From assembly GCA_031552535.1 (NCBI GenBank), contig JAVBMJ010000041.1, positions 1 through 64,000 on the forward strand: a stretch of 64,000 nucleotides of DNA, given 5' to 3'. The notes beneath the pieces were generated by a model. It did not search any database. It was not told where the DNA came from and was given only the letters and a program-made list of their open reading frames with translations. The stretch comes from Rikenellaceae bacterium (GTDB lineage: Bacteria > Bacteroidota > Bacteroidia > Bacteroidales > Rikenellaceae). Numbering within the stretch: the first letter of the stretch is position 1; every line of letters starts with the position of its first letter. Made by a program: the position numbers and the translations under genes. Shown piece after piece: positions 1 through 64,000 of the stretch.

Positions 1-138
1 AACGTACTTATCCTTTTGCATAACGGTCTGATTCTGACCGCAAAACTAATTTTAAATCCGTTGACTCGAAAAACTCTTGTAACAAATTGAACTTCAACTA
101 TTTCAAAGAACTTTTATGAATTTTTAGTGGACACTAAT
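1..138. repeat. Partial (right-hand) copy of a ~220-bp dispersed repeat; ends in TTTTTAGTGGACACTAATG (121..138) and shares a T-loop-like block (AAATCCGTT[G/T]ACTC[G/A]AAAAA) ~68 nt upstream, as in the copy at 38710..38930
   Basis: Direct comparison with 38840..38935. The 19-nt terminus is identical and the upstream block is ~85% identical at the same spacing. The window start truncates the element. Confidence 0.5.
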
Positions 139-161
139 GAATTCGCATTATTAAATACTTT

Positions 162-590
162 ATGAAAATAACAGAAATAACCTCGTTCACGAGCTGGGCT
201 TTCGAAGCGGTGAGGGTGCTTACCGGGCAGGTGGCGGCGGGTGCCGTCGTCAGCGAAGTCGGGTTCAGGGAGATTGTCGAAGATGAGTCGGTACACCTTT
301 TTTTCCTCGAAGACGACGGCCGGGTGGCGGGTATGCTCTCGGTAGCGACATACCCCACCCTTTCATCCGGACTTAAGGCCTGGATAGAGGATGTTGTGGT
401 CGACGAAGCATCCAGGGGCAAGGGTTACGGCAAGGCCCTTACGATGTATGCCATCGGTTTTGCCCGGGAAGCGGGTGTGGAGTCGCTGTCGCTGACCTCT
501 GCGCCATGGCGCGAGGCGGCCAATGGATTGTACCGCTCGCTGGGTTTCGTGCAGTACGAGACCAATGTCTACAGGATGAAATTTATATAA
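162..590 (+). CDS. GNAT family N-acetyltransferase
   Basis: 142-aa ORF with the acetyl-CoA binding motif VVDEASRGKGYGKALT (Q/R-x-x-G-x-G/A). Confidence 0.8.
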   Translation: MKITEITSFTSWAFEAVRVLTGQVAAGAVVSEVGFREIVEDESVHLFFLEDDGRVAGMLSVATYPTLSSGLKAWIEDVVVDEASRGKGYGKALTMYAIGFAREAGVESLSLTSAPWREAANGLYRSLGFVQYETNVYRMKFI

Positions 591-597
591 AATCCAA

Positions 598-827
598 CCC
601 GTTGTGCATTTAAGTGATATGAATCGTTGATTTTGCAACGGTCGCATCACCGGCTTTGCCACGCAAAGCTGTCGGCCCGCAGCCACCCGGCGCGGAGGGC
701 CGATAAAATCGCCTCCGGCTCATTATCCGCACCCCGTTGGCTGCGAAACGGTTCACAAACCACAGCAAATGACTAACACCCTGGGTGTTATACTCAACAG
801 GCCTTCGTGTTCTAAATGCACAACGGG
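598..827. repeat. ~230-bp GC-rich element bounded by a 15-nt inverted repeat (CCCGTTGTGCATTTA ... TAAATGCACAACGGG) in the GNAT-pbpC intergenic region
   Basis: 598..614 is the reverse complement of 811..827 (15/17). No credible ORF lies inside; only antisense shadow ORFs. Confidence 0.45.
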
Positions 828-889
828 CTAAAGTCCAATAAATTCTTATATGTAGAGCGTTCGGCATAAGAGATTCCAGTATCCGGAGG

Positions 890-3178
890 ATGACACTGAA
901 ATGTAAAATAAGAATAGCTGTAATGGCGGCGTTGGTGGCGTGGTACTGGTTCTCGCTGCCCCGTGAACTTTTCGACGAGCCGTGTTCGACGGTAGTTACC
1001 GACCGCGGTGGCGAGTTGTTGGGGGCGCGTATCTCGGATGACGGGCAGTGGCGTTTCCCGCAAACGGATTCGGTGTCGTATAAGTTCGAAAAGTGCCTCT
1101 TGCTCTTCGAAGACCGTTGGTTCCGCTACCATCCCGGAGTCAACCCCGTCTCTTTGGGCCGTGCCGCAGTGCAGAATCTCAGGGCCGGACATACTGTCAG
1201 CGGGGGCAGCACCATCTCGATGCAGGTTATACGCCTTTCGCGACGGGGCAAACGCCGCAACGTTTACGAAAAATGCATAGAGGCTATCCTCGCCACACGT
1301 CTCGAACTACGATATTCTAAGGACGAGATCCTTGCCATGTATGCATCGGCGGCGCCATATGGCGGGAATGTGGTGGGGATCGACGCTGCCTCGTGGCGAT
1401 ACTGGGGCCATTCGCCGCACTCCCTGTCGTGGGCCGAGGCCGCCACGCTGGCCATCCTTCCCAATTCGCCGTCGATGATTCATCCTTCGCGGGGACGTGA
1501 AAAACTGAAAACCAAACGCGACAGGCTGCTCAAAAGAGTGCTCGACGAGGGCACGATAGACTACGCCACATACAGCCAGGCTGTAGATGAGCCTATGCCC
1601 GGCGAACCGTTACCTTTGCCGCGAACGGCACCACACCTGGTGGATTATTTCCATAAGACACAGCGTGGCCGCCGCATCCGTTCCACGGTCGATGCTCCGT
1701 TGCAGCAACATCTTGAGATTCTGCTCGAAACCTGCAACGGCGAGTTCATTCGCCGCGGAATCAACAACCTTGCCGCCGTGGTGATCGACGTCCCCTCGGG
1801 CGAGGTAGTGGCGTATTGCGGCAACGTTGGATATGTCAGCGGGCACTCTTCGGGACAGGTCGACATAATACGCGCGCCGCGCAGTTCGGGCAGCATCCTC
1901 AAACCGTTGCTTTACTGCGCCATGATGCAAAACGGCGAAATACTGCCCCGTACGCTTATAGGCGACGTGCCGGTGAATTACGAAGGCTTTGCCCCGCAGA
2001 ATTTCAACCACACATTCGACGGGGCCGTAGCGGCGTCGGAGGCTGTGGCCCGTTCGCTGAACGTGCCGGCTGTCAATATGTTGCGCATGCACGGAGTCCC
2101 GCGGTTCCACGCTTTCCTGAGAAGCGCAGGGATCACCACGCTGTCTAAACCGGCGTCGCACTACGGGTTGTCGCTGATCCTGGGCGGGGCCGAAACCACG
2201 CTCTGGGACGTGTCGTCGGCCTACTGCAACATGGCACGCACATTGTCGGGCGAAGACTTTACACGACTGTCACTCATAACGGGGGAAAAACCTGTCCCGC
2301 CGAGCCGCAACCCGTTCGACCGCGGAGCCGTATGGCTGACCTTCGAAGCCATAAAAGAGGTCAACCGCCCCGAAGAGATCGATTGGCGCACGATACTGTC
2401 GATGCAACATGTGGCATGGAAAACGGGGACCAGCTACGGCTTGCGCGACGCCTGGGCCGTGGGTGCCACGCCGCGTTACGTTGTGGGGGTTTGGGCCGGG
2501 AATTCCGATGGAGAGGCAAGCCCGTCGCTCACCGGGGCGACCTCTGCGGGGCCGGTGATGTTCGACATATTTAACATACTGCCCTCTTCGCAGTGGTTCG
2601 CTCCGCCATACGACGACATGGCACAGGCGGAAGTGTGCAAACTTTCGGGACACCTCAGGGGACGTTTTTGTAATGAGTACGATTCCGTTATGGTATGCCA
2701 TCCCGGGATGCGTACCGCAGCCTGCCCCTACCACATAGGCGTTACTCTCTCTCCCGACGGCAAATACAGGGTTACGGAACAAAGCGCCGGCGATGAAGGC
2801 TTCGTAAGAAAGGGATGGTTCGTGCTTCCGCCACGCTGGGAATGGTATTATCGTCAACACCACCCCGGATATACACCGCTGCCTGCGTGGCGCGGCACAG
2901 GCGACGAACAGCAACGCCCCATGCAATTCATATACCCCCAGCATGGAGCCGTGCTGACGGTCCCACGGAGGATCGACGGCACAGTGGGTGGCGTGACCTT
3001 CAAGATAGCCCACCGTTCCCTGGACGCAGTAGTGTATTGGCACCTCGACGGCGAATACCTGGCCGCCACCTCCGATTTCCACGAAATCACAATTTCCCCG
3101 TCAGCCGGATCGCACACGCTTGCCGCGGTGGACGATTCAGGCAACACGATCTCCGTGACATTTTCGGTCAAACCCTGA
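890..3178 (+). CDS. pbpC: Penicillin-binding protein 1C (bifunctional GT51 transglycosylase / transpeptidase)
   Basis: 762 aa. GT51 motif GGSTISMQVIR and transpeptidase S-x-x-K (SGSILKP). Length and C-terminal extension are typical of PBP1C. Confidence 0.85.
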   Translation: MTLKCKIRIAVMAALVAWYWFSLPRELFDEPCSTVVTDRGGELLGARISDDGQWRFPQTDSVSYKFEKCLLLFEDRWFRYHPGVNPVSLGRAAVQNLRAGHTVSGGSTISMQVIRLSRRGKRRNVYEKCIEAILATRLELRYSKDEILAMYASAAPYGGNVVGIDAASWRYWGHSPHSLSWAEAATLAILPNSPSMIHPSRGREKLKTKRDRLLKRVLDEGTIDYATYSQAVDEPMPGEPLPLPRTAPHLVDYFHKTQRGRRIRSTVDAPLQQHLEILLETCNGEFIRRGINNLAAVVIDVPSGEVVAYCGNVGYVSGHSSGQVDIIRAPRSSGSILKPLLYCAMMQNGEILPRTLIGDVPVNYEGFAPQNFNHTFDGAVAASEAVARSLNVPAVNMLRMHGVPRFHAFLRSAGITTLSKPASHYGLSLILGGAETTLWDVSSAYCNMARTLSGEDFTRLSLITGEKPVPPSRNPFDRGAVWLTFEAIKEVNRPEEIDWRTILSMQHVAWKTGTSYGLRDAWAVGATPRYVVGVWAGNSDGEASPSLTGATSAGPVMFDIFNILPSSQWFAPPYDDMAQAEVCKLSGHLRGRFCNEYDSVMVCHPGMRTAACPYHIGVTLSPDGKYRVTEQSAGDEGFVRKGWFVLPPRWEWYYRQHHPGYTPLPAWRGTGDEQQRPMQFIYPQHGAVLTVPRRIDGTVGGVTFKIAHRSLDAVVYWHLDGEYLAATSDFHEITISPSAGSHTLAAVDDSGNTISVTFSVKP

Positions 3179-3320
3179 AACAGTATGGGTGAACAGACAT
3201 TATTGGCAGGAATATGGTTTCAGTTTCCAGCCGCCCTCCAGAGTGTCTGGTATCGAATATTTAATTTTGGACATCGTAGAAAAAGAGTGTCTAAAAGTAT
3301 GACATTTGTAAAACAAATGT

Positions 3321-3328
3321 TATATTTG
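3321..3328 (+). promoter_or_regulatory. Candidate Bacteroidetes sigma-A -7 box (TATATTTG = TAnnTTTG) upstream of the oxidoreductase operon, adjacent to the palindrome ACATTTGTAAAACAAATGT (3302..3320)
   Basis: Matches the TAnnTTTG consensus ~40 nt upstream of the first ATG. No correctly spaced -33 TTTG was found. Confidence 0.3.
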
Positions 3329-3369
3329 TAGCAATAACGCGTATTCTTAATGAAAAATGTAATGCGATC

Positions 3370-3594
3370 ATGGCAAAAATCAAAGGAACTATAATCGTCG
3401 ACACCGGACGCTGCAAGGGATGCGCGGTTTGTGCCGTAGCATGCCCGTTCGGAGTACTGGAATTGGCGCCGCAGGTCAACGCCATGGGCTACCACTATTC
3501 CCACATGGCCAAACCCGACGCATGTACGGGTTGCGCGAGTTGCGCCATGGTTTGCCCCGACAGTTGTATTACAGTTTACAGACAAAAGGCTTGA
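3370..3594 (+). CDS. 4Fe-4S dicluster ferredoxin subunit (delta) of 2-oxoacid:ferredoxin oxidoreductase
   Basis: Two CxxCxxCxxxCP motifs (CKGCAVCAVACP, CTGCASCAMVCP). First gene of a 4-gene Kor/Vor-type operon. Confidence 0.85.
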   Translation: MAKIKGTIIVDTGRCKGCAVCAVACPFGVLELAPQVNAMGYHYSHMAKPDACTGCASCAMVCPDSCITVYRQKA

Positions 3595-3598
3595 GGCT

Positions 3599-4693
3599 AT
3601 GAAAGAGGTTAAATTGATGAAAGGCAACGAAGTTATTGCCCATGCGGCAGTCCGTGCCGGATGCGACGGCTATTTCGGCTACCCGATCACTCCGCAGTCG
3701 GAGATCATGGAGACGCTGATGGAGTTGCGCCCATGGGAAACCACAGGGATGGTGGTACTGCAGGCCGAGAGCGAGATAGCATCTATAAATATGGTCTATG
3801 GTGGCGCTGCGAGCGGCAAAAAAGTGATGACCTCGTCGTCGAGCCCCGGTATAAGCCTGATGAGCGAAGGGCTGAGTTACCTCGCCGGTGCAGAGTTGCC
3901 TTGCGTGATTGTCAATGTAGCACGCGGAGGCCCGGGGCTGGGCACTATACAGCCTGCGCAGAGCGACTATTTCCAGGCCACCAAAGCGGCGGGGCACGGC
4001 GACTTCCACCTCATTGTGCTCGCACCTAATTCAGTGCAGGAGATGTATGATTTTGTGGGACTGGGATTCGATCTGGCATTCAAATACTTAAACCCCGTCA
4101 TGATCCTTTCGGACGGTGTGATAGGACAGATGATGGAGAAGGTGGTGTTTTCGCCGCAGAAAGAACGCAGCAGCGAAGAATATATAAAAGAGAACTACGG
4201 ATCGTGGGCGGCCACAGGCCATAGTGCCGGCCGCAAGCGTAATGTAGTTACATCGCTCGACCTGGATTCGCACCTTCAGGAAAAATTCAACCACAAGTTG
4301 CAGGAGAAATACCGTGCATTGGCTGAAAACGAGGTCCGCTCCCAACAAATCATGTGTGACGACGCGGAATACGTACTGGTCGCTTACGGTTCATCGGCCC
4401 GTATTTGTTCCCGCGTGGTGGAGATGGCCCGCGAGGAGGGGCTGAAAGTGGGCCTTTTGCGTCCTGTTACTCTATTCCCCTATCCGAAGAAGGAATTGAA
4501 GTCTCTGGCTGACCGTGGAGTCAAGGGATTCCTGGCGGTGGAGATGAGTTCGGGACAGATGGTCGAGGATGTACGCCTGAGCGTGGGTTGCGGCCCGCTG
4601 GTCGAACATTTCGGCCGTTACGGAGGCGTGGTGCACTCGCCCGAAGAGGTATTCGAGGCGCTGAAAGAGAAGATAATCGCTAAAACGAAATAG
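3599..4693 (+). CDS. 2-oxoacid:acceptor (ferredoxin) oxidoreductase alpha subunit (KorA/VorB-type)
   Basis: 364 aa. Typical N-terminus MKxxxLMKGNEVIAHAAVRAGC. Operon context. Confidence 0.85.
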   Translation: MKEVKLMKGNEVIAHAAVRAGCDGYFGYPITPQSEIMETLMELRPWETTGMVVLQAESEIASINMVYGGAASGKKVMTSSSSPGISLMSEGLSYLAGAELPCVIVNVARGGPGLGTIQPAQSDYFQATKAAGHGDFHLIVLAPNSVQEMYDFVGLGFDLAFKYLNPVMILSDGVIGQMMEKVVFSPQKERSSEEYIKENYGSWAATGHSAGRKRNVVTSLDLDSHLQEKFNHKLQEKYRALAENEVRSQQIMCDDAEYVLVAYGSSARICSRVVEMAREEGLKVGLLRPVTLFPYPKKELKSLADRGVKGFLAVEMSSGQMVEDVRLSVGCGPLVEHFGRYGGVVHSPEEVFEALKEKIIAKTK

Positions 4694-4695
4694 AT

Positions 4696-5457
4696 ATGGC
4701 TCCGGAAGTGGAAATAAACGAACAGAACCTGGTCTACCGCAAGCCGGCCCTGCTGACCGATAATGTGATGCACTATTGCCCCGGCTGCAGTCACGGGACA
4801 ATACACAAGCTGATCGCTGAAGTGATAGCCGACATGGGTATGGAGGAGAACACCGTGGGCATATCACCTGTGGGGTGTTCGGTTTTGGCTTACAATTACA
4901 TCGACATCGACTGGGTCCAGGCGGCGCACGGGCGCGCGGCGGCTGTGGCTACGGGGATAAAGCGCCTTCATCCTTCGAAGATGGTCTTTACTTATCAGGG
5001 CGACGGCGACCTGGCTGCGATAGGCACCGGCGAGACGATACACGCCTGCAACCGCGGAGAGAACATAGTGTTGATATATGTCAACAACGCCATCTACGGC
5101 ATGACGGGGGGGCAAATGGCCCCGACCACGCTGCTGGGCATGAAGACGGCCACTTCTCCCGACGGGCGCACCCCCGAGTTGCACGGTTACCCGTTCGTGA
5201 TAGGTGACATGCTGGCGCATCTGCCTGGAGTGTGTTATGTGACGCGCCAGAGTGTGCAGAATGCGGCGGCGGTGCGCAAAGCGAAGAAAGCCATTCGCAA
5301 AGCCTTCGATAACGCTATGGCCGGAAAAGGCTTGTCGTTCGTTGAGGTGGTAGCCACCTGCAACAGCGGATGGAAACTCTCGCCCACCGAAGCGAACAAG
5401 TGGATGGAGGAAAATATGTTCCCGGCTTATCCGCTGGGAGATGTCAAGGATATCTAA
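4696..5457 (+). CDS. 2-oxoacid:ferredoxin oxidoreductase beta subunit (TPP-binding)
   Basis: 253 aa. TPP motif GDGD...N (YQGDGDLAAIG) and cysteine cluster CPGCSHG. Confidence 0.85.
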   Translation: MAPEVEINEQNLVYRKPALLTDNVMHYCPGCSHGTIHKLIAEVIADMGMEENTVGISPVGCSVLAYNYIDIDWVQAAHGRAAAVATGIKRLHPSKMVFTYQGDGDLAAIGTGETIHACNRGENIVLIYVNNAIYGMTGGQMAPTTLLGMKTATSPDGRTPELHGYPFVIGDMLAHLPGVCYVTRQSVQNAAAVRKAKKAIRKAFDNAMAGKGLSFVEVVATCNSGWKLSPTEANKWMEENMFPAYPLGDVKDI

Positions 5458-6016
5458 AACGCCGGAAGACATGAAAGAAGAGATTATTATAGCAGGTTTC
5501 GGGGGACAGGGAGTCCTCTCGATGGGAAAAATACTTGCCTATTCCGGCGTTATGCAGGATTACGAGGTATCGTGGATGCCATCATACGGTCCTGAGATGC
5601 GTGGCGGCACGGCCAATGTGGCGGTGATTATCAGCGACAGGCAGATAAGTTCGCCCATAGTACGCAGTTACGACACTGCCATAATACTCAACCAGCAGAG
5701 TATGGACAAGTTTGAGGAGCAGGTCCGGCCTGGCGGGGTATTGATCTACGACACCAATGGCATAGTGCGCCATCCTCAGCGTACCGATATTTCGGTCTAC
5801 ACTATCGATGCCACCGAAGAAGCCACGCGCCGCGGCAACGCTCGCATGTTCAACACAATGATCCTTGGGGGGTATCTGAAAGTACGTCCGGTGGTGACGC
5901 TCGACAATGTTTACAGGGGGCTCGAAAAATCGCTTCCCGAGCGTCTTCACAAACTCCTGCCCGCCAATGAGGAGGCTATACGCACGGGGATGGAGTTGAT
6001 AAAAAAGGTGAGGTAA
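5441..6016 (+). CDS. 2-oxoacid:ferredoxin oxidoreductase gamma subunit
   Basis: Motif AGFGGQGV typical of gamma subunits. The true start may be the ATG at 5471 (MKEEIII), which would remove the overlap with the beta subunit. Confidence 0.8.
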   Translation: MSRISKTPEDMKEEIIIAGFGGQGVLSMGKILAYSGVMQDYEVSWMPSYGPEMRGGTANVAVIISDRQISSPIVRSYDTAIILNQQSMDKFEEQVRPGGVLIYDTNGIVRHPQRTDISVYTIDATEEATRRGNARMFNTMILGGYLKVRPVVTLDNVYRGLEKSLPERLHKLLPANEEAIRTGMELIKKVR

Positions 6017-6065
6017 CCCCGTGTGGCCGTGTAGACGGGGTGGCTTGGTGCACAGTCGAACGCCT

Positions 6066-6431
6066 ATGAATATCGAAGAGTTCAGGGAATACTGCCTGTC
6101 ACTGCCGGGAAGCCGGGAAGCGACGCCTTTTGTGCGCTTTTCACGCGCCGGGCAATCGGTGTTGGTGTTTTATATGGGTGATAAAATGTTCTGTTATTTC
6201 GACATGGATCTCTTCGAGGCATGTACCGTTAAATGCGACCCCGGCCGCATCGAAGAGCTCAGGGAGTGCTACGGGGCCATAGGCGATCCGTACAACGGAA
6301 ATCCGAGATACTGGATCAGTGTCCGGTTCAACGACGATGTGCCCGATGACCAGGTCAAAGCGCTGGTAAAGAATTCATATGACCTGGTTGCAAAAGGTTT
6401 GTCCAAAAAATCCCGTTCGGATATTATATAA
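6066..6431 (+). CDS. MmcQ/YjbR family DNA-binding protein
   Basis: ~121 aa from MNIEEFREYCLSLPG... The six-frame ORF extends upstream to 6021, but the family-typical N-terminus begins at 6066. Confidence 0.6.
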   Translation: MNIEEFREYCLSLPGSREATPFVRFSRAGQSVLVFYMGDKMFCYFDMDLFEACTVKCDPGRIEELRECYGAIGDPYNGNPRYWISVRFNDDVPDDQVKALVKNSYDLVAKGLSKKSRSDII

Positions 6432-6474
6432 AATTCACGGGGAAGCATTCTTAAATGCTTCCCCGTGAATTTTT
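6432..6474. terminator. Bidirectional intrinsic terminator between convergent yjbR-like (+) and fabG (-)
   Basis: Perfect 18-bp stem AATTCACGGGGAAGCATT/AATGCTTCCCCGTGAATT with a 3-4 nt loop, followed by TTTTT. An A-rich tract precedes it on the left. Confidence 0.8.
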
Positions 6475-6492
6475 ACAGGCAGGGAGGTATGA

Positions 6493-7239
6493 TCAGGTAT
6501 TCATCGCGCCGCAGACGTTGATAACCTGTCCGCTGACATACGACGAAAGGTCGCTGGCAAGGAACACTGCCGTGTTGGCCACATCTTCCGGGGTACCTCC
6601 ACGACGCAGGGGTATCTTTTTAGCCCAGTCATCACGCACTTCCTGCGGCAATTGCGCCGTCATTTCGGTGATGATGAAGCCCGGAGCTATGGCATTGCAA
6701 CGTATATTACGCGAACCCAACTCCTGGGCTATGCTCTTCGTGAACCCGATCATGCCGGCCTTGGATGCCGAATAGTTGCTCTGCCCGGCATTGCCCGAAA
6801 CACCAACTACGGAGCTCATGTTGATGATCGTACCGTATTTCTGCTTCAGCATATAGGGCTGAACCGCTTTCGTGAGGTTGAACGCCGATTTGAGGTTGAT
6901 ATTGATGACCATATCCCACTGGGCTTCACTCATGCGCATCAGAAGGCTGTCACGCGTGATTCCGGCGTTGTTGACCAGGATATCGATACGGCCGAAATCC
7001 TTTGCGATCTGGTCGACAGTGGTCATGACATCGTCGAAGATGCTGGCGTTCGAAGCGTAGCCTTTTGCCTTTACACCGTAGGAAGCTATCTCCTTTTCGG
7101 TGTTAAGAAAATTTTCATCGGCGTTGAGGTCGGTAAATGCCACTGCCGCCCCCTCTTGTGCAAAACGGATGGCAATGGCTTTGCCTATACCGCGGGCAGC
7201 TCCGGTGACGAGCGCCACTTTTCCTTCGAGTAATTTCAT
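6493..7239 (-). CDS. fabG: 3-oxoacyl-[acyl-carrier-protein] reductase (SDR)
   Basis: 248 aa. TGAARGIG NAD(P)-binding motif, SDR catalytic YxxxK, and FabG-typical length and N-terminus MKLLEGKVALVTGA. Confidence 0.85.
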   Translation of the reverse strand: MKLLEGKVALVTGAARGIGKAIAIRFAQEGAAVAFTDLNADENFLNTEKEIASYGVKAKGYASNASIFDDVMTTVDQIAKDFGRIDILVNNAGITRDSLLMRMSEAQWDMVININLKSAFNLTKAVQPYMLKQKYGTIINMSSVVGVSGNAGQSNYSASKAGMIGFTKSIAQELGSRNIRCNAIAPGFIITEMTAQLPQEVRDDWAKKIPLRRGGTPEDVANTAVFLASDLSSYVSGQVINVCGAMNT

Positions 7240-7345
7240 ACTATTGGAATTTATTGATTTTACGTAACGACAAAGGTAGGATTTTTTTTAAGATCTGAAA
7301 AAGACGTTTATTCGGGTAAAATTTGTACTTTTACGGTTCCGTTGA

Positions 7346-8656
7346 GTGAAGCAAAATATAAATTATTATAAAGCCATGACTAAGGATACCAAAATTTTCG
7401 ACCTTATCCATCAGGAACAACAACGCCAACTCCATGGACTGGAACTGATCGCTTCGGAGAACTTCGTAAGCCCTCAGGTGATGGAAGCCATGGGATCGGT
7501 GCTGACCAACAAATATGCCGAAGGCTATCCGGGTGCCAGGTATTACGGTGGTTGCCAGGTGGTGGATAAAGTAGAGCAACTGGCCATCGACCGCCTGTGC
7601 GAATTGTACGATGCGCAGTACGCCAACGTGCAGCCCCACTCGGGAGCGCAGGCCAACATGGCGGTGTTTATGGCCGTGATGAAGCCAGGCGACACGTTCC
7701 TCGGACTCGATCTTTCACACGGTGGGCACCTTTCGCATGGGTCGCCGGTAAACGCATCGGGAATATTATATAAGGCCGTAGCCTATAAGGTCGACGAATC
7801 TACGGGCATGGTGGATTACGACGAGATGGAGCGTCTGGCAGAAGAGCATAAACCCAAACTGATCGTAGGCGGGGCATCGGCCTACAGCCGCGAGTGGAAT
7901 TACAAAAGGATGCGGGCTATAGCCGACAAGGTGGGAGCCCTGTTGTTGATCGATATGGCCCACACGGCCGGTCTGGTCGCGGCACGGCTGCTGGACAACC
8001 CTGTCAAGTATGCACATATAGTCACCTCTACCACCCATAAGACCCTCAGGGGACCGCGCGGAGGAGTGATCATCATGGGTAAAGATTTCGACAATCCGTG
8101 GGGTCTGACCACGCCTAAGGGTGAGGTTAAGAAGATGTCGGCGATCCTTAATTCGGCTGTTTTTCCCGGCATACAGGGTGGTCCACTGGAGCATGTGATC
8201 GCTGCCAAGGCGGTCGCGTTCGGCGAGGCGCTCGAACCTTCTTACAAGGAGTATCAGCGCCAGGTTCAGAAGAATGCCGAGGCAATGGCTTCCGCTTTTG
8301 TAAAGCGCGGCTACACGATAGTTTCGGGCGGCACCGACAACCACCTTATGTTGATCGACCTGCGCGGTAAATTCCCGGAACTTACGGGTAAGAAAGCCGA
8401 GGCAGTGTTGGTGCAGGCCGATATTACGACCAATAAAAATATGGTGCCTTTCGATACGCGGTCGCCATTCCAGACCTCCGGGATACGTGTAGGGACTCCG
8501 GCTATCACCACCCGCGGCCTGAAAGAAGAGCATATGGATACGATAGTGGAGATGATCGACCGCGTGTTGTCGCATCCCGACGATACGCAGGTCATAGAGG
8601 CTGTTGCAGTCGAGGTCAGGGCTATGATGAGCGGCTATCCGCTGTTCGCGTGGTAA
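7346..8656 (+). CDS. glyA: Serine hydroxymethyltransferase
   Basis: Conserved SHMT blocks [20 protein letters not shown] and [12 protein letters not shown]. The start may instead be the ATG at 7376. Confidence 0.92.
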
Positions 8657-8690
8657 GCAGGCCGGGCACTATAAATCCGTTGAAAGTCAT

Positions 8691-8729
8691 ATGGGCAAAA
8701 CAGCACAACTGTTCTGCCCATTATTTTTT
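8691..8729 (+). terminator. Rho-independent terminator of glyA
   Basis: 13-bp stem ATGGGCAAAACAG/CTGTTCTGCCCAT (1 mismatch) followed by TATTTTTTG. Confidence 0.7.
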
Positions 8730-8796
8730 GCGTGATTCCCTGCAAAGACAGATAAAATACTTATCTTTAGCATCGAAATGTAAAACGATTTGGAAT

Positions 8797-9363
8797 ATGG
8801 AATGGTTCGCAGGTTTGGATCCGGCATTGAAGATTTACTGGGGGATAGCGCTGGTTGCCAGCGTTGTGTTTGTCATACAGACCATTATGACATTTATCGG
8901 ACTCGACGGTTCGGAAGGGATGAGTGCCGATTTCGATGGTGGGCTCGACAGCGACATCTCCGGCGGGCAACTATTCTCGTTGAGGAACCTCGTTAATTTT
9001 TTCCTCGGTTACGGATGGTCCACAGTCTGTTTCTACAATACGATCCAGTCGGCCGCCTGGCTCAATGTGGTTTCGGTATTGGTAGGGCTTGTGTTTGTGG
9101 CGGCCTTCTTCTTCCTTATGGTCCAGATCACAAAACTGGCGGTGGATAAAACATTTAAGATTGCCGACACCATGGGAAAAGCTGCCGATGTCTATCTGGC
9201 CATTCCGGGCGGCATGCAGGGCCGCGGCAAAATCCAGGTCAGCGTGGGAGGGGCCTATCACGAGATCGGCGCCATGACCCGCGACGGGAAATTGCCCACC
9301 GGCTCCAAAGCCAGAGTGGTGGAGATCATCGACAGCCAGACGGTGTTGGTCGAGCAACTGTAA
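8797..9363 (+). CDS. NfeD-like membrane protein (short form, OB-fold C-terminus), partner of flotillin
   Basis: Hydrophobic N-terminal helices and a C-terminal beta-rich domain, immediately upstream of an SPFH/flotillin gene. The start is chosen at MEWFAGL; the ORF is open from 8650. Confidence 0.6.
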   Translation: MEWFAGLDPALKIYWGIALVASVVFVIQTIMTFIGLDGSEGMSADFDGGLDSDISGGQLFSLRNLVNFFLGYGWSTVCFYNTIQSAAWLNVVSVLVGLVFVAAFFFLMVQITKLAVDKTFKIADTMGKAADVYLAIPGGMQGRGKIQVSVGGAYHEIGAMTRDGKLPTGSKARVVEIIDSQTVLVEQL

Positions 9364-9479
9364 GGGGGCAGTCCGACCGCTTTTAAGGACCTGCCCCTGA
9401 ACACTACCCGTATCACGCATACGCAGCAATTTTTCAAGAGTCAAGCTTAATTTAAAAAACCTAAACACAGTAAATATAT

Positions 9480-10919
9480 ATGGAACCTATTTATCTGATC
9501 GTAATAGGCGTGGTTGTCGGATTTATCCTGATCACGTCGTTGATAAAGCGTTACAAACGCTGTCCGTCCGACAAAATTCTGGTGGTATATGGCAATACGG
9601 GCGGCTCGTCGGCAAAGTGTATCCACGGGGGCGGTGCTTTTATATGGCCTGTGATACAGGATTTTGCATACCTGAACCTGAAGCCCATCTCTATTGAAGC
9701 CAATCTTACTAACGCACTCAGCGGCCAAAATATCCGCGTCGATGTACCTTGCCGTTTCACGGTGGGTATTTCGACCGAGTCGGAGAGTATGAACAACGCT
9801 GCCGAGCGTCTTCTGGGGCTTACGGCCGAACAGATACAGGAGTTGGCGAGCGACATATTGTTCGGGCAGTTGCGCCTTGTGATAGCCACGATGACAATCG
9901 AGGAGATCAATGCCGACCGCGACAAGTTCCTGGAGAGCATATCGACCAACGTGGAGGCCGAGTTGAAGAAGATAGGCCTTAAGCTGATCAACGTAAATGT
10001 GACCGACATCAAAGATGAGTCGGGCTACATCGAGGCTTTGGGCCGCGAAGCTGCCGCAAAGGCTATCAACGAGGCGAAGGTAAGCGTAGCCATCCAGGAA
10101 AAAATAGGTGAGATCGGTAAAGCCGAGGCTAACCGCGACACCCGTATAAAGACAGCGGAAGCTAACGCCATAGCGGTAAAGGGGGAGAACCAGTCGCGCA
10201 TCGAGGTCGCCAATTCCGACGCATTGCGTCGAGAAAAGGAGGCTGAGGCGTTGCGTATAGCGACATCGGCCGAAAAGGTGCAGCAGGCCAAGGCGTTGCA
10301 GGATGCCTACGCTGCCGAGCAGCTTGCCGAAAATGCCCGTGCCGACCGTGAGCGCTCGACCCAGCAGGCCAATATAATCGTGCCGGCCGAAGTCGAGAAG
10401 AAGCGCCGTATCATCGAGGCACAGGCCGAGGCGGAGAAGGTGCGCGAAAATGCCAAGGGCGAAGCCGACGCAATATTCGTCAAGATGGATGCCGAAGCGA
10501 GGGGTTTATTCGAGATCCTTACCAAGCAGGCTGATGGTTACGACAAGGTTGTGCGTGCTGCCGGCGGCGATCCTTCGAAGGCCTACCAGCTGTTGTTGAT
10601 TGAGAAACTGCCAGAGTTGGTAAAGACGCAGGTCGAAGCGGTTAAGAATATCAAGATCGACAAAGTGACCGTTTGGGACGGCAATAACGGGAAGGATGGC
10701 ACCACATCGACGGCCAATTTCATATCGGGCATGATGAAGTCAGTACCGCCTTTGAACGACCTCTTCAATATGGCCGGGCTCAATTTGCCTAACTATCTGA
10801 AAGGTGACGCTGCACAGGCCGGAGACGACACTTCGTGTGCCGTTACGGTAACGGAGACGGATGAGGCCCACATAGCCCAACCTGAATCGGCGGACAGGAA
10901 AAAGACAGGGAAGAAGTAA
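9480..10919 (+). CDS. Flotillin family protein (SPFH/band-7 domain, long coiled-coil, EA-rich)
   Basis: 479 aa. N-terminal TM segment plus SPFH core, then extended Ala/Glu-rich heptad region typical of bacterial flotillins (YqiK/FloT-like). Confidence 0.85.
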   Translation: MEPIYLIVIGVVVGFILITSLIKRYKRCPSDKILVVYGNTGGSSAKCIHGGGAFIWPVIQDFAYLNLKPISIEANLTNALSGQNIRVDVPCRFTVGISTESESMNNAAERLLGLTAEQIQELASDILFGQLRLVIATMTIEEINADRDKFLESISTNVEAELKKIGLKLINVNVTDIKDESGYIEALGREAAAKAINEAKVSVAIQEKIGEIGKAEANRDTRIKTAEANAIAVKGENQSRIEVANSDALRREKEAEALRIATSAEKVQQAKALQDAYAAEQLAENARADRERSTQQANIIVPAEVEKKRRIIEAQAEAEKVRENAKGEADAIFVKMDAEARGLFEILTKQADGYDKVVRAAGGDPSKAYQLLLIEKLPELVKTQVEAVKNIKIDKVTVWDGNNGKDGTTSTANFISGMMKSVPPLNDLFNMAGLNLPNYLKGDAAQAGDDTSCAVTVTETDEAHIAQPESADRKKTGKK

Positions 10920-11365
10920 CCTGCCAGGGAACGGCAGGGGCGAATAAACTATCTCCGTATTCTATGAATAGTTTCGCACCATTACTATAGTTTTGATCCG
11001 CCTAAAACCCGATCACTTCTTTAAGGCGTGTTGGCATTGATGGTCACGCCCGCCTTTTGCGTTCTTTCTTACCTGGTTTAACACGCCCGGCATTGCTTAG
11101 GGACACAACATTGTCCGGATAAAAATAACGCGAAACCCGAGTTTCTCCGTACCGTTAACACGCTTTAGAAAATTGCGCATATGAGAATCTTTTCCAAAGG
11201 GGCGATTTCCAAAGGGCGAATAAGGAGAAGGTGGCTCAAAACAAGATATGCTTCTCTTAAAATCGTATATTTAAGAACTCCCCTGAGGGGGGCAAATGAG
11301 AAGAAGGTGTGCCGAACGACGGGACACCTTCCTTGTTTACAACCTTACCTACAAAAGCAAATAAA

Positions 11366-11396
11366 CGTGGACGGAAGAATAAATCTTCCGGCCACG
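11366..11396. terminator. Strong hairpin (13-bp stem, 1 mismatch) flanked by A-run and T-run; candidate bidirectional terminator in the flotillin / CE4 convergent gap
   Basis: CGTGGACGGAAGA-ATAAA-TCTTCCGGCCACG, with AAATAAA to the left and TTTATGCTGTTATTTT to the right. Confidence 0.5.
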
Positions 11397-11451
11397 TTTA
11401 TGCTGTTATTTTACGTCACTAAAAATCAAGCTGTTATCTGAAGAGATCGTT

Positions 11452-12300
11452 TTATCCAAGCTTTACCACCGGGACTTTACTCCAGTCGGTGGCTTTGTCG
11501 GCGGAAGCCAGATCGCAAAACTCGAAATCGGTAAGCCACCTGCGCAGTTTACGCTCTGCACGCCCCAGACCGACATAAGACTTGAACTTGCGCACCGCTG
11601 AAAGACCCTCCACCATAGGTTGGCCCGGATCGAGATCGCGCGGATGCAGGTAACTCATCAAATATTCGGACTCGCGGCTCCACCTGCGTATCAGCGGATA
11701 AGGCAGCAACCGGAAGTAGCCTCCGCCCGAAAAAACAAGATTACGGCCGCCTATGAGTTTTGTACTAATAGGGAACTCCTTTAACTTCACTCCGTTATAC
11801 TCGATCAAACTGGGCTGGGCTTTCCCGAACGACGGTATGCCCCCATGGGCATGCGCCGCCGGAAATACCGAACAGTCTATCTCTATACCACACTGGGCAA
11901 TGATCTCGAACGCCCACGGCTGCTTTTCGGTTATCGAAAAACCCGGAGCCCGGAAATAACGCACAGGTTTGCCGGTTATGTCTTCCAGCAGATGGATCGA
12001 CGCGGTGAGTTCGCGGCGGAAACTATCGGGCGTCATCGCGCTTATCAGGTCGTGGTTGACCGTATGCGATCCTATCTCGTAGCTGTCGGCTATCTTTCGG
12101 ACCACCTCGGGATATTGCTTTGCAATCCAGCCTATTATAAAGAATGTCGCACTGGTATTCGTCTCGTCCAGCAACCGGAGTATACGGTCGGTGTTCTCAT
12201 GTATGCGAACCTCGAATTTAGACCACTGCTCCTCGCCGGCCGTCGATTCGTTTTCCAACAGGTGGAACCACTCCTCTATGTCGAAAGTCAGTATGTTCAT
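11452..12300 (-). CDS. Polysaccharide deacetylase family protein (CE4; DUF3473-type, EPS-locus associated)
   Basis: 282 aa. N-terminal LTFDIEEWFH signature and conserved H/D residues of the NodB fold. Confidence 0.8.
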   Translation of the reverse strand: MNILTFDIEEWFHLLENESTAGEEQWSKFEVRIHENTDRILRLLDETNTSATFFIIGWIAKQYPEVVRKIADSYEIGSHTVNHDLISAMTPDSFRRELTASIHLLEDITGKPVRYFRAPGFSITEKQPWAFEIIAQCGIEIDCSVFPAAHAHGGIPSFGKAQPSLIEYNGVKLKEFPISTKLIGGRNLVFSGGGYFRLLPYPLIRRWSRESEYLMSYLHPRDLDPGQPMVEGLSAVRKFKSYVGLGRAERKLRRWLTDFEFCDLASADKATDWSKVPVVKLG

Positions 12301-12387
12301 ATCTCAGATAGATTATTAATAACGGGGCGAATCCGGTAAACGGTAAATTTTATTTATGTTGACCCAGGTAAACCACCTGGCAAACCG

Positions 12388-13455
12388 CTACAGGTCGTCC
12401 GAGTCCACAAACATCAGGTGCCAGTTCTCTTCCGCCATCAGCTCCCCGTCGGTAAACTCCCCCGACAGATTCTTCACGATCAGGCTGAAAACAAAAGGAC
12501 TCTTGAAGAATCCGTTACGCAACAGACGGTATTTCGATGCCGACGTCCCGCTCATCATCATCATTATGGCCTCCTTACCGTTCTCGCGGGCAGAGAGGAG
12601 CAATGCCCGGTGCAGGTTGCCCAGGCATGCCTCCTCTCCCGGCAACACCATGAAATCGAGAACACCGTACGACGGGACCCCTTCTTTTACAATGGCCCGT
12701 GCCGACACCATACCGCATAACCTGTTCTCTTTGTAGGCCCCAAAAAATAGGTACTCCTTGCCCGGCGCACCATATCTCCAACGCGAAAAGCCGGGGTCCT
12801 TAACCAGATGGTTCCTAACGCTCACACTCCATCCGGCAATAAAGTCACCGTATCCGGCAATATCCTCCACCCTACCGAACGACCTTATTTCGTAACGTTT
12901 ATCACAACATCCCGACATCACAGCGTTGTACAATCCCACAAAGGGATTCAGCAGCGGCGCCGCGAATCCCGCCTTCTTCGACCTGAGCAACGCTCCCATC
13001 TTCACAAAGCGCATGTAGAGCGGCATCCTGAAGGCGATTTTCCATCCCACCTTCAGGTGCCCGGGTATCACGGCCTTGCGTATCGGGTAACCCGTAGCAA
13101 ACGACAGCCCCTCCCGTTGCATTTCGCCGGTCGAATACCTCCCCATTTTCGTGAACACCCCCTGCCCCCTGAAACGCGAACTGGTCATCACATCGCATAC
13201 CATCGCCACCGGCACCGTACGCCCTCCTATATTGTAATTATAGGGGATTGCTGCGTAGTATCCTGCCATCGCATCGCCTATACGGGCTATATACTCATAA
13301 GAGGGCCGCGAGGCGGGAAACGAATGGAACTTCCATAAATAGTAATGCTGCTCGACGACAGTAGTCCCTATATTTTCCGGAAAACAGTCGACAAACAACT
13401 CACGTTGCTCCTTAAGGCCGGTGCGGTAGTCGAACCGCTCCATCTTGACATCCAT
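12388..13455 (-). CDS. FemAB-like / GNAT-fold acyltransferase (EPS-locus associated)
   Basis: 355 aa. GNAT CoA-binding motif FRGQGVF, about twice GNAT length as in FemAB/BioF2-like proteins. Confidence 0.65.
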   Translation of the reverse strand: MDVKMERFDYRTGLKEQRELFVDCFPENIGTTVVEQHYYLWKFHSFPASRPSYEYIARIGDAMAGYYAAIPYNYNIGGRTVPVAMVCDVMTSSRFRGQGVFTKMGRYSTGEMQREGLSFATGYPIRKAVIPGHLKVGWKIAFRMPLYMRFVKMGALLRSKKAGFAAPLLNPFVGLYNAVMSGCCDKRYEIRSFGRVEDIAGYGDFIAGWSVSVRNHLVKDPGFSRWRYGAPGKEYLFFGAYKENRLCGMVSARAIVKEGVPSYGVLDFMVLPGEEACLGNLHRALLLSARENGKEAIMMMMSGTSASKYRLLRNGFFKSPFVFSLIVKNLSGEFTDGELMAEENWHLMFVDSDDL

Positions 13456-14144
13456 TATACCAATCCTCCGTTAATGTCTATTTCACTGCCGTTGACGTAG
13501 GGAGTATCCATAAGATACCGCACCGTCCTGAAAATCTCCTCCGGCTCGCAGAATCTGCCCGAAGGTATCAACGCCTTTATCTTTTCCTGGTACGCCTCCG
13601 GCACGTCGTTCACACCCATGCCGGCGTTGACATAGCCCAGGTTGATCGAGTTTACGGTGATCCCCATCGAACCGTTTTCCGCGGCGAGCGAACGGGACAG
13701 ACCCCAAAGGGCCGACTTGGTGGCGGCATAAGCGCTGACACCCGGCGTGGGGAACTTCGCGACGACCGACGAAATGTTGATTATGCGGCCATAGCGCTGG
13801 GTACGCATCAGCGGCAGCACTTCATGGATCACATTGAACGTCCCCAGCAGATTGACCTCCACCACCCGGCGCCACTTGTCCATGTCGGCTTTATGGGCGA
13901 ACGAATTGTAAGAGATGCCCGCGCAGTTTATCAGGACGATATCCCGCAGATGCTCACCTAACGATGCGATCCACTCCTGCACTGCCCGGTAGTCCGAGAT
14001 ATCCACCCTGCGGTAATCGGCAGCATCCTCCTCGAACCCCTCCAGCGAAGAGTTGTAGGTCCCCGCCACCTCGTAACCGGCTCCCTTGAAGGCGGTGAAA
14101 AGGTAGCGTCCCACATTTTTCGAAGCGCCCGTAATGATTATCAT
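13455..14144 (-). CDS. SDR family oxidoreductase (ketoreductase-like)
   Basis: ITGASKNVG Rossmann motif and YxxxK. The start is chosen at MIIITGAS, giving a 4-bp ATGA overlap with the upstream KAS III gene; the ORF is open to 14177. Confidence 0.75.
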   Translation of the reverse strand: MIIITGASKNVGRYLFTAFKGAGYEVAGTYNSSLEGFEEDAADYRRVDISDYRAVQEWIASLGEHLRDIVLINCAGISYNSFAHKADMDKWRRVVEVNLLGTFNVIHEVLPLMRTQRYGRIINISSVVAKFPTPGVSAYAATKSALWGLSRSLAAENGSMGITVNSINLGYVNAGMGVNDVPEAYQEKIKALIPSGRFCEPEEIFRTVRYLMDTPYVNGSEIDINGGLV

Positions 14145-15136
14145 GACCACTTGATGATTGCCGCGCCGTAGGTCCAACCGCTACCCACAGCCGCGAAGAG
14201 TATGTTGTCTCCCTTTTTGATCTTGCCGGCCCGGTTGACCTCGTCCAGCAGGATGGGAATCGTACCGCCCGACGTGTTGGCGTAACGCTCCATATTGTGC
14301 ATCACCTTCTCGAAGGGGAGGCCTATGATCTCGGCCGTTTTCTTCAGAATCCTTATACTCGGCTGATGGGGAACCATCAGCGATATATCTTCGATACTGA
14401 GGCCTGTATCCTCCAACACCTGCCCGATAGCCTTGGGCAGAACCTTCACCGCAGACGAGAATACCACGCTTCCGTTCATCTGGAAGTAGTGGTCGCCCCG
14501 CTCCAGCGTCTCCACGCTCGACACCATCTCCGAGCCGCCCGCCGGGATGGTAAACCCGAACATCTCCTCACGCGTGTCGGTATAGAGGCGGTATGCCAGA
14601 AATCCCTCGTCGTCGCTGGCGTGGCTCAGCACGGCGGCTCCGGCCCCGTCGCCGAAGAACACTGCGTCGCGGCGGTTCCAGTCGGTGATCTTCGAAAATG
14701 TGTCGGCTCCGATCACCAAAACGTTATCGTAAACCCCGCTGGCGATGTACTGACTGGCCACCGACGTGGCGAACAGGAATCCACTGCAAACAGCCGACAG
14801 GTCGAACGCCGCCGCATTATGCGCCTTCATTTTATTCTGCACTATGGCGGCCGTCGATGGCGCCTTGCGGTCGGGGGTGGCCGTGGCCACTATGATCAGG
14901 TCGATATCCTCGACTCCGAGTCCTGCGTTTTCGACAGCCCTCAATCCGGCTTTCATGGCCAGGTCGCTCGTGGGCTGGTCAGGCGCGGCAATGTGCCTCT
15001 CCTTTATTCCCACGTTCTCATAAACCCACGCTGCACTGGTGGGCACTATCGTTTCGAGATACTCGTTGGTATATACCGTTTCGGGCGCGTATGAACCCGT
15101 GCCGATGATCCTGACACTACGTATTACTTGTTTCAT
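14141..15136 (-). CDS. 3-oxoacyl-ACP synthase III (FabH-like KAS III) family protein
   Basis: 331 aa. N-terminus IIGTGSYAPE, active-site Cys context AACSGF and C-terminal GSGWTYG are hallmark KAS III blocks. Confidence 0.85.
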   Translation of the reverse strand: MKQVIRSVRIIGTGSYAPETVYTNEYLETIVPTSAAWVYENVGIKERHIAAPDQPTSDLAMKAGLRAVENAGLGVEDIDLIIVATATPDRKAPSTAAIVQNKMKAHNAAAFDLSAVCSGFLFATSVASQYIASGVYDNVLVIGADTFSKITDWNRRDAVFFGDGAGAAVLSHASDDEGFLAYRLYTDTREEMFGFTIPAGGSEMVSSVETLERGDHYFQMNGSVVFSSAVKVLPKAIGQVLEDTGLSIEDISLMVPHQPSIRILKKTAEIIGLPFEKVMHNMERYANTSGGTIPILLDEVNRAGKIKKGDNILFAAVGSGWTYGAAIIKWS

Positions 15137-15154
15137 ATCCGTAAATATAATATG

Positions 15155-16387
15155 TTATTTTTTTCTTACCCTGTCGGCCCCCAACCGCCCCAGCGAGGCT
15201 ACCAGATCCGATACAATGACATCTTTAGAAAAATGGTCGTGATAGTATTTCCTGCCTTTCCCCCCCATTTCAGAAAGTGCTTCGGCGCCCAGAGCCTTGG
15301 CTGCACGCACATTGTTGGCCAAAGCTATATGGTCGGCGGCATGGGCCGCAAATCCACACCCAGACTCCTTCACCACCTCGTATCCCGCCCCGTTGATCAT
15401 AGCCATGACAGGCTTGCCGAAAGCCATGTATGACTGCGTGCGCGACGGAAGCGTCAGGTTGATCACGTCGTTATCCTTCAACGTAACCAGCAGCACGTCG
15501 GCACGCGAATAGACCTGCGGCATGGCATCGAGCGGAAAACGGCCCGGCAAAAATACCGTGTCGCTCAACCCCTGCGCCGCTACTTCGGCCTCCAGCCACT
15601 CCTTCTTGCTGCCGCTACCTACGAACACCCACTTGATCTCCTTATCGTCGGCGGTCTCGGTGGCGGCTTTGACGATGTAGTCAACCCCCTGTCCTTCGGA
15701 TATATTGCCTGCGAACATCACCACAAATCCCCCTGGTATGACGTCCTTATATTGATCGCTGTCCGCCACGGGCGACAGGAAAATATCTTCGGCCCAGTTG
15801 GGCAGATAGTGTATCTTCTTACCGTCGGCCCCTTTTTCCATCACAGAGGCCCGGAAACCTTTGCTCGATATGTATATCCTATCGGCCTTTTTATATATGT
15901 ACCGCACCATCCGGCCTATCTGCCTGTAAATAAACCCCGAATTCAGCCTTTCGGACGCGGCCACGCATTCGGGCCACAAATCCTGCACCCACAATCCGAA
16001 AGGGGTCCCGTAAACAGCCCTGTGGACCATGGCCGGGAACGCCATGATGATAGGCGAAGTGGCGAACACGAAACTCGCGTCGTAGCGCCTCGGGTGGAAC
16101 AGCGCGAAGATAGAAGCGAACAGCGCAAACGACAAATAGTTGATTGCCAACTTAAAACCACTGGCATCACCCCGCGCAAAGATCGGTATGCGATACACCG
16201 TAGCCCCGTTGTATTCGCCTTTCACCTTCGAGAAAAACCCATAGCCGTTATAGAATTTTCCTTCCGGATAATTGGGTTTGCCGGTGATCACCGACACCTC
16301 ATGCCCACGCCTGACCAACTCAGTCACAAGATCGTTGATCTTGAAACTTTCGGGCCAAAAATGCTGGGATACGACAAGAATCTTCAT
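15155..16387 (-). CDS. Glycosyltransferase family 4 (WcaI-like)
   Basis: N-terminus MKILVVSQHFWPE, EX7E-type C-terminal region. The start is set at MKILVV; the ORF is open to 16438. Confidence 0.8.
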   Translation of the reverse strand: MKILVVSQHFWPESFKINDLVTELVRRGHEVSVITGKPNYPEGKFYNGYGFFSKVKGEYNGATVYRIPIFARGDASGFKLAINYLSFALFASIFALFHPRRYDASFVFATSPIIMAFPAMVHRAVYGTPFGLWVQDLWPECVAASERLNSGFIYRQIGRMVRYIYKKADRIYISSKGFRASVMEKGADGKKIHYLPNWAEDIFLSPVADSDQYKDVIPGGFVVMFAGNISEGQGVDYIVKAATETADDKEIKWVFVGSGSKKEWLEAEVAAQGLSDTVFLPGRFPLDAMPQVYSRADVLLVTLKDNDVINLTLPSRTQSYMAFGKPVMAMINGAGYEVVKESGCGFAAHAADHIALANNVRAAKALGAEALSEMGGKGRKYYHDHFSKDVIVSDLVASLGRLGADRVRKK

Positions 16388-16465
16388 TCTGTTAAAACCG
16401 TTAAGGCGTGTTAAGGAACTATTAACCAGAGCGACCATGCTATGTCGCGACAGTCACGCCGACGC

Positions 16466-17596
16466 CTAAATAAACTTCGACCAGACCGTACGGTTGATAT
16501 AATCCGTATATGATAGTATGATCCGTACAACCTTCTTCGAAACGTTGTCGGCATCGTAATCCGGGATCGGACGTATCGCCGTGGGGTTCTCATTGAACTG
16601 TGAAACAACCACCTCTATCGCATCGAGTATCCGTCCGCTTTCGAGGCCGGTCATAATCAGCGTCCCTTCGTCCATACCCTCCGGGCGCTCATGGGCCTGG
16701 CGGATGGTGATCGCCGGGAAACCCAGTATCGACGACTCTTCGGTGATCGTGCCGCTGTCCGATATGCAGCAATACGCATTCTGCTGCAGCTTGATATACT
16801 CCAGGAAGCCGAAAGGCTTCATGAACTCTATCATCGGATTGCTGTTCACAAACCCTATTGCTTCCAGCTTTTTACGCGTGCGCGGATGAGTCGATACAAT
16901 GACTTTTTTGCCATATTTGGCCACTATTGCCGACAGCGACTCCAGCAGGTCGCTGAAATTCTTCTCCGAATCGACATTCTCCTCGCGGTGGGTCGACACA
17001 ATGAAATAATCACCTTTCGAGAGTCCTTCGCGCTCCAGAATGTCCGATTTTTCGATATCCGCCTTATGGTGCTCCAACACCTCGCGCATCGGCGAACCGG
17101 TCTTTATCACCGTTTCCGGAGGCAACCCCTCGGCGACCAGGTATTTGCGGGCATGTTCCGACAGCGGCATATTGATGTCGCTCAGGTGGTCCACAATCTT
17201 GCGGTTGATCTCCTCGGGCACCCTCTGGTCGAAACAACGGTTACCCGCCTCCATATGGAAGATGGGTATCTTGCGCTTCTTGGCCGGGATCACCGAGATG
17301 CAACTGTTCGTGTCGCCGTAGAGCAACACCGCTTCGGGGCGCTCTTTCTCCATCACCTCGTCGGCCTTCATTATCACGTTGGCTATCGTCTCCGAAGCAT
17401 TCTTGCCTGCTGCATCGAGGAAATAGTCCGGTTTGCGGACTCCCAACTGCTGGAAAAATATCTCGTTCAGCTCGAAATCGAAATTCTGCCCCGTGTGCAC
17501 CAGCACATGGTTCGTGTATTTATCCAACTCGGCAATAACCCTGCTGAGTTTTATTATCTCGGGACGCGTCCCGACTATCGTCATAACTTTCAACAT
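16466..17596 (-). CDS. UDP-N-acetylglucosamine 2-epimerase, non-hydrolysing (FnlC/Cap5G/WecB family)
   Basis: 376 aa. N-terminus VGTRPEIIKLSRVI and HTGQNFD, a strong WecB-family match. Confidence 0.88.
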   Translation of the reverse strand: MLKVMTIVGTRPEIIKLSRVIAELDKYTNHVLVHTGQNFDFELNEIFFQQLGVRKPDYFLDAAGKNASETIANVIMKADEVMEKERPEAVLLYGDTNSCISVIPAKKRKIPIFHMEAGNRCFDQRVPEEINRKIVDHLSDINMPLSEHARKYLVAEGLPPETVIKTGSPMREVLEHHKADIEKSDILEREGLSKGDYFIVSTHREENVDSEKNFSDLLESLSAIVAKYGKKVIVSTHPRTRKKLEAIGFVNSNPMIEFMKPFGFLEYIKLQQNAYCCISDSGTITEESSILGFPAITIRQAHERPEGMDEGTLIMTGLESGRILDAIEVVVSQFNENPTAIRPIPDYDADNVSKKVVRIILSYTDYINRTVWSKFI

Positions 17597-17680
17597 AATT
17601 CATCTGTTTTAACAAGCCTCGCAGCCTGACTTAAAAATGCACCGGCCAAAGTGTCGCCGCCGCGTACCGCGACTTCAGAC

Positions 17681-18535
17681 TTAAGCAAAATAGTGCGGAT
17701 ACAACTCCTTATGGGAATCGACCCACTCCTTCATTTCAATAACCTGCTGCTCGTAGGAGGGCACCACGAACGAAAAATCGGTGCGCGTACACTTCAGCGT
17801 CTTATCGAGGCTCAATGCGTCCACAGGCTTGACAACCACCTCGCTGTTGCGGAAATAGCGGCTGAAGAGCCTCAGCAGTTCGTACTTCGAGATATTACTG
17901 TTGTTGACCAGGTTATACAGCCCCGTAAGATTCTCCCTGGCAGCCTGCTCCATGGCCTTGGCCAGCGTGAGGGTGGTCACCCCCGTCCACATCGCACCCG
18001 TGAAGCCGTTGATCTCGCCCTTCTGTTTCATAAACCAGTTGAAAAGGCCTATTCCCGCAGGATTCATATCGGGACCTATGATCGAGTTGCGGAACGTGAG
18101 ATTCCTGTCGTCTTCGATTTCGCCCAACGCTTTGCTGCGGTCGTAGAATGTCCGCCCGTCGCGCAAAGAATCCTCGGTGTAAGGGCCCGTGTTACCCGCA
18201 AAAACGCAGTCGGTGCTCATGTGTATAAACTTTGTCTTGCTGCCGCGTAACGTATCGGCGCACAGGTGCGGCAGATAACCGTTGAGGTACGCGGCCATTG
18301 CCTGGTTGTCTTCGGCCACCTGGTTGAGAATGCCGATGCAGTTCACGACCAGATCGTAATCTCCTTCGGTCAGCATCGCCTTGAACTTGTCGACCTCAAA
18401 GGCGTTGCCTACAATATTACGCACAAACGGGAACGGAGCCATGGAATAAGCCGTCACATCGTGGCCCTGTTCTTTGAAATAGAGGGTGATCGTATGGCCG
18501 GCCATGCCTATCGAACCCAGTATAAGTACCTTCAT
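17681..18535 (-). CDS. RmlD-like SDR reductase (FnlB / CapF N-domain equivalent)
   Basis: 284 aa. N-terminus MKVLILGSIGMAGH (Rossmann fold); resembles dTDP-4-dehydrorhamnose reductase-like sugar reductases. Confidence 0.7.
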   Translation of the reverse strand: MKVLILGSIGMAGHTITLYFKEQGHDVTAYSMAPFPFVRNIVGNAFEVDKFKAMLTEGDYDLVVNCIGILNQVAEDNQAMAAYLNGYLPHLCADTLRGSKTKFIHMSTDCVFAGNTGPYTEDSLRDGRTFYDRSKALGEIEDDRNLTFRNSIIGPDMNPAGIGLFNWFMKQKGEINGFTGAMWTGVTTLTLAKAMEQAARENLTGLYNLVNNSNISKYELLRLFSRYFRNSEVVVKPVDALSLDKTLKCTRTDFSFVVPSYEQQVIEMKEWVDSHKELYPHYFA

Positions 18536-18643
18536 GGTTTATTTCTTTTGTAATATTAACAACTCTCCCGCAAGAAAGCCTTTGTCTGCCAAAACTTCCC
18601 GGATGTTCTATGACGGAGTTACGTCATAGAACCGGACCGGTTC

Positions 18644-19081
18644 TTAAAATTTCGACCAGTCGACCCACATCCCGGCATCGTATCTCCACGAATCGAGAAC
18701 GGCATCGCTGAGTATCTTATCCGAATAGACCAGCATCAGCGAATCTCTCTCCAGCGCCTTGAACCCGTTGGCATACCCTTTGGGCACACACAACACTCCC
18801 GGGCGGTCGGCGGAAAGCACATATTCCTCCGCCCGGAGGTCGGACGACGGGGCGTCCCAGTCGTCTATCCTAACGAAAGCGCCGGCAAAGGATCCGCGCA
18901 ACACAGTGAACCACTTGCGCTCGTCCTGATGCGCATGCCAGGCCCTGACGACCGAACAATCGGGATGCATGATCGTGTAAAAACGGCGCACATGATCCAT
19001 ATCCAGCTCGTTGCAATGCGCTATCGAGCCGCGGTGGTCGGTAAAAATACCCCCTTCGATGAATCTTACGCTGTCGCTCAT
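18644..19081 (-). CDS. Cupin-fold sugar epimerase/isomerase (CapF C-domain / WxcM-like)
   Basis: 145 aa beta-rich small protein between fnlA and the SDR; His-containing cupin motif (HAHQDE). 4-bp overlap with fnlA. Confidence 0.55.
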   Translation of the reverse strand: MSDSVRFIEGGIFTDHRGSIAHCNELDMDHVRRFYTIMHPDCSVVRAWHAHQDERKWFTVLRGSFAGAFVRIDDWDAPSSDLRAEEYVLSADRPGVLCVPKGYANGFKALERDSLMLVYSDKILSDAVLDSWRYDAGMWVDWSKF

Positions 19082-20097
19082 AACCCCAGGTCTTCGCGGA
19101 TCATGTCGAGTTTGAGCAGCAACTGCGTCATACCCTCCACATCGAGGCGGTTGGTGTTGTGCGAGTGGTAATCCTCGAATGTCTTTACCTTCTCGTTGCC
19201 TTCCACGAAATAGGTGTCGTAGTTCAGGTCGCGCTCGTCGCAGGGTATACGGTAGTAATACCCCTCGTCGCTGGCCTTTGCCATCTCCTCGCGCGTAACC
19301 AACGACTCGTAAAGTTTCTCACCGTGCCGCGTCCCGATGGTGCGCACTGCGGTATCCGTCTTATAAAGCCCTATCAATGCCTTGGCCAGCGTATCCAAAG
19401 TCGCCGCGGGAGCCTTCTGTACGAAAAGGTCGCCGTTGTGCCCGTGCTGGAAAGCGTACATCACCAGATCGACGGCATCGTCGAGGGTCATCATGAAACG
19501 GGTCATGCCGGGATCGGTAACCGTTATATCCTTGCCTGCCTTGATCTGGTCGACCCAGAGCGGAATAACCGAACCGCGGCTGGCCATAACATTGCCGTAA
19601 CGCGTACAGCATATCGTGGTACCTCCATCAAGACCCAACTGGCGGCCGCGGGCTATGGCAACCTTCTCCATCATGGCCTTGCTGATACCCATAGCGTTGA
19701 TCGGATAGCAAGCCTTGTCGGTAGACAACACCACAACGTTCTTAACCCCGTGCTGGATAGCCGACTCCAATACATTCTCCGTCCCCAGGACGTTGGTACG
19801 CACAGCTTGCATCGGGAAGAACTCACACGAAGGCACCTGCTTCAGGGCGGCCGCCTGGAAAACGTAGTCCACATCCTTCATCGCAAAGTCTACGCTACGC
19901 TTATCCCTCACGTCGCCGATGTAGAACTTCACCTTCGGATTCTGCAACTGGTGACGCATGTCGTCCTGTTTCTTTTCGTCGCGGCTAAAAATGCGGATCT
20001 CTTTGATATCCGAATCGAGAAATCTCTTGAGCACCGCGTTGCCGAACGAACCTGTACCACCTGTTATCAACAGGATTTTGTCTTTAAAAACTGACAT
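19078..20097 (-). CDS. fnlA: UDP-N-acetylglucosamine 4,6-dehydratase (inverting) / 5-epimerase (FnlA/CapE/WbjB family)
   Basis: 339 aa. Family-defining N-terminus FKDKILLITGGTGSFGNAVLKRFL...EIRIFSRDEKKQ. Confidence 0.85.
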   Translation of the reverse strand: MSVFKDKILLITGGTGSFGNAVLKRFLDSDIKEIRIFSRDEKKQDDMRHQLQNPKVKFYIGDVRDKRSVDFAMKDVDYVFQAAALKQVPSCEFFPMQAVRTNVLGTENVLESAIQHGVKNVVVLSTDKACYPINAMGISKAMMEKVAIARGRQLGLDGGTTICCTRYGNVMASRGSVIPLWVDQIKAGKDITVTDPGMTRFMMTLDDAVDLVMYAFQHGHNGDLFVQKAPAATLDTLAKALIGLYKTDTAVRTIGTRHGEKLYESLVTREEMAKASDEGYYYRIPCDERDLNYDTYFVEGNEKVKTFEDYHSHNTNRLDVEGMTQLLLKLDMIREDLGL

Positions 20098-20103
20098 GGC
20101 TTA

Positions 20104-21201
20104 TTATGGTTTAATTAATTTGAAAAATTCCATCCATTCACTCCGGGTGCTGACCTCCATCGGCGTGCATTTCGCACCACCCGACTCATAAAGTCCCGTT
20201 ATAGCCTCCGCCCAAGCCCCGGCATCGCGGGCCGACACAAAACCGACACCACCGTAACCATCCAGAACCTCATGGGCAAACCCCTCGTCCGACGCCAATA
20301 CCCGAAGCCCTGCACCGGCGGCTTCGATCAGCGGCATGCCGAAGGTCTCTATGTAGCTCGGGAAAAGCAGGCCCGAAGCGCTCTTGTAATACGACAGCAA
20401 CTCGTCGTAAGGCATGAATTCATGGAATACGAAATTATCTTCAATCCCGTATTTCACGATTTCCCTCACCTCACCGGGAAGCTGCTCTTTCTTTACCGTA
20501 AAATGTATCCTTATACTGCGGGCCACCGCAGGATGTGCATCTTTGATAATGCGCATCGCTTCGACAAGCACCCGGTGATTCTTAAACACGAACGCCGTCG
20601 CAGGGTAGACCAAATGGAACAGCCCGTCGCCGAAATCTTTCTCCGGCACCCCGGCCCAATCCACAGCCTTGACATCGGGTCTTACTATCGCAACCTGCCC
20701 GTCGCCTACCCGGAAACGACGGATAAAAGCGTCTTTCACGGTTCGCGTCTGGACCACCACAGTAGTTAAGGGGGTAATGAACCGGCCCACGAACCAGCCG
20801 AATATATTTTTGTAATAAAACAGTTTAAGCTCATCCTTCTTAAACGGATTCCAGCACGTGCCGTCCAATGTAAGGAACTGGTGAAAATAGACGATCTGCC
20901 TTGCATCACTCCTCGTCCCGAGGTTGAACATCGATATCACGACGTCGGGCGTCATACCGCTCTCCTCCATCCAACGCTTGTCGATGCCCACGAACATGCG
21001 CTTCAATAACGCGGCCTTGCCCCTAAGGTCACGGTGCACGAAGCGGACATTATCCACCGGCGCATGACGATACTCCTCCGGCACGAATATAACATACTCG
21101 TGCTCCCGTCCGTAGCGGGAGATATTGTCAACAAACTGGTTCAAAATGGTCAACGCCCCGCTTACACGGCACGCCGACGCATCGACGATAACTTTCGACA
21201 T
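20104..21201 (-). CDS. Glycosyltransferase family 4
   Basis: 365 aa. GT-B fold features and C-terminal E-x7-E region (EAAGAGLRVLASDEGFAHEV). Confidence 0.7.
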   Translation of the reverse strand: MSKVIVDASACRVSGALTILNQFVDNISRYGREHEYVIFVPEEYRHAPVDNVRFVHRDLRGKAALLKRMFVGIDKRWMEESGMTPDVVISMFNLGTRSDARQIVYFHQFLTLDGTCWNPFKKDELKLFYYKNIFGWFVGRFITPLTTVVVQTRTVKDAFIRRFRVGDGQVAIVRPDVKAVDWAGVPEKDFGDGLFHLVYPATAFVFKNHRVLVEAMRIIKDAHPAVARSIRIHFTVKKEQLPGEVREIVKYGIEDNFVFHEFMPYDELLSYYKSASGLLFPSYIETFGMPLIEAAGAGLRVLASDEGFAHEVLDGYGGVGFVSARDAGAWAEAITGLYESGGAKCTPMEVSTRSEWMEFFKLIKP

Positions 21202-21207
21202 CGGCAG

Positions 21208-22476
21208 TTATTTTATTTCCCGCATATTATTACGTGCTGCATATTCATTTTTCAAAAGCGCCGCTAAGATCAGAAGCAACAGCACCAGGGTATCGTTATA
21301 GGCTTGCGACATCAAATTTATCAAAATAATCGCCAATATCAATACCTTTCCCAAAAGATAATTGTTGCGCATCAGCCTGAATAGAAAAAACAGGAACAGC
21401 ACTAACCCTATAATTCCACCGAATACCAGGCACTCCTGCATGCCGTTGAGGTACATCATGTTATCCAAATTGTAATATGCCATCTGAGCATATTCCGACA
21501 CATCATGCGTCTTTAAATATGATTCGAGGTTGCCTTGCCCGATGCCTATCACCTGCTCCACGGGGGTCAACTCGGAATAGAGCACATAGCCGCGATACAT
21601 CCTTATAAAGCCCGAGGTGTTGAACTCCCCTTCGGCCGACAGTTCGGACGAACGCGACAATACCGCAGTGGTCACCTGGTTTTCGGATGAATAACGCCCG
21701 CTCTGTAAAACAATAAAACCGGCAAGCACCACCAGTGCCGTCAGGCTGGCCTGTATGATGTAGCGGCCCCGCTTTATACATATAAAAATCCAGACGATCC
21801 AAAGCAGACCCAACAACAGGTAGCCATTGCCCGAACGTGACAACAGGATAATAGCAGAATAAAAGATCACAGGTATATCCACAAAACCCTTTCGGTCAAC
21901 GAACAGCTTAATACACAGATAACTCGCAACATAACGGGCAAAGTGGGAGGGCTCAAGAAAAACGGATGTAGAGCGGTCTATACTGCTTTGAATATCTATA
22001 TACGACCCTATCGATTCGCCGCTGGCCATTGGCAACCACGGGATTATGCCCAAAAGCCGGTAACCGGTGGTGAAAAAGAGCGCTTCCTGCACCAAAAACA
22101 GGATCGAACATGCCAGTGTAACCCGGCCGAATACCTTTATCAGATACTTCTGGTCTATATACCTCAGTCCGTATCCCAATGTCAACGCAAAGAACAGGGT
22201 GCTGATAGATTTATAGATAATATCCCCTAACGATGCGGTCCCTGCCAGCATCGAATACATCTGGGGAATCAGCATAATGTAAAGGAAATAGGTTAAATAA
22301 CCCTTGGGATAAACAGGATTGGTAAAATACCTTAATAAAAATCCCAGTCCGATGACCAATACGATCAGGACTTTACTGATCGACAGGCCGGGAATGCCCA
22401 CCCCATAAATATTGAGTATAGGCATTAATACGACCAGAACCGCCAGTATTTTATTATATGCCAAATTGCTTTGCAT
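21208..22476 (-). CDS. O-antigen/capsule repeat-unit polymerase (Wzy-like, O-antigen ligase family)
   Basis: 422 aa, ~10-12 predicted TM helices with a large periplasmic loop. Adjacent to wzx. Confidence 0.65.
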   Translation of the reverse strand: MQSNLAYNKILAVLVVLMPILNIYGVGIPGLSISKVLIVLVIGLGFLLRYFTNPVYPKGYLTYFLYIMLIPQMYSMLAGTASLGDIIYKSISTLFFALTLGYGLRYIDQKYLIKVFGRVTLACSILFLVQEALFFTTGYRLLGIIPWLPMASGESIGSYIDIQSSIDRSTSVFLEPSHFARYVASYLCIKLFVDRKGFVDIPVIFYSAIILLSRSGNGYLLLGLLWIVWIFICIKRGRYIIQASLTALVVLAGFIVLQSGRYSSENQVTTAVLSRSSELSAEGEFNTSGFIRMYRGYVLYSELTPVEQVIGIGQGNLESYLKTHDVSEYAQMAYYNLDNMMYLNGMQECLVFGGIIGLVLFLFFLFRLMRNNYLLGKVLILAIILINLMSQAYNDTLVLLLLILAALLKNEYAARNNMREIK

Positions 22477-22583
22477 CTATATCCGTTTAATTTGTAGTAT
22501 AAAATTAAAAATTATGATCCCGGGTATGGCAAAACGCCTTTGTCGGAATCCCCGGTCCGGAACCTGTCCTCCGGCACCCCGCT

Positions 22584-24002
22584 TTATCTTCTGTCTCTGA
22601 TCAATGTCATGGCGGTATCTATTATATTGCGGCGTTCGATGTAAAAATAGGCCGCAGTCATAACGACCATGATACCCATAGCCTGGTAGAACCCACAGAA
22701 TGCGGTCGATAAAATAAATATCGCCAGGCCGACAGTTTCGAATATTATATTACGGTCGAAGGATTTGCCGAATTTACGCAACAAATATATCTCCGACAGA
22801 TAGCATCTTACGTACATCGCAATGAATGTGCACAACGCGATGACCCATATCTGGCGTGTGAACATGAAAGCCGGAATGACAAGAATCACAAACAGTCCCA
22901 GGCACTCCATATTGGTACGCAACAGCAGCCCTTCCTCGCGAGTGGCTTTATAGAAAGTCCCGTTCAGGATGTTCATCTTGCACTGCAGGTAAACTATCCC
23001 GAACAACAGGTTGAGATACGACAATACGGCTATATATTTGGGGTAAAAAACAGCGACCAGGATATAGGCGGGGAAGTACACCAGAAGGATAAGCAGTCCG
23101 AACGAGCGGGTAAAGGTGTTTATCTTATCGAAATAAGACCCATAATTTTCCTCGGGGAGCCGCTTGATTATGGGATAAAGCACCAGGCTGAACGCAGATA
23201 TAGCCATAAGGACTATGCTAGTGACGGTTATCCCGAACGAATATACGGCAAAATCCTTGATGTCGCACCAGAACTGGGTGATAAAACGGCCCGCAGCGAT
23301 CAGAAGTACACCCATCTGACTGGCAATCGTCAACTTTATTCCGCTGAATATATTCTCTTTATACTCCTTGACAACTTCGCCTTTGTCCGCCTCGGCTCTG
23401 CCTACCCACAGCTCTTTGGTGTGGAACATCATCATCGCAAGTATCCCCACGCGTGTGACTACATCGACCGCCACTATAATCCTGAAGTTCTTAGTACCAA
23501 TAACAACCATTGCCAGAATAGCCGCCAAAACCACCGCCTTATCCACGACAGAATAGAAACTGTAGCGTTTCATCTGGTTGGTGATCTGCAATACCCTTAC
23601 CAATAACCCGTAAAGCCCCATCAGCAAGATATTGAGCGAAGCGAAGATCATCGCAAAACGTGCCGCCGGGTCAGGAATGAACAAAGCCACTGCAACCATT
23701 GCGACGAGAGTCATACCCAGGAGCTGCCACATGTAGTATCTCGACGCGGGCCGCAATACCTTCATCGGCAACCTATGGTAATCATACTGGCCGTAACGCA
23801 GGAAAATACCCTCCTCGTACCCCAGGGTGAAAAGGGCATACACCGTAAAGTAAAAGAGATATACCGACAGGTAACCGTATGACTCCACAGACAGGAACGC
23901 CGGCAGAACCAATGACCTGACCACCCCGATAGCCATAACGACTATCTGGGCACCCAGGACATACGAAACACTCGTAAGGATATGTCGCCGCGTACTCTGC
24001 AT
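22584..24002 (-). CDS. wzx: Oligosaccharide flippase (Wzx, MOP superfamily)
   Basis: 472 aa, ~12-14 TM polytopic membrane protein with a Wzx-like N-terminus. Confidence 0.75.
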   Translation of the reverse strand: MQSTRRHILTSVSYVLGAQIVVMAIGVVRSLVLPAFLSVESYGYLSVYLFYFTVYALFTLGYEEGIFLRYGQYDYHRLPMKVLRPASRYYMWQLLGMTLVAMVAVALFIPDPAARFAMIFASLNILLMGLYGLLVRVLQITNQMKRYSFYSVVDKAVVLAAILAMVVIGTKNFRIIVAVDVVTRVGILAMMMFHTKELWVGRAEADKGEVVKEYKENIFSGIKLTIASQMGVLLIAAGRFITQFWCDIKDFAVYSFGITVTSIVLMAISAFSLVLYPIIKRLPEENYGSYFDKINTFTRSFGLLILLVYFPAYILVAVFYPKYIAVLSYLNLLFGIVYLQCKMNILNGTFYKATREEGLLLRTNMECLGLFVILVIPAFMFTRQIWVIALCTFIAMYVRCYLSEIYLLRKFGKSFDRNIIFETVGLAIFILSTAFCGFYQAMGIMVVMTAAYFYIERRNIIDTAMTLIRDRR

Positions 24003-24003
24003 C

Positions 24004-24795
24004 CTATTTCCGGTAAGCCTTGAACATATGATGCGACGTGCGCTTGTCTTCGGGAGGCAGTTGCATGTAATTTCCGTACAACTTTGTCAGAAGCAGGTCG
24101 TATTGCTTAGGAATATAGAAATCGGAATCCTCGAAAGGAGCCCTCACCACCTCGCCGATAGCATCGACCGGGAAACGGCGCTCTTTCTTGGCAAACGACA
24201 GATCCATCGCATACCTCGTTCCCGCCGCATCGTATTTCTGGCTCCATGCAATGTAGCGGCCCACTATCGAGCTGTTGCACACCGGTGAAAGGAGCAACTT
24301 GCCCACCATGAGGGCTGCGTTGCGCACCAGGCTGCGCTCACGGCTCAACTGCACTATCTTGAAATCCAGCATCCGCTTGTAGCGCTCGATCCTGGCGACA
24401 AAACGGTCCGACTCCGCCTCGTCTCCGGGCAGGGCGTCGATGGGAAAAATATCTATGTTGACTCCTATATCGAACTTTATCGAGGAGGCTTCTATCAAAA
24501 CCGTCTCCCGGTCGTACACCTTTGCGAAGGTCAACGGAAAACGGCGGTCTTTCTGGTAAGCCGCCACAGCGTAACGGCCATCGTCGAACGTCGCCAGGAA
24601 TTTCGCGTAATCCGCCCGCGGCATGGCAATATCGATATCGTCGTCCCAGGGGATGTACCCTTTATGCCTTATGGCCCCCAGCAAGGTGCCGTAATATAAA
24701 AAATAGCGGATCGAATTGGCTTCACAAAACTCATCCACAGCCTTCAGTATGTCTATCTGCAGAGCCTTGACATCATTTACCGTTAACTCATTCAT
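24004..24795 (-). CDS. LicD-family phospho-headgroup transferase
   Basis: LicD blocks [14 protein letters not shown] and [10 protein letters not shown]. The start is set at MNELTV; the ORF is open to 24873. Confidence 0.8.
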
Positions 24796-24878
24796 CGCAT
24801 ATTTTTTATCGTTACATTTTTTCTTTTCACTTTCGCTGCTCCTTTCTCCATTGCCTCCTGCGGCCGCAGGCACCTGAT

Positions 24879-25997
24879 TCAGCCTACCCTGAATATCTCC
24901 TTAGGTATATGCGACTCCACGGCGGCGGGATTGTTCTGCATACGCTGCAGGTTGACCGACGAGAGAATACTGCTCCAGGTGGCCTCGTCGAGTTTCGACC
25001 ATATATCCGTTTTACCGAACACCGACTCGAAAAACGCCGTCAACTCATGTGGAGTCTCTGCCGCGCAGCAACCGATGATAGTCGCTATTTCCGCTAACCG
25101 TTCCCGCACAAAATCTGCACCGCGCGGATCGTTGCACGTATCGGGCGTAACGGCGAGGTTGAGTTCAAAAAAATAAGGCAGCGTAAGCGACACCGCGTGT
25201 CCGTGCGGGATTCCCAGATATGAGGTAAACCCGTAGGAGTAGGCGTGGGCCGCGGTAGTGAAACTTATGTTTATCGCTTTGCCCGCAAGGTTGGCCGCAT
25301 ACGCCATATGATCCCTCGCCTCAGCCACTCCTGCTATGGCGTCAGGCAAATGACGCCATAGAATGTCTATAGCCTCACGGGCGTAACCACGCGACTCTTC
25401 GGTCGACTTCACGCTCCAGTACGACTCTATGGCCTGGCACAGCGCATCGGCGCCGGTCGAGGCTGTGAGATAACGCGGGCACCCGTAGGTGAGCGACGGG
25501 ATCAGCCAGACATAATCCGGAAGTACGTTCCCGTCGGCGACCGAATATTTCACCTTATCGATGTATACTACTGCGAAATGGGTCGATTCGCTCCCCGTAC
25601 CCGACGTGGTGGGAATCGCCAGCATGGGGATCAACTTCCCCGCTGCGATACGGTTGCATTTGATAGCTTCTGAAATATCGCCCTCGTAGCCGGCATAACT
25701 ACGTATCAATTTGGCCATGTCGATCACGCTGCCGCCGCCTACCGCCACTATCAAATCTATCCCGTTTTCCCGACACAACGCCACCCCCTTGTACAGATCT
25801 TCCAGTTTGGGATTGACGTCGAAGCCGGTAAAGTAGTGCGGCGAAGCCCCCTGTAGCAACGGCTCGACAAACTCTTTCGCACCTGAGGATGCATAAAAAG
25901 TCATATCGGTGACCACCAGTACATTCGCCGGAGACAAGGCTCCAATCTCCGCAGCAACCGAAGCGGCATCGTTTTTCAGATATATTTTTTGCTCCAT
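24879..25997 (-). CDS. Iron-containing (group III) alcohol dehydrogenase; predicted phosphonoacetaldehyde reductase (FomC/PhpC-like)
   Basis: 372 aa. [10 protein letters not shown] nucleotide-binding motif and His-rich metal site. Sits directly between the Ppd and LicD genes. Confidence 0.7.
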
Positions 25998-26120
25998 ACA
26001 GCACTCTCATAAAATGCACAATTCCCGACATGGCCGGGAGAATTGCGCTTAACACATTGACGGACACAGCCACAATTCCGGATAACTTCCAAAAAGGCTC
26101 CGGGGGATACAACAGTGTAT

Positions 26121-27263
26121 CTATTTACCCCCGGCCTGGCTGAGGAACTCCATCAGGCTCGCCTTATTCTCGACGGGTGTACTCTTCGGCCTTCCGAGAT
26201 CTTTGCGGGCACCTTTCTTAACACGTATTTCAAGCAGGGCAGGTCCTTCGGGCGCATTGCCATGCCCCTCAAAGAATTTCCTGATCTCCTCCACGCTACC
26301 GGCAACTGCAGCAGTGCGGTAACCCAACGCACGGGACAACGATATTATATCCACCCCTCCGGCAACCGTCGGCTGACCGCCCACAGAGTCGTGGGCACTG
26401 TTGTTGAATATGACATGCAGGTAATTCGACGGGTTGAGATTACCGACCGTCGCCATACCTCCCATCTGCATCAGCATGGCCCCGTCGCCGTCGAAGCAAT
26501 ACACCATGCGGTCGGGCTTGTTCAGGGCTATGCCCAACGCTATCTGCGAGGCATGCCCCATGGAACCTACCGTGAGAAAATCCCTCGAATGGTCCTGGCC
26601 TTTCTTCTCGCGCAATTCGTACAACTCCCGCGAAAGCATCCCCGTGGTAGAAACGATGACTCCGCGCTGATCGGTATGTGTCAGCACCTCCTCAAGGGCG
26701 TCCTCGCGCGAAAGCGGCGACAGCTCCTCAGGCTTATTGCAAAGTGTATAAGGAGCGAAAGTCTCCTTTTGTATCACCAAAGCAAAGGGAGCACTTTGTG
26801 TTTTTAAATATCCGAACGCCTTTTCGAGCTGTGCGGCCGCCTCCTGTTCCTCTTTCGACAACACCAGCGACGGGATATTCATCGCATCGAGCATCGGAAT
26901 GGTGACTTCGCCCTGCGACACATGCTGAGGTTCGTCCTTCACTCCCGGCTCGCCCCGCCAACCGATCAGCAAAAGCGTCGGAACGGAATAGACCTTACGG
27001 TCGACAAGCGACAACAGCGGGTTGGTGGCGTTGCCCAGACCCGAATTCTGCATGTAAACCACCGGGATATCCCCCGTGGCCAGGTGAAATCCGCAGGCAA
27101 GCCCAACGGCGGCACCTTCGTTGGCCGCGATTATATGACGGCCCTGCGGGGCGTTGTCGGTTATATAAGCACAGAAATCCTTGAGCAGCGAATCGGGCAC
27201 ACCTGCATAAAACAAAGCCCCCGAACTTGTCAACCGGTCATAAAAAAACTTGGTATCGAGCAT
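26121..27263 (-). CDS. Phosphonopyruvate decarboxylase (TPP-dependent)
   Basis: 380 aa. TPP motif GDGAMLMQMGG...NN, Ppd-like N-terminus, adjacent to PEP mutase. Confidence 0.85.
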   Translation of the reverse strand: MLDTKFFYDRLTSSGALFYAGVPDSLLKDFCAYITDNAPQGRHIIAANEGAAVGLACGFHLATGDIPVVYMQNSGLGNATNPLLSLVDRKVYSVPTLLLIGWRGEPGVKDEPQHVSQGEVTIPMLDAMNIPSLVLSKEEQEAAAQLEKAFGYLKTQSAPFALVIQKETFAPYTLCNKPEELSPLSREDALEEVLTHTDQRGVIVSTTGMLSRELYELREKKGQDHSRDFLTVGSMGHASQIALGIALNKPDRMVYCFDGDGAMLMQMGGMATVGNLNPSNYLHVIFNNSAHDSVGGQPTVAGGVDIISLSRALGYRTAAVAGSVEEIRKFFEGHGNAPEGPALLEIRVKKGARKDLGRPKSTPVENKASLMEFLSQAGGK

Positions 27264-27387
27264 AAATCATATGTTGTAGAACAGTTATCGAATCAAAAAC
27301 GTTGCACGCCGACCGTGCGACAACCGGGATCTCACAAAGGTATCTCTCGACCCGCAGAGCAGTGAAGGCCTCCCCCCGAAACATTGG

Positions 27388-28695
27388 TTATTTCGTACCC
27401 GGGATAAGTTCCAGTATCTCCTTGATGGGCATGCAGTACTCTTTCGAGGCCTCGTAGCAACGGTTGTTGACCAGGATCGACTTTGCGGCGTTCAACATGG
27501 CGGGATAAGCGCTGCGTAGCATGTGGTTGGCATAAATAACTATGTTTACCCCCCATTTTTCGAACTCTTCCTCCGTTATGTGGTTGAAGGTCGAAGGCAC
27601 GACAACTATCGGCGTATACTGGTCTTTGGCCCTGAATCCCTCGCAGAATTGCTTGATGTCCTCACCCGTTTTTTCCTTGCTGTGGATCATGATGCCATCG
27701 GCGCCGGCGGCGACGAACGCAAAAGCCCTCTCCAGGGCATCTTCCACGCTCTGGCCGCAAATGAGACTCTCTATGCGGGCTATTATCATGAAGTCGTCGG
27801 TGATCTGCGCCTTCTTGCCGGCCTTGATCTTCTCGCAGAACTCCTCTATCGTGGCCTGCTCCTGCGCAACCTCGGTGCCGAAAAGCGAATTTTTCTTCAA
27901 CCCCACCTTGTCTTCTATGATAACGGCCGAAACACCCAGGCGCTCCAGCGTGCGCACCGTAAATACGAAGTGCTCGATCTTGCCGCCAGTGTCGCCGTCG
28001 AAGATGATCGGCTTGGTGGTACACTCCAGCGAATCGTTCAAAGAGTGGAGGCGCGTGGTAAGGTCCACCGCCTCGATATCGGGCTTGCCTTTCGATGTCG
28101 AATCGGTGAGACTGCTCGACCACATTCCGTCGAACTCCTTCTTCTGACCGTTGACCTCGACCGACGTGTTCTCAATGATCAGTCCCGTAAGGCCGCTGTG
28201 CGACTCCAGTATACGCACTATCGGCTTGGCACCGATAAGGCGGCGTAGCCTCTTCATCCTGATCTCGGGAGTGGTCCCGATCTCCTTCAACTGCTGGTTG
28301 AGCATCGAGGAAGATATGCCTTTAGTATAGGGCACATCTATCACCTTGCCGCCCCATTCGGCCAACGTGTCGATGACCTGCTGCCTTACGTTCTTCTGGA
28401 CACCCTCTTTCCAGTCATCGCCGTGCACCACGAAATCGGGCTTCAACAACAACAGGTTGGGCCTGTAATCCAGAGTATCCTGGGGAACGACATTATCAAC
28501 ACCCTTGAGGTTTTCGACGATCAGTTTGCGTTGGTCGAACGAGAGGAATGGCAGGCGCTTGTAGCTTGCAATGGCTTTGTCCGTCAGAACACCCACCGTA
28601 ACTTTACCGTATTTGGCAGCCTCCTTTATGATATTTAGGTGACCGGGATGGATCAGGTCGGCACTCATTCCGACGTATACCGTGTTTTCTTTCAT
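27388..28695 (-). CDS. Bifunctional cytidylyltransferase-phosphoenolpyruvate mutase (Fom1-like CyTase-Ppm fusion)
   Basis: 435 aa. The N-terminal ~130 aa carry an HxGH nucleotidyltransferase motif ([11 protein letters not shown]). The remainder is the ICL/PEP-mutase fold with the catalytic region IIARIES and the EDK-type motif. Confidence 0.85.
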
Positions 28696-28707
28696 TTGTA
28701 TATGGTT

Positions 28708-30225
28708 TTATCTGTTTATTTCTTCCTGGTAAACATTGCCCCACTGGTCTTTGGCTACCACTTTTACCGTGTTCCATGCAGCCGAAGGAGTGTAATAAAA
28801 CAAGTGGTTGGTAGTGATGGGCTCAACATGCGGAAACTTGGCCGGCACCTCCGGACCATAAAGCCTCGGATAAAGGAACGGATCGTAGTCCACGTAACGG
28901 GTCAGGCCGTTTTTTTTCAGAACCCCGTTCTCGTATACCTCCAGCGTCCACCTGTTGGGGTTCCAGTTCCAGATATTGGCTATGACGCTGTTGTTCTTCG
29001 ATGGCCAACTGCCAGGTGTGTAGAGCCTCATCTGGTAATTTTTGTCGCGATTCGTACCTTTATAATAAGCATTTACAATCTTATTGCCGCTTATCTCGTA
29101 AATCGCATAACCGTTGGGGCTGCCGTCAAAACTGGTGTCCTCGAACCAGAATACGCCACAGGCCGCCGAGATCACATCCTCCTCCATCTCCGCGGAAATA
29201 GTGGAGTTTATACAAAAATGAGAATGCCCCGACAGAAAACGCACATTATAACCCTGCAGCAATTCTAAAAGGCGGGCGTTGTTGGTCGTGCTGTAATATA
29301 CGGTCTTGATGGGAATATGCGCGGAAAGGATGATAAGTTTATCCTTAGGCACATATTGTAAATCTTTCTGCAACCATTCCAACTGCTCGCTTGAAACGGT
29401 TGCGGAATAAGTGCTTACGCCGTTATATATTATATTATCCAACACCACGAAATGGCAATCACCTATATTATAAGAATAGTAGGTTGGCCCCAACCATCTC
29501 TCATATTGCCAAGCCGCCTTACTGTCGCGGCCTGTCACTGTTTGATCGTAATCATGGTTGCCTATAACATGAAAAACAGGTGCGTCGAGTTTCTCGATAG
29601 CAGCCCTGTATCCGGGATAATAATCCATCCTGTCGAATACGGCATCACCCAGCATAACGCTGCTAACAGTCGTTGCTGCAGGAAACGATCCTATTACCGC
29701 ATTGACATCCTTGACCGTCTCGTTCTCGAATCGGGAAATATCACCTTCGTACCCTACCTGGGGATCGGCTATGGCCACCAGCACCTGTTCCGTGACCGGA
29801 ACAGGCCGCTTGTTCAGGCTGAAATAGGCCCATACCACATCTTTCGACTGATCGAGAGCTTGGTAAAACGCGGGAAGCGACCCCGTCCGCAAGTATTCAT
29901 AATCGGACGGAGCGATGACAAAAACAAATTTAGCGTCGTCGTTGCGTTTCATCTGATAGATCCCGTCCTCGTCGGTCTCTGCGATACTATATCCGTCGCT
30001 GACCAAAATACCGGCCACCGGAGCGCTACCGTCTTTGACCCGGCCCACGAGATTCATTCCTGAACGCACCTCGAAATCGGGGATCACCGGGTTGTGAAAA
30101 AGGGAAGTGTCGGGGTATTCCGGCCCGAAAAAATTCTCCGATCCTGCTCTATCGCACGAAGAGACCAAGGCACCCAGGAACAAAAATAATATTATACCAG
30201 AAATAAAATGTCTCATAAACAGCAA
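28708..30225 (-). CDS. Calcineurin-like metallophosphoesterase lipoprotein
   Basis: 505 aa. Lipoprotein signal ...LVSSC, GNHDYD motif and other MPE metal ligands, plus an N-terminal carboxypeptidase-regulatory-like beta domain. Confidence 0.75.
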   Translation of the reverse strand: MLFMRHFISGIILFLFLGALVSSCDRAGSENFFGPEYPDTSLFHNPVIPDFEVRSGMNLVGRVKDGSAPVAGILVSDGYSIAETDEDGIYQMKRNDDAKFVFVIAPSDYEYLRTGSLPAFYQALDQSKDVVWAYFSLNKRPVPVTEQVLVAIADPQVGYEGDISRFENETVKDVNAVIGSFPAATTVSSVMLGDAVFDRMDYYPGYRAAIEKLDAPVFHVIGNHDYDQTVTGRDSKAAWQYERWLGPTYYSYNIGDCHFVVLDNIIYNGVSTYSATVSSEQLEWLQKDLQYVPKDKLIILSAHIPIKTVYYSTTNNARLLELLQGYNVRFLSGHSHFCINSTISAEMEEDVISAACGVFWFEDTSFDGSPNGYAIYEISGNKIVNAYYKGTNRDKNYQMRLYTPGSWPSKNNSVIANIWNWNPNRWTLEVYENGVLKKNGLTRYVDYDPFLYPRLYGPEVPAKFPHVEPITTNHLFYYTPSAAWNTVKVVAKDQWGNVYQEEINR

Positions 30226-30232
30226 TACGATC

Positions 30233-31390
30233 CTATTTTCGGTCCATTATTTTTTGTATCTTCATAAAAAGCACCTCGCGGCGGGGGTTGTTGCGGCAAA
30301 TCACTCCCTGCATACGCACATAAAGCTGCGGTTTATTATTTTCGATGTACATTATCGTATAACAGCAACCGAACGACAAAAGCAGACTGGTGCCCAGGAT
30401 GAGATAGAACTGCGCCTCGTGCCCTATCCTGAACACCAATGCCGTTAATATCCACAACACGAACATGAACACATTGAGCATCAGCAGCTGGAATGTGGTC
30501 ATGACATGGCTGTTCCCCAGATCTATTATGATATGGTGAAAGTGCGTCTTGTCGGGCGAGAAGGGAGACTTGCCACGCATTATGCGGCTGGTCATAACCC
30601 TGATAGTATCGAAAATAGGTATCCCGAAAACGGCTATGACGAAGCTCACGCGGTAGTTGCTGTCGATATAAGTGCTGTCGCCCTCCAGTATGCGGATAAC
30701 GAATGCGCAGCAAATGATGCCCATCACCAGCGATCCGCCGTCGCCTATGAACATTTTGAACTTATGCCCGAAAACGTTGTGCATGAAGAAAGGGAACAGC
30801 GCGCCCAGCATGGCAGCCGAAAGTATGGCGAACGGCGTGTCGCCGCCTATGACGAAAAAGACTCCGCAAACGGCCGCGATGAACATGCCGTAGCCCGACA
30901 GCAACCCGTCGACGCCATCGATAAGGTTTATGGCGTTGGTGATGCCCACGCATGCGAACAGGGTCAACGGAATGGCGATGTAAAGCGAAATGCGATGTAT
31001 CCCCCACAGGCCGTGCAGGTCATCCATGAAGTACCCGCCCTGGAACATCAGCAGGCATACGGCAAGTATTTGCATCAGGAACTTGGTCGACGGCTTGAGG
31101 TTCAGGATATCGTCGGTGACTCCCGTGAACAACATCAACAGCATCGCCATAATGACGATAAACAACTGCGTGCAATCGCAGAAAAAACTCACGATACTAA
31201 GACATACGAATATCCCGAAGAACACCCCGACTCCCCCCAGCACGGGTATCGGCTCCTTGTTGAGCCTCCTTGCGTTGGGATTGTCGACTATAGACTTCAT
31301 TTTCGCAATCTTCACCAGATAGGGATGAGCGACGCTCACGGCTATTGCTGAAATGACGATGCTTAGCGGTATGATAATATAAAGGCTCAT
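30233..31390 (-). CDS. Polyprenyl-phosphate HexNAc-1-phosphate transferase (WecA/MraY family initiating transferase)
   Basis: 385 aa, ~10-11 TM. Contains a conserved DD motif and the family block NAINLIDGVDGL. Confidence 0.85.
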   Translation of the reverse strand: MSLYIIIPLSIVISAIAVSVAHPYLVKIAKMKSIVDNPNARRLNKEPIPVLGGVGVFFGIFVCLSIVSFFCDCTQLFIVIMAMLLMLFTGVTDDILNLKPSTKFLMQILAVCLLMFQGGYFMDDLHGLWGIHRISLYIAIPLTLFACVGITNAINLIDGVDGLLSGYGMFIAAVCGVFFVIGGDTPFAILSAAMLGALFPFFMHNVFGHKFKMFIGDGGSLVMGIICCAFVIRILEGDSTYIDSNYRVSFVIAVFGIPIFDTIRVMTSRIMRGKSPFSPDKTHFHHIIIDLGNSHVMTTFQLLMLNVFMFVLWILTALVFRIGHEAQFYLILGTSLLLSFGCCYTIMYIENNKPQLYVRMQGVICRNNPRREVLFMKIQKIMDRK

Positions 31391-31969
31391 GATATCAAAG
31401 AAAAACAGTAATTTCCAATTAACCCGGCAAGCAGCGACCTCTTACCTGATTACCATTTCATTTTGTATCTACCACAGCACTTTCCCATCCACACCCGATC
31501 CTCCGCCACGATTCCTTCACAGATTCTCCCAATGCGGCATACACAGGCCGCAAAGGTACTGATTATATTTTGAAATATGAAATCTCAACAGACTAATTAT
31601 GTGATGCAATGTCATTAAAATAAACAGGCGGCTCTTTGACCAACTATAAAATAACGCCTGCGGTCGGAATCGTATATAAAATCAGTTTTTAAGAGTCTGT
31701 CTAATTTTTTCATGTAAAATTTAAACAAACTTTCACATAGCCTGGTAGCTGCGCCGGCGACAAGGGAAAAGCCTGTATATTTCATAAAAAACCCGTAAAA
31801 ACACACCTGACTGCAATTATCCGGCGAGGTACGGGTGGCTGTACAATATTTTCGGTTTTCCGGAAGCATGCCGCAGATGCCGGCAGGAGTCAAAGGAGAT
31901 GCAAAGACAGGTATATTTTTTGTATAATTGCAGTATCATTAGTATTTTCATACCGTAAAAATCGCAACA

Positions 31970-32203
31970 ATGCCGGAAAACATATTGACTAAAGCCGCTA
32001 AATTCTATATCGATGGTTTCAGGTCGATGACATGGGGCAGGACGCTGTGGGTTATAGTGCTCATCAAACTGGCTATAATGTTCCTGGTGTTGAAACCGTT
32101 GTTTTTTCCACGCGTACTGAACCGCTTCGATTCCGGGGAGTCGCGCGCAAGACATGTGCTGGAACAACTAACAGACGATCATTATGATATTGGCAACGAG
32201 TGA
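31970..32203 (+). CDS. DUF4492 small membrane protein (cydAB-associated in Bacteroidetes)
   Basis: 77 aa, one TM, immediately upstream of and overlapping cydA. Confidence 0.7.
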   Translation: MPENILTKAAKFYIDGFRSMTWGRTLWVIVLIKLAIMFLVLKPLFFPRVLNRFDSGESRARHVLEQLTDDHYDIGNE

Positions 32204-32207
32204 AATA

Positions 32208-33770
32208 ATGCAGACCGTCGATTGGTCGCGTGCGCAGTTTGCCATGACGGCCATGTTCCACTGGGTGTTCGTACCGCTGACACTCGGACTTGGATTCATA
32301 TGCGCATTCATGGAGACCCGCTATTATCGGTCGGGCGACGGGTTCTGGAAACGCACGGCCCGTTTCTGGATGAAACTTTTCGGGATAAATTTCGCGTGCG
32401 GGGTCGCCACGGGGCTGATCCTTGAGTTCGAGTTCGGCACCAACTGGTCGAACTACTCCCATTTCGTAGGGGATATATTCGGCGCACCGCTGGCCATCGA
32501 GGGCATCGTGGCATTTTTCCTGGAGAGCACTTTCCTGGCAGTGATGTTCTTCGGCTGGAACAGGGTGTCGAAACGCTTCCACCTTACAGCCACATGGCTG
32601 ACCGCGGTGGGGGCGACCCTTTCGGCGTTGTGGATACTGGTCGCCAACGCCTGGATGCAATATCCGGTCGGGACGACGTTCAATATCGAGCGGGTGCGTA
32701 CCGAAATGTCGGATTTTTGGGAAATAGTCCTCTCACCTGTGGCGGTGACCAAATTTTTTCACACCACCCTCTCGGGATATGTGCTGGCATCGGTATTTGT
32801 GATGGGGGTCAGCGCATGGTTCCTGATCAGGGGCCGGGAGCGGCGCATGGCTTTGGCAAGCATTAAGATCGCGGGATGGTTCGGCCTGGTATGTTCGGTA
32901 CTGCTGGCCGTGACGGGCGATATGGCTGGGGCCGAGGTCGCCCGCCACCAGCCGATGAAACTCGCCGCTATGGAGGCGCACTACGACGGGGCCAAGGCTT
33001 CACCGCTGATATTGATAGGGGCTTTCAGGCAGAACGGTCCCACGGCCGAAGAGTCGTTCCGGTTCAAAGTAGAGATACCTTACATGTTGTCCATAATGAG
33101 TTTCCGTGATCGCTACGCCTTTGTGCCTGGGATCAACGACCTTCTTTACGGCAACAAGAAAGAGGGAGTGCGGTCGGTAAAGGAAAAAATGGAACGGGGC
33201 CGTATCGCCCGCGGGGTCATGGCCCAATACGCTGCGGCCCGGGAGGCGGGAGACCAGCATAGTGTCGACTCTTTGGCGCGTTGGTTCGATCCTTCGGACC
33301 AGGGAGGCAAGGCGTTCCTGTCGGGGTACTTCCGTTATCTGGGTTATAGCTACTTCTCGTCGCCGGAGGAGACCGTGCCCAATGTGCCGTTGTTGTTTTA
33401 CAGTTTCAGGGTGATGGTAGGCGCCGGATGCTACTTTATACTGATGTTCGCCGTAGCTCTATGGATGCTCTACCGCCGTAAAGTGGCAGACCGGCGCTGG
33501 ATGTTGCGGGCGATGCTCTGGTCGGTACCGCTTGCTTATGTTGCCGGATGGGCGGGATGGATCGTCACGGAGGTGGGGCGCCAACCGTGGACGATCTACG
33601 AGATGTTGCCTACGGTGGCTTCGGTATCGCACTTGGATCCGGGGGCTGTTAAGACGACGTTTTTTATTTTCCTGACGCTTTTCACCGTACTGCTCGCCGT
33701 AGAGTTACGGATCATGTTCCGCCAGATAGCCAAAGGACCCGACGATCCGGAAACGGAAACAGATAAGTAA
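32208..33770 (+). CDS. cydA: Cytochrome bd ubiquinol oxidase subunit I
   Basis: CydA N-terminus RAQFAMTAMFHWVFVPLTLG and the Q-loop region. The ORF is open from 32184. Confidence 0.9.
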   Translation: MQTVDWSRAQFAMTAMFHWVFVPLTLGLGFICAFMETRYYRSGDGFWKRTARFWMKLFGINFACGVATGLILEFEFGTNWSNYSHFVGDIFGAPLAIEGIVAFFLESTFLAVMFFGWNRVSKRFHLTATWLTAVGATLSALWILVANAWMQYPVGTTFNIERVRTEMSDFWEIVLSPVAVTKFFHTTLSGYVLASVFVMGVSAWFLIRGRERRMALASIKIAGWFGLVCSVLLAVTGDMAGAEVARHQPMKLAAMEAHYDGAKASPLILIGAFRQNGPTAEESFRFKVEIPYMLSIMSFRDRYAFVPGINDLLYGNKKEGVRSVKEKMERGRIARGVMAQYAAAREAGDQHSVDSLARWFDPSDQGGKAFLSGYFRYLGYSYFSSPEETVPNVPLLFYSFRVMVGAGCYFILMFAVALWMLYRRKVADRRWMLRAMLWSVPLAYVAGWAGWIVTEVGRQPWTIYEMLPTVASVSHLDPGAVKTTFFIFLTLFTVLLAVELRIMFRQIAKGPDDPETETDK

Positions 33771-33815
33771 TCTCAAACATCAATCACTTAAAATAACAGA
33801 TTAACCGGTAGGAAA

Positions 33816-34955
33816 ATGGAACTTGGTTATGATTTTCTGCAACATTACTGGGGCGTGACAGTTTCGCTGTTGGGCGGCATTCTTGTTTTCCTGCTGTTTG
33901 TCCAGGGGGGCCAGGGCCTTCTCTACGGCCTGGGGCGTAATGCCAGGCAGCGCGACCTGATCATCGCTTCGCTGCATACGAAATGGGCGCTGACATTTAC
34001 AACCCTCGTAATGTTTGGCGGAGCCGTATTCGCGTCGTTCCCACTATATTATAGCACCAGTTTCGGAGGTGCGTTCTATCTGTGGATGTCCATCCTGCTG
34101 TTGTTTGTGGTGCAGGCCGTTGCCTTCGAGTTCCGGGGGATGTCAGGCAACGTGTTTGGCGACAGGTTCTACGAATGGATATTGGCGGCAGGCGGTATCG
34201 GGGGGACATTCCTTCTGGGAGTGGCTGTCGGAATGTATTTCACGGGAGGTAATTTCGATATCGACATGGCCCGTATGTCGGCTTCGGGAGGCGACGTGGC
34301 GATTTCGCGCTGGACCTCGCCGTGGCGCGGACTCGAAATGGTATTCAATCCGACCAATAGCGTGCTTGGAATCATGCTTGTGCTGTTATCTCGGGTGCTG
34401 GCTCTAGAGTATTTCATCAACGACATAAATGACAGCGAAATGGGGGAACATGCGAGGAAGATGTTGCGCTGGCACGGAGTGCTGTTCGTGGTGTTTTTTG
34501 TGGTTTTCATGATCCGCGTGCTCACTTCTGTCGGCGTGAGTACCGAAGGAGGAGTGATACATATCGAGCAGTACAAATTTTTACACAATATGGTCCAGAT
34601 GCCCGTGGTGGCGCTGCTGTTCATGACGGGCGCGGCATCGGTAGTGACGGGAATATTGCTCGATCTGCTGACTCACTACCGCAATGGAATATGGTTTGGC
34701 GGAGCCGGTACGATAGCAGTGGTTACGGCGCTTCTTATCGTTGTCGGGTTCAACAACACGGCTTATTTTCGTTCGCTGGTGGACATTGGCGATTCGATTA
34801 CGATGGAGAACAGTTCGTCGAGCCGCTTTACGCTCCAGGTCATGTTCTACGTATCGCTGCTAATACCTGTTGTAGTGGCCTATGTATGGTACGTATGGCG
34901 TGCGATGAACCGTGGCAAAACCTCGGAGAGGACGGTCAGGGAAGAGGGGTATTGA
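33816..34955 (+). CDS. cydB: Cytochrome bd ubiquinol oxidase subunit II
   Basis: 379 aa polytopic protein directly after cydA. Confidence 0.85.
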   Translation: MELGYDFLQHYWGVTVSLLGGILVFLLFVQGGQGLLYGLGRNARQRDLIIASLHTKWALTFTTLVMFGGAVFASFPLYYSTSFGGAFYLWMSILLLFVVQAVAFEFRGMSGNVFGDRFYEWILAAGGIGGTFLLGVAVGMYFTGGNFDIDMARMSASGGDVAISRWTSPWRGLEMVFNPTNSVLGIMLVLLSRVLALEYFINDINDSEMGEHARKMLRWHGVLFVVFFVVFMIRVLTSVGVSTEGGVIHIEQYKFLHNMVQMPVVALLFMTGAASVVTGILLDLLTHYRNGIWFGGAGTIAVVTALLIVVGFNNTAYFRSLVDIGDSITMENSSSSRFTLQVMFYVSLLIPVVVAYVWYVWRAMNRGKTSERTVREEGY

Positions 34956-35176
34956 AACCTGATAAAAGTCGCCGGCGAGTTACCGGGAGACAGTTTCTTA
35001 AAAAAATCTTAGAAGCTGTTTGGATTTGTTAACGAGATTATTTTATATCGTTTTGCCGATGATTTCTCGCGGTGGGATGAGGCGAATAGCGGCCCCTATT
35101 TAACGAATCACACCGCGGGAAAGCGCGGAAAAGAGAATAAAAGAACGAAATTAATAAATTCAAAACAGCTTCTAAC

Positions 35177-35494
35177 ATGAGTTGGTTGCTTCTGTTCCTG
35201 GCGGGGATCTTTGAGATAGGCTGGCCACTGGGGTTTAAACTGGCTTCCGGCAAGCGGCCCGTATTATTATACCTGGCACTCGCCATCGTATCTATGGGCC
35301 TGAGCGGGTGGCTGTTGTATCTGGCCCAGCGCTCGATTCCCATAGGTACGGCTTATGCCGTCTGGACGGGTATAGGTGCGGTGGGGACACTGGTTATCGG
35401 GATAGTATTTTTCGGGGACTCTGCAAGCCTGTGGAGGCTGGCGTCGGCGTTTCTGATCATAGTTGGTATCGTGGGGCTCAAACTCGCCGCCTGA
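35177..35494 (+). CDS. sugE: SMR-family small multidrug/guanidinium exporter (SugE/Gdx-like)
   Basis: 105 aa, 4 TM, conserved membrane Glu in TM1 (IFEIGWP) with the GIGAVG motif. Confidence 0.8.
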   Translation: MSWLLLFLAGIFEIGWPLGFKLASGKRPVLLYLALAIVSMGLSGWLLYLAQRSIPIGTAYAVWTGIGAVGTLVIGIVFFGDSASLWRLASAFLIIVGIVGLKLAA

Positions 35495-35570
35495 GGCCGG
35501 AGGCAAATAACGCAAAATTTGGCAATAGACAGATAATATTGCTAATTTTGTGTTCTAAACAATTTTTCGA

Positions 35571-36578
35571 ATGGGATATACGATAGGGAAAGACGCACGG
35601 TGTGCGGTGATAGGCCATGGCAGTTGGGCCACGGCGCTGGTAAAGATATTGCTGGAAAACAAGCCGCAGGTGGCGTGGTATGTACGCAATCTCGAAGCTC
35701 TTTCGCATATAGCCACCCACGGTACCAATCCGAAGTACCTGAGGGATGTGCACTTCGATGTGTCGAAACTGTCGCTTACCGACGATATAAACGAGGCCGT
35801 AAGGGATGCCGATGTGGTCGTGCTCGCCGTGCCATCGGCGTTTTTGAAATCGGCGCTGTCGTCATTGACGTTGCCTTTGGAGGATAAATATGTGGTTTCT
35901 GCGATCAAAGGTATCGTTCCGGACGACTATGTGACGGTGGCGGAATATATCAACGCCCGCTATGGGGTCCCGATGACGCAGGTAGGCATTGTCGCAGGGC
36001 CGTGCCACGCCGAGGAGGTGGCTCTGGAGCGGTTGTCGTATCTGACAATGGTCGGGGGAAGTGCAGAGAATGCCGCGACGCTCGGCGACATGTTCCGCAC
36101 GGATTATATCAAAGTATCGTGCTCGACCGACGTGCTGGGCACGGAATATGCATCGGTATTGAAGAATATCTATGCCATAGCCGTGGGAATAGCTACCGGG
36201 TTGGGCTATGGCGACAACTTCATGGCGGTGCTCATCTCCAATTCGGCGATGGAGATGGACCGTTTCCTGGGGCAGGCCTTTCCCGGGGAGCGCAACACCG
36301 ATGCGTCGGCATACCTGGGAGATTTGCTCGTCACGTCGTACTCGCAGTTCAGCCGCAACCGCACATTCGGGGTCATGGTGGGTAAGGGGTACAGCGTAAA
36401 GTCTATACAGGCCGAGATGAACATGGTGGCCGAAGGATATTACGCCAGCGAGTGTATACGCGGTGTTAAAACGATACATGATATCGACATGCCTATTGCC
36501 GAGGCTGTACACCGCATACTTTATGACGGGGCGCCGGCAGCCGAAATTATCAGGGAATTGACTTATAAATTGATATGA
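35571..36578 (+). CDS. gpsA: NAD(P)H-dependent glycerol-3-phosphate dehydrogenase
   Basis: 335 aa. N-terminus [15 protein letters not shown] with GpsA blocks throughout. Confidence 0.9.
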
Positions 36579-36579
36579 C

Positions 36580-37914
36580 ATGCTGAAATTTGAAACCAAA
36601 ATGGCGGAGCGGTTCGTTTCGCGTGCCGAAATGGAAGCTCTTTATGCGTCGGCCGACAACGCCAATGCGCTGTTACACAACGGACAGGGAGCAGGCAACG
36701 ACTTTCTGGGATGGGTAGGCCTGCCCGGGTCGATCACCACAGAGGAACTCCGCCGGATAGGTAATGTCGCCGGCGGGTTGCGGTCGAAGGCCGAAGTAAT
36801 TATCGTGATCGGAATCGGCGGATCGTACCTCGGGGCTAAAGCGGTGCTTGAAGCGATGGGCGACAGTTTCGCGTCCTTGCGTCGCGACGGGGGCCCGGTG
36901 GTGGTTTTTGCGGGGGAGAATCTCAGCGAGGACTACACATGGCAGCTGCTCAATGCCGTTGAAAGGCGTTCGGTTGCTGCGATAGTTATTTCGAAGTCGG
37001 GAACAACGACCGAACCTGCGGTAGCTTTCAGATTGATCAAGAATATGTTGGAGCGCCGCTACGGGAAAGCCGAGGCCGCCACACGTATCGTAGCGGTCAC
37101 AGATAAGGCGAGAGGGGCGCTCAAGCAAGTGGCGACGGAGGAGGGTTACGAAACGTTTGTTATCCCCGACGATGTGGGCGGACGGTTCTCTGTGCTTACC
37201 CCGGTGGGATTGCTGCCGTTGGCGGCGGCTGGTGTCGATATAGAGGCGCTGGTACGCGGAGCGCAGGATATGGAGCGTGCCACGTCAACGGGTGTGCCTG
37301 CGGCGGAAAACCCTGCCGCACGTTATGCCATAGTACGCAATATTCTGTACGGCAACGGATTCAAAATAGAAATACTCGCCAGTTACGAGCCCCGTCTGCA
37401 ATACGTCGCCGAGTGGTGGAAACAGCTTTACGGCGAAAGCGAAGGCAAAGAGGGGAAGGGGATATTTCCTGCCAGCGTTACATTGACAGCCGACCTTCAC
37501 TCGATGGGCCAGTATATTCAGGACGGTGAGCGTATGCTGTTTGAGACGGTGCTCAGCGTCGAAAATCCCGACCACGAGGTTCGTATCGAAGCCGATGCGG
37601 ATAACCTCGACGGCTTGAATTTTCTTGCAGGCAAACGGCTCAGCGAAGTTAACCGCATGGCAGAATTGGGGACTATGCTTGCGCACGTCGACGGGGGAGT
37701 GCCTAACCTCGGCATATCTATCGAACGTGTAGACGCTTACAACGTAGGAGCATTGCTGTACTTCTTCGAGAAGGCATGCGGCATAAGCGGCTACATGCTT
37801 GGGGTCAATCCCTTCGACCAACCGGGAGTGGAGGCGTATAAGAAAAATATGTTCGCCCTGCTGGGTAAGCCCGGGTACGAAAAAGAGGGCGAGACGTTGC
37901 GCGCAAAATTATAG
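36580..37914 (+). CDS. pgi: Glucose-6-phosphate isomerase
   Basis: 444 aa. PGI signatures IGIGGSYLG and GxSEGK. The ATGA start overlaps the gpsA stop. Confidence 0.9.
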
Positions 37915-37953
37915 GTACGGGTCTGTTGCGGCAGGAGTGATGATGGTATCACT

Positions 37954-38011
37954 CAGAGTCTGTCTAAGAAACTGTTTAATTTTTCTACAGGAAAATTAGA
38001 CGGACTCTCAG
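37954..38011. repeat. Dyad-symmetric member of a short intergenic repeat family: CAGAGTCTGTCTAAGAAACTGTTTAA - hairpin - TTAGACGGACTCTCAG
   Basis: Motif M1 AGTCTGTCTAA and its reverse complement (1 mismatch) flank motif M2 AAACTGTTTAA. Lies 40 nt after the pgi stop. Confidence 0.55.
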
Positions 38012-38081
38012 CGTTACAACCCCAGGTATGGCGTTTTTATGGAACAACAGTCCTGACAGGGGATATGGACAATAGATATAA

Positions 38082-38576
38082 ATGAATGATAAGAAAATAA
38101 ATATGACAGCTAAATTGAAGTTGGCGCTTGTGGCGCACGACCATATGAAACGCGATCTGGCCGAGTGGGTGGATTGGAATTGGGAGATATTATTGAGGCA
38201 TCACCTGGTGTGTACGGGGACTACCGGCAAAATGGTGACGCAGACCCTTATGGAGCGTCATGGGTTGCAACATTCGTCGGCTTCGTTCGATATAACGCTA
38301 TTGAAATCGGGGCCGCTGGGTGGCGACCAGCAGTTGGGGTCGATGATCGCCGAGGGCGGGATAAGCGCACTTATATTTTTCTGGGATCCGATGCAGGCAC
38401 AACCTCACGACGTCGATGTGAAGGCTTTGCTGCGTCTTGCCACTCTTTATAATGTTCCTACGGCGATCAACCGCTCGACAGCCGATTTTCTGATTTCGTC
38501 ACCGCTTTTTGTAGGGGACTATATTCCGGTGGTCAAGGATTATCGGGGGTACGTGGAACGGACGCTTGATGAGTGA
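38082..38576 (+). CDS. mgsA: Methylglyoxal synthase
   Basis: MgsA blocks LALVAHDHMK and GPLGGDQQ(L)GSMIAEG. The start may be 38106 (MTAKLKL). Confidence 0.85.
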   Translation: MNDKKINMTAKLKLALVAHDHMKRDLAEWVDWNWEILLRHHLVCTGTTGKMVTQTLMERHGLQHSSASFDITLLKSGPLGGDQQLGSMIAEGGISALIFFWDPMQAQPHDVDVKALLRLATLYNVPTAINRSTADFLISSPLFVGDYIPVVKDYRGYVERTLDE

Positions 38577-38709
38577 CCTGCAGCTACGACCTTGTGTGAA
38601 ATCAGAGTATGCACCATCAACCCGGCAAGTTAAACAGGACTAAGAAACTTGTCTAAATTTCCAAAGAAGGTAATGTGTCCAAAATAGTTTGATGAAATAC
38701 GCTTCATCA

Positions 38710-38930
38710 AACTATACCACTAGTGTCCACTAAAAATTTTGCGCCGTAAAATAGTTGGTTGAAAAATAAGTCAATATGGCCTACACGACCGTGTAGGGCA
38801 GGTTGCCTCTCTAAATAATCCAATTCGAATCATAAAAACAATTTCAAATCCGTTTACTCAAAAATGGCGTGCAATTCACTGTATATTAATATATTACCTG
38901 AGAATCCCCGAGTTTTTAGTGGACACTAAT
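38710..38930. repeat. ~220-bp element bounded by a 17-nt terminal inverted repeat (CTAGTGTCCACTAAAAA ... TTTTTAGTGGACACTAA); MITE-like. A second, truncated copy is at 1..138
   Basis: 38710..38726 is the reverse complement of 38913..38929 (16/17). The interior has a strong hairpin (CCTACACG/CGTGTAGG, 38790..38808) and a tRNA T-arm-like block TTCAAATCCGTTTACTCA. No ORF. Confidence 0.55.
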
Positions 38931-39067
38931 GTTTAGGCGTATAATATTAATAACGAAGGAGCGGTCCCGATAGCCCCCCGATCTACCGGTCAGGAAAGAA
39001 GCTTACATGATATGCGTAAAATTCTTCCTTGACGATCCAATGAATTACCAAATCCGGATTATAATAT

Positions 39068-40639
39068 ATGAAATATAGTTTAAAATATAATTCGTATGTT
39101 AAGCATATTACGATTATTGCAGTCGTTGTTGCTGCCGTTTTCGCCTATACGTTCAACCCGAAACTCGATCTGGGCGGGGATAACTGCAATTATTATATGT
39201 ATGCCACCTCGCTGGCCAGTGGTGAAGGCTACAGAGATCCTGGCACCCCCGGTCATCCCGCCGTCAACAGTTTCCCTCCGGGATACCCGTTACTGATGGC
39301 CCCTCTGAGGGCCGTCACGCCTGATATTATACCACAGAAAATACTTAACGGTGCGTTTTTGCTCGCCGCCACTATTGTATTGTATCTTTTTCTCAGGCGA
39401 ACGCTACCCAATCCCGCATTGGCGCTTACGGCGGCGCTGGCGGCAGCGTTGAATTACCGCGTGTTGCAATTCGCTTCGATTATGATGAGCGAGACCTCGT
39501 TCCTGTTGTTTTCGGCGCTTACGCTCTACATGCTGTACCTGTTCGACAAACGGGACGACCAAATTAAATGGTGGCGTAATCCCTGGTTCTACCTGATGAT
39601 CCTGTTTGCCGGTTACGCCTATATGATCCGCACCCAGGGCGTCACCCTCGCCGTGGCGGTCATCGTTTGGCTGCTCACCACGCGCAAATGGTGGCAATCG
39701 GCAGGATTCCTGTGCGGATTTTTGCTTACCACACTTCCCTGGGCGATCCGAAACCACATGGCCGGATTGGGCGGCAGCCGTTACCTCGGTCAGATATTAG
39801 CCGTAAACACATGGCGGCCGGAAGAGGGACTGATTTCATTCCCGGAACTGGTGGAGCGAGGATTTACGACACTCAAAATGCTGGTGACAAAAGCAATCCC
39901 GAATACGGCAATTCCATATTTCCGGGTTGATTACAATGCGCCGGCGACTTTCGGGGAGTGGGTATGCGCACTGGTCCTGCTGGGGTTGATCGCGGCGGGT
40001 TTCTGGTATATGAGGCGCTATTTCTGGTTTTTTATCGCCTATTTGATCGTTACGTTGGGTATAATCTGTTTGTGGAGCGCCCCGAGCGAGAACAGGTATA
40101 TCGTCACCCTCGTCCCGATGCTCGACATCGCGATTATAGTGAGTGTGTACTATTTGTTGCATACTTTCGCTTCGAGGATATTGAGTGTCAAAAATATTTT
40201 CCATCCATTATTATTTCTTATACCTGTGGTTTTAGCAGGGGGCGGTGAATTGAAGCGTTTGCATGCCGAGGCCCGGGAGAAGACGACTCCCAATTACGTT
40301 AATTTCTACGCTATCGCTTCTTATGCCCGCGAACACCTGCCAAAAGAGAGCGTTGTCTGTAGCCGCAAGCCCACACTGTTCTTCATGTATTCCCAGGGCT
40401 ATGTGTGTAATTATACCTACACGCTGGATGATGCGCAGCTGATCGGGGACCTGATAAAATCCAAGGTGGATTATGTAGTACTGGAGCAATTGGAATACTC
40501 CTCCACGGCGCGCTACCTCTACCCGGCAATAGCGAAAAACTTCGAATTGTTTCCTGTCGTATTCGCGTTAAAGAACCCGGACACCTACCTGTTGAAATTC
40601 GAACGTGACGCGGCTGTGGCGAAATTCGGCAAGCCATGA
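39068..40639 (+). CDS. GT-C fold glycosyltransferase, family 39 / ArnT-like (polyprenyl-phosphate-sugar dependent)
   Basis: 523 aa, ~11-13 TM with a C-terminal soluble domain. N-terminal loop with D-x-D-like GGDNCNYY, typical of PMT/ArnT-type GT-C enzymes. Confidence 0.65.
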   Translation: MKYSLKYNSYVKHITIIAVVVAAVFAYTFNPKLDLGGDNCNYYMYATSLASGEGYRDPGTPGHPAVNSFPPGYPLLMAPLRAVTPDIIPQKILNGAFLLAATIVLYLFLRRTLPNPALALTAALAAALNYRVLQFASIMMSETSFLLFSALTLYMLYLFDKRDDQIKWWRNPWFYLMILFAGYAYMIRTQGVTLAVAVIVWLLTTRKWWQSAGFLCGFLLTTLPWAIRNHMAGLGGSRYLGQILAVNTWRPEEGLISFPELVERGFTTLKMLVTKAIPNTAIPYFRVDYNAPATFGEWVCALVLLGLIAAGFWYMRRYFWFFIAYLIVTLGIICLWSAPSENRYIVTLVPMLDIAIIVSVYYLLHTFASRILSVKNIFHPLLFLIPVVLAGGGELKRLHAEAREKTTPNYVNFYAIASYAREHLPKESVVCSRKPTLFFMYSQGYVCNYTYTLDDAQLIGDLIKSKVDYVVLEQLEYSSTARYLYPAIAKNFELFPVVFALKNPDTYLLKFERDAAVAKFGKP

Positions 40640-41064
40640 CCGATAAGTGGCTTTACAGGCAGACCGACAACGGCTGGATTCAGCTATTCCGCTATTTTTT
40701 CGTCGGCGGGGTGGCGTTCGCCGTGGATTTCGGGCTGCTCTGGCTTTTGACGGAATGGTGCGGCCTGCATTATATGCTTTCGGCGACATTATCCTTCATC
40801 GCGGGCCTTGCGGTGAACTACACGATAAGCGTCCTGTGGATTTTCGGGAAGCACACGCTGCGCAACCGTATCGCGGAATTTATCATTTACGGGATCATCG
40901 GGGTGGTCGGATTGGGACTGAATGCAGCGATCATCTGGCTGTTGACCGAATCGTTGAACGTACATTACTTATTTTCAAAAATCTTTTCTGCGGCCATAGT
41001 ATTCGTATGGAATTTCACCGCACGCAGGTATTTACTTTTCAGAAATGGGAAAAACGACAGATAA
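40636..41064 (+). CDS. GtrA family membrane protein
   Basis: 142 aa, 4 TM. GtrA signature FxxVGxxxxxxxF in TM1 ([18 protein letters not shown]). ATGA overlap with the GT39 gene. Confidence 0.8.
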
Positions 41065-42580
41065 AAAGACCGCGATTATCATCGGTGCGGGGCCGGCAGG
41101 CTTAACCGCCGCCTATGAGCTGCTCACGCGCAGCGATATCAAACCTATTGTGATCGAGCGGGAAGACCTCGTGGGCGGTATCGCGCGTACCGTCAATCAC
41201 AACGGCAACCGCATAGACCTGGGTGGCCACCGTTATTTTTCCAAGTCGGACCGGGTGATGGATTGGTGGCGCAAGATGATGCCTGTTGAGGGCGAAGGCG
41301 CGGATTCCGCCGGATGCGGGGACAACGTGCTGCTGACCCGCAACCGGATGTCGAGGATCTACTTCCTGCGCCGCTTCTTCGTGTACCCGATCAGCCTTTC
41401 CGTGCAGACGATCCGCAACCTCGGTTTTGCGCGGATGATCAGGATCGGGTTCAGCTATATGCGCGTGAAATTTTTCCCGATCCGCGAGGAGCGTTCGCTT
41501 GAGGATTTTTATATCAACCGGTTCGGAAGGGAGCTGTATAAGACTTTCTTCAAGGATTACACCCATAAACTATGGGGCGTGGAATGCTCTGCGATCAGTC
41601 CGGACTGGGGCAGTCAACGGGTTAAAGGAATATCCATCACCACGGCCCTCAAGCACATGATACGTCAGGCGATCGGCCGCAAACAGACGGATATCGGCCA
41701 GAAAGATACCGAAACTTCGCTGATCGACAGATTCCTTTATCCCAAATTGGGGGCCGGCCAGATGTGGGAATGTACGGCCGCCAGAATCGAGGCGATGGGC
41801 GGGGAAATCCGTCTTGGTAGCCGGGTCGTGGCCCTGCACGTCGAAGGATCGCGGATCACAGGAGTCACCGTAAGGGATGCCGGGGGACGCGAGTGCCTCG
41901 TGGAAGGGGATTATTGCATTTCGACGATGCCCGTCCGGGAACTGCTGGAGTCGATCCGCTGCGACGTTCCCGAAGAGGTTAAGCGCGTGGCGTCGGGGCT
42001 CGTATACCGCGATTTTATGACGGCGGCAATGCTTCTGCGGCGTATGAAAGTCACCTCCCCGGATGGCAGGTTGTTCCCCCCGGACACATGGATCTATATC
42101 CAGGAAGGCGATGTCAATGTCGGTCGCATCCAGATCTTCAACAACTGGAGTCCGTATATGGTGCATGAGCCGGGTACGGTCTGGATCGGGACGGAATATT
42201 TCGTCAATGAAGGCGACGAATTCTGGACGATGGATGACCAAGATTTCATTGCATTGGCGGTACGCGAGCTGGAACAGATAGGGTTGATCGACAAGGCCGA
42301 CCTGCTCGATGCCAAAGTGGTGAGGCTCGAAAAAGCATACCCGGCATATTTCGGCAGTTATCCCGGCTTCAGCCATATACGCGATTGGACGGACAATTTC
42401 GAGAATCTTTTCCTCGCCGGCCGCAACGGTATGCACCGCTACAATAATCTCGACCACTCCATGCTTACAGGGATGGCCGCCGTGGAAAATATACTCTCCG
42501 GTGTAACAGATAAAAACAATATCTGGGAAATCAATTCGGAACAGGAGTATCTCGAAAGCAAATATGTCGAGGGCAGTTAA
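41045..42580 (+). CDS. NAD(P)/FAD-dependent oxidoreductase (UDP-galactopyranose-mutase / amine-oxidase-like fold)
   Basis: 511 aa. N-terminal dinucleotide-binding motif [15 protein letters not shown]. Overlaps the gtrA-like gene by 20 nt. Confidence 0.7.
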
Positions 42581-42844
42581 GACGTTGTTTCTAAGAGTCT
42601 GCCTAAAAATATGGTGAAAGCCGTTAGGCAAGACGAAAACTTGTTTTCAGGCTTGCCCGAGGCGCATCCCATTATTATGCAAACTATTTGTCGTTTCTTT
42701 TTGGTCTTTTTTCGACGAAAATTACGTTACATAGTAACCTATACTACTCTATTTTCACCTAAAATAGCCCTGAAAATAATTCGCTATTTCTGAACCTAAT
42801 ATAATAAGAATTAAAAAAACCGCTGATTATCAGCGGCTAATCTG

Positions 42845-42915
42845 TTGACCCACAAGGATTCGAACCTTGAACGACAGAACCAAAATCTGCTGTGTTACCA
42901 TTACACCATGGGTCA
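42845..42915 (-). tRNA. tRNA-Gln (anticodon TTG)
   Basis: Manual folding of the reverse complement gives acceptor TGACCCA/TGGGTCA, D-arm GTGT-AATGGTA-ACAC, anticodon stem GCAGA/TCTGT with loop TTTTGGT (UUG), T-arm CAAGG-TTCGAAT-CCTTG and discriminator A. No encoded CCA. Confidence 0.85.
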
Positions 42916-43260
42916 ATCCGGAATATTAAAGCGGTGCAAAGATAAAGTTTTTTTCTCTGATTCAAAAAGAGAGAACAAAATAATCGGGTAGGGTTGTTGC
43001 ATATTTTGCCTGGAGCGAACAGTTTCTAAATAAAACGATAGTATCCGAAACCTGGTTCAACGAATACCGGTGTTTGCATTTGTCTTTGATTATTCATAAA
43101 ATTGTGCAACACTGGTTCTCGGTCGGATTATTCGGATAATTCTTTTGCGGGTCCCGGAGATAGCTATGAAGAAACGTTGGTAGTTAATTAAAGGGGTCTA
43201 ATGTTATAGCATAACAATGCCCTGCTTATCGGCCGGTCAACAGGATATTATTTGTGGCAT

Positions 43261-43307
43261 TCTCTAAGAAACTGTTTAAATTTCCCATAGGAAATCAGAC
43301 AGACCCT
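43261..43307. repeat. Short intergenic repeat family member (M2 TCTCTAAGAAACTGTTTAAA - hairpin AAATTTCC/GGAAAT - reverse complement of M1 TCAGACAGAC)
   Basis: Shares M2 and M1 with the copies at 37954, 38638, 42589, 43878, 51811, 31691 and 34991. Confidence 0.5.
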
Positions 43308-43324
43308 CAAACCCGAAGTTTGGC

Positions 43325-43879
43325 GTGAAAAATATTACCATCTATTCTACACCACCGTTAGCGGACAGGGAAGATATAAGCCATGAGCATATAAAACACT
43401 CTTTTCCGCCTGTGTCGGACGTGAATATACGCCTGCTGATCCTCGGTTCGTTGCCTGGTGACGAATCGCTGAGGATGGGGCGTTATTACGCCCATCCGCG
43501 GAATCGTTTCTGGAGAGTAATGGCTGCCGCAACTGACCGGCCTCTGCCTGCGGATTATGAGGGGTGCAAAGCTATTTTGTCCGGGGCCGGACTTGGCCTG
43601 TGGGATGTGGCTCACACGGCTTCGCGTCGCGGAAGTCTCGACAGCGCTATCGGCAATGTCACTCCCAACGACATCGAGGGATTCATTTCATCTAATCCGG
43701 AACTTAGGGTTATCTGCTTCAATGGCCGCAAGGCCGAGGCCCTGTATGACAGATTTTTCACCAGGCGCGAAGGTATCACATACATATCGCTGCCGAGCAC
43801 AAGTCCGGCTAACGCCGGGATCAGTTTCGAAGTCCTTTGCGACAGGTGGAAGCAAGCTCTCCGGGCGGATTCACGCTAA
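43325..43879 (+). CDS. Uracil-DNA glycosylase superfamily protein, family-6-like (hypoxanthine/deoxyinosine DNA glycosylase type)
   Basis: 184 aa. UDG-superfamily motif 1 variant LILGSLPG, a PRNRFW block, and a C-terminal motif-2-like LPSTSPANA. Confidence 0.55.
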   Translation: MKNITIYSTPPLADREDISHEHIKHSFPPVSDVNIRLLILGSLPGDESLRMGRYYAHPRNRFWRVMAAATDRPLPADYEGCKAILSGAGLGLWDVAHTASRRGSLDSAIGNVTPNDIEGFISSNPELRVICFNGRKAEALYDRFFTRREGITYISLPSTSPANAGISFEVLCDRWKQALRADSR

Positions 43880-43902
43880 AAGTCTGTCTGAATTTTCTAA
43901 GG
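43878..43902. repeat. Short intergenic repeat family member (AAAAGTCTGTCTGAATTTTCTAAGG) overlapping the stop codon of the DNA glycosylase gene
   Basis: Contains the M1 variant GTCTGTCTGA, the exact reverse complement of TCAGACAGAC at 43296..43305 on the other side of the gene. Confidence 0.5.
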
Positions 43903-44088
43903 AGTATTAGGGCGTGTTAGCATAAACCCGCACGTTCGTTTTCCTGTCGGTTTTGGGTTCTACCGCATTAAATTTTATCCCTAATGGAACCCTATTGCCT
44001 CAAGAATTTTACTTGTATAACACAAAACCGCCTTACAGAACCCAAACATACGGCTTTATGTTGACACGCCCTATACAGATTCTAACCC

Positions 44089-46842
44089 TCAAACCTGCTT
44101 GTTTGTGGCTGTCACAGTCCTGCACACTTCGGAGATCGCTTCGCCGAGGCCTATGCGATAGCCGGACGAGATAAAGAACACACGGCCAAACGAATCGGCT
44201 ACCATAACCAATGGAAGGTCGGACTCGAAATCGGGGCGTTCGTTCAACACCGAAAGTTCACGTAAAACAGCCCCGTCGCGGTCATAGCCATAATTCATAT
44301 TCGCCGGCAGTCCTTTAAATCCCGAGCGGATAAACGCCTGCAATGAAGCCTCATCCCGCAGCAAACATACTATGGGCAACCGGCTATGGTCTATCGCAGA
44401 CGAGTTCGCCGTAAGTTCCTCTATCAGGTGGCGACTGGGTTCTTTCGCCGCATCGATAACAAGCAATACGAAAAATCCGCGGCCTGTAGTTTGCAGCACC
44501 GACACCGGGCCCTTTCCGTTATGCGGCATGTATTGCGCTTCGGGATTCATGCTCCCTATCATGGCCAATTCATGTGATGCGTCGTCGAAATGAAGTTCCG
44601 CACCGGTTGTTTTGCCACCGGCCACACTATAATGCGCCACACGGGCCAATACCGAACCGTCCCATAAACGGCGGCCGCTTATAATCCGGTAATCCCCCGG
44701 CGGTACTTCGAACACTTTTTCGCGCGAGGTCGCAGTTCCCGCGAGGTCTCCCCGCCCATTGTCGAGACCGAGAGTGTGATACGCACCGTCCCGCCAGCGT
44801 CCTATCGTGTAATTGTACTCATATTTAGGCGTGACAACTCCTTCGCCGCCGGAGTACCTGACCGCCAACCTGCCGGCGGCAGGTGCGGCAGACTCATTGC
44901 CGTCTGCATATACCGGTTGCCACCGGCCGGATACAAAAGCCTCGAAACATCCCGTCACAGGGTCGATCCGGGCCGGCACACCCACCGAACGCAACATAGC
45001 CACCCCGAATATGGCTCTCGAATGGGGATCGGCATACTGGCATGCGATGGTGGCTACCGGACTCTGGGCAAATCCGCGGGGGTTGTATCCACCCACCTCT
45101 TTTATTGTCGCCAGATGCGACCTCACTTTAGCTAATATGTCAGCCTCGCCGGTGCCGGCAGTCAGCATTGCACGCCGCATTACAACACGCCAGGGGGTTA
45201 TCAGCTCATTGGCCACTCGCGGCTGCAACACGTAGTCCCTGTGCAAAGGAGTGTCCTTATAGCGTCCCTCAAGCCGCACCACTCCGCCCAGATGGTCATA
45301 CAGCGACTCCAGTGATATCTCCTGCAAATCCTTTGGCGACAGTGTTTCCAAAAGATCAAATGCCAGTTTGCGATGCTCCACGGGGGTGGTACGCAGAAAT
45401 TTTTCAATTACCGGTCCATTCGACAGCGATTCCATCAACAACGGCACCGTGCGTGCCGTGTCGAGTCCGAGTCCGGCGGCAAGTTCCACGGCACGGCCCC
45501 TGTCAGCGAACCGGAACGATGCTATACGGGATGTGCGGATCGAATCCTCACAGCGCAACCGCGATAAATGCTCTTCCGGGTCGGGCGCTCTGAGTGCCGC
45601 CCGGCTTTCCGGCGGCGGGACCAGCCGATAAGATATGGTAGCAGTGTCGCGCCCGGCGGCAAGAGTAAGCCTGAGGGTGTCGGATCGGGCTACATTAAAA
45701 GACGCTATGGCAGTAGAGTCTCCTCTGGAGGCGGCAACTACCAGTGTTCCATAACCGGTGGTAAGCGATGCCCGTCCCCGGACATCGGTAGTTTTTACGG
45801 CAATGGGATAAAATTCGGCATAATTATAGAGCCCGAACTCTACCGGAACTCCCTCCACAACATTCCCGGCTTCGTCCGAGACTACCACCACCGCCTGCTT
45901 CGCCTGGGCGTAAGCCGGCAGGACATTGATCAGGGTATAACATTCGTTGCGGTCCAATATCTCTTCCGGTCCGTCGTAACGGCCGAATACCCAGGTGTTG
46001 GCAGCCATGGCCCTGCGGACAGAAGAACTGAACCAAGCCATATCGAGTTGCGGCTCCGGTTCACAAGCGCCCATATAGTGCCACCGGCCGTCGATCCACA
46101 CCTCCACCCAGGCGTGGTTATCGTCGGTATGGGCCCAGCGAGGGGTGTATACCTGCCGGGCCGGAATCCCTACCGCCCTCAATGCCGCCACGGTAAACAC
46201 CGACTCCTCGCCGCAACGGCCATAGGCCCTTGCAACGACAGCCAAAGGTCCCGAAGTACGCTGATCGGTGGGAGCGTAAACGACCTGCTCATGACACCAG
46301 TGGTTGACTTCCAGGGCCGCATCGCCCATCGACAATCCTTTCAGTCTCGGCATTAATTCCCGCATGAACACCCTGCGGCACGTATCCATATCTTCGTTGT
46401 TGACCCTCGAAGGAAGCACGAAATGGCGGAACAACCCGTCGGGGACCTTCCTTCCCCATGGGAAAGAGCGCCGGGCTTCGAATGCAGCCCGTATCTGGTC
46501 GAGGAAAAATTCGGGCATGTACGTCGCCATGTCGCTCGAAGGCATGTAGGCGTAGAGAAATGTCAATGCCTCTATTTCCAACTGCGTCGGGGGCTGTTGT
46601 CCGATCAGACCGGCAAATACCGGTTCAAACAACTCGCCGGCACTCCGGACCGTGTCGCCAAGAAACAACTGCGTGTCTGCAAAAAATGCACGTTTCGCAG
46701 CAAAATCACGTCCGGTCTGCTCACGTAGCGTCTCGTCGGCGATAAAATGGGGATTATCCCGCCTGCCGCACGATGACAAAACGGCGAGCAGGAATATCCA
46801 TAGGCATATAGTTTCTTTTCTGGTCATTGTCATTTCTCTCAT
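44089..46842 (-). CDS. Transglutaminase-like domain lipoprotein (large, multi-domain)
   Basis: 917 aa. Lipoprotein signal ...LSSCG. Transglutaminase core Cys-His-Asp (GRCGEES ... HAWVEVW ... D). Confidence 0.75.
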   Translation of the reverse strand: MREMTMTRKETICLWIFLLAVLSSCGRRDNPHFIADETLREQTGRDFAAKRAFFADTQLFLGDTVRSAGELFEPVFAGLIGQQPPTQLEIEALTFLYAYMPSSDMATYMPEFFLDQIRAAFEARRSFPWGRKVPDGLFRHFVLPSRVNNEDMDTCRRVFMRELMPRLKGLSMGDAALEVNHWCHEQVVYAPTDQRTSGPLAVVARAYGRCGEESVFTVAALRAVGIPARQVYTPRWAHTDDNHAWVEVWIDGRWHYMGACEPEPQLDMAWFSSSVRRAMAANTWVFGRYDGPEEILDRNECYTLINVLPAYAQAKQAVVVVSDEAGNVVEGVPVEFGLYNYAEFYPIAVKTTDVRGRASLTTGYGTLVVAASRGDSTAIASFNVARSDTLRLTLAAGRDTATISYRLVPPPESRAALRAPDPEEHLSRLRCEDSIRTSRIASFRFADRGRAVELAAGLGLDTARTVPLLMESLSNGPVIEKFLRTTPVEHRKLAFDLLETLSPKDLQEISLESLYDHLGGVVRLEGRYKDTPLHRDYVLQPRVANELITPWRVVMRRAMLTAGTGEADILAKVRSHLATIKEVGGYNPRGFAQSPVATIACQYADPHSRAIFGVAMLRSVGVPARIDPVTGCFEAFVSGRWQPVYADGNESAAPAAGRLAVRYSGGEGVVTPKYEYNYTIGRWRDGAYHTLGLDNGRGDLAGTATSREKVFEVPPGDYRIISGRRLWDGSVLARVAHYSVAGGKTTGAELHFDDASHELAMIGSMNPEAQYMPHNGKGPVSVLQTTGRGFFVLLVIDAAKEPSRHLIEELTANSSAIDHSRLPIVCLLRDEASLQAFIRSGFKGLPANMNYGYDRDGAVLRELSVLNERPDFESDLPLVMVADSFGRVFFISSGYRIGLGEAISEVCRTVTATNKQV

Positions 46843-46845
46843 GTT

Positions 46846-46869
46846 TTAAGGCGTGTCGACACGCCTTAA
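46846..46869. promoter_or_regulatory. Perfect 24-nt palindrome TTAAGGCGTGTCGACACGCCTTAA, 4 nt upstream of the transglutaminase-like gene start codon
   Basis: The two 12-nt halves are exact reverse complements. Half-site-like copies TTAAGGCGTGT occur at 16399..16409 (11 nt upstream of the WcaI-like GT4 start) and 11020..11030. Confidence 0.4.
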
Positions 46870-47002
46870 GAATCCATCTAATTCCTTATGCAAATACCCC
46901 GGCATAGCTTTCATGGATTCGAAAGCTATGCCGAGGCGTAACTGTCCTCTTCCCAGGAGAATCAGGCAGTCTTCAAGGCGTTAGCGTTTATGCCAGCACA
47001 CC

Positions 47003-48295
47003 CTAAAACTCCAGTTCGACAACGTAGTCTATGTCGGTGGGTGCGGCGGGGAATTTCAACAGAACACCATCTTTATCCTGTGTGAACTTCACCTGGGACT
47101 TATCCTTGAAGAGAGTGGCTTTCTTCACTTTTTTATCTGCGATTGGCAAATAGAGTGCCGCGTCGTCGAGTTTGAGGATGTGCACATAAAGCTTGTTGCC
47201 TTTCGATGTGGTGACGCCCCACTCGTGGGGTTTTACAATCCCTGACCTGGTACCGTAAATCGTTTCGCCGTATTGGCGCATCCACACCCCCACATCTTTC
47301 ATCCTCTGCAAAGATGTCGCCGGAATCTCTCCATTAGGCTGCGGCCCCACATTCAGCAACAGGTTGGCGTTATTGCCAGCCGCTTTTACCAGATAATGTA
47401 TGATATCCTTGTGGCTCCTGTAATTATTGTCAAGTAACCGATAGCCCCACGAGCCATTCATTGTTTCGCATGTCTCCAGGGGCAGCGAACTTATCTCCGA
47501 ATCGGCCGAGTGACCGGCGGTGTTCTGTCCCGGAAGGTCGCGTTCGAACATCTGGAAATCTTCACCCCCGAATGGTTTTATATGATGGTTGTTGCCGACA
47601 AGACATCCCGGCTGCAGGCGGTGTATGAGTGCATACTGGGACTCCAGTTGCCATACTTCCGGGATGGGTTTATCCCAATACCCGTCGAACCAGATGACGT
47701 TCAACGGTCCGTAACCGGTCAATAATTCCGTGAGTTGGGCGTCCATGAATTTACGGTAATCGCTCCACTCGCCACCTCCCTTACGGCCGGTTTCGTGCCC
47801 CGTGCGGCCCAGCGGCCAGTAATCATCGCGCGACCAGTCGAGGTGCGAGTAATAGAACCCCAATTTTATACCCTGCTTATGGCATTCGTCGGCCAGTTCC
47901 TTGAGTATGTCTCGTTTGAATGGTGTCGCCTTTACTATATTGTAATCCGACTGCCGGGTATCCCACATCGAGAAGCCGTCGTGGTGGCGCGAAGTGATCG
48001 TGATATACTTCATTCCGCAATCTTTTACCGCGGCAACCCACGCCGCCGCGTCGAACTTCGACGGATAGAAACCCGAGGCCAATTTGGAATACTCCTCATT
48101 GCTCATCTTTCTGGAGTGCAATATCCACTCCCCGTCGGCGAGCATGCTGTAGATACCCCAATGGATAAATAATCCGAACTTGTCGTCCTGGAACGCTTCG
48201 CGGTTTTTAAGATTTTCTTCCGTAGGCACATACGGGCTTTGAGCGATAGCACTTAAGGTGAACGTTGCTGCAGCTATCAATACCAGCAGTTGTTT
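47003..48295 (-). CDS. Alpha-L-fucosidase (GH29), secreted
   Basis: GH29 blocks FGLFIHWGIYS and the catalytic region. Signal peptide from MKQLLVLIAAATF; the ORF is open to 48376. Confidence 0.85.
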   Translation of the reverse strand, partial: KQLLVLIAAATFTLSAIAQSPYVPTEENLKNREAFQDDKFGLFIHWGIYSMLADGEWILHSRKMSNEEYSKLASGFYPSKFDAAAWVAAVKDCGMKYITITSRHHDGFSMWDTRQSDYNIVKATPFKRDILKELADECHKQGIKLGFYYSHLDWSRDDYWPLGRTGHETGRKGGGEWSDYRKFMDAQLTELLTGYGPLNVIWFDGYWDKPIPEVWQLESQYALIHRLQPGCLVGNNHHIKPFGGEDFQMFERDLPGQNTAGHSADSEISSLPLETCETMNGSWGYRLLDNNYRSHKDIIHYLVKAAGNNANLLLNVGPQPNGEIPATSLQRMKDVGVWMRQYGETIYGTRSGIVKPHEWGVTTSKGNKLYVHILKLDDAALYLPIADKKVKKATLFKDKSQVKFTQDKDGVLLKFPAAPTDIDYVVELEF

Positions 48296-48552
48296 CATGA
48301 TCTGAAGCATTTTTAAAATCAGGTTAAAGTGATAAATTCCATCCCGGCCGCATGGCAAGGAGTACATCAATGACAAATTTAATCAAATTTATCCAGAATA
48401 TGTATAAATTTCCTATTGAAAGCATATTATTATATGAAGTCCAAATAAGAAAATCAGGCAGACTATTATACTTTTTACCTTATCGGAGCATTTTTTGTTT
48501 TTTTTGCTTACATTTGTCTTTATTGCTCAGTATTCGATTAAAACACTGTAGT

Positions 48553-51500
48553 ATGCCGGAAAATCTACGCAGCTTTAGTTACACCCCGGAGATAATCGCA
48601 TTATTGGAAAAGAATGCCCGGATCGGTTGGTGGAGAATAGATTTCGGGCGTCAGACCCTGGTCTGCTCCGATTATCTGAATCAAATGCTGGGGTGGGAAG
48701 GAGGTGAAATGCCTATAGAGCGATTCATCGCCCGCGTGAATCCGGAGCACCAGGAGAGAATAATAAGCGAGTTGTCTCTTTCGGTGAGCGAGATAGGCTA
48801 TTTTGAGTACAACGTTCGCATCAACACCACCGCCGGCGACCTGTGGTTCTACCTCAACATGTGCAAAACCACGCAGCTCGAAGACGGGTCATTCGTCGGC
48901 GAAGGCTATGCCAGGTGTTTCTCGGGGGAGGATGCCGCGATGACCAGCGACCAGGTGTCTGAAAATATAGAACAGGTATTGCATTGGCAAACAGTGGCTT
49001 CACGGCTTATCCTCGATATGATATATGGCGATGAAAACGAGAAAGTTTATGAGCAGGCGCTCGATATCGTGAGGAAACGTTATTCCTGTGAAAGGGCATG
49101 CGTGATTCTGTTTGACCATCGCCGCCAGATTTTCGGGGAGATATACGAGTCCAAGTCCGACGAATTTCCTTCCGCACCGGAGGTCTTGCTGGGAAAATCC
49201 ATGGAGAATGCTCCATGGATTGTTCCACGTATAATGTCGGGACAGGCTGTGTTTATCGACAATACCGACGGTCTTCCCGAAGAGGCGTCCCTGGAAAAAG
49301 AATTCCTGGAGCGCAACGGGGTCCATGCGTTTATGGCGGCCCCGATAGTTTCGAATAAAGGTGCATGGGGCTACCTGGCGGTAACATCTTCTTCGCCCCG
49401 CCTTTGGAGCGGGATCGACCGTGAGTGGCTCATAGCCATGTCTTATTTCCTAAGCGCGTGTTTCGAGCTCAACCGTTCGCAAAATGCGCTTGCAAGCGAA
49501 GGTGAATACCTTAAGTCGTTGTATATGAATATGCCTTTGGGTTTTGCACGCCTGAGGCTGGTCTATAATGACGAGAAGGTACGCGATTTCATAATATCCG
49601 ATGCCAACGCAACAATGGGGCTTCATGCCGGCATTCCATGCCAGAAACTTATGCTGGCGAGGGGAGACGATATTAAATGCATATTTGCGGGCATCGACGA
49701 TTTGATCGAGATATTTGCTGAGATTGTTGTAGACAACGGTTTTGTCGAGAGAGAAACCGTCAATGTAAAGACGGGCCGCCATTACCGTAATACATTTTAT
49801 TCGCCGGGAGACAGGGAGGTGGTGGTGCTTTCGATGGACATCACGGAAAAGGTCGCCGCAAATGCGGCTTTGCATCGAAGCGAAGAGATGTTCCGTATGG
49901 TTTACCAGCACATTCCCGTAGGTATAGAGTTGTATGACAGGAGTGGCAAAATGGTGGGAGCCAACGGAGCCGCATGCGAGATATTCGGATATAAATCCCT
50001 CGACGGCGTTCTGGGCACCAATCTTTTCGATTGGCCCTCGCTGATGAGCAATCCACAGGCTGCGGCAGACATAAGGGCGGGTAACGATGCTTCGTTCGAT
50101 TTCACATTCGATTTCAAAGAGATGGATCCCGACCTGACCAGCCATAGGTCGGTGAAACATTTATCGATGCAGTGCACCGTGATGCGCGATATAGATGGAA
50201 ATACCGAAAATTATCTTTTGCTGGTCATAGACAACACCGAAAAAATAAGGACATATCTCGACCTGAAGAAATTCCAGACCGACTTCGATTCCATATCCGG
50301 CTTTGCCCAGGTGGGACTTTTCACATGGGACATTCCCTCCGACACATTGATGGCCACCGACCAGTGGTATAATAATACGACCATAAAGAGAGGTGAAAAC
50401 TTGAGCGACCTTGTCCGCGTTGTCCACCCTGGCGACTATGAACGTCTTAAAGATTTTTTGAGAGAAGTCAAGGCGGGAGAGATAACCGAATTCGACACCG
50501 AGGCGCGGATCAGGTTTGACGGCGGTTGGCGTTGGCTGCGGTGTATGTGCAAGGTAGGCCGTTTCGATGCGGAAGGCAATGCGGTGGAGTTGACGGGGAT
50601 GAATCTCGACATTACAGAGATGAAGGCTTTCGAGCAGAGTCTTCTCGACGCCAAACTCAAGGCCGAGGAATCAGATCGTCTGAAATCCTCGTTTCTTGCA
50701 AGCATGAGTCACGAGATACGTACTCCGCTTAATGCCATAGTTGGTTTTTCGGGGCTGCTCGCTTATGTCGACAACCCTGAGACGCGCGATGAGTATGTGG
50801 ATATAATCCACCGCAATAACGAACAACTTCTACAACTGGTCAACGATATTCTCGATTTTTCTATCATAGAAGCAGGTATCCTCAGTATAATTCCAGCCGA
50901 GATCAATGTCAACCGGATGCTGGAACAGGTGATGGAGAAACATATCGACAAAGTGTCTTCCGACGTCCGTCTGTTTTTCGAGCCTTCGGGGGAGGACGTA
51001 AAGATATACAGTGACGAGACCCGGTTGCAGCAGGTGCTATCGAATTTTGTGGGAAATGCCATCAAGTTCACCCTCCGGGGCTTTATACAACTCAAGTATG
51101 AGTTGCGGGACCGCGATATTATTTTCTCAGTTTGCGATACGGGTATCGGCATGACTGAAGAGCAGGTGTCGCGGGTATTCGACAGGTTTGTTAAATTTGA
51201 CGAATTTTCACCCGGGACAGGTCTTGGGCTCTCGGTCTGCAAGAGCGTGGTGGATGTGTTGGGAGGTACTGTCGGGGTTGAATCCAAGCCGGGAGCCGGC
51301 TCCCGGTTCTGGTTCAGGATTCCCGTTTCCCACACCCGGTCGGCTAACAAAGAGAAGAAAGTGGTTAAACAGGATAAGGTTGCGGTCCCTATTTCCGCCG
51401 CGCGTCCTACGATACTCGTTGCCGAAGACTCCGAAAGCAACTATGTGCTTCTGTCTGTAATATTGCGTAACGATTTCCATTTGCTACATGCCCGTAACGG

Positions 51501-51780
51501 CCAGGAGGCGGTTGATCTGTACAAAGAGCACAAACCCGACCTTATACTTATGGATATCAAGATGCCTGTTATGGGAGGACTCGAGGCGACGCGAATAATA
51601 CGCGGGCTCGACAATGCAATACCCATAGTTGCTCTCACAGCCTACGCTTTCGACAGTGATCGCAAGGCAGCGTTCGACGCAGGATGTACCGGATTTTTAT
51701 CCAAACCTATCATGGCCTCGACCGTTAAGGATAGCCTGCGGATGTTCCTCGATGGGAAGGAGCCGGTTCCGGGGATATAG
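48553..51780 (+). CDS. Hybrid sensor histidine kinase/response regulator with N-terminal PAS/GAF sensory domains (no DNA-binding output domain)
   Basis: HisKA H-box SHEIRTPLNAI. HATPase N/G boxes (GNAIKFT, DTGIGM, GTGLGLS). C-terminal REC domain with the phospho-accepting Asp in LILMDIKMP. No AraC HTH and no TM segments. The start is set at 48553 (MPENLRS); the ORF is open from 48352. Confidence 0.8.
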   Translation: MPENLRSFSYTPEIIALLEKNARIGWWRIDFGRQTLVCSDYLNQMLGWEGGEMPIERFIARVNPEHQERIISELSLSVSEIGYFEYNVRINTTAGDLWFYLNMCKTTQLEDGSFVGEGYARCFSGEDAAMTSDQVSENIEQVLHWQTVASRLILDMIYGDENEKVYEQALDIVRKRYSCERACVILFDHRRQIFGEIYESKSDEFPSAPEVLLGKSMENAPWIVPRIMSGQAVFIDNTDGLPEEASLEKEFLERNGVHAFMAAPIVSNKGAWGYLAVTSSSPRLWSGIDREWLIAMSYFLSACFELNRSQNALASEGEYLKSLYMNMPLGFARLRLVYNDEKVRDFIISDANATMGLHAGIPCQKLMLARGDDIKCIFAGIDDLIEIFAEIVVDNGFVERETVNVKTGRHYRNTFYSPGDREVVVLSMDITEKVAANAALHRSEEMFRMVYQHIPVGIELYDRSGKMVGANGAACEIFGYKSLDGVLGTNLFDWPSLMSNPQAAADIRAGNDASFDFTFDFKEMDPDLTSHRSVKHLSMQCTVMRDIDGNTENYLLLVIDNTEKIRTYLDLKKFQTDFDSISGFAQVGLFTWDIPSDTLMATDQWYNNTTIKRGENLSDLVRVVHPGDYERLKDFLREVKAGEITEFDTEARIRFDGGWRWLRCMCKVGRFDAEGNAVELTGMNLDITEMKAFEQSLLDAKLKAEESDRLKSSFLASMSHEIRTPLNAIVGFSGLLAYVDNPETRDEYVDIIHRNNEQLLQLVNDILDFSIIEAGILSIIPAEINVNRMLEQVMEKHIDKVSSDVRLFFEPSGEDVKIYSDETRLQQVLSNFVGNAIKFTLRGFIQLKYELRDRDIIFSVCDTGIGMTEEQVSRVFDRFVKFDEFSPGTGLGLSVCKSVVDVLGGTVGVESKPGAGSRFWFRIPVSHTRSANKEKKVVKQDKVAVPISAARPTILVAEDSESNYVLLSVILRNDFHLLHARNGQEAVDLYKEHKPDLILMDIKMPVMGGLEATRIIRGLDNAIPIVALTAYAFDSDRKAAFDAGCTGFLSKPIMASTVKDSLRMFLDGKEPVPGI

Positions 51781-51855
51781 TACTCCCCTGCGAGGGATGT
51801 CATGTGGCTTTGATAAACTGTTTAAATCCGGCTTATAAGTCTGTCTAAACCGGAT

Positions 51856-51895
51856 TTAAGTGATTGATTATTGTCAATCACTTAAGCGGTTTTTG
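51856..51895 (+). terminator. Intrinsic terminator after the sensor kinase gene (second of two tandem hairpins; the first, 51822..51859, belongs to the short repeat family)
   Basis: CTTAAGTGATTG-ATTATTG-TCAATCACTTAAG followed by CGGTTTTT. Confidence 0.55.
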
Positions 51896-51954
51896 AGAAG
51901 ACCGGTTGCGTTTTAAGGGAAACAAAACCCAGGTTATTTTTGGGTTGCATTACC

Positions 51955-51996
51955 AAAAAAGGATTGGCCGCGCGATTGCGCGGCCAATCCTTTTTT
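51955..51996. terminator. Bidirectional intrinsic terminator between convergent sensor-kinase (+) and EF-G-like (-) genes
   Basis: AAAAAA-GGATTGGCCGCGC-GATT-GCGCGGCCAATCC-TTTTTT: perfect 13-bp GC-rich stem with an A6 run on the left and a T6 run on the right. Confidence 0.85.
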
Positions 51997-52164
51997 CGCT
52001 TTCCCTGCATCCGGCTCCTTACGGGAGGAAAGGCGTGGTGTGTAGATGCCCGGTGTAGGCCGCCTCTCCTTCATTGGATAAACATCTCCTCAAACAATTT
52101 GGGCGTGCTACGAGGAGCACGCCCAAACCGGAGTATCCTTCCCCCGGGAGTTATTCCTATTCGG

Positions 52165-54321
52165 TTATTCGTCCTTGTCGGTGTCGGCGTATGCCTTCAA
52201 AAGCTTGTCCTGTACGTCGGCCGGAACCTGCTCATAGGAGGCGAACTTCATGGTATAGGTAGCACGTCCGTTGGTAAGTGAACTCAGCGTCGTTGAATAA
52301 CGGTACATTTCCGCCAGAGGTACGCGGGCGACCAGGCGGTCGAACCCTTTTTCCGAAGTCATACCCTCGATCATGGCGCGGCGGTTCTGCAAATCGCTCA
52401 TCACATCACCCATCCTGTCCGACGGCACCAACACCTCGACAGTGTAGATAGGCTCCATGATCTTGGGACCCGCTTTGCGGAATGCTTCCTTGAACGCGTT
52501 ACGTCCCGCCAGTTTGAACGAGATTTCGTTCGAATCCACCGGGTGCATCTTGCCGTCGTAGACCACCACGCGGATGTCGCGGGCATAGGAACCCGTAAGA
52601 GGGCCTTCGTCCATCTTCTCCATGATACCCTTCAGGATCGCGGGCATGAAACGCGCGTCGATAGAGCCGCCAACAATTGAACTGTAATACTCCAATACGC
52701 CGCCCCATTCGAGGTTGTAGACCTCCTTATTTTTAACGCTCACCGGAATCTCCTTGCCGTCGATTTTATACTTGCCCGGCTCGGGCATTCCTTCGTAGTA
52801 GGGCTCTATCAACAGGTGAACCTCGCCGAACTGTCCCGCACCGCCCGACTGCTTTTTATGGCGGTAGTCGGCGGCGGCGATCTTGGTTATCGTCTCGCGG
52901 TAAGGTATCTTGGGAGCGAAAAATTCGACGTCGATCTTGTTATTGTTGGCCAACTGCCACTTCAGGATATTTAGATGATGTTCGCCTTGTCCCTGTATTA
53001 TGATCTGTTTCAGTTCTTTGGAATACTCCACAAGGATTGACGGGTCTTCGAACCTGGCGCGGTTGAGCAATTCTCCCAGTTTCTCGTCGTCGGCAGCTTT
53101 GACAGCCTTTATGGCTGCACGGTAACGCGGTTCGGGGAATGTGATGGGCGCCAGTGTGATGGGTGCAGACGGAGCGGCAAGCGTGTCGTTGGTCTTGGTG
53201 CCCTTGAGTTTCACTGTGCAACCTATGTCGCCGGCATTCATTTCGGTGACTTTGTTACGGATCTTTCCGGCGACAGAGAATATCTGTGAAATTTTTTCGC
53301 GGTTTCCAGTACGTGTATTTACAAGTTCCATCCCTTCGGTGAGTTTACCGCGGATAACCCTGAAATAGCTGATCTCACCCAGGTGCTGCTCGACAGTGCT
53401 CTTGAAAACGAACAATGCAGCCGGCGCATCGGTAAGCGGCTCGATCTCCTCACCCTCGACAGTCTTGAAGTTAGGCGCCTTGATCGGCCCCGGAGCGACG
53501 TTGATTATGAACTCCATCAATCGTTTAGTGCCTATGTCTTTTTTACCCGAGGCACAGAATACCGGCATCAGGTCGCGTTTGGCCAGACCGAGCTTGAGTC
53601 CGGAACGCATCTCGTCCTGAGTGAGACCGCCCTTCTCGAAATAGAGTTCCATCAGCGCCTCGTCGTTCTCGGCCGCCGCTTCCACCAATATATTATGAAG
53701 TTCTGTGGCGTGCTCCATCTCCGAGGCCGGAATATCGAACTCTTCCCTCAGGCCGGTGTCGCCCTTGAACTTATACATCTTCATCATCAGCACATCGATG
53801 AATGCGTCGAATCCCACCCCCGGGTTAACGGGATACTGTACTATTACCGGTCTGACCTGCGATGCATTCTGGATCGATTCCAGGGTCGACTCCCAGTTGG
53901 CTTTTTCGGCGTCCAACTGGTTGATAAGGGCGATCACGGGCTTCTCCTGTTTGCGGGCGTAACGCGCCTGTATTTCGGTTCCCACCTCGAATCCGTTCTG
54001 GGCGTTGATAACCATCACGCCGACATCGGCCACCTTAAAGGCCGAAAAAAGGCTGCCGCAGAAATCATCCGATCCGGGAGTGTCGATGATGTTGAGTTTG
54101 CATCCCATAAATTCGGTAAAAAGGATCGTCGAAAAGATCGAACGCTTGTAGATGTGTTCGAGTTCCGTGTTGTCCGAAAGCGTGTTGTCGCTCTCTACAC
54201 TACCCCTGCGGTCTATCACCTTGCCCTCAAAGGCCATAGCTTCGGCAAGGGTAGTTTTCCCCGAGCCGGGCGCACCGATAAGAACTATGTTCTTAATCTC
54301 GTTGGTCGGATATGTCTTCAT
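52165..54321 (-). CDS. EF-G family translational GTPase paralog with non-canonical G motifs
   Basis: 718 aa, five-domain EF-G architecture. G1 is IGAPGSGKTT. Switch II is DTPGSDDF (His to Ser relative to canonical DTPGHVDF). G4 is NQLD (Lys to Gln relative to NKxD). Confidence 0.8.
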   Translation of the reverse strand: MKTYPTNEIKNIVLIGAPGSGKTTLAEAMAFEGKVIDRRGSVESDNTLSDNTELEHIYKRSIFSTILFTEFMGCKLNIIDTPGSDDFCGSLFSAFKVADVGVMVINAQNGFEVGTEIQARYARKQEKPVIALINQLDAEKANWESTLESIQNASQVRPVIVQYPVNPGVGFDAFIDVLMMKMYKFKGDTGLREEFDIPASEMEHATELHNILVEAAAENDEALMELYFEKGGLTQDEMRSGLKLGLAKRDLMPVFCASGKKDIGTKRLMEFIINVAPGPIKAPNFKTVEGEEIEPLTDAPAALFVFKSTVEQHLGEISYFRVIRGKLTEGMELVNTRTGNREKISQIFSVAGKIRNKVTEMNAGDIGCTVKLKGTKTNDTLAAPSAPITLAPITFPEPRYRAAIKAVKAADDEKLGELLNRARFEDPSILVEYSKELKQIIIQGQGEHHLNILKWQLANNNKIDVEFFAPKIPYRETITKIAAADYRHKKQSGGAGQFGEVHLLIEPYYEGMPEPGKYKIDGKEIPVSVKNKEVYNLEWGGVLEYYSSIVGGSIDARFMPAILKGIMEKMDEGPLTGSYARDIRVVVYDGKMHPVDSNEISFKLAGRNAFKEAFRKAGPKIMEPIYTVEVLVPSDRMGDVMSDLQNRRAMIEGMTSEKGFDRLVARVPLAEMYRYSTTLSSLTNGRATYTMKFASYEQVPADVQDKLLKAYADTDKDE

Positions 54322-54480
54322 AGGTTAACAAAAACTGGATTAGGTTAATATTAATTTAGGTTTTTTATCGTTTGGTTTATGGTTTTGTTTTCGAACCCTA
54401 AATATATTAATTTTTTACATAACAAACCCTATTAGGGTGAAACTTTTATTTTTTTCTGGTATTTTATTAATTTTGCAGCC

Positions 54481-55929
54481 ATGAGATGGATGGTGATAAA
54501 AAGTTCACGTGTGTTGTTGTCGGTGGCGGTGATTGCCACGGTCGTCATGGCCGGAGGATGCAAAAAGGATGATTCGCTGATTGTCGATGCGGAAAGCGTA
54601 AATCAGTGGGTGTATACGACCTTGGAAAACAGTTATCTGTGGGGCTACTCGATGCCCCGGTTCGCGTCGACCGATACGGCGTTGGATCCCGGTAAATATT
54701 TCGATTCCCAGTTGCGTTACCGCACAACATCGGGAAGTATCGCGAACGATGTTTATGGCGACCGTTTTTCGAAGGTGGTACAGCGTAGCACAGCCTCTTC
54801 CGCCATGTCGGCCAGGTTTCGTTTCCGGGAGGAGGAATATGCGTCGACCGACAGGGAGAGCGGCTTCGGATTTGAGTACAGGATATTTCTGATCAACTCT
54901 TCGGATGTAGTTTATGCCCAGATAATATATGTCCATCCCGGGTCCCCGGCCGATAAGGCCGGCCTGAAACGTGGCGACACATTCAATGCTATCGGCACGG
55001 AGGCGATGCCGATTAGCCGTAGCCGCTACAGCGAATTGATGCTGCAAAACGAAGTGACGTTGTCGATGTCGTCGGGAGATGCCGGAAGCATCACGCTCAC
55101 CCGCGCCGAATACGACGATGATCCGGTGCTGTTCGACAGCGTATTCGAGCTTTCGACCAGGACGGGATATCTGGTCTATAACCATTTTACCAATGGTTCG
55201 ACCGGGCAATACAGTTCCAAACTTTCACGGGTTTTCGCGCGTTTCAAACAGCGCGGTGTGCGCTATCTGATCCTCGACCTGCGTTATAACGGCGGTGGCG
55301 AGTTGACTGCGGCCCGGCGTCTGGCGAGTTTCATAGTAGGCGACCAGCGTCTGGGAGGCAACATGCTTTATAAGGAAGATCGCAGCAGTTATAATAATCC
55401 GCAGGCTTTTGCCGCGGAGAAATTCATGAATCCGTCCGATATCGGAGGTAATAATATAGGCGCGGAGAAGGTATTCGTACTCACGTCGTCCAATACGGCT
55501 TCGGCCAGCGAGTTGATTATTCATGCCCTTCGGCCGTTTTACGGGGCTAACCTTGTACATGTCGGCGAGCGTACACTGGGGAAGAATCTCGGTGGTTCTA
55601 CGATAACTAATAAGCGGTATTTGTGGGAAATACATCCTATGACCATCAGGATCCACAATATAAACAAGGTGTCGGGCTATGAAAACGGGTTGGTGCCCGA
55701 TGTGAAGGCTACCGAATTGGGTTCAGGAGGTTTTATAGGGGATTTCGGCGATGCCAGGCATGAGTTGTTGCTCAATGCGGCTATCTCGATGATAGACCCC
55801 TCGATAAATAAAGCCAAAGGTTACCCGACGGCGGTAAAGGGAATGGCGCAGGGAGTGTCGCCGCAGGCGTCAGGGAACGTTGTGCCTGAACTGTCGGTGT
55901 GGCGTGAAGAGTTGGTTGCCGACAGGTGA
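54481..55929 (+). CDS. S41 family peptidase (C-terminal processing / tail-specific protease-like) lipoprotein
   Basis: 482 aa. Lipobox ...MAGGCKK and the S41 core block LILDLRYNGGGEL. Confidence 0.8.
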   Translation: MRWMVIKSSRVLLSVAVIATVVMAGGCKKDDSLIVDAESVNQWVYTTLENSYLWGYSMPRFASTDTALDPGKYFDSQLRYRTTSGSIANDVYGDRFSKVVQRSTASSAMSARFRFREEEYASTDRESGFGFEYRIFLINSSDVVYAQIIYVHPGSPADKAGLKRGDTFNAIGTEAMPISRSRYSELMLQNEVTLSMSSGDAGSITLTRAEYDDDPVLFDSVFELSTRTGYLVYNHFTNGSTGQYSSKLSRVFARFKQRGVRYLILDLRYNGGGELTAARRLASFIVGDQRLGGNMLYKEDRSSYNNPQAFAAEKFMNPSDIGGNNIGAEKVFVLTSSNTASASELIIHALRPFYGANLVHVGERTLGKNLGGSTITNKRYLWEIHPMTIRIHNINKVSGYENGLVPDVKATELGSGGFIGDFGDARHELLLNAAISMIDPSINKAKGYPTAVKGMAQGVSPQASGNVVPELSVWREELVADR

Positions 55930-56179
55930 TGCCGTTTTGCCGGCTGCCGGCGGCTCTGGAGAGCATGCCGGGCAGGCGCAATGTTCGGATTTATACGGGA
56001 GCGGGCTTGAGCGTTCCCGTTTTTCATGGCATTTTGATCATGTATAAATCACCCTCTAAGCGTAGATTATGCGCCGGGACTTCGTGGATAAAGTATTATT
56101 ATGTATATTTGCTACCGAACCTTCAAAGATGTGTCGTTATCCGGAGGTAACTGCTAACGTTCCCGTGAGGGAAAGATAA

Positions 56180-58480
56180 ATGAAGAATATGATCCGTAAA
56201 TCTTTTTTCCCGGCCTTGCTGTGCGTAATGCTTATGGCCGTGTCGTGCTGTGAGCGCAGCGCCGAACCCGCAGAAGTGTCGCTTATCCCGCAACCCTCAG
56301 AGATAGGGATGGGCAAGGGTGTTTTCCACGTCAGGAAGGATATGAAAGTGGTGTGCCGCGACGAGCGGTTGATGCCTGCGGCACAGTATCTGGCCGAAGC
56401 GCTCGGCGGACTTGTCGACGACGATATAGCTGTGTCGGGGAATGGAAAGATAGTATTTGAGATAGATACCGCCCTGACGGACGGAGGCTATGTCCTGGAC
56501 GTATCCAAACGGCGCATTACGATGGCGGCCTCGGGCGCGGAGGGCATTGTCTCGGCGATAGCCACCCTGAGACAGTTGCTGCCTGCGTATGCGGGAATGG
56601 ATGGGGTGAAGAAGGAATTGGTGATACCGGTCATGCGGATAAAGGATGCGCCGCGCTTCGAGTGGCGCGGGCTCATGCTCGATGCGGCACGCCACTTCTG
56701 GACCAAGGAAGAGATCAAGAAGATACTCGACCTGATGGCTCAGTACAAACTCAATAAATTCCACTGGCACCTCACCGACGACCAGGGGTGGCGCATAGAG
56801 ATAAAGGCGTATCCGGAGTTGACGGAAAAGGCGGCGTGGCGCAAGTTCAACGACCACGACAGGCTTTGCATGTCGCTCGAAAAGACGCTGGACAATCCCG
56901 ATTTCGGGTTGCCGGCCGACAGGATGAAAATAGTAGGCGGCGACACTCTGTATGGCGGCTACTATTCTCAGGACGATATCCGTGAGGTAGTCTCTTATGC
57001 GGCGCGGCGCGGTATCGACGTGCTGCCCGAGATAGATATGCCGGGGCACTTCAACGGCACCATCGAGCAATTCCCGTGGTTGTCGTGCGACGGCCAGGCG
57101 CAGAAAGGCACATGGTTCTGGTATCCGATATGCCCGGGAAAAGATACTACGCTGGAGTTCTGCAAGAATGTCTATAAGGAGGTCTTCGAGTTGTTCCCGT
57201 ACGAGTACGTCCACCTGGGAGCCGACGAGGTCGTGAAGACCAAGTGGGCGAAATGTCCCGATTGCCGGCGGAGAATAAAGGATAAGGGATTGAAGTCGGT
57301 CGAGGAGTTGCAGTCGTGGTTTGTGCACGAGATGGAGGCTTTCTTCAACGCCAATGGCAAAAAAATGGTGGGTTGGGACGAGATACAGGAGGGCGGTCTT
57401 TCGAAGACGGCTACCGTGATGTGGTGGAGGACGTGGGCCCCTGGAACGTTGGCGCATTCGACCTCGCACGGCAACAAGGTGATAGCCTGCCCCACGGAGT
57501 GGTTATACCTGGATTACGACCAGACGCGCGGTTCGGTGGATAAGCTATACGAATTCGACCCGGTGGCCGATTCGCTCACCGATGCGCAGAAGCAACTGGT
57601 CGTAGGGATGCAGGGAAACCTCTGGGCTGAGAGAATTCCTTCGATCCGGATCGTGGAGTACAGGTATTTTCCGCGATTGATGGTTCTCAGTGAGATAGCC
57701 TGGGTCGCCGCGGACCGTAAGGATGCAGCGGGTTTCAAGAAGCGCCTCAACGACCATTTCGCGCGGCTCGACACAATGAAGGTCAACTACAGGATCCCGG
57801 ATATGTATGGCCTTTGCAACCGGAACGTATTTATAGATACCGCGATAGTGGAGATAGCCTGTCCGTTGCCCTCGATAGCGATCCGGTATACCGACGACGG
57901 GACCGATCCTACGCTCAATTCGGCGCTTTACACCGCACCCTTTTCGGTGTGGGAAGACAGGGTGATTAAATTCAGGCAGTTCCGTCCCGATGGCTCGGCC
58001 GGCGACCCGCAGCAATACGCTTTCCGCAAAACCGTGTATCGCGATGCCGAGACGCCGCGCGGCGAGTTGAAGCCGGGCTTGGCGGTCGTGTGGCACGACT
58101 TTGTGAAGGATTCCTGCCGCCTTATCGACAAAGGCCGGGTTTTGGGCCGCTTCGTTACTGGAAATGTTTCGATCCCTAAGGGTGTCACAGGCAATGTAGG
58201 GCTGATATTCAGGGGCTATATCGATATTCCGCAGGACGGCATATATTCGTTCGTCCTCAACAGCGACGACGGTAGCGTGTTGTGGATCGGCACGGAATTG
58301 GTGATCGACAACGACGGCTGGCATTCGGCACTGGAAAAGAGCGGCCAGGCGGCTCTGCGCAAGGGACTGCACCCGATTGAGGTGCGCTATTTCGACCCCA
58401 ACAGCGGCGTTTTGCAGTTCGGATTGCTCGCTCCCGATGGATCTATCACGATATTGGGTCCGGAGTGGTTTAAGCATTGA
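56180..58480 (+). CDS. Beta-N-acetylhexosaminidase (GH20) with C-terminal PA14-like domain
   Basis: 766 aa. Signal peptide. GH20 catalytic region HWHLTDDQGWRIE and ...HLGADEV. The C-terminal ~150 aa resemble a PA14 fold. Confidence 0.85.
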   Translation: MKNMIRKSFFPALLCVMLMAVSCCERSAEPAEVSLIPQPSEIGMGKGVFHVRKDMKVVCRDERLMPAAQYLAEALGGLVDDDIAVSGNGKIVFEIDTALTDGGYVLDVSKRRITMAASGAEGIVSAIATLRQLLPAYAGMDGVKKELVIPVMRIKDAPRFEWRGLMLDAARHFWTKEEIKKILDLMAQYKLNKFHWHLTDDQGWRIEIKAYPELTEKAAWRKFNDHDRLCMSLEKTLDNPDFGLPADRMKIVGGDTLYGGYYSQDDIREVVSYAARRGIDVLPEIDMPGHFNGTIEQFPWLSCDGQAQKGTWFWYPICPGKDTTLEFCKNVYKEVFELFPYEYVHLGADEVVKTKWAKCPDCRRRIKDKGLKSVEELQSWFVHEMEAFFNANGKKMVGWDEIQEGGLSKTATVMWWRTWAPGTLAHSTSHGNKVIACPTEWLYLDYDQTRGSVDKLYEFDPVADSLTDAQKQLVVGMQGNLWAERIPSIRIVEYRYFPRLMVLSEIAWVAADRKDAAGFKKRLNDHFARLDTMKVNYRIPDMYGLCNRNVFIDTAIVEIACPLPSIAIRYTDDGTDPTLNSALYTAPFSVWEDRVIKFRQFRPDGSAGDPQQYAFRKTVYRDAETPRGELKPGLAVVWHDFVKDSCRLIDKGRVLGRFVTGNVSIPKGVTGNVGLIFRGYIDIPQDGIYSFVLNSDDGSVLWIGTELVIDNDGWHSALEKSGQAALRKGLHPIEVRYFDPNSGVLQFGLLAPDGSITILGPEWFKH

Positions 58481-58529
58481 CCCCTGAGATTTTTATAAAG
58501 AAAGCCCAAGTATCCCGGCAGCCTGCCTC

Positions 58530-60728
58530 GTGCTTATGAGAACCGGATCCTTTCTGTTGCCTGCGTTGTGTTTATGCGCGGTTGCCTCCATGGCGGGGCA
58601 ACCCGGCGCATGGGATATCCGTAACGATGGCAGAACTATTGCGGCAGATTGGCTGGTGGAGCCTGTGGCGGAGAGAGCGGGTGTCTATACCGGCGAAGGC
58701 GGGACAGAGTTGGTGCTGTATAACGGTCTGGTAAAGCGGACATTCCGCATCGAACCCGACGCTGCATGCATCGAATACCGGAATATGACCGACGGGCGGC
58801 AGGTGATCCGGGCCGTGAAACCCGAAGCGCGTGTAACCATTGACGGACAGGAATACAACGTCGGAGGACTCTACGGTCAGAAGCAGAACGCATATATGCT
58901 CAGGCAATGGCCCGGAGAGATGGAGCGTGGACGGGAAGGGTTCCATTTCGTGTCGTACGTCTCGGGTCCCGCCATACCGCATATCGACTGGCGTCCGGGG
59001 CGGTGGTGGTTGCCCGGGGAGTGTGGACAGGCTGCGGGCGTGAGGCTGTCGTTGCGCTTCGCGTCGCAGGAGTTGGAAGACGTGGATGTTTACGTACATT
59101 ACGAAATATACGACGCTTTGCCGCTGATGTGCAAGTGGGTGTCGGTGGAAAACCGTTCGGGGGCGCCGCTGAAGATAGGCCGGGTAGTGAACGAAATACT
59201 GGCGGTGGCGGAGGAGCAGAGCGCCGTGTTTGGACGGACGGAGGATATGGCGCGGCCATCACATATTTATGTGGAGACCGACTATGCCTTCAATAACGCG
59301 ATGTGCTACGAGCTGAGCGACCAGACCGCGCATTGGATCGCCGACAGCACATACACCTCACAGGTGAACTATGATTTGCGGACTCCGTGTCTGCTGGAGG
59401 TTTACCCTGAGCAAGCTCCGGGGATCACGCTCGCCCGTGGCGGGGTGTTCAAATCGGTGAGGACATACGAATTGCTGCACGACAGCTACGACCGCGACCG
59501 GCGGGGACTGGCCGTGCGGCGGATGTACCGCGCGATTGCCCCATGGACCGCGGGCAACCCGGTATTCATGCATCTTGTAAGCCGTACAGACAGGGAGGTT
59601 TATGAGGCTATAGACCAATGTGCCGCCACGGGCTACGAAGCGCTGATATTGAGTTTCGGGTCGCACCTTAAGATGGAAAACCCCTCGCCGGAGAATCATT
59701 CGAAATGGAAAGCCGTGGCCGGATATGCCCACTCGAAAGATATTCTGATCGGGGGTTACACCTTATTCAGTTCCCGTAGCATAGACGCTGAAACGGATGT
59801 GATAGATCTGCAGACTGGAAAGCCCGGCGGGGCATTCTTCGGTAACGCCCCGTGTTTTTGCAGCCGTTGGGGATTGGATTACCGCGACAATATAATCGCG
59901 TTTTTCAAAAATACGGGATTCGATATCCTTGAGATGGACGGTCCCTATCCGGGCGACCTTTGCGCTTCGACTTCCCATCCCGGCCACGAGGGGCTGGACG
60001 ACTCGCAATGGAGGCAGATGGAGGTGCAGAAAAGTCTGTTTCACTGGATGGCTGCCAATGGGGTCTACGTAAATACTCCCGACTGGTACTTCCTCGACGG
60101 CACCAATAAAACAGGCCTGGGCTACAGGGAGACCAACTTTGCATTGCCGCGCGCGGAACAGAAGATATTGAACCGGCAGAATATTTACGACGGCACGTGG
60201 GAAAAGACCCCTTCGATGGGATGGGGTTTCGTTCCCCTGACGCAATACCACGGCGGCGGGGCCGATGCCGTTTTGGAACCTTTGTCGGAACATCTCGATG
60301 ACTACCGCCGGTTGATGATGCAGTATTACGGAGCCGGTGTGCAGGCTTGCTTCCGGGGCCCGCGGCTATACGACACCGAAGAGACGCGCCGGACGGTGGC
60401 GGAGGTTGTCGAATGGTACAAAAAATACCGGCGCATACTCAATGCCGATATCATCCACCTGCGCCGCGCCGACGGACGCGACTGGGACGGCATAATGCAT
60501 GTCGATCCGGAGGGTGTGGAGAAGGGACTGATTATGCTTTATAATCCGTTGGAGGAGACGATCACGCGCACTATAAAGTTGCCGATGTATTACACCGGAC
60601 TCGATAAGTCGGCGCGCATAAGGGAACAGGAGGGACGTGTGGCGAAGTATGGGATAGGACGCGATTACACTGTGGATTTTACGTTTACGTTGGGCCCCGG
60701 CGGATATTCATGGTATGTGGTGGAGTAG
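58530..60728 (+). CDS. Secreted protein of uncertain family, probably a glycoside hydrolase (operonic with GH20/GH92)
   Basis: 732 aa with signal peptide. No motif I can assign confidently to a CAZy family. Placement between GH20 and GH92 suggests a glycan-processing role. Confidence 0.35.
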   Translation: MLMRTGSFLLPALCLCAVASMAGQPGAWDIRNDGRTIAADWLVEPVAERAGVYTGEGGTELVLYNGLVKRTFRIEPDAACIEYRNMTDGRQVIRAVKPEARVTIDGQEYNVGGLYGQKQNAYMLRQWPGEMERGREGFHFVSYVSGPAIPHIDWRPGRWWLPGECGQAAGVRLSLRFASQELEDVDVYVHYEIYDALPLMCKWVSVENRSGAPLKIGRVVNEILAVAEEQSAVFGRTEDMARPSHIYVETDYAFNNAMCYELSDQTAHWIADSTYTSQVNYDLRTPCLLEVYPEQAPGITLARGGVFKSVRTYELLHDSYDRDRRGLAVRRMYRAIAPWTAGNPVFMHLVSRTDREVYEAIDQCAATGYEALILSFGSHLKMENPSPENHSKWKAVAGYAHSKDILIGGYTLFSSRSIDAETDVIDLQTGKPGGAFFGNAPCFCSRWGLDYRDNIIAFFKNTGFDILEMDGPYPGDLCASTSHPGHEGLDDSQWRQMEVQKSLFHWMAANGVYVNTPDWYFLDGTNKTGLGYRETNFALPRAEQKILNRQNIYDGTWEKTPSMGWGFVPLTQYHGGGADAVLEPLSEHLDDYRRLMMQYYGAGVQACFRGPRLYDTEETRRTVAEVVEWYKKYRRILNADIIHLRRADGRDWDGIMHVDPEGVEKGLIMLYNPLEETITRTIKLPMYYTGLDKSARIREQEGRVAKYGIGRDYTVDFTFTLGPGGYSWYVVE

Positions 60729-60850
60729 GCAGGTTGTTTACAGTGCAGCTACAACCGGCTTAAACAGAATATATTAAGTGGTTTATTAGAGTGGCGCCTT
60801 TGACGATTTAAATTATAATGGAAGGATTAAATCATATAAAACGATCAGAG

Positions 60851-63058
60851 ATGAAGGCTAAATTTTTGGCAATGGCGGCGCTTGCGGTGTTCGCGGTGTC
60901 GTGTACGGACAAGAACACGGAAGGGAACTTTACTCAGTATGTCGACCCGTATATCGGTACGGGCGGGCACGGTCATGTATTTATGGGTGCCTGTGTCCCG
61001 TTCGGGCTCGTGCAGCTCGGGCCGACCAGTATTCCCCAGACATGGGACTGGACCTCGGGGTACCATATTTCGGATACCACGGTAACGGGATTCAGCCATC
61101 TGCACCTGAGCGGTACGGGCATAGGTGATTTGAGCGACATTTCGTTCATGCCTGTCACAGGCGACGTGACATTGGGGCGCGGCAATGAAGCCGATCAGCA
61201 AAGCGGCCACTGGTCGTACTTTTCGAGGGCCAACGAGAAAAGCCGTGCGGGATACTACGCCACACGTCTCGACCGCTACGGGGTCGACGTCGAGCTTACG
61301 GCGACCAAGCGTGTCGGGTTCCATAAGTATACTTTCCCCACCGGTGCGGCAGATGCGCGGGTAGTGATCGACCTTGAGAACGGGACGTGCTGGGATGCTC
61401 CCGTGGAAGGGTATATCGTTCAGGAGAACGATACGGTGATCTCGGGTTACCGTTACTCTACGGGATGGGCCAGGAACCAGAGGATATATTTTACAGCACA
61501 CTTCTCGCAGCCTATCCGTAAATTTGTCGTTTCCGAGGGTAACGACCGCCGCGAAGGCGGAATGCTCAAGGCGCAACGGGTTTATGGTCAGGCGTGGTTC
61601 GATGTCGATGCGTCGAAGCCGCTGTATGTGAAAGTAGCACTCTCGCCGGTCGACATCGACGGGGCGCGGGCCAATATGAAAGCCGAACTTCCGGGCTGGG
61701 ATTTTGCCGGGGCAATCGGGGCCGCAGACTGTGCATGGAACAGCGAACTTGGTAAGATAAAGATAAAAACCTCTGATGCCGGGGCCAGGAAAGTTTTCTA
61801 TACGTCGTTGTACCATACGATGATAGCGCCGTCGGAGTTCTGCGACGTGCGGGGCGACTACCGTGGTTCCGACAGCACTATACATGTAGGCGATTTTGTG
61901 AACTACACCACCTTCTCGTTGTGGGACACCTACCGTGCGGCACACCCCCTGATGACGATCATTCATCCCGAAAAAGTGGACGACGTGATAAACACGATGA
62001 TCCACATATATAAGGAGCAGGGCAAACTTCCCGTGTGGCACTTTATGGCGTGCGAGACCGATTGCATGGTGGGTAATCCGGCTATACCGGTAGTGGCCGA
62101 CGCCATATTGAAGGGCTACAAGGGATTCGACCACGAGTTGGCTTACGAGGCGATGAAAACCTCGGCCATGCTCGACGAACGCGGGTTGGCGCAACTCAAA
62201 CGCTACGGCTACATCCCTTACGACAGCATCTATGAGTCGGTGGCCCGCTGTATGGAATATGCCATCGCCGACTGGTCGCTGGCTCAGGTGGCGGCCAAAA
62301 TGAATAAGACGACCGACTACAGCTATTTCTCACAACGCAGCAAATCGTATGCGCACTATTTCGACCGCAAGTCGGGATTCATCCGCGGGCTGTCGACCGA
62401 GGGTAAAAAACGCACGCCGTTTAATCCGTTCGAGTCGATCCATGAACAGAACGACTTCACCGAAGGGAACGCATGGCAGTATACATGGCTGGTGCCTCAC
62501 GATGTGGACGGATTGGTCAGTTTGTTCGGTGGCCGTGAGCGGTTTATCGAAAAACTCGATTCGCTGTTTATTGTCGAGGGCTACATGGGTGACCACGCTT
62601 CGCCCGACATCAGCGGGTTGATAGGGCAGTATGCCCACGGCAATGAACCGAGCCACCACGTGGTGTATATGTACAATATGGTTGGGCAGCCGTGGAAGAC
62701 GGCGGAACTTGTCCGCCGGATATTGACCACGCTCTACCACGATGCGCCCGACGGTTTGTGCGGCAACGAGGATGTGGGCCAGATGTCGGCATGGTATGTT
62801 CTTTCGTCGATGGGATTCTATCAGGTCGAACCGGCCGGCGGGCGCTATATATTCGGTAGCCCGCTGTTCGACGAGGCGGAGATCAACGTCGGCGGAGGCA
62901 AGACCTTCAAAATTGTAGCCGTTAACAACAGCGCCGAAAATAAATACATCCAAAGTGTGAAACTCAACGGCCGTACCTACGACAAAAATTATATCGCTTT
63001 CGAAGATATAATGAACGGCGGCAAACTTGAGTTCACGATGGGGAATACGCATCAGTAG
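60851..63058 (+). CDS. GH92 alpha-mannosidase (alpha-1,2-mannosidase family)
   Basis: GH92 N-terminal hallmark YVDPYIGTGGHGHVFMGA...GLVQLGPT, full-length conservation and lipoprotein signal AVSC. The start is set at MKAKFLA; the ORF is open from 60818. Confidence 0.88.
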   Translation: MKAKFLAMAALAVFAVSCTDKNTEGNFTQYVDPYIGTGGHGHVFMGACVPFGLVQLGPTSIPQTWDWTSGYHISDTTVTGFSHLHLSGTGIGDLSDISFMPVTGDVTLGRGNEADQQSGHWSYFSRANEKSRAGYYATRLDRYGVDVELTATKRVGFHKYTFPTGAADARVVIDLENGTCWDAPVEGYIVQENDTVISGYRYSTGWARNQRIYFTAHFSQPIRKFVVSEGNDRREGGMLKAQRVYGQAWFDVDASKPLYVKVALSPVDIDGARANMKAELPGWDFAGAIGAADCAWNSELGKIKIKTSDAGARKVFYTSLYHTMIAPSEFCDVRGDYRGSDSTIHVGDFVNYTTFSLWDTYRAAHPLMTIIHPEKVDDVINTMIHIYKEQGKLPVWHFMACETDCMVGNPAIPVVADAILKGYKGFDHELAYEAMKTSAMLDERGLAQLKRYGYIPYDSIYESVARCMEYAIADWSLAQVAAKMNKTTDYSYFSQRSKSYAHYFDRKSGFIRGLSTEGKKRTPFNPFESIHEQNDFTEGNAWQYTWLVPHDVDGLVSLFGGRERFIEKLDSLFIVEGYMGDHASPDISGLIGQYAHGNEPSHHVVYMYNMVGQPWKTAELVRRILTTLYHDAPDGLCGNEDVGQMSAWYVLSSMGFYQVEPAGGRYIFGSPLFDEAEINVGGGKTFKIVAVNNSAENKYIQSVKLNGRTYDKNYIAFEDIMNGGKLEFTMGNTHQ

Positions 63059-63180
63059 TGGGGTGTATTTCATGATTTTGCAACTCTGGGGAGGCGTTTA
63101 CGGTCTCCCCGGAGGTGTATTTGGAAATTTATTCCCGGGCGGTGAACCGTCTTCTGAAAAATATATAAGACATGATTTCG

Positions 63181-64000
63181 AAAATATCTGTATTGGGGGT
63201 TATGGCGGCGGCAATAGTGGCTGTATCATGCGGGGATAATGTCCCTAAGTACAAAGATGCTTCGCTTGGCCCGGCGGATAGGGCGCGCGATCTGGTGGGG
63301 CGCATGACCCTGGAAGAAAAGATCGGACAGTTGATTTCGCCCTACGGCTGGGAGATGTTCGAACGGCGGGGCGAAGAGGTGGTGCTGACCGACCACTTCA
63401 GGGAGACTGTCGGCGAGCGTCATGCGGGAATGTTCTGGGGGACTTTCCGGGCCGACCCATGGACGCGGCGCGACCTGGAGACGGGGCTCGATCCACATAT
63501 GGCGGCCCGGCTGGCAAATATGATGCAGCGCTACGTGGTGGAGAACACGCGCCTGGGGATTCCGCTGTTCCTGGCCGAGGAAGCTCCTCACGGCCATATG
63601 GCTATAGGAGCCACGGTGTTTCCCACAGCCATAGGCCAGGCTTCTACGTGGAATCCGGCCCTCATTGAGCGTATGGGAGGACTCATATCGCGGGAGATAA
63701 GGTTGCAGGGAGGACATATAAGCTACGGGCCGGTGCTCGACATCTCGCGCGACCCGCGCTGGTCGCGGGTGGAGGAGTGTTATGGAGAGGACCCTGTTCT
63801 GACGGCGCTTATGGGCGCGGCTTTCGTGCGCGGGTCGGGCGGAGGCAACCTTGCATTGCCCGGCAGCACGGTCTCGACGCTCAAACATTTTATAGCTTAC
63901 GGGGTATCAGACGGAGGGCAGAACGGGGGGAGCAACCTGATAGGTGAACGCGAACTTAGAAGCGTCTACCTGCCGCCGTTCAAGGCTGCTGTCGATGCCG
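63181..64000 (+). CDS. GH3 family glycosidase (beta-glucosidase / beta-hexosaminidase-like), 5' part; runs off window end
   Basis: Lipoprotein signal ...AVSCG. GH3 N-domain blocks GMFWGTF, LGIPLF..EE and KHFIAYG. Absent from the ORF table because no stop is reached. Confidence 0.75.

Follow-up and report, generated by a model that had tools for sequence, protein, structure and literature searches.

A putative 2-hydroxyethylphosphonate head-group module in a Wzx/Wzy-type polysaccharide operon of a Bacteroidales bacterium

Which phosphonate is made by a polysaccharide locus that pairs its phosphonate genes with an iron-type alcohol dehydrogenase, and where does that phosphonate go? The question is raised by four adjacent minus-strand genes at positions 24004-28695 of a 64-kb stretch of Rikenellaceae DNA (the window), which encode a cytidylyltransferase-PEP mutase fusion (CyTase-Ppm), a phosphonopyruvate decarboxylase (Ppd), an iron-type alcohol dehydrogenase (ADH) and a LicD-family protein. 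The original prediction had recognized these genes by their motifs, and Pfam and NCBIfam scores now bear out all four, each far beyond chance. They are housed in a polysaccharide operon of Wzx/Wzy type (~11.4-31.4 kb of the window). With a probability of about 0.62, we regard the cassette as supplying 2-hydroxyethylphosphonate (HEP) as a head group for a surface polysaccharide, either capsule or O-antigen, of the Wzx/Wzy-built kind; HEP would pass from CMP-HEP via LicD onto the repeat unit.

The fusion protein (27388-28695, minus strand, 435 aa) matches PF01467 (CTP_transf_like, residues 11-132, E 2.4e-13), PF13714 (PEP_mutase, residues 151-408, E 5.9e-55) and the PEP mutase family TIGR02320 (410 bits versus a cut-off of 319.6), and its translation contains the Ppm-specific EDKxxxxxNS motif. 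The mutase domain proper (residues ~148-435, 27388..28254), which would form the C-P bond, also matches PDB entries 5unc and 1m1b. The N-terminal cytidylyltransferase domain (residues 1-140, 28276..28695) contains the expected HxGH-region motif, as HPGH, together with a GISSS motif. It had been likened to the CyTase domain of Fom1 (PDB 5x3d), and the two are 62% identical over 137 aa (E 1e-58); its predicted reaction is HEP + CTP to CMP-HEP, the latter being the Fom1 product as cited in PMC6697681. CyTase-Ppm fusions make up 23.6% of all Ppm proteins (PMC6697681). The fusion by itself is not diagnostic of HEP, because AepX from the AEP (2-aminoethylphosphonate) locus of Bacteroides fragilis, at 48.9 kDa, is also fusion-sized (PMC12619172); since that polysaccharide B locus probably uses such a fusion, the fused CyTase domain may take AEP too.

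The decarboxylase (26121..27263, minus strand, 380 aa) is a TPP-dependent enzyme with the anticipated GDGA...NN motif and 501 bits against TIGR03297 (cut-off 312.5). The ADH (24879..25997, minus strand, 372 aa) matches PF00465 and PF25137, and the group III motif quoted for it earlier begins at residue 87. It has key residues of a PhpC-type phosphonoacetaldehyde reductase: K150, Y255 and R352 are the counterparts of the HEP-binding Lys157, Tyr264 and Arg349 of PhpC (comparison with PMC13576164), with D184, Q188, H251 and H265 as metal ligands. Sulfoacetaldehyde reductase has Phe at the place of Tyr255. The Lys/Tyr/Arg signature is invariant in 77-80 of 80 Ppm-linked ADHs. The nearest solved relative, 6jko/6jkp, is also the template of PhpC, and NCBI labels homologues of 45% identity 'phosphonoacetaldehyde reductase'; the score against NCBIfam TIGR03405 is 160 bits and does not reach the cut-off of 424. 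The window ADH lies in a separate sub-branch; sequences from termite-gut and other metagenomes are 54-58% identical to it. In every context examined CyTase-Ppm adjoins the ADH homologue, and Ppd does so in nearly all. One of these contexts, with an ADH 44% identical to that of the window, also contains a homologue of methylphosphonate synthase (6b9s, E 8e-79), an enzyme whose substrate is HEP.

For LicD, the listed open reading frame is 24004-24873 with a GTG start; the ATG at 24795 (MNELT...) is the likelier start, as the protein then has 263 aa, typical of its homologues. The resulting protein (24004..24795, minus strand) scores 151 bits against PF04991, has a DDDID motif and is probably cytoplasmic, given that it has no hydrophobic segment. 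Its gene lies 5 nt after the ADH gene (83 nt from ATG 24795) and overlaps the start of the Wzx gene. The predicted role of LicD is to decorate the repeat unit with the HEP-phosphonyl group of CMP-HEP; the donor specificity of the enzyme cannot be read from the sequence.

Gene packing is tight across the operon, with intergenic gaps of -1 to 124 nt. About 160 nt upstream of its first gene, TACCTTTG (31551..31558, minus strand) fits the Bacteroidetes -7 promoter consensus TAnnTTTG, a resemblance to the consensus and no more; the region 31300-32250 yielded no inverted repeats. The WecA-like initiating phosphoglycosyl transferase thought to precede the cassette is present (30233..31390, minus strand, 385 aa; PF00953 E 2e-29, 9 hydrophobic segments; 162 bits against TIGR02380, under the cut-off of 326), but does not adjoin the Ppm gene directly. 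The two are separated by a tightly packed gene of the same orientation, which encodes a lipoprotein metallophosphoesterase (28708..30225, minus strand, 505 aa) with MetallophosN, Metallophos and MetallophosC domains and an LVSSC lipobox. No homologue of this protein occurs among ~95 related loci, and it is outside the conserved cassette.

The Wzx and Wzy proteins predicted to follow LicD are both retained as probable. The putative flippase (22584..24002, minus strand, 472 aa) matched no family in Pfam or NCBIfam; its position, ~12 hydrophobic stretches of transmembrane length and full-length alignment at 26% identity with a PF01943 protein of a related locus (L058) point to a Wzx. The probable polymerase (21208..22476, minus strand, 422 aa) matches Wzy_C at E 2.5e-4, under the Pfam threshold. 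The minus-strand genes of 15155..21201 encode a GT1 (20104-21201), an FnlA/CapE-like dehydratase (19078-20097; 552 bits against TIGR04130 FnlA, under the cut-off of 730), a cupin (18644-19081), an RmlD-like reductase (17681-18535), a UDP-GlcNAc 2-epimerase (16466-17596) and a GT4 (15155-16438), and look like an L-FucNAc-type pathway with glycosyltransferases. FabH-like, SDR, GNAT-like and deacetylase proteins are encoded at the 3' end of the locus.

We scanned ~40 open reading frames of the window for families, including every one of the size of an AEP transaminase. No AEP-type aminotransferase (PF00266) was found among them, in keeping with the original prediction, nor was any MpnS/HEPD, radical SAM, LicA or LicC protein. 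The window contains one LicD gene and no Glyphos_transf gene. The locus also has no Fom4-type or FomD-type gene and, as foreseen, is not a fosfomycin cluster.

At the level of sequence, these matches establish the enzyme families, from which a pathway can be proposed. The PEP mutase domain would convert PEP to phosphonopyruvate, Ppd would decarboxylate this to phosphonoacetaldehyde and so draw the unfavourable mutase equilibrium forward, and the PhpC-type ADH would reduce the aldehyde to HEP; homology and conserved context together argue strongly for these three steps. The Fom1-like domain of the mutase would then activate HEP with CTP to CMP-HEP, a step to which its identity to the one characterized enzyme points. 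Gene context suggests the next step, in which the soluble LicD-family enzyme would use CMP-HEP to place hydroxyethylphosphonyl on a sugar hydroxyl of the repeat unit, itself linked to undecaprenyl-PP, with release of CMP. This unit would be started by the WecA-like enzyme and include an L-FucNAc-type sugar; once decorated, it would be flipped by Wzx and polymerized by Wzy.

The early fosfomycin pathway of Streptomyces wedmorensis (Fom1/Fom2/FomC) offers the closest parallel for the chemistry, since it likewise combines a CyTase-Ppm didomain, Ppd and an HEP-producing group III ADH and proceeds to CMP-HEP. The window differs in lacking the Fom3 radical-SAM methyltransferase, the Fom4 epoxidase and the FomD hydrolase, and CMP-HEP, a transient antibiotic intermediate in Streptomyces, would here be a glycan donor within a polysaccharide operon. 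For the setting, the parallel is polysaccharide B of B. fragilis NCTC 9343 (aepX-aepY-aepZ), from the same phylum and the same type of locus, with Ppm and Ppd serving a capsule phosphonate (PMC6697681, PMC8942020, PMC12619172) and with AepX, judged by its size, likely also a fusion. There an AEP transaminase leads to AEP and a zwitterionic glycan, whereas in the window a PhpC-type ADH takes the place of the transaminase. The phosphonyl-tailoring (Pnt) model of Rice et al. 2019 (PMC6697681), which takes the Lic pathway for phosphocholine as its pattern, shares with the window cytidylyl activation followed by LicD-type transfer to a surface glycan, the transfer being a prediction in both cases; its PntC belongs to PF12804 (LicC-like) and prefers AEP, while the activating domain of the window belongs to PF01467 (Fom1/GCT-like) with HEP as predicted substrate. 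The predicted product class, HEP esterified to polysaccharide, is that of the HEP phosphonoglycans that Yu et al. 2014 reported for Glycomyces and Stackebrandtia (cited in PMC8942020 and PMC13576164), and also of the HEP/methylphosphonate esters of marine polysaccharides. These come from other phyla and habitats, and clusters of the marine type, such as L007, have MpnS in addition.

The arrangement had been thought unusual for phosphonoglycan synthesis, and this did not hold: the same block is standard in our comparison set, the 80 closest genome loci. The full Ppm-Ppd-ADH trio is present in 71 of them, and a LicD-like gene directly flanks the phosphonate block in 30 and lies within 10 kb in 40. 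Gene content and order identical to the window, Ppm-Ppd-ADH-LicD-Wzx, recur in B. fragilis (classic capsule loci; CP192715.1), hundreds of gut contigs, Porphyromonas macacae and many rumen and gut MAGs, at identities of 74-80% (Ppm), 50-60% (Ppd), 35-45% (ADH) and 26-39% (LicD). Those cassettes have generic annotation only; the window differs from them by its extra metallophosphoesterase gene and its ADH of another sub-branch.

Three other accounts of the locus were weighed. HEP could be made without being the final decoration, if it were modified before or after transfer (O-acylated, methylated or bridged in a teichoic-acid-like manner via its free hydroxyl) or condensed to an N-hydroxyethyl-AEP-type group as in Fibrobacter; we consider this unlikely. 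The 2-hydroxyl of HEP is chemically available, and in related loci TagF-like, polymerase-type Glyphos_transf enzymes stand beside the trio in place of LicD, but the window has the single LicD and none of these. Fibrobacter MAGs contain an ADH-bearing variant of the cassette and for F. succinogenes no phosphonate other than N-hydroxyethyl-AEP has been reported (as cited in PMC8942020), so that an ADH beside Ppm is no guarantee of HEP as end product. However, no known HEP-modifying enzyme (MpnS, HEPD, Fom3 or a methyltransferase) is encoded at the window locus, and the FabH-like, SDR, GNAT-like and deacetylase genes at its 3' end, which might serve such a modification, are more simply explained by N-acylation of amino sugars. 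A little less probable again is a glycan bearing AEP, as in polysaccharide B, which would place a transaminase elsewhere in the genome, have the CyTase domain make CMP-AEP and leave the ADH a side or salvage activity. Among the genes that recur around the cassette in ~90 loci there is no PF00266-type transaminase, and a DegT sugar enzyme is the only aminotransferase; the ADH, with its PhpC substrate-binding residues kept, has Ppd or Ppm as its direct neighbour in nearly all relatives; and the Ppm-fused enzymes with experimental AEP preference belong to the other family, PF12804 (PMC6697681). On the other hand, AEP far outnumbers every other surface phosphonate (56% of ppm neighbourhoods; PMC8942020) and is the only one shown chemically in Bacteroides, the size of AepX fits this account, and our transaminase search covered 64 kb of the genome.

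The third account concerns LicD, which might use a non-phosphonate donor made elsewhere (CDP-choline, a CDP-ethanolamine type or CDP-ribitol/glycerol), with the phosphonate going to another acceptor, for instance a lipid or a protein, or ending as a free metabolite. LicD offers no independent support for the identity of the donor; its nearest relatives, at 43-47% identity, are encoded next to another type of head-group module, an NTP-transferase/aminotransferase fusion with an OCD-like gene and no phosphonate genes. These relatives are moreover syntenic with the window over LicD-Wzx-...-FnlA (FnlA 82%, cupin 50%, and Wzx 41% to the gene after LicD in locus L099), and a LicD-like gene within 10 kb is missing from half of the related phosphonate loci. 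We nevertheless find this account very improbable: the window locus has no second nucleotidyl-activating enzyme and no choline kinase or LicC, LicD is closely linked to both ADH and Wzx, and the loci counted above, as well as B. fragilis and P. macacae, have LicD-like genes right next to the phosphonate block. The synteny with L099 is more naturally read as a supply module swapped in front of a LicD that accepts any CMP- or CDP-activated head group.

The gene set is real, and the cassette is common and already inventoried by genome surveys, which list an HEP class and LicD neighbours (PMC8942020, PMC9381506); Lockwood et al. 2022 (PMC9381506) noted that genes for an 'LPS choline phosphotransferase' (LicD) occur in pepM-aepY-phpC neighbourhoods. 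In agreement with the original prediction, we found no chemically characterized HEP-glycan reported from Bacteroidota in the literature, and a 2026 paper still cites HEP-glycans from two actinomycetes only (PMC13576164). The further proposal that the locus makes CMP-HEP and installs HEP stands as pathway logic, with neither LicD nor the fusion being diagnostic of the donor or of HEP. The conversion of PEP via phosphonoacetaldehyde and HEP to CMP-HEP, followed by transfer by LicD, is the best-supported functional reading of this cassette.

The cassette lies within one long minus-strand operon, whose order starts at a Bacteroidetes-type TAnnTTTG motif (31551-31558) and a clearly assigned gene for a WecA-like initiating transferase (30233-31390). 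A lipoprotein metallophosphoesterase gene comes next (28708-30225), followed by the genes for the cytidylyltransferase-PEP mutase fusion (CyTase-Ppm, 27388-28695), phosphonopyruvate decarboxylase (Ppd, 26121-27263), an iron-type alcohol dehydrogenase (ADH, 24879-25997), LicD (24004-24873, with the ATG at 24795 as the probable true start), a 472-residue polytopic membrane protein (22584-24002) and a Wzy-like protein (21208-22476); the intergenic gaps of the core measure -1 to 124 nt. Downstream on the same strand are genes for a GT1 glycosyltransferase, an FnlA/CapE-like dehydratase, a small cupin, an RmlD-like reductase, a UDP-GlcNAc 2-epimerase and a GT4 glycosyltransferase, and the final gene of the operon ends at 11452. 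The four genes of the original prediction proved to be real: Ppm and Ppd score above their NCBIfam equivalog cut-offs, the quoted motifs are found and LicD is a strong family match. Its assignments around the cassette need qualification. The WecA-like initiator is present upstream of Ppm but does not adjoin it, as the metallophosphoesterase gene is wedged between the two, and the protein placed after LicD as Wzx is indeed polytopic but matches no family, so that membrane topology, position and weak homology make up the whole basis of this candidate. The Wzy-like protein gives a Wzy_C score under the threshold. Inverted repeats indicative of a phase-variable invertible promoter were looked for upstream of the operon and none were found.

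The fusion protein contains a mutase domain of the TIGR02320/PF13714 family, which scores 410.3 bits against the TIGR02320 equivalog cut-off of 319.55. Its translation carries the Ppm-specific EDKxxxxxNS motif, used as the Ppm criterion in PMC6697681. N-terminal to this domain, PF01467 covers residues 11-132, and the nucleotidyltransferase motifs HxGH and (R/Y)TxGIS(S/T) are present as HPGH and YTKGISSS. The proposed comparison of the N-terminal domain with Fom1 gave a clear match: residues 3-139 are 62% identical (E 1e-58) to the crystallised Fom1 CyTase domain (PDB 5x3d). Fom1 is cited in PMC6697681 as the enzyme shown to make cytidylyl-2-hydroxyethylphosphonate (CMP-HEP). The window protein is not special in this resemblance: identity to Fom1 is 59-69% across the whole set of 85 fusions, and PF01467-Ppm fusions account for 23.6% of all Ppm proteins (PMC6697681), which makes the CyTase-Ppm architecture common rather than rare. 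The Ppd scores 501.4 bits against a TIGR03297 equivalog cut-off of 312.5 and contains the TPP motif GDG...NN as GDGAMLMQMGG...NN.

The discriminating gene of the cassette is the ADH. The protein has the group III fold (PF00465, also PF25137), and its best solved relative is 6jko/6jkp, with which the metal ligands D184, Q188, H251 and H265 align at D192, Q196, H261 and H275. The 6jkp structure is that of a sulfoacetaldehyde reductase and has served as the structural reference for PhpC, in which a Lys157/Arg349 clamp holds the phosphonate and Tyr264 (P. fungorum numbering) is strictly conserved, with Phe in its place in sulfoacetaldehyde reductase (PMC13576164). The window ADH has a tyrosine, Tyr255, four positions past the metal-binding His251, where 6jko has Phe, and its Lys150 and Arg352 occupy places corresponding to the PhpC clamp, an equivalence judged from position rather than from aligning the P. 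fungorum protein itself. In an alignment of 80 Ppm-linked ADHs, each of the three residues is conserved in 77-80 sequences. The ADH gene also adjoins ppd, and clustering of phpC with ppm and ppd is a criterion of Lockwood 2022 (PMC9381506). The fold, the metal ligands, the Tyr and Lys/Arg residues and the ppm/ppd clustering are thus all features of a PhpC-type phosphonoacetaldehyde reductase (EC 1.1.1.309). One difference is found at the second metal ligand, residue 188, which is Gln as in 6jkp, whereas the characterised P. fungorum PhpC has His; Gln is nevertheless the majority state at this position among the Ppm-linked ADHs (67/80). The score with TIGR03405 (the Phn_Fe-ADH/PsrA equivalog) is 160.8 bits, under the curated cut-off of 423.7, and the ADH is therefore not a member of the PsrA-type subgroup.

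A search for homologues of the ADH returned 3,712 proteins (E <= 1e-20), the nearest 58% identical, and homologues at 45% identity bear the NCBI name 'phosphonoacetaldehyde reductase'. Four further independent contexts of such homologues were opened, and a CyTase-Ppm gene abuts the ADH gene in all four. One of the four, in which the ADH is 44% identical, is a methylphosphonate-type cluster (locus L007), where a cupin matches methylphosphonate synthase (MpnS) with an E value of 8e-79. As MpnS takes 2-hydroxyethylphosphonate (HEP) as its substrate, the ADH of that cluster most likely supplies HEP. The window differs from L007 in having no MpnS homologue; neither MpnS nor HEPD, cupins of about 450 residues, was found in it, the sole cupin being a sugar-isomerase-like protein of 145 residues.

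Genes that would direct the pathway elsewhere were also sought. The original prediction that this is not a fosfomycin cluster stands. Such a cluster is recognised by Fom3 (B12 radical SAM), Fom4 (HppE cupin) and FomD, and no Radical_SAM or HppE-like protein occurs in the locus or among the window ORFs scanned. Likewise, as had been stated, the locus has no 2-aminoethylphosphonate (AEP) aminotransferase: a class V transaminase (PF00266, PhnW/AepZ) is absent from the 64-kb window.

To define the distribution of the cassette, 185,579 species-representative genomes were scanned with the fusion protein as query, which retrieved 431 relatives. The best 80 of these 431 are 74-80% identical and come mostly from rumen and gut Bacteroidales MAGs, with others from Treponema, Fibrobacter, Capnocytophaga cynodegmi, Polaribacter, Olivibacter and further taxa. 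The gene content of these 80 loci was determined by tblastn and ORF clustering. The complete Ppm/Ppd/ADH trio is present in 71 of the 80, most of the others being cut by contig ends, and the order is almost always Ppm-Ppd-ADH, with Ppm-ADH-Ppd in a Treponema/Fibrobacter/Salinivirgaceae branch. A LicD-like gene lies within 10 kb of the block in 40 of these 80 loci and flanks it directly in 30; other related loci have a TagF-like Glyphos_transf in place of LicD. The clustering revealed no recurrent class V transaminase family near the cassette in the 80 loci, and a DegT sugar enzyme is the only recurrent aminotransferase there.

The same arrangement is found in named species. A Bacteroides fragilis chromosome (L092, CP192715.1 1669326-1686630) and hundreds of human-gut contigs carry UpxY-UpxZ-GT4(WecA-like)-CyPpm-Ppd-FeADH-LicD-Wzx, CyPpm being the CyTase-Ppm fusion, and Porphyromonas macacae (L098, KB904124.1) carries RmlA-RmlB-CyPpm-Ppd-ADH-LicD-Wzx-GT2-Wzy. 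In both the B. fragilis capsule loci with UpxY-UpxZ-GT4 (L090-L097) and P. macacae, CyTase-Ppm, Ppd, Fe-ADH, LicD and Wzx are ordered as in the window. With the trio in 71 of the 80 nearest loci and this order in B. fragilis and P. macacae, the window gene order is a standard Bacteroidales cassette, and the idea that it is unusual has to be abandoned. For two B. fragilis fusion proteins the contig collection has 588 and 1,630 indexed blocks, from which it follows that the predicted-HEP, ADH-type capsule locus is common in B. fragilis populations. All of the named Bacteroides and Porphyromonas fusion loci opened are of the ADH type; the textbook B. fragilis phosphonate locus is the AEP-type PSB locus of NCTC 9343.

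Several variants of the cassette were seen among the related loci. In L005/L006 (6698-9119) and L071/L074 (9998-12411) the ADH gene directly follows CyTase-Ppm, and no Ppd was found within the locus. Two Fibrobacter MAGs (L072 and L080; 9035-13534) have the order LicD-Ppm-FeADH-Ppd, with PF00465 confirmed for L072. A Salinivirgaceae MAG contains one locus with Ppm-Ppd-Glyphos_transf-Wzx-Wzy and no ADH (L023, 5598-12518) and another with the full Ppm-Ppd-ADH trio (L056); a single ADH may serve both phosphonoglycan loci in trans.

The window LicD scores 151.5 bits with PF04991 (threshold 22.6) and contains the acidic DxD-type motif PWDDDIDIA. Its closest relatives are only 43-47% identical, and in the three contexts opened (L099/L100 4066-14795, L101 and L102) no phosphonate genes were found beside them. 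There LicD is partnered by a 600-residue NTP_transf_3 + Aminotran_1_2 (class I-II) fusion and an OCD_Mu_crystall or Octopine_DH gene, a module that looks like one for a different, possibly opine-like, CDP-activated amino-alcohol-phosphate head group. The genes after LicD in L099/L100 are syntenic with those of the window (Wzx candidate 41%, GT1 32%, FnlA-like 82% and cupin 50%), which suggests that supply modules have been swapped in front of the LicD-Wzx unit. On these gene orders, the simplest reading would be a modular one, in which lineages differ in the head-group supply module acquired by a conserved LicD-flippase-backbone unit.

Taken together, the best explanation, to which we assign a probability of about 0.6, is a pathway from PEP through HEP to CMP-HEP, with LicD transfer to the repeat unit and Wzx/Wzy export and polymerisation. 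The Ppm domain would convert PEP to phosphonopyruvate, Ppd would convert this to phosphonoacetaldehyde, the ADH would reduce the latter to HEP and the CyTase domain would activate HEP as CMP-HEP. At the cytoplasmic face, LicD would then esterify the lipid-linked repeat unit with a hydroxyethylphosphonyl group, and the decorated unit would be flipped by Wzx before polymerisation by Wzy. The original prediction thus keeps its chemistry and loses its claim of rarity.

Other outcomes were weighed against this pathway. HEP could be further modified or used as a bridging unit, which we regard as unlikely although it draws some support from the TagF-like partners of the trio in related loci. Fibrobacter MAGs with the ADH-bearing cassette point the same way, as the product reported for F. 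succinogenes is N-hydroxyethyl-AEP (PMC8942020) and the literature describes the ppm neighbourhood of strain S85 as having no known branch-point enzyme; in that lineage the ADH-bearing cassette may thus lead to a product that is not just an HEP ester. A glycan carrying AEP, made with a transaminase encoded elsewhere in the genome, appears slightly less probable still, given a 64-kb window with no class V enzyme and 80 related loci in which no such family recurs beside the cassette. Least probable is a LicD that serves a non-phosphonate donor. The ties of LicD relatives to a different supply module mean that the donor cannot be read from the LicD sequence and rests on context. That context favours CMP-HEP: the CyTase domain is the only activating enzyme in the window locus, which contains no LicA, LicC or other nucleotidyltransferase.

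The metallophosphoesterase (505 residues, with an LVSSC lipobox and MetallophosN, Metallophos and MetallophosC domains) is separated from its WecA and Ppm neighbours by gaps of 7 and 12 nt, and has no homologue among about 95 related phosphonate loci. As a lipoprotein it is extracytoplasmic; this and its absence from all related loci rule out a FomD-like CMP-phosphonate hydrolase, and it could act as a phospho/phosphono-esterase at the surface, or its gene could simply be an unrelated passenger. The 145-residue cupin and a 284-residue RmlD-like reductase are separate genes on the minus strand (17681-19081) with 108 nt between them, so that a CapF/FnlB-type step appears to be split; L099 shows the same cupin-then-SDR split. 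An HEP dioxygenase is ruled out for this cupin, which is of the wrong size, matches sugar-isomerase families, and is placed among FnlA/CapF-like sugar genes, an association also kept in L099. With 552 bits, the FnlA-like protein itself stays under the TIGR04130 cut-off of 730. At the 3' end of the operon (11452-15136, minus strand), genes for a FabH-like KAS III, an SDR, a 355-residue GNAT-like protein and a polysaccharide deacetylase (DUF3473) possibly serve to N-acylate an amino sugar in an unusual way.

To our knowledge, AEP is the only phosphonate chemically shown on Bacteroidales surface glycans so far. In line with the original statement that no HEP-glycan was known from a Bacteroidetes capsule or O-antigen, our literature search brought up no report of HEP on a glycan of Bacteroides, and the chemically characterised HEP-glycans cited as of 2026 come from two actinomycetes only (PMC13576164). 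Gene neighbourhoods of this kind have been catalogued. The Ppd + PhpC ('HEP') class makes up 8.5% of ppm neighbourhoods, and the pathogens in which it occurs include Helicobacter cinaedi and Campylobacter jejuni (Li & Horsman, PMC8942020). Lockwood et al. noted 'lipopolysaccharide choline phosphotransferase' (LicD) and glycosyltransferase genes in pepM-aepY-phpC neighbourhoods and suggested phosphonate esters as their products (PMC9381506), and cytidylyl activation with LicD-like transfer was proposed for surface phosphonates by Rice et al. (PMC6697681). The present locus adds a further example to a type of phosphonoglycan cluster that surveys have already recorded.

Of more interest is the comparison across genomes, in which the predicted-HEP cassette proves to be widely distributed among gut Bacteroidales, B. 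fragilis among them, and to be present in cultured carriers. The window is mainly one more example, and B. fragilis strains, Porphyromonas macacae (GCA_000379945.1) and Capnocytophaga cynodegmi (DSM 19736) offer a better experimental entry. We tentatively propose, at somewhat less than even odds, that in gut and rumen Bacteroidales, many strains of B. fragilis included, HEP, not AEP, is a common phosphonate head group of capsules and O-antigens, with CMP-HEP as the donor and LicD-family or TagF-like enzymes as the transferases. A possible marker of the HEP route is the Fom1-type CyTase-Ppm fusion, and the supply module appears exchangeable ahead of a conserved LicD-Wzx backbone. As HEP does not have the amino group of AEP, these glycans would be anionic instead of zwitterionic variants of the immunomodulatory B. 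fragilis polysaccharides. If true, HEP esters would be a new phosphonate chemotype for Bacteroidales surface glycans; given the abundance of the cassette in human-gut and rumen genomes, HEP-glycans could then be a sizeable overlooked sink of reduced phosphorus in the gut, and a variable surface antigen that influences recognition by phages and by the immune system.
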